From Candidatus Hadarchaeota archaeon (GTDB lineage Archaea; CAYQAE01; CAYVLA01): a stretch of DNA of 19,556 bases. The notes beneath the pieces were generated by a model. The model did no database searches and was not told the origin of the DNA. It saw only the letters and a program-made list of their open reading frames with translations. Positions 1-19,556 of the stretch are shown piece after piece. The stretch spans positions 1 through 19,556 of the forward strand of contig CAZUNO010000036.1 of NCBI GenBank assembly GCA_964621445.1. The letters run 5' to 3'. The position numbers and the translations under genes are program-made. Positions within the stretch are counted from its first letter, which is position 1. Every line of letters starts with the position of its first letter.

Positions 1-215
1 TCGCAGTCATCACCGGAAACGATCATACCGAACTGACGGGAATCATAGTACTTGGTAATGCCAATGAACTCTGGATGCTCTATCGATTCCCCCTTCAATA
101 CCGGTAGAAATGCAGCAAAAAATGCAAGGGAAACAACCAGTAAAATGGCAGTTAAAAACGCGGTGTGAGTTCTGTCCTCAAATGCCTCAGGATTCAAATT
201 AAAGGGGATTTCCAT
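1..215 (-). CDS. Partial CDS (runs off left edge): N-terminally membrane-anchored protein, probably polysaccharide deacetylase-like
   Basis: Not in the ORF track; translated by hand. ATG at 215 (in-frame TAG upstream at 251-249) reads MEIPFNLNPEAFEDRTHTAFLTAILLVVSLAFFAAFLPVLKGESIEHPEFIGITKYYDSRQFGMIVSGDDC with no stop before base 1. A hydrophobic helix is followed by ITKYYDSRQFGMIVSGDD, resembling ICQYLGGKDAAVCCSFDS in 16720..18543 and the CE4 first motif (..TFDD). Confidence 0.6.
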   Translation of the reverse strand, partial: MEIPFNLNPEAFEDRTHTAFLTAILLVVSLAFFAAFLPVLKGESIEHPEFIGITKYYDSRQFGMIVSGDDC

Positions 216-336
216 GCAATTTCCGCGGTCAAATTCATAATAACCTTCCTAGTACAAAAAGCTATTGGAAGCATTAGAACTTCTGAATCCGTAGAGGCGG
301 GTAATATTTCTAATAATTTTGACTATCTGGCGTCTA

Positions 337-906
337 TCAATCTTCCAATTTCTTCTCTGCCAATATACATAGATTGTGTCCCAAGTTGCCCATCAAAGGA
401 AGCTGGAAATTGATGATTATTCCCTGACCAATTGGTATCCTTATGATTCTGGTTTCAAGATCAACCAATTTGAACCCCGTCTCCTCAAGCATCCTGCGCA
501 ATGAATGGGGATCCAGAAGCCTCTTATGCTCCTTGGGCTCTCTTACCTCGCCCCTGAATGCCCATCTAAGCACCCGGGTCAAAGAATAAAGATTCGGCGT
601 TGTGAGGACGAGTGAGCCACCATCGACCAATACTCTGCCGGCCTCGCTTAGAAGACGTTTCTGGTCCTCCACGTGTTCTATGATCTCCGACAGGACCACG
701 GCATCCATGCTATGTGATTGAATCGGCAGCCTAAGCCCATCGGCAACCAGCCCATTAGGAATTCTCGCCGATCTGAGAACATCCTCCCGGATATCTATGC
801 CTACCACCAGCGAACCAGGGTTGGCCCTAGATATCCCCATGTGAACGTGTGGCCGGTATGCACACCCGATATCCGCTATTCTATCCCCCCTGGAATTTTC
901 CCACAC
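337..906 (-). CDS. Class I SAM-dependent methyltransferase (Methyltransf_11-like)
   Basis: Motif I IADIGCAY, VVGIDI, ADGLRLP..SMDAVVLSEIIEHV, RVLVDGGSLVLTTPN. This type is common in glycosylation clusters. Start codon uncertain. Confidence 0.9.
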   Translation of the reverse strand: MWENSRGDRIADIGCAYRPHVHMGISRANPGSLVVGIDIREDVLRSARIPNGLVADGLRLPIQSHSMDAVVLSEIIEHVEDQKRLLSEAGRVLVDGGSLVLTTPNLYSLTRVLRWAFRGEVREPKEHKRLLDPHSLRRMLEETGFKLVDLETRIIRIPIGQGIIINFQLPLMGNLGHNLCILAEKKLED

Positions 907-1026
907 CCATCTTTCCCTACCTGTGGCCTCCCTTTTTTCGGATGACGTAAAGCCGACTCCCCAAGAGCTGGTAACTAGAGAATAGAAATCTAATACCTAT
1001 TAAACCTCATATAGGACTAAACCTCC

Positions 1027-2049
1027 CTATTCAGGGCGAGCATCGAAGTAGATGGACCCCTGGTAATCCTGGTCCAGGAACTGGTCCGGTATGGCAACGA
1101 ACACGAAGATCTGAACTTCCCCATGGCCGGAAAGCCCGTCCAGAAACCGCTGATTTTGGGGAGAGAGGATTAGTAGAGGTTTTCCCACCTCCGGGGGGGC
1201 AGTAGATTCATCGTCATCCAGAGTGAAGTCCTCCGGGTTGAGCGTAAAGGAGGGGTTCTCCTTTCCCACGAAGGTCGTTGATCCCACCTCCACCTTGAAA
1301 AGGTGGTTACTTCGGTATGTTAGGACCAGATCGGATCGGGATTCGCCTCCTGGTGCCCCCTCTATGGGCAGGTAGCTGGTGCTTAACCCAAGATATAGGT
1401 ATCGGTTAATTGTGAATCTCCGGGTTAGATTAGCTTCCTTCTCCTCGTCAGATACGGCAACGAAGACGAACCATTCCGAGGCCCAGGCCGTCCTATTCAC
1501 CCTTCCCCTGAAAAGCCAGTTAGCGTTGGCACCGCTGAGATTTGTCGGGGAGATACAATCCTCTATAAGCAGGTTAACTCCCTGGAATCCCTGGCCCTGG
1601 ACCCATTCAAAGGTGTAGTGGTCCGAGGGCGAATCATCCGCGTCCAGCTCGGATCGTGGCGAGTACATCACGACCTTGATGTTGAGAATATCTTCCGCGG
1701 TATTATTATCCCGGGCCCTTACCTGAATGGAGAATGGAACTCCGGGGTCAATGAACTCGGTCTGGATTCCCTCCTCATCCAGAATCTCCAACCCGTCCAC
1801 ATGGGGACCTGCGTTGAGTATATAGAAGGTAATGGGTATCTCAACCCCACCATCCGCGATGACCTGTATGGCGGAGGCTCCAAGAGCGAGGTAAACGGCC
1901 AATAACAGGAAACATCTCTCGAAGGTTGTTTGCTTCGTAGCTCTTCCTCCGACTTGGTCTTTAAGGTCCGAGGAAGTTCTTACCTTAAGGAAATTCAGCC
2001 CAAGCTTACCCGTGATGGACATTTCACAAACCAGCTGTGAGAATTTCAT
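1027..2049 (-). CDS. Family A secreted protein, copy A1 (two beta-sandwich domains; putative filament/surface subunit)
   Basis: Hydrophobic signal segment then EIPITFYILNAGP. Shares RDNNT..DI, YSP.S, HY.F.W, F.LDDD and IP..F.DQDY.G.I.F with 3037..3969 and 6650..7582. ATGA overlap with the stop of upstream 2046..2813. Confidence 0.85.
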   Translation of the reverse strand: MKFSQLVCEMSITGKLGLNFLKVRTSSDLKDQVGGRATKQTTFERCFLLLAVYLALGASAIQVIADGGVEIPITFYILNAGPHVDGLEILDEEGIQTEFIDPGVPFSIQVRARDNNTAEDILNIKVVMYSPRSELDADDSPSDHYTFEWVQGQGFQGVNLLIEDCISPTNLSGANANWLFRGRVNRTAWASEWFVFVAVSDEEKEANLTRRFTINRYLYLGLSTSYLPIEGAPGGESRSDLVLTYRSNHLFKVEVGSTTFVGKENPSFTLNPEDFTLDDDESTAPPEVGKPLLILSPQNQRFLDGLSGHGEVQIFVFVAIPDQFLDQDYQGSIYFDARPE

Positions 2050-2813
2050 TCCTCTTTTCTCTGGAGCATTTTCCTGAAAGCGAAGAATAGGGGAACGGAG
2101 CAGGCTATCAGTATGGCCGAGCCCACCGCCGGTATCAAACTCTTTCCCTCATTGCGCACGTAAACGGTCACACTGCAATCTTCCATGAAATCGCCATCCC
2201 CAAGTTCAGCCCTTATGGTATGCTCCCCGTTTTTCCACTCGGAGGTGGACCAGGTGAAGGAATCATCGTGTGATACCAGCTCGTCATCCACGAAAATGTT
2301 GATCGGTCCCTGCTCGGAATCCAGGACCTCGACCGCGACATGCACCTCTCCGGAAACCGTTTCCCCGTCCTTGGGGAATACTATACTCAACCTGGGCTGA
2401 TGGACCGGTTTTGTAAAGGTTACATTGAATTCGCGGCTGGCCAGTGGAATTATCTGGGGCCCCTCAACCGAGACCACTACCTTACCAGCGTAGGAACCCT
2501 CGGCCGGGGGGCTTCCATATGTGACCGGTATCTTTCTGTTTTCTCCGGGTTCCAGGCTCCAGAGCTCTTCACGGATGATCACCCAGCGACTGCCCTCACC
2601 CTCTACTCCCACTCGGTATAGACCCGATGAGTTGCCCTCATTGTATACCCTAATATAGGAGGTGATGTTCTCTCCCAGGCTAGCCTTGAATTCCTGCTGG
2701 GGTCCGGATATGGCCAGGCCAGGACTACAAGTAGCCGTTTGTATCATGGCAAAGGAAGCCACCAGAATTAGAATTACACCCGATTTTTCCTTGCTCACGA
2801 AGGTGGGGAACAA
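2046..2813 (-). CDS. Family B membrane-anchored protein, copy B1 (PapD/DUF916/NEW3-like module + Big_7-like Ig domain + C-terminal TM)
   Basis: Signal peptide; GLAISGPQQ...SYIRVYNEG...LEPGE module; Ig domain PRLSIVFPKDGETVSGEV...IFVDDELV...FTWST...NGEHTIRAE; TM LIPAVGSAILIACSVPLFFAF followed by a basic tail. Paralog of 5874..6653. Start is TTG 2813 or GTG 2798. Confidence 0.85.
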   Translation of the reverse strand: MFPTFVSKEKSGVILILVASFAMIQTATCSPGLAISGPQQEFKASLGENITSYIRVYNEGNSSGLYRVGVEGEGSRWVIIREELWSLEPGENRKIPVTYGSPPAEGSYAGKVVVSVEGPQIIPLASREFNVTFTKPVHQPRLSIVFPKDGETVSGEVHVAVEVLDSEQGPINIFVDDELVSHDDSFTWSTSEWKNGEHTIRAELGDGDFMEDCSVTVYVRNEGKSLIPAVGSAILIACSVPLFFAFRKMLQRKEE

Positions 2814-2977
2814 ACGGGGAATGAAAAATGCTAGTTGCCTTGAAGCAATTAGATTCAGATTTTTACAATTACCAGCCTAGGAAGCACGTTAGTATGGGAT
2901 TATCTCAGTGTCAATTTTCTCCATTGTGTAAATTTCAATCAGTATTGCGAACCGTCAAAGAGGAATGTTATGCCTCT

Positions 2978-2992
2978 GCAAAACTTTAAAGG
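2978..2992 (+). promoter_or_regulatory. Putative archaeal BRE + TATA box for the A2-D1-C1 operon
   Basis: GCAAAACTTTAAAGG in the AT-rich divergent intergenic region, upstream of an SD-like GGGAAGGT (3023-3030) and a TTG start at 3037. Confidence 0.5.
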
Positions 2993-3036
2993 CCTTTCGC
3001 CATCTTTTTCTTTACAGAGAAAGGGAAGGTTTCAGA

Positions 3037-3969
3037 TTGTCCGGTCGTAGAATATATTTCCTGGCCCTAACGGCGGTGGTCATGGTGCTATCAATGGCTT
3101 GTTCCAGAATACCCTCCAGCGCCGGCGAGGAGATTCCAGTGGTGGCCTACATCCAAAACGCCGAACCGGAGATCATCTCCACCGGCATGGTCGATGAACA
3201 GGGAAACCCGGAGACATCGGTAGACCCGGCGTCAACCTTCCTTTTGGAGGTCGAGGTCAGGGACAACAACACCATGCTTGACGTGGAGACCATAACCGTG
3301 GTACTCTATTCGCCGGAATCAACGCTGGAGGATCCCGACTCGGAAGTGGATCACTATACCTTCCAGTGGACCTCCGCCGGTTTCTCAAACCCCGGGGGAG
3401 TTGGAGAGATCATGCATTCATCGTGTCAGACCCCATCGGAGATGACCGCGGGAACCGGGATATGGATCATAGCGGCCCGGACCCATCGCCTGGCCAGGGA
3501 GGCCGAGGAATGGACGGTACATGCCACGGTGACCGATGAAGAGAACCAGAGCACGGCCCTATCCACCTTCGATGTTACGGGATTCATATCCCTGAACGTT
3601 GAGGACTCCCAGATCACCTTTTCCGGCTCACCCGGTGATACGGTCCCCGCCGATCAAAACCCAATTCGCATGACCTATACCTCAAATCGTTACTGCAAGA
3701 TCGGCTGTTGGTGCACGGGATTCGTGGGCAGCGAGGTGGATACGGTGGTCATCGACCCGTCGTCCTTTAGCATCGACGACGACCCGTATCATGAGGAGAC
3801 CCAGGAAACCGGCATGTCACCGGTAATTCTATCCGGGAACCGGGTCGAGATTTATTCAGGCCTATCCCCCGGCCAGGAGGACGAAGAGGTATACGTATTC
3901 ATCGACATTCCCCAGGCATTTCTGGATCAGGATTACCTGGGAACCCTTAGTTTTCAGATATACACGTGA
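3037..3969 (+). CDS. Family A secreted protein, copy A2
   Basis: ORF track gives 2965..3969. TTG 3037 is preferred because an SD precedes it, the TATA box lies inside the longer ORF, and the signal peptide follows directly. Motifs EEIPVVAYIQNAEP, RDNNTMLDV, PADQNPI, SFSIDDD, QDYLGTLSF. Confidence 0.85.
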   Translation: MSGRRIYFLALTAVVMVLSMACSRIPSSAGEEIPVVAYIQNAEPEIISTGMVDEQGNPETSVDPASTFLLEVEVRDNNTMLDVETITVVLYSPESTLEDPDSEVDHYTFQWTSAGFSNPGGVGEIMHSSCQTPSEMTAGTGIWIIAARTHRLAREAEEWTVHATVTDEENQSTALSTFDVTGFISLNVEDSQITFSGSPGDTVPADQNPIRMTYTSNRYCKIGCWCTGFVGSEVDTVVIDPSSFSIDDDPYHEETQETGMSPVILSGNRVEIYSGLSPGQEDEEVYVFIDIPQAFLDQDYLGTLSFQIYT

Positions 3970-4919
3970 AGACCATGAAACCAAAAAGAGATTTCATCCG
4001 GAAAGCCGCATTCTCGATATCCATTATTCTCCTCTCCATCTCCCTTGTCTTTGTGGTGGCCTCTGGGATAGGCCTAAGTGGGCCCGAACAGGATTTTCAT
4101 GTCCAGCCCGGAGACGGCCTTTCCTCACATCTGATCGTGTGGAACGAGGGAGGATCCGAGGAGGAATACGAGGCATGGGTGACCGGCGACATCTCCCAGC
4201 TGCTATCGGTTGATCCTATGACCTTCACCTTGTCCCCGGGCCAGGGAGTTACCCTGTCCCTGGAATACTCAGTACAATCAGGGCAAGCCCAGGGTACGTA
4301 CGAGGGACGCCTACAGGTGGCAGTGAAGGGGAACGGAATCTCCCCCTCCATATCTCGTGACCTGGTTCTGGCAGTTACCACCGGGACCACCTCCCGGATG
4401 GACCTCCAGGCAGGCATAAACCTGGTGACCTGGAGGGGGCCCAGCGGGAGTTTTGGCGATCTTATACCCAGCGACTCGGGCCTGTTCAAGATATGGAAGA
4501 GGACCCAGGATGGGAGCTACACCCAGGCCCAGTATTACTCCGAACAGGACCTGTGGTGGAGCACCGATGACGGTTTCACTGGTATCGAGACGGGGGAGGC
4601 CTACTTCTTCGAGACTGACCGGGAATGCACCCTGGACATCGAGGAACTGCCCCCCGCGGATAACATAGGTCTAAACGAGGGGCTGAACCTTGTCGGATGG
4701 AGCCACGACTCCGCCAGCTTTCAGGATGCATTCCCGCAGTCCCCGGACGATAATTACGTGGATAAGATCTGGAGGAAGGAGAGTGACGGGAGCTATTCCT
4801 TCGCCCAGTACTACCAGGAGGAGGACCAGTGGTGGAGTTCAACCCCGGATTTTCAGGGCCTGGAAACCGGAAGGGCATACTTCGTTGAGGCCAACAGGGG
4901 CGTTGAATTGACCCCCTAG
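3966..4919 (+). CDS. Family D secreted protein, copy D1 (PapD/NEW3-like module + two Trp/Tyr-rich G-x-N-L repeats)
   Basis: GTGA overlap with the A2 stop. Signal peptide, then GIGLSGPEQ...IVWNEG...FTLSPGQ module and two ~70 aa repeats. Collinear paralog of 7590..8525. Confidence 0.85.
   Translation: MKTMKPKRDFIRKAAFSISIILLSISLVFVVASGIGLSGPEQDFHVQPGDGLSSHLIVWNEGGSEEEYEAWVTGDISQLLSVDPMTFTLSPGQGVTLSLEYSVQSGQAQGTYEGRLQVAVKGNGISPSISRDLVLAVTTGTTSRMDLQAGINLVTWRGPSGSFGDLIPSDSGLFKIWKRTQDGSYTQAQYYSEQDLWWSTDDGFTGIETGEAYFFETDRECTLDIEELPPADNIGLNEGLNLVGWSHDSASFQDAFPQSPDDNYVDKIWRKESDGSYSFAQYYQEEDQWWSSTPDFQGLETGRAYFVEANRGVELTP
4404..4889 (+). repeat. Two intragenic protein-level tandem repeats in D1 (4404-4613 and 4671-4889)
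   Basis: LQAGINLVTW..KIWKRTQDGSYTQAQYY..WWS..FTGIETGEAYFFE versus LNEGLNLVGW..KIWRKESDGSYSFAQYY..WWS..FQGLETGRAYFVE. Also visible in the DNA: GCCCAGTA(T/C)TAC and GTGGTGGAG each occur twice. Confidence 0.9.
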
Positions 4920-4931
4920 GAGGATGATTGA

Positions 4932-5726
4932 ATGCCGAAACCCCCCGCAATTCTGCTATTCTCATTAACCATTATCGTCCTCCCCGTCTGCCTTGCGGAT
5001 CTCGATGTGAATGCCCTAGCCGGGAGGGTAGTCATCGGCAAGGAGCCAGCTCCCGCTGGAACCCAGATCAGGATAATTAATGCAGAGACCGGATTTTCCC
5101 TTACCACCAAGGTCGATGGACCGAATATTCCACCCTTCGCCAGATCCGAGGGAAGATATGAAACGGGAGATATGCCCGAGATGAGTACCGGGGATACGGT
5201 CATGGTCTCCGTCGACGGGTACAACTGGAACACTGAGATAAGTCTGGAGGCCGGAACAACCGAAGCGTACCTGGTAATAGTAACATTTCAGAATATCGAG
5301 GAAGACCATCAACCATATCGGCTTGAGGGCGCCGCCACAATAGGAGGGATATCCGGATTAGATTTGCCCGGAGCGGGAATCCTCTCGTCACCGCTTCCGG
5401 TGGACATATCTGCCAGACTGGGAAATTTGGGATCGTTGACTCTGGATTCAATTGGAGACCTATCCAATCGAGCACAACAAAGAATTGACAAAGTGAGGGA
5501 TGAGGTTCAGGACATCGCCGGCATCCTATCAATAATCTCCAGTAAAATCCGAGATATCATTCGAAGGTTGCCCCTAACCATTGCACTTACCCTTCTAGCC
5601 CCGCCCTCCTTTGCAGGTATGGTCTTCGTAATCTATCGGTATCGACGACCTGACACCCGTGTTACCAAGGAGGAGGTCAAGAGCGATGCCAGGGAAACCG
5701 ATGTTTTCTGGGACCCAGTGGGATGA
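4932..5726 (+). CDS. Family C membrane-anchored protein, short copy C1 (carboxypeptidase-regulatory/transthyretin-like tip domain, short helical linker, C-terminal TM)
   Basis: Strong SD GGAGGATGA upstream. Signal peptide ending CLA-D; domain DLDVNALAGRV..EPAPAGT..GRYETGD..TGDTV.VSV shared with 8488..10548; TM LPLTIALTLLAPPSFAGMVFVIY followed by RYRR. Confidence 0.85.
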   Translation: MPKPPAILLFSLTIIVLPVCLADLDVNALAGRVVIGKEPAPAGTQIRIINAETGFSLTTKVDGPNIPPFARSEGRYETGDMPEMSTGDTVMVSVDGYNWNTEISLEAGTTEAYLVIVTFQNIEEDHQPYRLEGAATIGGISGLDLPGAGILSSPLPVDISARLGNLGSLTLDSIGDLSNRAQQRIDKVRDEVQDIAGILSIISSKIRDIIRRLPLTIALTLLAPPSFAGMVFVIYRYRRPDTRVTKEEVKSDARETDVFWDPVG

Positions 5727-5835
5727 AAGAGGTCATTATTTTCACCGATAGCATGCCAAATCAAAAGCATGGACAGGGATGCGAAGGGTTTGAATGAAAA
5801 GTTTTAGAATATGGATCGACCTGCCTAATATTAAT

Positions 5836-5853
5836 TGAAAACATTTTCATATA
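5836..5853 (+). promoter_or_regulatory. Putative promoter/operator upstream of the B2-A3-D2-C2 operon
   Basis: TGAAAACATTTTCATATA: an inverted repeat TGAAAA-CA-TTTTCA overlapping a BRE/TATA-like element about 25 nt before ATG 5874. A related TGAAAAGTTTTAG lies at 5795-5807. Confidence 0.35.
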
Positions 5854-5873
5854 GTAAGAAGGGGAACCCCCTG

Positions 5874-6653
5874 ATGCCCCTAAGGCCGATCGCATTCATA
5901 GTGACAGCTATTCTTCTACTGTCACCTACTATGGCAAAAAGAGGGGTAGGTGTCTCCGGCCCGGACCAGGTCTTCTCCCTCACCCCCGGTAGCAATCTGA
6001 GTTCCTACCTAAGGGTCTACAACACCGGTGATGAGGTAACCACATACTCGGTTAAGGTTGAGGGTAACGTCTCCCGTTTCCTATCTCCGGAAAGCGATAG
6101 TATCGTGATAGATCCAGGGGAAAACCAGAAGCTTGAACTCACCTATAGGACCAAACATGACGACCTACCGGGAGAATACACCGGATCCTTCCTGGTTTCC
6201 ATCGGAGGCCAGCAGGTATCCCCCGGCGTGAGCAAGAGGGTAAGGATAATCATCGCTGGTACGGCCCCCAACCGACCGCCAAAGATAGCATTTCTGAGCC
6301 CGACTCAGGGCAAAGTTTCCGGTGAGGTCGATATCAGAGTCAATGCCTCCGATCCCGACGGAGACAGGCTGACAATCCATATATTCGTAGATGGCGATAT
6401 GGTCTCCGAATCTGAGATCTTCGTATGGGATACCACCCAGGTGGAGGAGGGCACTCACAACCTAACGGCCACCGCGAGCGATGGGGAGGACTTGGAGAGG
6501 GCGGAGCTATCGGTTGTGGTAGATAACGTCGAGCAAAATCGTGATTGGCTTTGGATCGTAACCTCGCTGGGTCTCTTCGTTATTTTCCTTATCCTGGCCG
6601 CTGCCAGGGGAGCTTCACACCAGAATGATGCCCGGAGGGAGAATACGGATTGA
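5874..6653 (+). CDS. Family B membrane-anchored protein, copy B2
   Basis: ORF track gives 5835..6653; ATG 5874 directly precedes the signal peptide. GVGVSGPDQ...SYLRVYNTG...IDPGENQ module; Ig domain NRPPKIAFLSP..VSGEV...DPDGD...IFVDG...WDTT...GTHNLTATASDG; C-terminal TM WLWIVTSLGLFVIFLILAAA. Confidence 0.85.
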   Translation: MPLRPIAFIVTAILLLSPTMAKRGVGVSGPDQVFSLTPGSNLSSYLRVYNTGDEVTTYSVKVEGNVSRFLSPESDSIVIDPGENQKLELTYRTKHDDLPGEYTGSFLVSIGGQQVSPGVSKRVRIIIAGTAPNRPPKIAFLSPTQGKVSGEVDIRVNASDPDGDRLTIHIFVDGDMVSESEIFVWDTTQVEEGTHNLTATASDGEDLERAELSVVVDNVEQNRDWLWIVTSLGLFVIFLILAAARGASHQNDARRENTD

Positions 6654-7582
6654 AAATTGGTAGATCATCCGGCCCAGGAGCCTTCATGGTCCTTCTCATT
6701 TCATTACTAATCATCCTTGGAGGAATACCAGCGACATCCTCGGAGGAGATTCCAATAGTGGTTAACATTCTAAATGCGGCCCCTGAGTTAGTTGATCTAT
6801 CGATATCGATAATGGGATCCGAATACGGTTCGGTTGATCCCGGGATGCAGTTTTCGGTAAACGTGACTGCGAGGGACAACAACACGGTAGCCGATATCGA
6901 TGAGATCGATCTAGTACTCTATTCACCATTCTCAACCGAATGGGGGAACCCCGATCCCGCTAATCATTACGCTTTCCGGTGGCGGGCGGGAAATGGATTT
7001 ACCAACCCCGGTGGCACTGGAGAGATATTTGGTGGCATCTCAAGCGAACCCTCTTCACTAGCTTCGGGAATGGGTAGCTGGATTTTCTCGGTCAAGATGG
7101 ACAAGTCCGCTATTCATTCCGACCAATGGACCCTGTCGGCCAGGATCAGTGATGACGAGGATGAGGGCAGTGGGACCGGAGAGTTCACGGTCAACAAATA
7201 CAGCTCGCTATACATTGATACCTCCGAGATCTCCTTCTCCGGCGTTCCGGGAAGCACGTCACCGGCTGATCAGAACCCCATATCGATCCGTTATAGCTCA
7301 AATTATGAACTTGATCTCGCCTGCTGGGCCACGGACTTCGTTGGCCGGGAGAGGCCAGAGGTGACCATAGGCCCAGCCTCCTTCATAGTGGACGACGATG
7401 ATAGCTTAGAGCCGCCGGAACAGGGAGCGAATTCACTCGAGCTTTCGGGGTCCCGGAAGACATTCCTTGGTGGCCGATCCCCGGCACAGGACTCCGGGAT
7501 GAATGTCCACCTGTTCATCCGTATTCCCGATTCCTTCTACGACCAGGAGTACGATGGACACATATTTTTTGATTTAAGGTGA
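6650..7582 (+). CDS. Family A secreted protein, copy A3
   Basis: TTGA overlap with the B2 stop. Signal peptide; EEIPIVVNILNAAP, RDNNTVADI, PADQNPI, SFIVDDDD, QEYDGHIFF. Confidence 0.85.
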   Translation: MKIGRSSGPGAFMVLLISLLIILGGIPATSSEEIPIVVNILNAAPELVDLSISIMGSEYGSVDPGMQFSVNVTARDNNTVADIDEIDLVLYSPFSTEWGNPDPANHYAFRWRAGNGFTNPGGTGEIFGGISSEPSSLASGMGSWIFSVKMDKSAIHSDQWTLSARISDDEDEGSGTGEFTVNKYSSLYIDTSEISFSGVPGSTSPADQNPISIRYSSNYELDLACWATDFVGRERPEVTIGPASFIVDDDDSLEPPEQGANSLELSGSRKTFLGGRSPAQDSGMNVHLFIRIPDSFYDQEYDGHIFFDLR

Positions 7583-7589
7583 CCAATAG

Positions 7590-8525
7590 ATGCAATATAC
7601 CCGTGGCATAGCACTAGTCCTCTCCTTTCTGGCAGCTCTTCTAGTTATAGTTTCAATATCAGGTGGCGGGGTGGGCCTTAGCGGTCCGGAACAGACACAT
7701 GAGATTCCTTTAGGAGGGAGCGTTAGCTCCTACCTGAGAGTGTGGAACGAGGGTTCCTCGGAAGGGAAATTCGCAGTTCAGGTTCTGGGTGAGGTGGAAT
7801 CCATGGTTGATCCGGATCCCATCTCCTTCACCCTTGGTCCTGGGGAGCAGAGAACCATCTCCCTAATCTACAGCGTTCCGGGAGATATGGAACCGGGGTC
7901 CTACTCGGGGATCATAACAGCCAGATTCCAGGGTGACATCTCGAGCCAGGTTTCCCGAGATATCGAGGTGGCCGTGAAGGGCCAGGTCCAGGATGGAGGC
8001 CAACTATCCCTCAGGAAGGGGTTGAATCTAATCGGGTGGTTTGGTGAAAATCTAAGCTTTTCGGAGGCCCTGGACGGGGTTGATGGACCCAAGAAGATCT
8101 GGCGTAGAAAACCTGATGGTTCATATACCTCGGCGGAGTATTACCCATCGGTGGGGGTTTGGTGGAGTTCCGATTCCCAGTTTACCGGACTGAAAAACGG
8201 AAAGGCCTACTTCGTGGAATGCGAAAAGGCCTGCACGATTAATTTGAACGAAATGACCGACTCGGGCCCCACCAAACTCGAGAAGGGGACCAACCTCATA
8301 GTCTGGAAATGGGGGGATGCCGCTATTTCAGAGGCCTTCCCCCAGGAGCCCAGTCAATATGAGATCACCAAGATCTGGAGAAGCGGGGTCGACGGAGAGT
8401 ACGAGTTCACTCAGTACTACCCATCTGCTGACTTATGGTGGAGCGAGACATCTTCATTTACAGAATTAGAGAGAGGGAAAGCATATTTTGTCGAAGTACT
8501 TGCTGAAATGTGGATTAACGGATAG
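7590..8525 (+). CDS. Family D secreted protein, copy D2
   Basis: SD AGGTGA overlaps the A3 stop, 7 nt before the ATG. GVGLSGPEQ...SYLRVWNEG...FTLGPGEQ module plus two Trp/Tyr-rich repeats. Confidence 0.85.
   Translation: MQYTRGIALVLSFLAALLVIVSISGGGVGLSGPEQTHEIPLGGSVSSYLRVWNEGSSEGKFAVQVLGEVESMVDPDPISFTLGPGEQRTISLIYSVPGDMEPGSYSGIITARFQGDISSQVSRDIEVAVKGQVQDGGQLSLRKGLNLIGWFGENLSFSEALDGVDGPKKIWRRKPDGSYTSAEYYPSVGVWWSSDSQFTGLKNGKAYFVECEKACTINLNEMTDSGPTKLEKGTNLIVWKWGDAAISEAFPQEPSQYEITKIWRSGVDGEYEFTQYYPSADLWWSETSSFTELERGKAYFVEVLAEMWING
8010..8495 (+). repeat. Two intragenic protein-level tandem repeats in D2 (8010-8219 and 8277-8495)
   Basis: LRKGLNLIGW..KIWRRKPDGSYTSAEYYPS..WWS..FTGLKNGKAYFVE versus LEKGTNLIVW..KIWRSGVDGEYEFTQYYPS..WWS..FTELERGKAYFVE. 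Confidence 0.9.
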
Positions 8526-10548
8526 AGCTTCGCTAGGCGCTCGAACGAGCCTGATCGTCCTAGCCATATTGCTAACGGCCGCCGGCGTTCATGCGGACCT
8601 GGACATAAACGCAGTGGCCGGGGTAGTTGAGATAGATGGCGAACCGGCCTCCGCGGGCACCTCAATAATGGTCAGGGATCTGAACACCGGGGCAACCGCG
8701 ACCACCCCGGTGGATGGCTCTAGCATTCCCTCCTTTCTCAAGGGCCAGGGTCGATACGACACCGGCGACGTTCCAGGCTTCAACACCGGTGACACCGTGG
8801 TGGTCTCGGTTAGCGAAACCGGAATAAAGGGAGAGGCCTCAGCCGTCCTGGTCGCCGGAACCACGACCATAAATCTAGAGGCTCGTCGTGAGCGATCCCC
8901 CAGCATAGGGAATATCCCCGATCAGGAGGGATTTGAGGATGTCGCCTGGGAGCTTGACCTCGATCCCTACATCTCGGACCCGGACACCCCCAAGAGCAAG
9001 CTAGATGTCGGGGTTCAATCCGGATATACGGAGGTAAAGGGGCATGTGATCACCTTTCTCTACCCCGAGGGCGTTCTCTCCGAGACGGTTAGGGTCTACG
9101 TTCGCGATGGCTCCTCGACGGTCTCCAGGAGAATTCAGGTTACGGTTAACCCCGTAAACGACCCGCCCCGGCTAGCGGAGATATCAAATATCACGATCAT
9201 GGAGGGTACCAATGCATCATTGAACCTGTCAGGCCACGTTCAGGATCCTGATGACCAACTCGAGGATTTCTGCTGGGGAGTTGATGAGGGAGATCTGGTC
9301 ACCGCCTGGATGGAAGGCCCGGTCCTGACCGTCGTTGCCCCGGATAGCGATTACGGACACGATTCATTCCAGATCTGGGTTTTGGATTCGGGCAACCTCT
9401 CGGCTAGCCAGTTGGTATCTGTCGAGGTCGAGGCAAACGTAACCGCCCTGAAGGAGGCATATGAAGGACAGATCGAATCCCTCAGGGCAGAGATCGAGAA
9501 TCTGGAGGCCAATAACACAAACCTGGCCTCCGAGATCGATTCCCTGTGGAGAGAGCTCAATACCCTGGAGATAAGAAAAACGGAGCTCCAAACACAGCTG
9601 AAGGAAAAGGAGGACCTGGTTTCCACCTTTCAGGAACGGATTAGACGGGTGGAAAGCTCGGACGATGAGAAGGCGGCCCTGATTATGGAACTGGAACATC
9701 AAAGGGATAATCTCACGGCGGAAATAGATGACCTAAACAAGGAATTGGATGAGGTCCAATCAGCTCATAACCAGACCAGGAAGGAGCTCGAATCGACTAA
9801 ATCGGAGTCGCAAACCAGAATCCAAAACCTGGCCCTCATCTTGCTCCAGACCCGGGAACTTCTTTCCCAATCCAGGGAGAATATCACCGCACTGGTTCAA
9901 ATGGTGGCAGATCTTAGCGATAAACTCGATGCCAAGAGAGCTCAACTCGGTTCGGCAAATCTTGGTATCGAAAATCTGGAGGCGGTAATCGAAGCCCTCC
10001 GGGAGAATAACCGGCTATTGAAGGAGGAAAATCTGCAGATGGAGGCGAGTATCAGCCAATCATCCGAGGATATCATATCCCTGGAGCTGAAAAACATGCG
10101 ACAGCTCGCAGAAATCGAGCGTCTAAGAAGCATAATGGCCACCCGAGAGATTAATTCCTCCCAGGTAAACCCGCCCCTTGCCCGTATGTTCTCGAAGGCA
10201 GCAGATTTTGTGAAATCAGGAAACGAGGCCATAAATGACGGATTGAGAAATGAACTTCTATTGGCGATCATTCTCCTAGTTGCTGCGGCATCAACCATTA
10301 CCATAGTTATGAGAACATCCTGGATGAAGATGGTAGACGAAGACGGTTTTGATAGGATTCTCCGGATTATGGGAAGGGCAATTAGGGTTCTGGGCCGGCT
10401 TAGCACTAGAATCAAGAAAAAGCAACGCTCTGAAAGGGAGTTGAGCGAGACCGACCGTCAATATATATGGGGCCTCCGCAGACTAGGCTTCGATAAGGAG
10501 GCCGATGAATACCTGGATAGTCTACCCACAGAGGAGGAAGAGCCCTAG
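8488..10548 (+). CDS. Family C membrane-anchored protein, long copy C2 (tip domain + two cadherin-like Ig domains + long coiled coil + TM + cytoplasmic tail)
   Basis: Signal peptide ending VHA-D; tip domain homologous to C1; cadherin-like motifs ED..LDL..YISDPD, VTVNPVNDPP, DPDD; heptad-rich region at about 9445-10137; TM LLLAIILLVAAASTITIVM (10255-10311). Start is TTG 8488 or 8500. Confidence 0.88.
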   Translation: MSKYLLKCGLTDRASLGARTSLIVLAILLTAAGVHADLDINAVAGVVEIDGEPASAGTSIMVRDLNTGATATTPVDGSSIPSFLKGQGRYDTGDVPGFNTGDTVVVSVSETGIKGEASAVLVAGTTTINLEARRERSPSIGNIPDQEGFEDVAWELDLDPYISDPDTPKSKLDVGVQSGYTEVKGHVITFLYPEGVLSETVRVYVRDGSSTVSRRIQVTVNPVNDPPRLAEISNITIMEGTNASLNLSGHVQDPDDQLEDFCWGVDEGDLVTAWMEGPVLTVVAPDSDYGHDSFQIWVLDSGNLSASQLVSVEVEANVTALKEAYEGQIESLRAEIENLEANNTNLASEIDSLWRELNTLEIRKTELQTQLKEKEDLVSTFQERIRRVESSDDEKAALIMELEHQRDNLTAEIDDLNKELDEVQSAHNQTRKELESTKSESQTRIQNLALILLQTRELLSQSRENITALVQMVADLSDKLDAKRAQLGSANLGIENLEAVIEALRENNRLLKEENLQMEASISQSSEDIISLELKNMRQLAEIERLRSIMATREINSSQVNPPLARMFSKAADFVKSGNEAINDGLRNELLLAIILLVAAASTITIVMRTSWMKMVDEDGFDRILRIMGRAIRVLGRLSTRIKKKQRSERELSETDRQYIWGLRRLGFDKEADEYLDSLPTEEEEP

Positions 10549-10553
10549 ACTTC

Positions 10554-11381
10554 CTAAGGCCATTCCCGGAACACCTCATATTTCTGGAAGAGAGCGTCAA
10601 GGAATTCGCCCCGAGAAATAGCCCCAAGCGTTTTCCACCCCGGATTCTCCTCATGCGGCATCATCTGCGAGACGTGGTTCTCCAGTGCCTGGCGCTTGCG
10701 TTCAAGAAGGTCGCCCACATAGATCGAGCAGGAGAAATCCGTCCAGAACTTGATTGACGCGGAAATGCTCTTTCTGATAAATCCAAGTACCCGATCAGGA
10801 TCCCAGTTAAAGCCAACCCACGGCCAGTGGTTCCAGAACCAGACCGGATATTCAAACGCCTTGGAGATGCCATGGCTTTCAAGCACCCGACGGACGATAT
10901 GATTGGTGGCTATGTGGTCCGGGTGCTCCCCCCCTGGGTAAGGCATGAAAATATGGCGGGGTTCAGAATCGTCAAGCTTACTTAAAATTTCCCGTTCGGC
11001 CTCCTCCTTCCCCTTTTCAAGCGATCCAGTGCCCTTCCATGTCCCTGCGGACTGGAAGGGAAGAAAATGCACGTCGCTTTCGGGGATGCCAATGGACTTG
11101 CATGCCTGGATCGCCTCCCTCTGGCGGATTATACCCATCTTGGCAGGGGACACGAACCTGGTGTGGGATCTCTCTCCTCTAGTCATATAGACTACTGAAA
11201 CATGGGCCCCGGTCTCCAGCTTCCGAAGTATGGTCCCCCCACAACCCAGGGTTTCGTCATCAGGATGGGGGGAAATAACCATCGAGGAGGCTTCCATATC
11301 GAATTGGTCATCGCACTGGATTCTTTTCATTCTACGAATATACAGGTTTTTGAAGGTGGATCGGCCAAAGGTCAAAATCAA
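10554..11381 (-). CDS. PIG-L/LmbE-family N-acetylhexosamine deacetylase
   Basis: Hallmark motifs VISPHPDDETLGCGG, MTRGE, R..EA..AC..IG, HPDH, K..AL..H.SQ. True start may be ATG 11330 or 11297. Confidence 0.92.
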   Translation of the reverse strand: MILTFGRSTFKNLYIRRMKRIQCDDQFDMEASSMVISPHPDDETLGCGGTILRKLETGAHVSVVYMTRGERSHTRFVSPAKMGIIRQREAIQACKSIGIPESDVHFLPFQSAGTWKGTGSLEKGKEEAEREILSKLDDSEPRHIFMPYPGGEHPDHIATNHIVRRVLESHGISKAFEYPVWFWNHWPWVGFNWDPDRVLGFIRKSISASIKFWTDFSCSIYVGDLLERKRQALENHVSQMMPHEENPGWKTLGAISRGEFLDALFQKYEVFREWP

Positions 11382-11431
11382 TCACGATCTGACTTGAATC
11401 TATTTCAAGTTATTGGAAGAATCATTTTGTA

Positions 11432-13336
11432 TCATTTATCGCGTAAGTCTATCTTAACTTCATGCCTGCCCTGGTTCAGTCCGATCAGGAGATATCTTCG
11501 ACCATGAACCAGGACCTCCCGCTTTCTGGAACTTGTCTCTCCATTGACATAAACCGAAGGATCCCCAGATTCACTGGAGAGATGAAGCATTATCGCCGAG
11601 TTATTTACAGGGGATTCGCAGGAGAATGAGAGGCCTTCACCGTCCATTTGTAGGCCGCTAACATTGATCCTTCCCCTGGATTTCCACCAAAGGACGAACT
11701 CCGATAATGTGAATAGAGCATGGTTGTGCTTCCTAGCCAGCTCATCAAATACCAGCCAGTCCCTTCTGGAAGGTTGTCCTTCAACCAGATCACATGGATG
11801 GTAAAGAGCGTTGATAACCTGGTGATAGCAGTTCCTACTGTTCTCCAACAGCTCATCAATGTAGATCTGATTTATGCCTGAATATTGGGCCTGTATCTGG
11901 AATGGAAGTTCATATAGGGAAAATGGCTCCCCGTTGGTATCTAATGGATGAAAGGGCAGCCCAGTACCGTACATGTATCCCTTTCCGGTTCTCCCCGCGG
12001 ACCCTAGGGATGAATCCAAGGCTATAGACTGCGCCTCCATTATTCGAAAGGGCCTGGTGTAATGATTTCCCCAGCGTAATCTCTCGATCCTGCAAAGGGA
12101 TACACCCCCCGGGTCCGATAACTTATCTTCCAGGACCTCAATTTGATCCTCCAGACTACCTTCTCCTCTTCGAAAGACCATTAGCCATCGGTGGACCTCC
12201 CGATTCCAGTGTATGTGAATATCTCCCCCGAGGTTATTCATCCTCTCCAGCCCTTCGTCCGTTACCGGACCCTTGGAAATAATGAAGAACGTGGAGTTGT
12301 AGTCGGATTTTCTCTCCTCCTCCAAAACGAAGCAGGACTCGTCACCAAACCAATCCTCGTCATGGGTCATGGTAACTACACCATCATGCTGGAAGGGAAA
12401 GTACCAGGGTCTTGGCATTGGCCTGATTTCCTCGACAAGTGATATTATCCACCTTTCCAGGAGATCGGCATAGGGTATGTCGGATACCATGTGTTCGGTG
12501 GATGCCAACAGGTCGGTGGAGTCAACGATTCCCTCCGACCCCCTCTTGTCAACTACGCGAAAGCCGTCATCCGGAATGCCCTGCTGAAGTACCGTGAGTT
12601 CACGCCCAACGTCGAAGGCGAAGGAGATGACGCCACCTTTTCCCATCTCCCTTAGGAATACTACCGGTTCCCCGTCCATGCTCATCTTGATCACGGTACC
12701 CTCAACTGGACTGATGCTCTGGCAGTTTGTGTACAGGGGTATATCCCCAATCCTTTCAAGCCCATCATTTTCCGCCCCGGATATTTCATTCGGAATCCAG
12801 GTCGGATCGTCAAGCTTTTCCAGCCCCCCAAGTTCCAGTAATTTCCCCGCCGGAAACTCGACTATCAGGACCCCCCCGGCCTCAACCCAGGTTCTAAGAG
12901 CCGATATATCATATTTATCCCCGGCACCAGCTCCGGTTATCACCACCAGACTTATATTTTCAAGGAATTCCGGCCCGATCATTTCGGGGGAAGCTATGGA
13001 CAGGCCACCGGTCTCCTGTTCAAGCAGGTTTGCCCACTGGTAGCACCAGTCCGTTGACTCAAAGTCTGTACCATCCATGCGGGACCCGATAACTAGGACC
13101 GTTGGCTTGAAATTGCCCTCGAGAAATGATCCGTTGCCCTTTAATTGGGCATTAATTGCCGGGATTTTTACCGGGTAAAGCGAAAGAAGGTTGCCAACGA
13201 CCAATAGGCAAAGCAGGGCTACCAGGCCTGCCCCCTTGCGTCCCTTACGCTGGGGGTAGCGAGTATAGATCAGGAATACGATGACTAATACCAAGGAGGG
13301 AAGGGTTATCTGAGCGATGGTTCGCATTACCGACAT
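11432..13336 (-). CDS. Membrane-anchored multidomain polysaccharide deacetylase-like protein (class I glutamine-amidotransferase-like domain + NodB/CE4-like barrel + C-terminal beta domain)
   Basis: Two N-terminal hydrophobic helices; LRTWVEAGGVLIV and GKGGVISF (GATase-like trimerisation-type domain); PWYFP...VTMTHDED, STFFI, IHIHW, LDSS, GTGLPF, YELP, ALYHP (deacetylase barrel). Confidence 0.7.
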   Translation of the reverse strand: MSVMRTIAQITLPSLVLVIVFLIYTRYPQRKGRKGAGLVALLCLLVVGNLLSLYPVKIPAINAQLKGNGSFLEGNFKPTVLVIGSRMDGTDFESTDWCYQWANLLEQETGGLSIASPEMIGPEFLENISLVVITGAGAGDKYDISALRTWVEAGGVLIVEFPAGKLLELGGLEKLDDPTWIPNEISGAENDGLERIGDIPLYTNCQSISPVEGTVIKMSMDGEPVVFLREMGKGGVISFAFDVGRELTVLQQGIPDDGFRVVDKRGSEGIVDSTDLLASTEHMVSDIPYADLLERWIISLVEEIRPMPRPWYFPFQHDGVVTMTHDEDWFGDESCFVLEEERKSDYNSTFFIISKGPVTDEGLERMNNLGGDIHIHWNREVHRWLMVFRRGEGSLEDQIEVLEDKLSDPGGVSLCRIERLRWGNHYTRPFRIMEAQSIALDSSLGSAGRTGKGYMYGTGLPFHPLDTNGEPFSLYELPFQIQAQYSGINQIYIDELLENSRNCYHQVINALYHPCDLVEGQPSRRDWLVFDELARKHNHALFTLSEFVLWWKSRGRINVSGLQMDGEGLSFSCESPVNNSAIMLHLSSESGDPSVYVNGETSSRKREVLVHGRRYLLIGLNQGRHEVKIDLRDK

Positions 13337-13385
13337 TTAACATCCCTGTGCCTGCCTCTGATACGCCCCTTCAACATGAATTTCC

Positions 13386-14105
13386 CTATTTGGGTCCCTT
13401 ACCCCCGGGGCGGCCATTCTGGGTGAATTCCCCGTTAAGTTTCTCGTAATCGGACATCTTGCCTATGTCACCCCAGAAGGCATCGGATTGGTAACCGAAA
13501 ACCCTCTCATTCTCTATAATCCTTGGAAACACGTCGTATTCCAGATTGCATGGGTCCTCGGGGGGAAAGTACTCGAAAATTCCGGGGTTACAGACGTATA
13601 CCCCGGCGTTGGCGAAGAAGGATATATCGGGTTTCTCCTCGAACTCGGTTATGCGTTTTCTACCATTTAAGGTTATCTTGCCGTAGGGCATCTTCACTTT
13701 GTATGGCTTCAGGGCTATGGTCAGAAAGGAGTCGTTTTCCTGGTGAAATTCCAGCAGCTTTGGGATCTCGAGGGAAGTGAATATATCACCGTTCATGGCC
13801 AGAAAGGTGTCTCCCACCAGCAGATCCCTTGCCGTCCTAAGCTGACCTGCTGTGCCGAGCGGCTCGTCGGTTTCGGCATATTCAATTTTGACGCCGAATT
13901 TTGACCCATCCTCGAAATAGTCCATAATCTGCCTCTTTAGATACGCCACACAGAGCACGATATCCTCGAAATCGTACTGCTTCAGGTAGTCGAGGTTTCT
14001 CTCCAGCAGGGGTTTCCCGGCTAATGGAAGCATGGGTTTGGGAACGAGGTAGGTAAGCGGTCGCATACGGCTCCCAACACCACCAACTAGGATAGCGGCC
14101 TTCAT
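13386..14105 (-). CDS. NDP-sugar synthase / sugar-phosphate nucleotidyltransferase (mannose-1-phosphate guanylyltransferase-like)
   Basis: ILVGGVGSRMRPLT..PKPMLP, EPLGTAG, NGDI, EEKP, NAGVY, WGDIG. Confidence 0.93.
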   Translation of the reverse strand: MKAAILVGGVGSRMRPLTYLVPKPMLPLAGKPLLERNLDYLKQYDFEDIVLCVAYLKRQIMDYFEDGSKFGVKIEYAETDEPLGTAGQLRTARDLLVGDTFLAMNGDIFTSLEIPKLLEFHQENDSFLTIALKPYKVKMPYGKITLNGRKRITEFEEKPDISFFANAGVYVCNPGIFEYFPPEDPCNLEYDVFPRIIENERVFGYQSDAFWGDIGKMSDYEKLNGEFTQNGRPGGKGPK

Positions 14106-14207
14106 TGAATCCCCTTATTGCATGCAGGTATTAAGGACCTAACCATGATCATTCCGATTTACCTGCTATTGGTCATCAATACCATTTGAAGTATTTTCTT
14201 TCTCCAC

Positions 14208-15584
14208 TTACCGAAGGAAGCTGCTGGGAGGCCTGCCAATTCCCCTGTAGATGTATTTCAATGACCTCTTTGGATCGATCATGGCTCGGGTGTCAACGAT
14301 GACCAGTGGACCCCGGGCCAGAGAGGCAAGCCGGTCGGGATCCAGATCCTTGAATTCTGGATGATCAGTTGCCAGAAGGACGCAGTCCGAATCCCTTACT
14401 GCCGCCTCAATGGATCCCACCGTTGACTTGCTTTTGACGTGAGGGTCGAAAATCGGGGTTTGCGCCCCTTCCTCCTTAAGCTTATGCAGCAATTTACTCA
14501 CCGGGGTGTTTCGGGTATCGTCTGTATCTCCCTTGAACGCATAGCCCAGCACGGCTACCTGTGATTCCGAAAGCTCCTTCCCGGCGTCAGATAATCCATC
14601 ACGTACGAGATCCAGGACATGTTCCGGCATCCGGTCATTGATATCCCTGCCCGTGGGAATCATTCTTGCCTTATTTGAGCCTTCCCCAGCTGACTGAAGG
14701 AATATATACGGGTCCTTGGTGAGACACGAGCCTCCCACCCCCGGACCGGGCATCAGTAGATTCGTGCGCTTATACTCGGTATTGGCGGCGTTTGAGGCCT
14801 CCACGTAATCTACATGGGCGCTTTCACAGAGGATCGCCAGTTCATTGGCCAGGGCTATATTCACATCTCTGTATATGTTGTCAAATAGCTTTGCGGCCTC
14901 GGCCTCGCGGGGACTGGATACCTTAACCACCCGACCTCCCAGTTTACCGAAGAGTGCGGCAGCAACCCGAGTGCTGTCCTCGTCGATACCCCCGACGATC
15001 TTGGGAAGCGTACGCATCTCGGAAACAGCTCGTCCCTCGACCGTACGTTCGGGAATGAATGCCAATCCAAATTCCACTGCTTTCATCCCGGATTCCTCCT
15101 CGATTATGGGTGCCACCTTCTTCTCCGTGGTGAGGGGCGGAACCGTGCTCTTGAGAACCACCAGGCTGCCAGGAGAGAGGTTTTTCCCCACGGAGCGAGC
15201 CGCACTTTCCAGATAATCGAAGACTACGTTATGGTCTTCATCAATGGGTGTGCCGACGGTAATAACCACCAGGTCGGAGGGGCTCACCGCGCTTGCGGGA
15301 GAATCGGTTGCCCTAAGCCTCCCTGCTTCGACACTCCGCCGTAGAATTTCCGACAGCCCCGGCTCATAGATGTGAGAGGATCCCTTGTTGATACTCTCCA
15401 CCACCTGGGGACTGGACTCCAAACCAATTACCTTCTGGCCCTGGTCCGAGAACAGTGAAGCAACAACCGTTCCCACATAACCCATTCCCACAACGCAGAT
15501 GTTGAATCCAGATGAGGTATACTTGTGGTTGATTTCTTCTTCAGTCATTGACAATAACCGGGACCTTTTCTCCATGGACATCAA
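14208..15584 (-). CDS. Nucleotide-sugar dehydrogenase (UDP-N-acetylhexosamine dehydrogenase, WecC/WbpA-like)
   Basis: VVGMGYVG, TVGTP, LKSTVPP, PER, AEAAKLFDNIYRDVNIALANE, PGPGVGGSCLTKDP (catalytic Cys), GYAFKGDTDDTRNTP. Overlaps the stop of the upstream epimerase. Confidence 0.93.
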   Translation of the reverse strand: MMSMEKRSRLLSMTEEEINHKYTSSGFNICVVGMGYVGTVVASLFSDQGQKVIGLESSPQVVESINKGSSHIYEPGLSEILRRSVEAGRLRATDSPASAVSPSDLVVITVGTPIDEDHNVVFDYLESAARSVGKNLSPGSLVVLKSTVPPLTTEKKVAPIIEEESGMKAVEFGLAFIPERTVEGRAVSEMRTLPKIVGGIDEDSTRVAAALFGKLGGRVVKVSSPREAEAAKLFDNIYRDVNIALANELAILCESAHVDYVEASNAANTEYKRTNLLMPGPGVGGSCLTKDPYIFLQSAGEGSNKARMIPTGRDINDRMPEHVLDLVRDGLSDAGKELSESQVAVLGYAFKGDTDDTRNTPVSKLLHKLKEEGAQTPIFDPHVKSKSTVGSIEAAVRDSDCVLLATDHPEFKDLDPDRLASLARGPLVIVDTRAMIDPKRSLKYIYRGIGRPPSSFLR

Positions 15585-16576
15585 TCTCCCCGTCTCTTCT
15601 CCCCAAGGAACCAGTCGAGATACATTCGAAGTCCTTCCTCAAGTGATATCCTTGGTTTGTATCCAAGGTACCTCCTTGCCTTTGAAATATCGGCCTGTGT
15701 GTGGGGAAATTCTCCGGGGAACTCCTCCTCGTATTTCGGATCTATTTCCTCCTTGCCCATGAGTTCCCTCATCATGTCAAGGAGGGCCTTCACGGTTGTT
15801 CGCTCCCCCTTCCCCAGATTGAATACCATTCCCGATATCCCTTCCTTGACGGCTGCATTAATGGTTCCGTCCACGATATCGGAGACGTATGTGAAGTCCC
15901 TGCTATGGGTTCCATCGCCAAAGATGGTGGGCCTCTGATTGGCGTATAATTTGTTGGCAAAAATGGTTATCACCAGATCCGGCCTCTGGCTGGGGCCATA
16001 AACGGAGAAGTACCTTAAGCGGACCACGTCGGTTGAATACGCATGGTGAAAGGCCTGACAATAGTGCTCTGCCGCGAGCTTGGATGCGGCATAGGGTGAC
16101 ATCGGGGTCTTGGGGTGGTCTTCCGAAATTGGCAGTTTCTGTATATCCCCGTAAACGCTGGAGGACGAGGCGTAGACGATCCTCTTTGATTGGTCCTCGC
16201 GACAGGCAAGGAGAATGTTTAGAGTGCCCTCCACGTTTATCCGGTGTGCCTTGCGGGGCCTCCTGTTACAGTACCTGATTCCGGCTTGACCGGCCTCGTG
16301 AAAAACCAGCGTGGACCATTCACAAAGATCCTTAACGAGATCCCTGTCCAGTATGGAGCCCCTGATGAGTTTTAGGTTATCATGATTCTTGAACCTTTTC
16401 AGGTTATTTCTCTTACCAGGGTAGAAGTCATCAAAGCTGTCCAGCACCTTGACCTCCGAATCAGCCTTACTAAGCTGAGAAGTGAGATGGGAGCCTATGA
16501 ATCCCGCACCGCCGGTTACCAGTATCCTCTGCCCGCCGAGTTTCGATTCCATTTCCGGATCCAAACTATCATTCAT
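15581..16576 (-). CDS. NAD-dependent epimerase/dehydratase (extended SDR; uronate 4-epimerase/WbpP-like)
   Basis: ILVTGGAGFIGSH, ASSSSVYG, YAASK, LRYFSVYGPSQRPD, RDFTYV. The ORF track start at 16702 overlaps the divergent gene's upstream region, so ATG 16576 (MNDSLD...) is preferred. Confidence 0.92.
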   Translation of the reverse strand: MNDSLDPEMESKLGGQRILVTGGAGFIGSHLTSQLSKADSEVKVLDSFDDFYPGKRNNLKRFKNHDNLKLIRGSILDRDLVKDLCEWSTLVFHEAGQAGIRYCNRRPRKAHRINVEGTLNILLACREDQSKRIVYASSSSVYGDIQKLPISEDHPKTPMSPYAASKLAAEHYCQAFHHAYSTDVVRLRYFSVYGPSQRPDLVITIFANKLYANQRPTIFGDGTHSRDFTYVSDIVDGTINAAVKEGISGMVFNLGKGERTTVKALLDMMRELMGKEEIDPKYEEEFPGEFPHTQADISKARRYLGYKPRISLEEGLRMYLDWFLGEKRRGD

Positions 16577-16680
16577 GACACTATTATTGAGGGAGATCAG
16601 ATATGTCTTCCCCGGTTCCATGGCCTGACGTAGGGATCCATTCAATTGGTTTTCATGAAACGCATTTCTTCTACCAGGCA

Positions 16681-16719
16681 GCCGACATATATTGCTCGGC
16701 ATTAAATTGGTTGAGGGAT
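16681..16719 (+). promoter_or_regulatory. Putative TATA box within an inverted repeat, plus SD, for 16720..18543
   Basis: GCCGA-CATATATTGC-TCGGC (16681-16700), followed by GAGGGA immediately before ATG 16720. Confidence 0.35.
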
Positions 16720-18543
16720 ATGCAATTTTCCGGTATTCGCCATATGCGAGCTCGCTTCATGCAGATTACCATCATTCTACTTGCGACCATCCTAATACTG
16801 CTTCTAGTTATCCTCGTTTTCGCCCAGATAAGGAAATACCCGGTCCAGATTCCCGAGGCAGACGAGAAGTTATCAGGAAGATCGCTTGATGAACGGGTTA
16901 GTATCTGCCAATATCTGGGAGGAAAAGACGCCGCCGTCTGCTGCTCATTCGATTCCCTGGTATGGCGCGACCCAGATGCCGGTGATGACTGGGCATACAC
17001 AAACCGTACCCATTCCCTTCTTTCAAAGGTCTTTGATATCCATGATATACATCCCCAGTTCCGGACATCTGCAACCTTCGTGGCCCGGAACAGGTATGGA
17101 CTGGATAAGAACGGGGATGCCAGGTGGGACCCAGGTGTGGATCACGATAATTACCGCGATGTCGACGTAAGATATGCCCCGGGTCACGTTCGTGACTGGA
17201 TCATCGAGGTTGAGTCCTTGGGATGGATCGATATCGAGGATCACGGCTTGACCCATTCCCCTGATGGGGCAAGGAACCTGGATTTTGGGGAGTTCGATCC
17301 CTATAGAAATCCAAACGCCACCGACATAGAGTGGTGTCGAGATCAGGTGAAATTGATCCGCTCCATATTCAGCGAGATAGGCCTGGATAATTCCGAGATT
17401 ACGGGGTTCAGGGGTCCCTGTAACAGGTGGACGGATCCACTGATCGATGCCCTTGTCGAAAACAACTTCGATTATCTGATGATCAAGGGCGGGCGGCACT
17501 ATCTACATCGCCATTTGAGAAGGGGAGGAACCAGCTACTATGAGCATTTCACCGTTTTCCCGGAGATCTATGAGACGGAGAGAGGAACGAGAATACTGAC
17601 CTTGCCCTCCAACGCCCATCCCCACGATCCCGATTATGAAAGGTACTACGAATATGCGATACGTTCAGGCGGCATAATTTCATTCTTTTTTCACCCCGAG
17701 GAGTTGTTCCACCGGGAGACATTCGATGCATTCGACGAACGTCTTCGACATCTCGAGAGTTATGACCAGGATGATTCCGATGGAGTAATCGGTGACCAAC
17801 TATGGTGGTGTACTGCAAGGGAGCTGGCGGATTACGTGAATCTACGGAGGAAAACCATGGTAACCGGCGTTGAAACCCGGGAGAAAGCCCTGAAAATCGA
17901 GCTCACAAACGACGGAAACAAGACCGGTGAGATCTCCCTGGCCATCAACCCGGGAGGTGATCTTATTGAGGCGGACATCTCCTGCCAGGAGCCGGCGAGA
18001 TTGACCTGGACACCTGATGGACTGCTGATCCTAACCACAAATCTAACTCCTGGGAATAAAGTCCTTAATTTGGTGTCCGATAAATCCCTTATTCTCCAGG
18101 ATATCTCTAGCCGCGTGGACGAGGGCCGGTCAAGTGAAATAATCGAACAGTGGTTGACGGAAGGCCGGCAAATAAGGGCTTCAAATAACCTTTTGCTTTC
18201 CTCATCAATCGGGCTTCAGTTTGTGGGGGCATCTATGGTGCTGGGTTTTCTCAAGTGGAGGGGGCTCAAAACCTCCCTGTTAATCTTGCTTCTATCGCTT
18301 GTAATCGGGCTCATGCTTCTTGCCGGTTGGTCCCTCATAGAGAAGCTTATGTGGGTGACCTACGAATACACGGGGGTTGGCCCCGTCCAGAAATATGCTA
18401 CCTATGGCCTTAATCTCGCCACGACCACGGATATGAAGACGGGATTTTCGCTGCCCCTAGCCTTTATTATTGCCTTTCCAGGATTTTTTGTGTTCTTGGC
18501 TTACCTGGTAGGTAACTTTTTAGGGAGATCAAGAGCAAAATAA
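16720..18543 (+). CDS. Membrane-anchored polysaccharide deacetylase (NodB/CE4-like) with C-terminal beta domain and about three C-terminal TM helices
   Basis: N-terminal TM; CCSFDS, ATFV, EDHGLTH (HxxxH), GFRGP, FDY, FFFHP, LWW.T..ELADY; hydrophobic helices near the C-terminus. ORF track start 16603; ATG 16720 with SD preferred. Confidence 0.8.
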   Translation: MQFSGIRHMRARFMQITIILLATILILLLVILVFAQIRKYPVQIPEADEKLSGRSLDERVSICQYLGGKDAAVCCSFDSLVWRDPDAGDDWAYTNRTHSLLSKVFDIHDIHPQFRTSATFVARNRYGLDKNGDARWDPGVDHDNYRDVDVRYAPGHVRDWIIEVESLGWIDIEDHGLTHSPDGARNLDFGEFDPYRNPNATDIEWCRDQVKLIRSIFSEIGLDNSEITGFRGPCNRWTDPLIDALVENNFDYLMIKGGRHYLHRHLRRGGTSYYEHFTVFPEIYETERGTRILTLPSNAHPHDPDYERYYEYAIRSGGIISFFFHPEELFHRETFDAFDERLRHLESYDQDDSDGVIGDQLWWCTARELADYVNLRRKTMVTGVETREKALKIELTNDGNKTGEISLAINPGGDLIEADISCQEPARLTWTPDGLLILTTNLTPGNKVLNLVSDKSLILQDISSRVDEGRSSEIIEQWLTEGRQIRASNNLLLSSSIGLQFVGASMVLGFLKWRGLKTSLLILLLSLVIGLMLLAGWSLIEKLMWVTYEYTGVGPVQKYATYGLNLATTTDMKTGFSLPLAFIIAFPGFFVFLAYLVGNFLGRSRAK

Positions 18544-18578
18544 TGGGAAATATCCCTTGAGTCTCGAGCAAAGCCGGA

Positions 18579-19556
18579 TTATCCCAGAACCTCCCCGTAT
18601 ATGTCAGCAAGTTGTTTGGCGAGAACCGAATAACGGAATTGCCTCTCTGCCCTATTTTTGGACCGTTTGGCCATCCTTTTCCGTTTGGCCGGGTTCTCGA
18701 GAAGTTCGTTTATACGCAGTGAAAGATCCTTGGACGAACCGTAGGGCACCAGAAACCCGTCGAATTGGTCTCTTATCAAATATGGCTGTCCGCCGACATC
18801 CGTACTGACCACCGGATTTCCACATGCCATGGCCTGCATGACCGATTGGCTGGTGCCTTCGTACCCGCTTGGGAGAACGAAAACATCACTGGCGGCCAGG
18901 GCATTCTTCTTGGCTTCCGTGTCATAGATGGGGCCAAGGAAAGAAACGCCGTTTTCTATGCCCAATTCTTCGATTATCCTAGTCAGATATGCTTTGTGCC
19001 CCTTTTCATCCGGACCTACCAGAACCAATTCTGCGTCCGGATTACGCGCGATTATCTTAGGCCACCCCTTGATTAGATATTCCAGTCCCTTGGTGGGATT
19101 CAAACGGCCCAAGTAAAGGACGATTTTCCCATCCAGGTTGTATTGGTCCCGGAAAGCATCTCCCAGCCCGGGTTCAAGTAGCTCGTCACGGACGCCGGAT
19201 TGGGTCACGGAGATATCCTCCCTGTTGAACCCTATTGATACCAAGCTGTCGATGAGGTTTGGAGCCCGAACAAGTATACGATCGAATTTGTCTGTAATCG
19301 TGCCACCTGCGAGATTATCAGCCAAATAGATGGGTATGTCCTTGTAGAACGGTCTGGGCACCAGGTGCTGAACATCAAAGACGGTTACCACTGACGGTGT
19401 GTTATTTTTCGAGAGTATTGTAGCCAGAGTCTGGAACTGGAGATAATCATAACAATGAAGTATATCACAATCCGTATTCCTTAGAGCTTTTAGCAGAGAG
19501 GGCCACGCTTTCACCCTGTAGGTAAGGTCAATCGGGGTCGGGAAGCGGTCTACGGT
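18579..19556 (-). CDS. Glycosyltransferase family 4 (GT-B), 5'-truncated by the window edge
   Basis: DILHC, YLGRLNPTKG, LVLVGPD, DVFVLPSGYEG....MQAMACGNPVVSTDVGG. The frame stays open from 19514 to the window end (TVDRFPTPIDLTYRV...). Confidence 0.93.
   Translation of the reverse strand, partial: TVDRFPTPIDLTYRVKAWPSLLKALRNTDCDILHCYDYLQFQTLATILSKNNTPSVVTVFDVQHLVPRPFYKDIPIYLADNLAGGTITDKFDRILVRAPNLIDSLVSIGFNREDISVTQSGVRDELLEPGLGDAFRDQYNLDGKIVLYLGRLNPTKGLEYLIKGWPKIIARNPDAELVLVGPDEKGHKAYLTRIIEELGIENGVSFLGPIYDTEAKKNALAASDVFVLPSGYEGTSQSVMQAMACGNPVVSTDVGGQPYLIRDQFDGFLVPYGSSKDLSLRINELLENPAKRKRMAKRSKNRAERQFRYSVLAKQLADIYGEVLG

Follow-up and report, generated by a model that had tools for sequence, protein, structure and literature searches.

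Organization of the locus

Nine adjacent genes occupy positions 1027-10548 of the window, i.e., part of the 19,556-nt stretch of DNA analysed here, and they form four paralogous families: A with three copies, and B, D and C with two each (Table 1). The ORF scan found no further open reading frame of at least 180 amino acids between them. Junctions were read directly from the sequence. B1 and A1 are joined on the minus strand by ATGA (2046-2049), the D1 start lies over the A2 stop in GTGA (3966-3969), and B2 meets A3 in TTGA (6650-6653). The D1 stop is contained in TAGGAGG, with the C1 ATG 12 nt further on, and the A3 stop in AAGGTGA, with the D2 ATG 7 nt further on; C2 starts with TTG at 8488 and shares 38 nt with the 3' end of D2. 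The genes and these couplings, including the SD sequences over the stops at 4919 and 7582, agree with the preliminary description. Consensus scans gave 13 promoter-like sites (8.5 +/- 2.6 in shuffled sequence) and 6 terminator-like sites (10 +/- 4.1), neither above the shuffles.

Table 1 Coordinates and predicted architecture of the cassette genes and neighbouring features
Feature	Coordinates	Strand	Description
A1	1027-2049	-	Exported two-Ig-domain protein; start overlaps B1 stop (ATGA)
B1	2046-2813	-	Export signal, PapD-like/CARDB-like Ig, Big_7 Ig, C-terminal TM anchor
B1-A1/A2-D1-C1 divergent intergenic region	2814-2964		Presumed promoter region
A2	2965-3969	+	Exported two-Ig-domain protein
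D1	3966-4919	+	N-terminal hydrophobic segment, PapD-like Ig, two Trp-rich ~85-aa repeats
C1	4932-5726	+	Signal peptide, ~95-aa conserved N-domain, linker, C-terminal TM, short basic tail
B2	5835-6653	+	Architecture as in B1
A3	6650-7582	+	Exported two-Ig-domain protein; TTGA start overlaps B2 stop
D2	7590-8525	+	Architecture as in D1
C2	8488-10548	+	Long form of C: signal peptide, C-type N-domain, cadherin-like Ig region, ~250-aa coiled coil, TM (586-608), ~78-aa cytoplasmic tail
PIG-L family deacetylase	10554-11381	-	Cassette neighbour; Pfam PIG-L E 5e-29

All-against-all BLASTP placed paralogy within the families far beyond chance. Pairwise identities were 35-41% for A1, A2 and A3 (E 1e-55 to 2e-72, with A2 and A3 at 41% and E 2e-72), 33% for B1 and B2 (E 3e-37), 40% for D1 and D2 (E 3e-80) and 50% for C1 and C2 (E 5e-23), the last limited to the N-terminal ~106 residues. 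The earlier division into four families needs one qualification: B and D are not independent; they have an N-terminal Ig domain in common (BLASTP, ~32% identity, E 3e-14 to 8e-19). A hydrophobic N-terminal export segment was present in all nine proteins, according to Kyte-Doolittle windows rather than a signal-peptide predictor. The signal peptides claimed earlier are upheld to that extent, with uncertain starts for A1 and A2, since ~28-45 residues precede the hydrophobic core in their longest ORFs. C-terminal membrane anchors occur in families B and C. N-glycosylation sequons number 10 in C2 and 1-4 in each of A1, A2, A3, B1, B2 and D2. The Big_7 Ig domain of B was the sole Pfam or NCBIfam assignment above curated cut-offs; A, C and D had none, and A1 had none even at E<=1. 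PDB sequences gave no match at E<0.005 to profiles built for A, D and the N-domain of C, and neither an LPxTG motif nor a sortase was found.

Conservation of gene order in archaea

Searches by A homology found three related loci, all in archaeal MAGs (labelled Thermococci and Hadarchaeota), and each has the tightly packed order B-A-D-C or A-D-C. The run A-D-C is present in 3/3 loci, its genes separated or overlapping by 0-52 nt, and B lies ahead of A in 2/3. It is highly improbable that the genes encode functionally unrelated secreted proteins adjacent by position only. The A:B, A:D and D:C interactions are putative, which such a reading could invoke; nevertheless, start and stop codons overlap, the order is kept in all three outside loci at just 29-56% protein identity, and a short and a long C coexist in each of the three genomes sampled.

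Given these archaeal loci and look-alike clusters that are mostly archaeal, the host is likely archaeal, as had been proposed; the window carries no rRNA or tRNA gene. The PIG-L protein next to the cassette is 36% identical (E 6e-47) to another PIG-L protein, encoded at 8005-8937 beside the cassette in locus L001, and is possibly linked to it. The flank also contains many sugar-nucleotide and glycosyltransferase genes, which look like surface-glycan biosynthesis rather than catabolism.

A PapD-like domain in B and D

Family B consists of a PapD-like Ig domain, a second Ig domain (Big_7; E 3.6e-7 and 31.2 bits against a cut-off of 24.1 in B1, E 1.6e-6 and 29.1 bits in B2) and a C-terminal TM helix, with TM-like segments at residues 11-29 and 226-244 of B1 and 239-257 of B2. 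Below cut-off, B1 matched CARDB and B2 matched a HYDIN/VesB-like Ig domain (E 8e-4). D has an internal tandem repeat of ~85 aa (BLASTP); its Trp-rich repeats are possibly glycan-binding.

An AlphaFold2 model of D2 (pLDDT 88.4) was compared with the PDB using Foldseek. Among the 44 matches listed were 14 chains of chaperone-usher chaperones (FaeE, Caf1M, CsuC, FimC, SfaE, PapD and YadV), two of enterococcal WxLIP (9i1y_A, E 9.4e-7, and 9i25_C), two of RbmA and six PapD-like/ASH/MSP domains, the best of which were HYDIN 2e6j (target TM 0.78, rmsd 2.9) and OCRL 3qbt (TM 0.73). TM-scores to two-domain chaperones were just 0.33-0.40 on the target, and the best single-domain scores belonged to non-chaperone PapD-like/ASH proteins, not to chaperones. 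This fold is also common in non-chaperones such as HYDIN, CEP192 and OCRL. A basic residue opens the last strand of the PapD-like domain in 15/16 D sequences and in 4/4 window B/D proteins. No cassette protein matched PapD_N or PapD_C in Pfam, and WxLIP_PGBD was touched by only 1/16 D sequences (E 0.074).

Family A: conserved ends and C-terminal modules

The AlphaFold2 model of A3 (pLDDT 92.5, pTM 0.81) contains two beta-sandwich domains (~46-181 and 185-309), an Ig pair that is apparently complete and monomeric in the model. Its PDB matches were generic (antibodies, integrin legs, MSCRAMM adhesins), with a weak match to the CfaB pilin (E 1.9e-5, TM 0.35), and DSSP assigned no strand to residues 30-45. 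The C-terminal 'Y-x-G/T-x-hydrophobic' strand resembles the usual final strand of an Ig domain, so domain 2 may already be complete. In 12-residue windows over a 10-sequence subfamily, the two ends of mature A were the most conserved stretches: the C-terminal motif (IPDxFxDQxYxGxIxFD) scored 0.80 and the N-terminal strand (EIPIVxYILNAxPE) 0.77, against a mean of 0.53.

Among the best 150 relatives of A, 40 exceed 400 aa, and in these the A module is C-terminal in 30, N-terminal in 6 and internal in 4. This placement parallels the attachment module of WxL tip adhesins. A domain scan of 40 relatives, a set different from the 40 long ones, found Laminin_G_3, FG-GAP, DUF2341 or Big_7 in 8. The A module is preceded by Laminin_G_3 in four proteins (P0026, P0049, P0053 and P0073), by FG-GAP in three (P0026, P0037 and P0043) and by DUF2341 in two (P0025 and P0043). 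In the tree, A1 groups with its counterparts from L001 and L002, both B-A-D-C loci (support 84/90), and A2 pairs with the out-of-window protein P0005 (98/97). As each paralogue has its own outside partner (98/97, 97/95 and 84/90), the A paralogues are old, and the gene sets therefore maintained rather than recently copied. In P0021, the N-terminal strand and first domain of A (E 1e-35) are fused to both D repeats (50% identity, E 9e-64). It is a lone sequence on one 3.7-kb contig, and neighbouring A and D genes could have been merged there by a deletion or through misassembly.

These features could also describe a static surface-display complex that does not polymerise, a possible though doubtful alternative. 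A would be a docking module, comparable to a dockerin or WxL-type attachment module in its position at the end of long relatives, and D a soluble lectin-like partner; B, and C via its stalk, would be membrane receptors holding A or A-ending proteins at fixed stoichiometry. Translational coupling suggests equimolar products, the confident A model appears complete and monomeric, B and C are anchored, and WxL clusters were viewed before 2026 as binding and stabilising complexes in the available part of one account (PMC10599100). On the other hand, simple docking leaves the N-terminal strand of mature A, conserved and exposed, without a role, and the bacterial system formerly read in this way proved to be a strand-exchange pilus, according to the accessible text of a preprint (bioRxiv 10.64898/2026.10.17.759780).

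A surface apparatus that binds or processes polysaccharide, with the Ig domains as spacers, is unlikely. The top Foldseek matches of D2 are to a Micromonospora sialidase, in its Ig plus galactose-binding region (1w8o, E 9e-8), Ig domains of GH123 and GalNAc-ase are also among the matches listed, A modules are fused to lectin-like Laminin_G_3 domains and, in P0039, A domain 1 to a GH15 fragment, D repeats occur in a different context in P0166, and sugar genes abound in the flank. Nevertheless, the cassette has no catalytic domain or transporter in the window or the three outside loci, the sialidase match reaches only TM 0.27 and concerns generic beta-sandwiches, and the flanking genes resemble biosynthesis.

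Family C: proposed short and long membrane tethers

The mature N-terminus of C is conserved (DLDVNAVAG), with D, D, N and G invariant in 6/6 sequences. About 250 residues of C2 match coiled-coil families only and are followed by the TM helix; C2 is 39% identical to the long C of L001 over 587 residues (E 3e-129). C2 thus fits the earlier proposal of a stalk or anchor for C, whereas the stalk is absent from C1 and from the short C of L001 and L002.

An S-layer or S-layer-associated lattice, in which A and D form the canopy and C2 a stalk resembling SlaB, is very unlikely. C2 has a SlaB-like domain order (beta domains, coiled coil, C-terminal TM), sequons are present in C2 and six other proteins, and glycosylation genes adjoin the cassette. 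However, the match of C2 to NF040788 SlaB (E 0.0015, 17.5 bits) falls far under the 700-bit cut-off and lies within the coiled coil, short C proteins have no stalk, the subunits are small (~300 aa), three divergent, anciently split A paralogues per locus are unlike a single lattice protein, and the A module also terminates many unrelated large proteins.

Comparison with known systems

Two 2026 preprints describe, in their available parts, usher-free strand-exchange pili of single-membrane bacteria with only a membrane-anchored PapD-like chaperone (bioRxiv 10.64898/2026.10.17.759780; PMC13278184). The absence of an usher, sortase or ATPase, noted earlier as a mismatch with every known system, holds but is therefore no obstacle. 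In the accessible text of the first preprint, the Elr/WxL pilus of Enterococcus and other Bacillota comprises the membrane-anchored chaperone ElrE (DUF916/DUF3324, 'WxLIP'), the pilins ElrD and ElrC, the tip ElrA and the anchor ElrB; its WxL tip adhesins vary in payload but carry an invariant attachment module at the C-terminus, and the system was confined to Bacillota among 4,698 genera (bioRxiv 10.64898/2026.10.17.759780). Pam pili, as far as that source is accessible, have pilins PamA/B, exclusive to CPR bacteria, chaperones PamC/D and the anchor PamR (PMC13278184). The Ig-Ig-TM layout is reported in the available texts for ElrE/WxLIP and PamC/PamD (bioRxiv 10.64898/2026.10.17.759780; PMC10599100; PMC13278184).

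On these partial accounts, Elr/WxL and the cassette are alike in being small operons of exported Ig-fold proteins without usher or ATPase, in several paralogous copies per genome, with one Ig-Ig-TM component (D2, a relative of B, matches solved WxLIP by fold), a pilin-like component with a conserved mature N-terminal strand, and a pilin module that ends large variable adhesin-like proteins. Unlike Elr/WxL, the cassette has no WxL domain, no DUF916/DUF3324 at family threshold and no LPxTG/sortase. Its anchor is a TM protein that in one form carries an extended coiled coil. A comprises two full Ig domains instead of one incomplete WxL domain, D is an extra PapD-like protein without TM, and the host is probably archaeal rather than a member of Bacillota. 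The Pam system, compared by its description in the accessible text, resembles the cassette in its two-domain beta-sandwich pilins, in two chaperone paralogues per operon that keep a PapD-like fold and C-terminal TM helix, and in the lack of a trans-envelope machine. Its membrane-anchored terminator (PamR) is RbmA-like, RbmA being among the D2 matches, and has a layout comparable to C, in which an additional strand precedes at the N-terminus and a TM helix closes the C-terminus. Its donated strand is an inter-domain linker, whereas the conserved strand of A is N-terminal; D differs from Pam chaperones in having no TM, and C from the Pam anchor in its N-terminal domain and the coiled coil of C2.

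Classical chaperone-usher pili (PapD/FimC, PapC/FimD) resemble the cassette in the PapD-like fold of the B/D N-domain and the weak CfaB match of A3, but the cassette has no usher or outer membrane, its holder is membrane-anchored without PapD_N/PapD_C matches, and D2 scores poorly against two-domain chaperones. Sulfolobus threads (PMC9715654), cannulae, bundling pili and tafi (PMC11821415) are, in the available texts, likewise archaeal, with Sec/Tat-exported beta-sandwich subunits, N-terminal strands that act as donors in these filaments, and small conserved clusters. These filaments are described there as chaperone-free or as needing a SipW-type peptidase (TafD) and a DUF5305 protein (PMC9715654, PMC11821415); neither was found in the window, and A matched no sequence of solved chains. 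Elr/WxL and Pam pili come nearest to the cassette, nearer than TasA and the classical chaperone-usher pili. Because every sequence-level test of membership was negative, the cassette appears to lie outside both.

A possible usher-free archaeal fibre

We tentatively favour, at somewhat less than even confidence, reading the cassette as an archaeal analogue of strand-exchange pili with membrane-anchored chaperones (Elr/WxL, Pam). B-A-D-C would be a conserved, co-translated operon module, probably archaeal, whose Sec-exported beta-sandwich proteins assemble into a structure at the cytoplasmic membrane, on its outer side. B, with its PapD-like Ig, Big_7 Ig and TM helix, would be a membrane-tethered holder that receives A, a secreted two-Ig module. 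Beta-strand complementation through the conserved N-terminal strand and C-terminal strand region of A would link A modules to one another, head to tail, or attach them to large proteins with an A module at their end. D, a PapD-like domain with two Trp-rich repeats, would be a second, non-anchored holder or distal binding part, and C would tether the product to the membrane, C1 as a short tether and C2, with its coiled coil, as a long stalk. The contacts, the strand exchange and the fibre itself are what we infer.

We counted in favour of this analogue the coupling of B-A, A-D and D-C, the order in 3/3 loci, the age of the A paralogues and maintained sets, the D2 fold matches (chaperone-usher, WxLIP, PapD-like/ASH/MSP, RbmA), the B layout and domain common with D, the kept basic residue, the conserved A ends, the C-terminal A module in 30/40 long relatives, the P0021 fusion, and the conserved N-terminus and TM of C. 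Against it we counted the lack of a sequence-level link to any pilus family, the confident, apparently complete A3 pair with generic matches, the missing DSSP strand, the ordinary-looking last strand of A, the frequency of the PapD-like/ASH fold in non-chaperones, the possible artefact in P0021 and the reliance of synteny on three outside loci. The preliminary interpretation is partly supported: at the fold level for B as a membrane-anchored chaperone or base, likewise at the fold level, from the D2 model, for the chaperone-like label of D, for C as stalk or anchor in the case of C2, and in the gene order. The cassette may represent a fibre or adhesin system of archaea that has not been described before.

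A conserved cassette of nine exported proteins

Nine adjacent ORFs were called in the cassette interval (coordinates in the table), with no further ORF of ≥180 aa among them. In Kyte-Doolittle windows all nine products carry an N-terminal hydrophobic segment, and B1, B2, C1 and C2 have an additional C-terminal hydrophobic segment followed by basic residues. All-against-all BLASTP grouped the proteins as A1/A2/A3 (35-41% identity, E 1e-55 to 2e-72), B1/B2 (33%, E 3e-37), D1/D2 (40%, E 3e-80) and C1/C2, the last pair being alike over the first ~106 residues only (50%, E 5e-23). The four families named in the preliminary description therefore stand as a grouping, but B and D are not independent of each other, as they have an N-terminal domain in common (about 32% identity, E 3e-14 to 8e-19). 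The D proteins also carry a Trp-rich repeat of ~85 residues in duplicate. Every junction reported earlier was found again in the sequence: ATGA joins B1 and A1, GTGA joins A2 and D1, TTGA joins B2 and A3, and Shine-Dalgarno-like motifs lie over the stop codons of D1 (GGAGG) and A3 (AGGTGA). Furthermore, the start of C2 lies within the end of D2, in a 38-nt overlap.

Annotation of these proteins was sparse. A1-A3 and C1 had no Pfam match at a limit as loose as E≤1, the Pfam matches of D1 and D2 were all sub-threshold and of Ig type, and the sole Pfam match of B1 and B2 to reach threshold was the Big_7 Ig domain, their N-terminal domain giving sub-threshold CARDB and HYDIN/VesB-like matches. C2 had sub-threshold matches to cadherin-like Ig domains and ~250 residues matching coiled-coil families only. 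A CarboxypepD_reg/transthyretin-like match to the N-terminal domain of C was obtained with one of six sequences (E 0.11), a guess from sequence that may serve as a lead only. There was no NCBIfam match above cut-off for the nine proteins and 23 relatives, and no significant match in sequence searches of the PDB with A2, D2 and profiles of A, D and the C N-terminal domain. A word-index homologue search with A2 returned A2 itself as the sole match, a tblastn search of 72,556 plasmid records with A3 returned nothing, and the window had no match in Rfam and tRNA scans.

Recurrence of the cassette in other archaea

A profile built from the three A proteins detected 336 representative clusters at E≤1e-3 (114 at ≤1e-10 and 25 at ≤1e-30). 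Language-model look-alikes were unnamed clusters, mostly archaeal for A, and Thermoplasmatota was the commonest phylum among those of the D repeats. We then used a 10-row alignment of close A sequences to scan GTDB species genomes and confirmed three loci (L001-L003) among 86 pattern matches, assigning their genes by BLASTP of the nine window proteins against the locus ORFs. The order A, then D, then C was present in all three loci and B preceded A in two of them, which shows that the gene order recurs in other archaeal genomes; no B was found on the 10-kb contig of L003. Identities between the window cassette and the proteins of these loci were 29-56%. A short C and a long C were both present in each of the three genomes (the window; L001; L002 together with L003). 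The cassette is real, conserved and unannotated, and the observation made in the preliminary description is confirmed.

Coordinates of cassette genes and neighbouring features in the window and in three further archaeal loci (nt).
Locus	Feature	Position	Strand
Window	Nine exported proteins of the cassette	1027-10548	
Window	Conserved stretch of the C2 cytoplasmic tail (residues 652-679)	10441-10524	
Window	Sugar-nucleotide/glycosylation block	10554-19556	
Window	634-aa protein with hydrophobic segments	11432-13336	-
Window	646-aa protein with hydrophobic segments	16603-18543	+
L001 (Thermococci MAG)	A24 prepilin peptidase (Peptidase_A24 + Arc_PepC_II)	1682-2476	
L001	Second, long coiled-coil C	4557-7250	
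L001	B	9138-9902	
L001	A	10001-10906	
L001	D	~10914-11849	
L001	C	11902-12507	
L001	DUF362 protein	12670-13707	
L001	~600-aa membrane protein	13864-15690	-
L002 (Hadarchaeota MAG)	B	2041-2862	
L002	A	~2992-3873	
L002	D	3857-4813	
L002	C	4773-5636	
L003 (same Hadarchaeota MAG as L002)	~600-aa membrane protein	270-2051	-
L003	A	2834-3787	
L003	D	3788-4717	
L003	Long C	4699-6489	

In a maximum-likelihood tree of 20 A sequences, A2 paired with the outside relative P0005 (98/97), A3 paired with another, P0004 (97/95), and A1 grouped with the A sequences of L001 and L002 (84/90). Because no two window paralogues share an outside partner in the tree, the A copies are old and maintained rather than recent duplicates. 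For the D-family proteins P0154 and P0159 and the B-family protein P0169, the longest contig is given as 8,913 nt in each case, which suggests a further locus carrying two D genes and a single B gene.

Predicted folds of A, B, D and C

The A3 model (51-row alignment; pLDDT 92.5, pTM 0.81) is a confident one and consists of two beta-sandwich domains at about residues 46-181 and 185-309. Its matches in the PDB were generic tandem-Ig proteins at TM 0.2-0.35, including scFv fragments, integrin legs, MSCRAMM adhesins and the CfaB pilin. The D2 model (16 rows; pLDDT 88.4) matched, among the 44 matches listed, 14 chaperone-usher chaperones, six PapD-like/ASH/MSP domains (target TM up to 0.78), two RbmA structures and two enterococcal WxLIP structures, one of them with a WxL protein bound. 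Judged from the predicted models, the D2 matches are specific in kind, unlike the generic matches of A3. The top matches among the 44 were to the Ig/lectin part of a sialidase, and a role of the cassette in glycan capture is in our judgement improbable.

The PapD-like assignment of B is putative, being carried over from D by homology. The last strand of the PapD-like domain begins with a basic residue in each of the four B and D proteins of the window, and the same holds for 15 of 16 D sequences. The mature N-terminus of C, DLDVNAVAG, was nearly invariant across six of six sequences. Between C2 and the long C of L001, a stretch of 28 residues in the cytoplasmic tail has 61% identity, which may point to a partner of the stalk protein in the cytoplasm.

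Conserved ends and fusions of protein A

The two most conserved 12-residue windows of the cassette-linked A subfamily lie at its ends: the C-terminal IPDxFxDQxYxG (0.80) and, second, the mature N-terminal EIPIVxxILNAxP (0.77), against a mean of 0.53. In the longer A relatives P0024 and P0028, the strand that corresponds to this N-terminal one closes the Ig domain before it and leads into N-x-x-P-E, which makes it an orphan strand when A stands alone. Among the best 150 A relatives, 110 had ≤400 aa and 40 were longer, with the A module of the latter lying C-terminally in 30, N-terminally in six and internally in four. In a separate set of 40 relatives scanned with Pfam, ten had other domains beside the A module, among them Laminin_G_3 (four proteins), FG-GAP (three), DUF2341 (two), Big_7, GH15 and DUF362. 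A further relative, P0021 (361 aa, known from one 3,695-nt contig), combines a signal peptide, the A N-terminal strand, A domain 1 and two D repeats; it may have arisen by a genuine exchange of domains or by a deletion that joined neighbouring A and D genes, or it may be an artefact of assembly.

We tentatively regard assembly by strand complementation as the most likely mechanism. B, and perhaps also D, would hold A, whose modules would be joined together or displayed, with C acting as their tether. A complex that displays A without polymerising it is a somewhat doubtful reading, nearly as likely as strand complementation. A complex prediction for three mature copies of A3 (residues 30-310, 51-row alignment), run without controls, scored 0.01 and 0.00 where the mark was 0.42; it carries no verdict on binding.

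Comparison with known surface assembly systems

Two bacterial systems offer the closest parallels to the proposed strand complementation by these proteins. According to a 2026 preprint, the pilus encoded by enterococcal WxL operons assembles through donor-strand exchange. Its priming factor, ElrE, is a DUF916/DUF3324 protein that a C-terminal helix keeps in the membrane; tip adhesins bear a C-terminal attachment module, genomes have about two operons, and the system is reported in Bacillota only (bioRxiv 10.64898/2026.10.17.759780). Pam pili of CPR bacteria are described in a second 2026 preprint as CPR-exclusive; their pilins have two Ig domains, their two PapD-like chaperones are both anchored by a TM, and the terminator, likewise TM-anchored, bears an additional strand at its N-terminus (PMC13278184). 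B has an Ig-Ig-TM layout like that of the WxLIP of the Elr/WxL system, and the chaperone, pilin and terminator architecture described for Pam has apparent counterparts in B, A and C. By analogy, the logic of the cassette seemingly matches Elr and Pam part for part. At the level of sequence it appears to fail every test of membership. The WxL domain (PF13731; dual Trp-x-Leu) is absent from A, with at most one W-x-L triplet per protein, and Pfam gave no WxLIP match by sequence in B1 and B2. PF06030 (WxLIP) was matched by one of 16 D sequences (E 0.074), and in Foldseek the D2 model matched the WxLIP structure 9i1y_A with E 9.4e-7 but a TM of only 0.28-0.33. There was no LPxTG motif in the nine cassette proteins and no sortase domain in the window.

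Other systems were compared as well. Domain scans of the window agreed with the earlier statement that it contains no usher, sortase, SipW-type peptidase or pilus ATPase, and Pfam detected neither an usher nor a PapD_N/PapD_C chaperone of the classical chaperone-usher type in all 17 window ORFs of ≥180 aa. For archaeal threads, cannulae, bundling pili and tafi, the reports consulted describe no dedicated fold-completing chaperone, or a SipW-type peptidase of a kind that the window lacks (PMC9715654, PMC11821415); SipW-type TafD, a DUF5305 partner and a TasA/camelysin-like subunit were absent from the window and the flanks of L001-L003. For type IV pili and archaella, no assembly ATPase, platform protein or prepilin peptidase was found in the window. 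Type IV pilin-like (class III) signal peptides were dropped as a candidate, since the hydrophobic segments are not conserved; conservation in A, B/D and C starts past the segment and not inside it. The A24 prepilin peptidase in L001 lies 7 kb upstream of the cassette with unrelated genes between, and it supports an archaeal origin of the contig and is no evidence of a link to the cassette. The nine proteins had no C-terminal PGF motif, no RR motif in their first 45 residues, and no PGF-CTERM or twin-arginine match in NCBIfam. For the Sulfolobales-type S-layer (SlaA/SlaB), the SlaB family (NF040788) scored 17.5 bits against C2, with a cut-off of 700, and we consider an S-layer-like role for the cassette very improbable.

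Genes flanking the cassette

The block that follows the cassette in the window encodes a PIG-L deacetylase, an NTP transferase, a UDP-glucose/GDP-mannose dehydrogenase, an NAD-dependent epimerase and a GT4 glycosyltransferase. In L001, as in the window, a PIG-L deacetylase adjoins the cassette, and GT4 occurs again in L002. N-x-S/T sequons were present in seven of the nine cassette proteins, with ten in C2, and products of the flank may glycosylate these proteins. The 634-aa and 646-aa proteins of the flank matched no Pfam family, are not paralogues of each other and have no relatives in L001-L003. The 646-aa ORF and the epimerase ORF lie on opposite strands and share 100 nt at the 5' end of the latter, so the start of one or both was probably called too long. 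Near the cassettes of L001 and L003 lies a ~600-aa membrane protein without a Pfam family, 56% identical between the two over 561 residues and missing from the window. The DUF362 protein directly after the L001 cassette has a twin-arginine-like N-terminus; in the A relative P0072, DUF362 is fused to a C-terminal A module.

Implications for archaeal surface structures

Strand complementation by this cassette could take the form of the first archaeal chaperone-guided donor-strand-exchange pilus, a reading we find rather unlikely. B would be a membrane-tethered PapD-like chaperone, A a two-Ig pilin and attachment module that also caps large adhesins, and C a transmembrane coiled-coil stalk anchor, in families without detectable sequence relation to the chaperone-usher, WxL and Pam systems. 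Reports of membrane-anchored PapD-like chaperones date from 2026 and concern two bacterial groups only, each named as the sole home of its system (bioRxiv 10.64898/2026.10.17.759780, PMC13278184). Full-text literature searches turned up no description of an archaeal chaperone that is PapD-like or membrane-anchored. If the pilus reading is true, usher-free pili built with membrane-anchored chaperones would be a general solution for single-membrane cells of both prokaryotic domains, and an archaeal operon that is conserved and follows this logic with unrelated sequences would carry the assembly principle to the third major single-membrane group. It would assign a function to at least four unannotated families, A alone being as widespread as its profile search indicates, and would give a short, testable set of adhesion genes for uncultured Hadarchaeota- and Thermococci-like lineages. 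If the cassette instead forms a static display complex, it would still be a new archaeal module for surface anchoring.

Follow-up and report, generated by a model that had tools for sequence, protein, structure and literature searches.

A 19,556-nt contig from a Candidatus Hadarchaeota archaeon (CAZUNO010000036.1, assembly GCA_964621445.1; here, the window) encodes three paralogous proteins, A1, A2, and A3, that belong to a mainly archaeal family. Family A proteins share a design: a conserved N-terminal strand, unpaired in the structure model, precedes two beta-sandwich domains, the second of which ends the protein. Larger members carry payload domains ahead of these sandwiches, and the A genes lie in a conserved cassette with two other kinds of gene, B and C. 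We propose that family A proteins form a strand-donation fibre, a reading to which we assign a probability of roughly 0.4. They would be exported by the Sec route and serve as very acidic subunits of an assembly on the archaeal cell surface, each donating its amphipathic N-terminal strand in trans to the beta-sandwich of another subunit. The likeliest acceptor would be the next A subunit, through its C-terminal domain (D2), and the outcome a head-to-tail fibre of two-domain subunits.

The family A genes

By alignment, A2 is 33% identical to A1 and 40% identical to A3 (33-40% for the three paralogues overall). The genes, and the elements of A2 discussed below, are as follows.

1027..2049, minus strand: A1, 340 aa; strand EIPITFYILNA at 1810-1842, running from 1842 down to 1810
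2965..3969 (stop included), plus strand: A2, 334 aa (ORF translation; self-match P0001 in the homologue search)
2965..3126, plus strand: A2 leader, by its sequence a predicted Sec-type signal peptide with h-region YFLALTAVVMVLSMA
3130..3162, plus strand: EIPVVAYIQNA, A2 residues 56-66, conserved amphipathic N-terminal strand and candidate donor strand (conservation; unpaired in the AF2 monomer)
3157..3168, plus strand: N-A-E-P linker motif; N65 and P68 invariant (16/16), and in the wide alignment N 43/49, P 48/49
3169..3576, plus strand: domain 1 (D1), beta-sandwich of nine beta segments, mature residues 15-150 (AF2 model; D1 HMM)
3580..3966, plus strand: domain 2 (D2), second beta-sandwich and candidate acceptor, mature residues 152-280 (AF2 model; terminal position)
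3907..3954, plus strand: A2 C-terminal motif IPQAFLDQDYLGTLSF (alignments), followed by only four residues, QIYT
6650..7582, plus strand: A3, 310 aa; strand EIPIVVNILNA at 6746-6778

In all three proteins a hydrophobic, signal-peptide-like stretch immediately precedes the strand, and likely -3/-1 cleavage sites, judged by eye, lie 1-9 residues upstream of EIP. For A2, cleavage would occur near SSA/GEE. (A later A2 start is also possible, at the TTG codon for L25, upstream of the h-region.) The mature proteins have pI values of 4.05-4.30, and Asp plus Glu make up 16-17.5% of their residues.

The first-pass annotation had described abrupt C-terminal ends, 3-5 residues past an IP..F.DQ.Y.G...F motif and devoid of a membrane anchor. 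Translation and alignment confirm this for each paralogue: A1 ends with IPDQFLDQDYQGSIYF and then DARPE, A3 with IPDSFYDQEYDGHIFF and then DLR, and a hydrophobic C-terminal anchor is absent from the translated ORFs of A1, A2, and A3. The longer pattern that it saw in the C-terminal ~130 residues (..FSG.PG...Y.SN..) is present in both the paralogue and the 16-sequence alignments.

A conserved, unpaired N-terminal strand

The conserved hydrophobic beta-type strand claimed to open the mature chain was found in all three proteins, with the sequences and coordinates given above. The pattern shared by A1-A3 after the signal peptide is EIPxxxxIxNAxP. Among 16 aligned sequences from close subfamilies (mature numbering), I3 and P4 occur in 15/16 rows, and N11 and P14 in 16/16. 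Mature residues 3-14 rank at the 98.1st percentile for information content among all 12-residue windows of this alignment, and at the 96.3rd percentile in a wide alignment of 49 sequences. Odd positions 3, 5, 7, and 9 are hydrophobic or small (I; I/V/G; A/F; V/I), and the even positions are mostly polar (P/S/T; S/T/V/N; T/Y; G/L/S); this alternation makes an amphipathic beta pattern.

Mature A2 was modelled as an AF2 monomer (m7e10f3e65f67) from the 49-sequence alignment, giving pLDDT 96.6 and pTM 0.87, with both sandwiches at pLDDT 95-98. Mature residues 1-14 form neither strand nor bridge; the model thus does not build the strand into the first domain of its own chain. An unpaired N-terminal strand is what the first-pass annotation had expected of a monomer model, as opposed to a strand integral to the first domain. 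Its pLDDT of ~81 is moderate, not that of a disordered segment. (An earlier run, from an alignment of the three paralogues with the signal peptide kept, reached pLDDT 64.6 with a poor C-terminal domain and generic Foldseek matches, and is superseded.) According to the AbpX preprint, the N-terminal extension of a proven donor-strand polymer is likewise unstructured in monomer prediction. The conservation and amphipathic pattern of the strand, its place right behind the signal peptide, and its lack of a modelled partner all count for strand donation.

Two beta-sandwich domains

The model contains two beta-sandwiches, in keeping with the earlier suggestion of an extra Ig domain per subunit. D1 holds a conserved (V/A)RDNNT..D(I/V) motif. 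DSSP assigns D2 nine beta segments, among them a C-terminal strand of its own that is confidently placed. This counts against strand donation: D2 may be a complete sandwich with no missing strand. No internal duplication relating D1 to D2 was detectable with hhalign (probability 0.6%). When two mature A2 copies were modelled together from the 49-row alignment, ipSAE was 0.00 in both runs, a value that, with no controls folded, speaks neither for nor against binding.

A Foldseek search of the PDB with the A2 model ranks first CfaB-CfaB and CfaE-CfaB, class 5 pilin fusions complemented by a donor strand (3f84, 3f85, and 3f83), with E 7.5e-07 to 3.6e-06, TM 0.39-0.44, 317-341 columns, identity 11-13%, and rmsd 8-9 Å. 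These are engineered tandem CFA/I pilins, whose Ig folds are each completed by the strand that follows. If the mapping onto them is right, then both A domains would already be "self-complemented." Generic tandem-Ig proteins trail the Cfa fusions by 1-2 orders of magnitude in Foldseek E. The fold matches count for strand donation; their low TM scores and the near-equal tandem-Ig matches count against it. PDB sequence searches with the A profiles found no similarity to solved pilins (chance matches only, E 2.3), which again counts against strand donation. Moreover, in contrast to the CfaB/CfaE system, there is no periplasm, and the A locus has no usher or PapD-type chaperone gene.

Covariation was examined by mean-field DCA on 99 full-length rows; a 122-row version was dominated by gap artefacts. 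Within D1, the 99-row analysis yielded credible ladders (z 4.0-4.5). For the strand, the top-scoring diagonals lie in D2, at 171-178 and 204-211 (each reciprocally best, z 3.6-3.8), a weak lead, with a further, antiparallel one at 268-275 (z 3.1-3.3). The strand signal is no better than background: across all windows of 8 residues, the best diagonal has a median z of 3.66. Pairs involving the N-terminus that lie above the 97th percentile number 41/1125 to D2 versus 29/1179 to D1. (Pseudo-likelihood covariation was discarded: it was unconverged and gave subfamily "hub" positions.)

Family extent and domain architectures

Family A comprises at least 336 representatives (E<=1e-3, 50% clustering), and neither Pfam nor NCBIfam has a model for it. 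An alignment-based homologue search retrieved 33 proteins among 8000 scored candidates, none informatively named. Two relatives, from MAGs of Methanophagales and Dehalococcoidia respectively, are named "hypothetical protein." A word-indexed search with A2 alone returned only A2 itself (1 of 1873 candidates).

Two features of the wider family count for strand donation. D2 ends no more than 20 residues from the C-terminus in 148/149 family proteins, and in 100 stand-alone proteins the module begins no more than 90 residues from the N-terminus. So do the fusions: D1-D2 forms the last domain of large proteins, behind lectin, beta-helix, propeller, or glycosidase payloads, and 21/30 of the large proteins scanned have Pfam payloads (Laminin_G_3, 6; DUF2341, 5; FG-GAP, 3; Beta_helix, 2; CBM96, 2; also GH92/GH130 and cohesin). 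However, in several fusion proteins the strand motif is internal, behind a linker or another domain, which counts against strand donation and is also compatible with the strand being a cis part of the module.

Alternatively, family A may be a surface or secreted module that does not polymerise. D1-D2, on its own here and joined to enzymes and lectins in other proteins, would serve for C-terminal attachment or for binding glycan or envelope, and the strand would act in cis rather than as a donor: either as an additional edge or latch strand, or together with the NxxP linker at a Ca2+ site. The internal motif, present in a subset of the 19 listed fusions (for example, P0046, P0047, P0064, P0073, P0089, P0113, P0127, and P0163), and the complete appearance of D2 by DSSP both suit this explanation, as do the pLDDT of the strand and the abundance of glycan-synthesis genes nearby. 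Moreover, N65 co-varies with D100, D106, and D191 (mature N11 with D46, D52, and D137), so that the N-terminal pole of D1 may hold a local metal site, possibly for Ca2+. Nevertheless, AF2 placed no cis beta partner for the strand, although the alignment was deep enough to fix everything else. A purely cis role also leaves two things unexplained: the strand right after the signal peptide in the 100 stand-alone proteins; and three anchorless paralogues beside anchored B and C proteins. We regard it as tenable yet doubtful.

The A-B-C cassette

Each A gene adjoins a gene for an Ig-like protein (B), and two C genes lie beside them.

2046..2813, minus strand: B1, signal peptide, CARDB-like Ig, Big_7 Ig, and C-terminal TM helix; candidate membrane-anchored partner or chaperone
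3966..4919, plus strand: B2, signal peptide, Ig, and two ~70-aa KIWR..WWS..AYFVE repeats; no TM helix
4932..5726, plus strand: C1, short C2 paralogue with the conserved N-terminal domain and TM helix
5835..6653, plus strand: B3, built like B1 (Ig, Big_7, and C-terminal TM)
7590..8525, plus strand: B4, built like B2; start 7 nt past the A3 end
8488..10548, plus strand: C2, signal peptide, N-terminal domain (ADLDINAVAG...), cadherin-like/Big_9 region, ~250-aa coiled coil, TM helix, and cytoplasmic tail; candidate base or anchor

A and an Ig-like B protein are translationally coupled: the B1 stop overlaps the A1 start at 2046-2049, the GTG start of B2 overlaps the A2 stop at 3966-3969, and B3 overlaps the A3 start at 6650-6653. 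The presence of three A paralogues in one locus, together with these overlaps, counts for strand donation. In C2, the N-terminal domain is conserved and the TM helix lies near the C-terminus; C1 has neither the cadherin-like region nor the coiled coil. For B3, two Pfam matches fall short of threshold, HYDIN/VesB-like Ig (E 8e-4, 20 bits where 25.5 are required) and ASH (E 0.093); both families belong to the PapD-like clan. A B profile gave chance-level matches only against PDB sequences. Among the 17 window ORFs, Pfam found no match to usher, PapD_N, DUF916, DUF3324, or signal peptidase.

A search for related loci with the 16-row alignment matched 13 stretches and confirmed three loci. The A-B-C order is kept in a Hadarchaeota MAG at 33-37% identity, which again counts for strand donation. 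In the other two loci (L002 and L003), no B or C gene lies within ~6-7 kb of the A homologues, so B and C are not universal partners of A, a point against the proposed fibre. Scans of every six-frame ORF in the window and in the three loci with the D1 and D2 HMMs added no family members. Genes for glycan synthesis, encoding GT4, NDP-sugar enzymes, and PIG-L deacetylase, are plentiful in the neighbourhoods.

Another possible arrangement is a hetero-complex rather than a homopolymer, the strand serving to tether anchorless A to membrane-anchored B1/B3 or to C. This would build a stalked or S-layer-like canopy in which C, resembling SlaB, supplies the coiled-coil stalk, and A and B the outer Ig subunits. 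The translational coupling of A to B and the conservation of the cassette accord with such a complex, and A, B2, and B4 have no anchors of their own. C2, with its long coiled coil and TM helix, also has an NCBIfam match to the S-layer protein SlaB (E 0.0015). However, that match, at 17.5 bits, is far under the 700-bit cut-off and falls within coiled-coil sequence; A homologues occur without B or C at L002 and L003; and the payload fusions are easier to reconcile with a fibre or an attachment module than with a lattice. We consider the hetero-complex unlikely.

Comparison with known systems

In overall design, family A resembles two pili that assemble by donor-strand exchange: the Elr/WxL pilus of Enterococcus faecalis, where chaperones guide the exchange, and the Pam pili of CPR bacteria. 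As described in the Elr preprint (bioRxiv 10.64898/2026.10.17.759780), WxL pilins are Sec-secreted and combine an amphipathic N-terminal strand of ~15 residues with an Ig-like domain that ends the protein. At the level of sequence, family A presents the same combination of amphipathic N-terminal strand and most C-terminal candidate acceptor domain. Other likenesses include several pilin paralogues per locus; an adjoining Ig-like membrane protein with a C-terminal TM helix (ElrE there, B1/B3 here); and adhesins that join a lectin, beta-helix, or Ig payload to the same module, which is their most C-terminal domain. The preprint describes WxL tip adhesins as a variable payload plus a C-terminal attachment module, and reports that chaperones grip the free C-terminal strand in both chaperone-usher and WxL pilins. 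The Elr base, ElrB, carries a donor strand and a C-terminal anchor, and is likened to C by analogy only.

The differences are substantial. Elr operons are defined by a DUF916/DUF3324 chaperone gene within 10 kb (bioRxiv 10.64898/2026.10.17.759780), whereas the A locus has no Pfam match to either family and A itself none to the WxL domain (PF13731). An A subunit has two sandwiches rather than one, and the anchor would be a coiled-coil TM protein rather than an LPxTG/sortase substrate. Finally, Elr is reported to be confined to Bacillota, whereas the A host is archaeal, and the groove, polymer, and chaperone are here only putative.

Pam pilins (PamA/PamB; PMC13278184) are described as two-domain proteins, a nine-strand beta-sandwich with an Ig-like C-terminal domain, that assemble by donor-strand exchange. 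The two-domain Pam chaperones keep a C-terminal TM helix, and the build of PamC/PamD, as of ElrE, resembles that of B1/B3; the envelope is of monoderm type and there is no usher (PMC13278184). (The B1/B3 build of signal peptide, two Ig-like domains, and C-terminal TM counts for strand donation.) However, in Pam pilins the two domains are separated by the donor or "linker" strand, whereas the candidate strand of A lies ahead of both. Pam pilins are reported to be exclusive to CPR bacteria (PMC13278184), and A was compared with them by description of architecture only.

The known archaeal donor-strand polymers (Saci_0406 threads, PMC9715654; AbpA/TafE/AbpX; Pyrodictium cannulae) resemble family A in being archaeal and Sec-dependent, with acidic subunits and possible Ca2+ dependence. 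For example, AbpX-type matrix proteins are acidic (AbpX preprint), as are the mature A proteins, a likeness that counts for strand donation. Threads and bundling pili also have the N-terminal strand directly after signal-peptide cleavage, and use no type IV machinery; their units are single jelly-rolls or beta-sandwiches, whereas A has two. Members of the TasA superfamily (TasA, AbpA, TafE, and AbpX) are often encoded beside a dedicated signal peptidase I gene, as reported, and none lies beside A. No Pfam match to Peptidase_M73/TasA was found, and neither this superfamily, marked by a Camelysin/TasA-type jelly-roll domain, nor the cannulae appear among the top 50 Foldseek matches or in the PDB sequence searches. 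Saci_0406 is likewise absent from those 50, and no PDB sequence match to it was found (chance only, E 2.3). Our literature searches found no report linking Hadarchaeota with a donor strand, and nothing on family A among the papers listed for Hadarchaeota cell-surface structures.

It is very improbable that family A proteins are sheath (SH) proteins, whose hoops encircle cells of Methanothrix, Methanospirillum, and ANME-1. Like family A, SH proteins reportedly carry a signal peptide, span 150-350 aa, occur in several copies per genome, and in some cases bear Ig-like extensions (PMC11576556), and family A has relatives in a Methanophagales MAG; against this, the described SH structure is an amyloid-like core with optional caps (PMC11576556), whereas the A model shows two ordinary beta-sandwiches, a comparison made by description only.

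Kinship of the C-terminal domain to WxL, CsuA/B, and spore-coat-U (SCPU) proteins, to which the first-pass annotation had likened its pattern, finds no backing, and true homology to WxL or to CsuA/B/SCPU chaperone-usher pilins is extremely improbable. In its favour are an ESM-Atlas feature match to a WxL cluster, the only WxL trace (0.77, under 0.8 and flagged as often chance), and the class 5 pilins heading the Foldseek list. Against it, A1-A3 have no Pfam match at all at E<=0.1, the 17 window ORFs have no WxL, SCPU, fimbrial, PapD, or usher match at that threshold, 0/49 family members match pilin or WxL families at E<=0.01, and the Elr preprint places the WxL system in Bacillota only, whereas family A is mainly archaeal.

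A model for assembly

By analogy with the Elr/WxL and Pam systems, a strand-donation fibre built from family A would draw on each part of the cassette. Proteins of the B1/B3 type, with two Ig domains and a C-terminal membrane helix, may act as membrane-anchored chaperones or primers. C proteins, with a conserved mature N-terminus, coiled-coil stalk, and membrane helix, may form the cell-proximal base. Payload-bearing family members would presumably serve as adhesin or enzyme-bearing subunits. More tentatively, these parts might define an undescribed, mainly archaeal class of donor-strand-exchange fibre: B proteins as its chaperones; a transmembrane C base in place of sortase or usher; and payload subunits built on the same C-terminal module. 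In a bolder variant, the extreme C-terminal strand of D2 would be a built-in "self-chaperone," displaced by the incoming strand.

Significance

Strand-donation fibres were long regarded as a Gram-negative speciality. Over the last four years, they have been reported in Sulfolobus (threads), in Pyrobaculum, Pyrodictium, and haloarchaea (bundling pili and cannulae), in CPR bacteria (Pam), and in enterococci (WxL). Should the polymer idea fail, family A still supplies a new C-terminal surface module of two domains, and the conserved A-B-C cassette is worth defining as a family. If confirmed, strand donation by family A would bring in one more lineage, unrelated in sequence to the others. Its hosts are uncultivated archaea, including Hadarchaeota, Methanophagales, and DPANN-type groups, and it would have its own means of anchoring as well as subunits that carry enzymes or lectins. 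Moreover, it would offer a handle on how such archaea attach to partners or polymers.

Gene layout

The first 10.5 kb of the window (GC about 0.47-0.57 over 19.6 kb) encode three paralogous families, A, B, and C, of secreted or membrane proteins.

Family A, B, and C ORFs
1027-2049, minus strand: A1, family A
2046-2813, minus strand: B1, family B
2965-3969, plus strand: A2, family A
3966-4919, plus strand: B2, family B
4932-5726, plus strand: C1, family C
5835-6653, plus strand: B3, family B
6650-7582, plus strand: A3, family A
7590-8525, plus strand: B4, family B
8488-10548, plus strand: C2, family C

Every A gene adjoins a B gene, with stop/start overlaps at 2046-2049 (B1/A1), 3966-3969 (A2/B2), and 6650-6653 (B3/A3), and a 7-nt gap from A3 to B4. 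Cassette order within 1-10548 varies between copies (B1-A1 on the minus strand; A2-B2-C1; B3-A3-B4-C2), which suggests that an A-B(-C) unit was duplicated and rearranged locally.

Beyond 10.5 kb, a Pfam scan identified glycan-related enzymes: PIG-L deacetylase, nucleotidyl transferase, UDP-glucose/GDP-mannose dehydrogenase, NAD-dependent epimerase/dehydratase, and a GT4 glycosyltransferase. Amid these nucleotide-sugar and glycosyltransferase genes sit two large ORFs, 11432-13336 (minus strand; 634 aa) and 16603-18543 (plus strand; 646 aa), whose membrane segments lie at the N- or C-terminus; neither matches a Pfam family at E<=0.1.

The N-terminal strand of family A

Over their whole length A1 and A3 are 33% and 40% identical to A2. 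In each, a signal-peptide-like hydrophobic stretch precedes a conserved segment (hereafter, the strand).

Strands, from translation
1810-1842, minus strand: EIPITFYILNA, A1
3130-3162, plus strand: EIPVVAYIQNA, A2
6746-6778, plus strand: EIPIVVNILNA, A3

All three proteins close on IP..F.DQ.Y.G...F with only 3-5 residues to follow, and none has a hydrophobic C-terminal anchor. Translation and alignment reproduce exactly the motifs and coordinates that the first-pass annotation assigned to strands and C-terminal ends. The proteins are acidic (pI 4.05-4.30; Asp+Glu 16-17.5%).

Across the 16 rows of the close-subfamily alignment, N11 and P14 are invariant, and I3 and P4 are each kept in 15. By information content, a 12-residue segment spanning the strand and the NxxP linker after it ranks at the 98.1st percentile in this alignment, and at the 96.3rd in a wide 49-sequence alignment. 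To judge by these alignments, the strand is no chance pattern. Hydrophobic or small residues fill its odd positions and mostly polar ones its even positions; at the level of sequence, this is the signature of a β-strand with one buried face.

The true A2 start is uncertain: the listed ORF has about 25 extra residues, MLCLCKTLKAFRHLFLYREREGFR (2965-3040), before a normal n-region, and a TTG at L25 would yield a conventional signal peptide (MSGRRIYFLAL...).

Predicted structure

An AlphaFold2 model of mature A2, built with the 49-sequence alignment (mean pLDDT 96.6; pTM 0.87), contains two β-sandwiches of nine β segments each: D1 (mature residues 15-150) and D2 (152-280). Residues 1-14 (EEIPVVAYIQNAEP) form no strand or bridge, and therefore the strand is not modelled into its own first domain; their block pLDDT is 81, with nearly all other 10-residue blocks at 95-98 (lowest, 90). 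The monomer prediction, put forward earlier as a check for an unpaired N-terminal strand, thus leaves the strand unpaired in cis. D2's own C-terminal strand (274-279) is placed confidently, and D2 may be a complete sandwich.

Foldseek searches of the PDB ranked highest the engineered donor-strand-complemented fusions CfaB-CfaB and CfaE-CfaB (E 7.5e-07 to 3.6e-06; TM 0.39-0.44), followed by streptococcal AgI/II C-domains, FimH, integrins, scFvs, and MSCRAMM N2N3 domains. The ranking gives a hint without discriminating, and its scores are low. Family profiles found nothing among PDB sequences, and D1 and D2 have no detectable kinship on comparison.

The strand's best covariation diagonals fall in D2, at 171-178 and 204-211 (z 3.6-3.8, reciprocally best) and 268-275 (z 3.1-3.3), not above background (median best z over all windows, 3.66). 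At the N-terminal pole of D1, four nearly invariant residues, N11, D46 (of a DNNT motif), D52, and D137, form a coupled cluster. This covariation suggests a candidate metal site, possibly for Ca2+, beside the point where the strand emerges.

Cluster codons in A2, plus strand
3157-3159: N65 (mature N11)
3262-3264: D100 (mature D46)
3280-3282: D106 (mature D52)
3535-3537: D191 (mature D137)

Relatives and architectures

At E<=0.1, A1-A3 are without a match to any Pfam or NCBIfam model, save for a single meaningless NCBIfam hit to the signal peptide of A3. When the three paralogues were combined into a profile and searched against 1.84 billion cluster representatives, 336 proteins matched at E<=1e-3; 114 of these reached E<=1e-10 and 25 reached E<=1e-30. 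Among the 150 matches listed, 52 are near end-to-end. Named relatives come from Hadarchaeota MAGs (loci L001 and L002), an 'uncultured Thermococci' MAG (L003), a Methanophagales MAG, and a Dehalococcoidia MAG; the closest ESM-Atlas clusters are without names and mostly archaeal. A Pfam scan of the 49 aligned members gave only three matches, unrelated and each in a single member. None of the 49 matches a pilin, WxL, or SCPU family. The resemblance to WxL domains and CsuA/B pilins noted earlier is not supported as homology.

Architectures of 178 family proteins (separate D1 and D2 HMMs)
D1-D2: 143
D1 only: 24
D2 only: 6
D1-D1-D2: 3
D1-D1: 1
D1-D2-D1-D2: 1 (P0141)

In 148 of 149 cases, no more than 20 residues separate the end of D2 from the protein C-terminus. 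The module starts within 90 residues of the N-terminus in 100 stand-alone proteins, and a complete module closes a larger protein in at least 19 fusions. Pfam payloads precede it in 21 of 30 large members scanned: Laminin_G_3 (6), DUF2341 (5), FG-GAP (3), Beta_helix (2), CBM96 (2), and also GH92/GH130 and cohesin. Ahead of NxxP, stand-alone proteins have a signal peptide, 5-10 residues, and then [ST]-G-[ST]-h-x-h-x-N; in fusions, that place is taken either by the identical motif, after a short linker, or by the final strand of the domain before it.

P0141 (609 aa), one of the library representatives, is a natural tandem, its modules joined by a T/P-rich linker and then a strand-like AMSLAVS-DDPT: a single-chain 'dimer'. 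Directly after the A homologue in L002, a 179-aa ORF (3084-3623) with a hydrophobic segment at its N-terminus contains VHILNLPPEV, a motif like the strand-NxxP junction; the ORF goes unrecognized by the D1/D2 HMMs (E>0.01).

Families B and C

Each B protein begins with a signal peptide, opens its mature chain on the conserved G(I/V)G(L/V)SGP(E/D)Q, and carries a CARDB-like Ig domain. B1 and B3 have, in addition, an Ig domain of Big_7 type and a membrane helix at the C-terminus; B2 and B4 instead finish on two tandem repeats of about 70 residues (LNLVGW...KIWR..DGSY..YY....WWS....F.GLE.G.AYFVE). The repeats match no Pfam or NCBIfam family and are kept in the L001 homologue at 37-40% identity.

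B2/B4-type repeats
4380-4916, window: B2
7995-8522, window: B4
3788-4717, L001: B homologue

C2 begins with a signal peptide and a conserved N-terminal domain, followed by a cadherin-like/Big_9 region and a coiled coil of about 250 residues; close to its C-terminus lies a membrane helix, with a cytoplasmic tail beyond it. The shorter C1 has only the N-terminal domain and TM helix. ADLD(V/I)NA(L/V)AG opens both mature chains (C2: ADLDINAVAG).

L001 keeps the A-B-C order of the window, its B 37% identical to B4 and its C 33% to C2. The more distant A homologues of L002 and L003 lie amid glycosyltransferase genes, with B and C absent around them.

Models for assembly

Several donor-strand systems offer parallels. 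In the Elr/WxL pilin of Enterococcus faecalis, an N-terminal donor strand of 15 residues accompanies an incomplete Ig domain, and a membrane-anchored chaperone grips that domain's C-terminal strand; the adhesins of this system consist of variable payloads attached to a WxL module at the C-terminus (10.64898/2026.10.17.759780). Pam pili of CPR bacteria use pilins of two domains, and their chaperones, likewise two-domain, retain a membrane helix at the C-terminus (PMC13278184). Two Sec-secreted archaeal proteins polymerize through an N-terminal strand: threads (PMC9715654), and AbpX fibrils, which are chaperone-free and Ca2+-dependent, with an N-terminal extension unstructured in monomer predictions (10.64898/2026.01.04.697558). 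Family A has the combination found in the proven donor-strand-exchange fibers of two of these sources, both recent preprints: an unpaired, conserved, amphipathic N-terminal strand and a protein-ending Ig-like domain.

By analogy with these systems, we infer each mechanistic step of a fiber from the anatomy of A (acidic, anchorless, with its strand and D2 end), which alone is observed. A subunits would join head to tail, the strand of one donated into D2 of another; B1 and B3 would be membrane-anchored primers, C the base, and payload fusions functionalized subunits. We give the whole model a probability of roughly 0.4. Against it stand the lack of B and C at two of three related loci, the low Foldseek scores, and the background-level covariation; the possibility that D2 is already complete also cuts against it, as does the strand kept inside some fusion proteins, which fits a role in cis.

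A doubtful though still sizable alternative makes A a non-polymerizing attachment module, with the strand as an element in cis. It is decidedly unlikely that A belongs to a hetero-complex or an S-layer-like canopy on a C stalk; C2 matches the S-layer stalk protein SlaB far below threshold. That A proteins are sheath (SH) proteins is very improbable, and true WxL/Csu homology, with no family membership found by sequence, is scarcely credible.

In the literature library searched, no paper mentions both Hadarchaeota and a donor strand, and the papers listed include no description of family A. The first-pass interpretation survives in part: its strand is genuine and conserved, without a modelled partner in cis, and its pilin-like layout is one that family architecture and gene context echo; the WxL/CsuA-B resemblance does not hold up as homology. 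Since sequence, and partly fold, do not place A in the WxL, chaperone-usher/SCPU, TasA-superfamily, or thread families, the fiber model does not say that A is a WxL or Csu pilin; it says that A may work like a donor-strand-exchange pilus.
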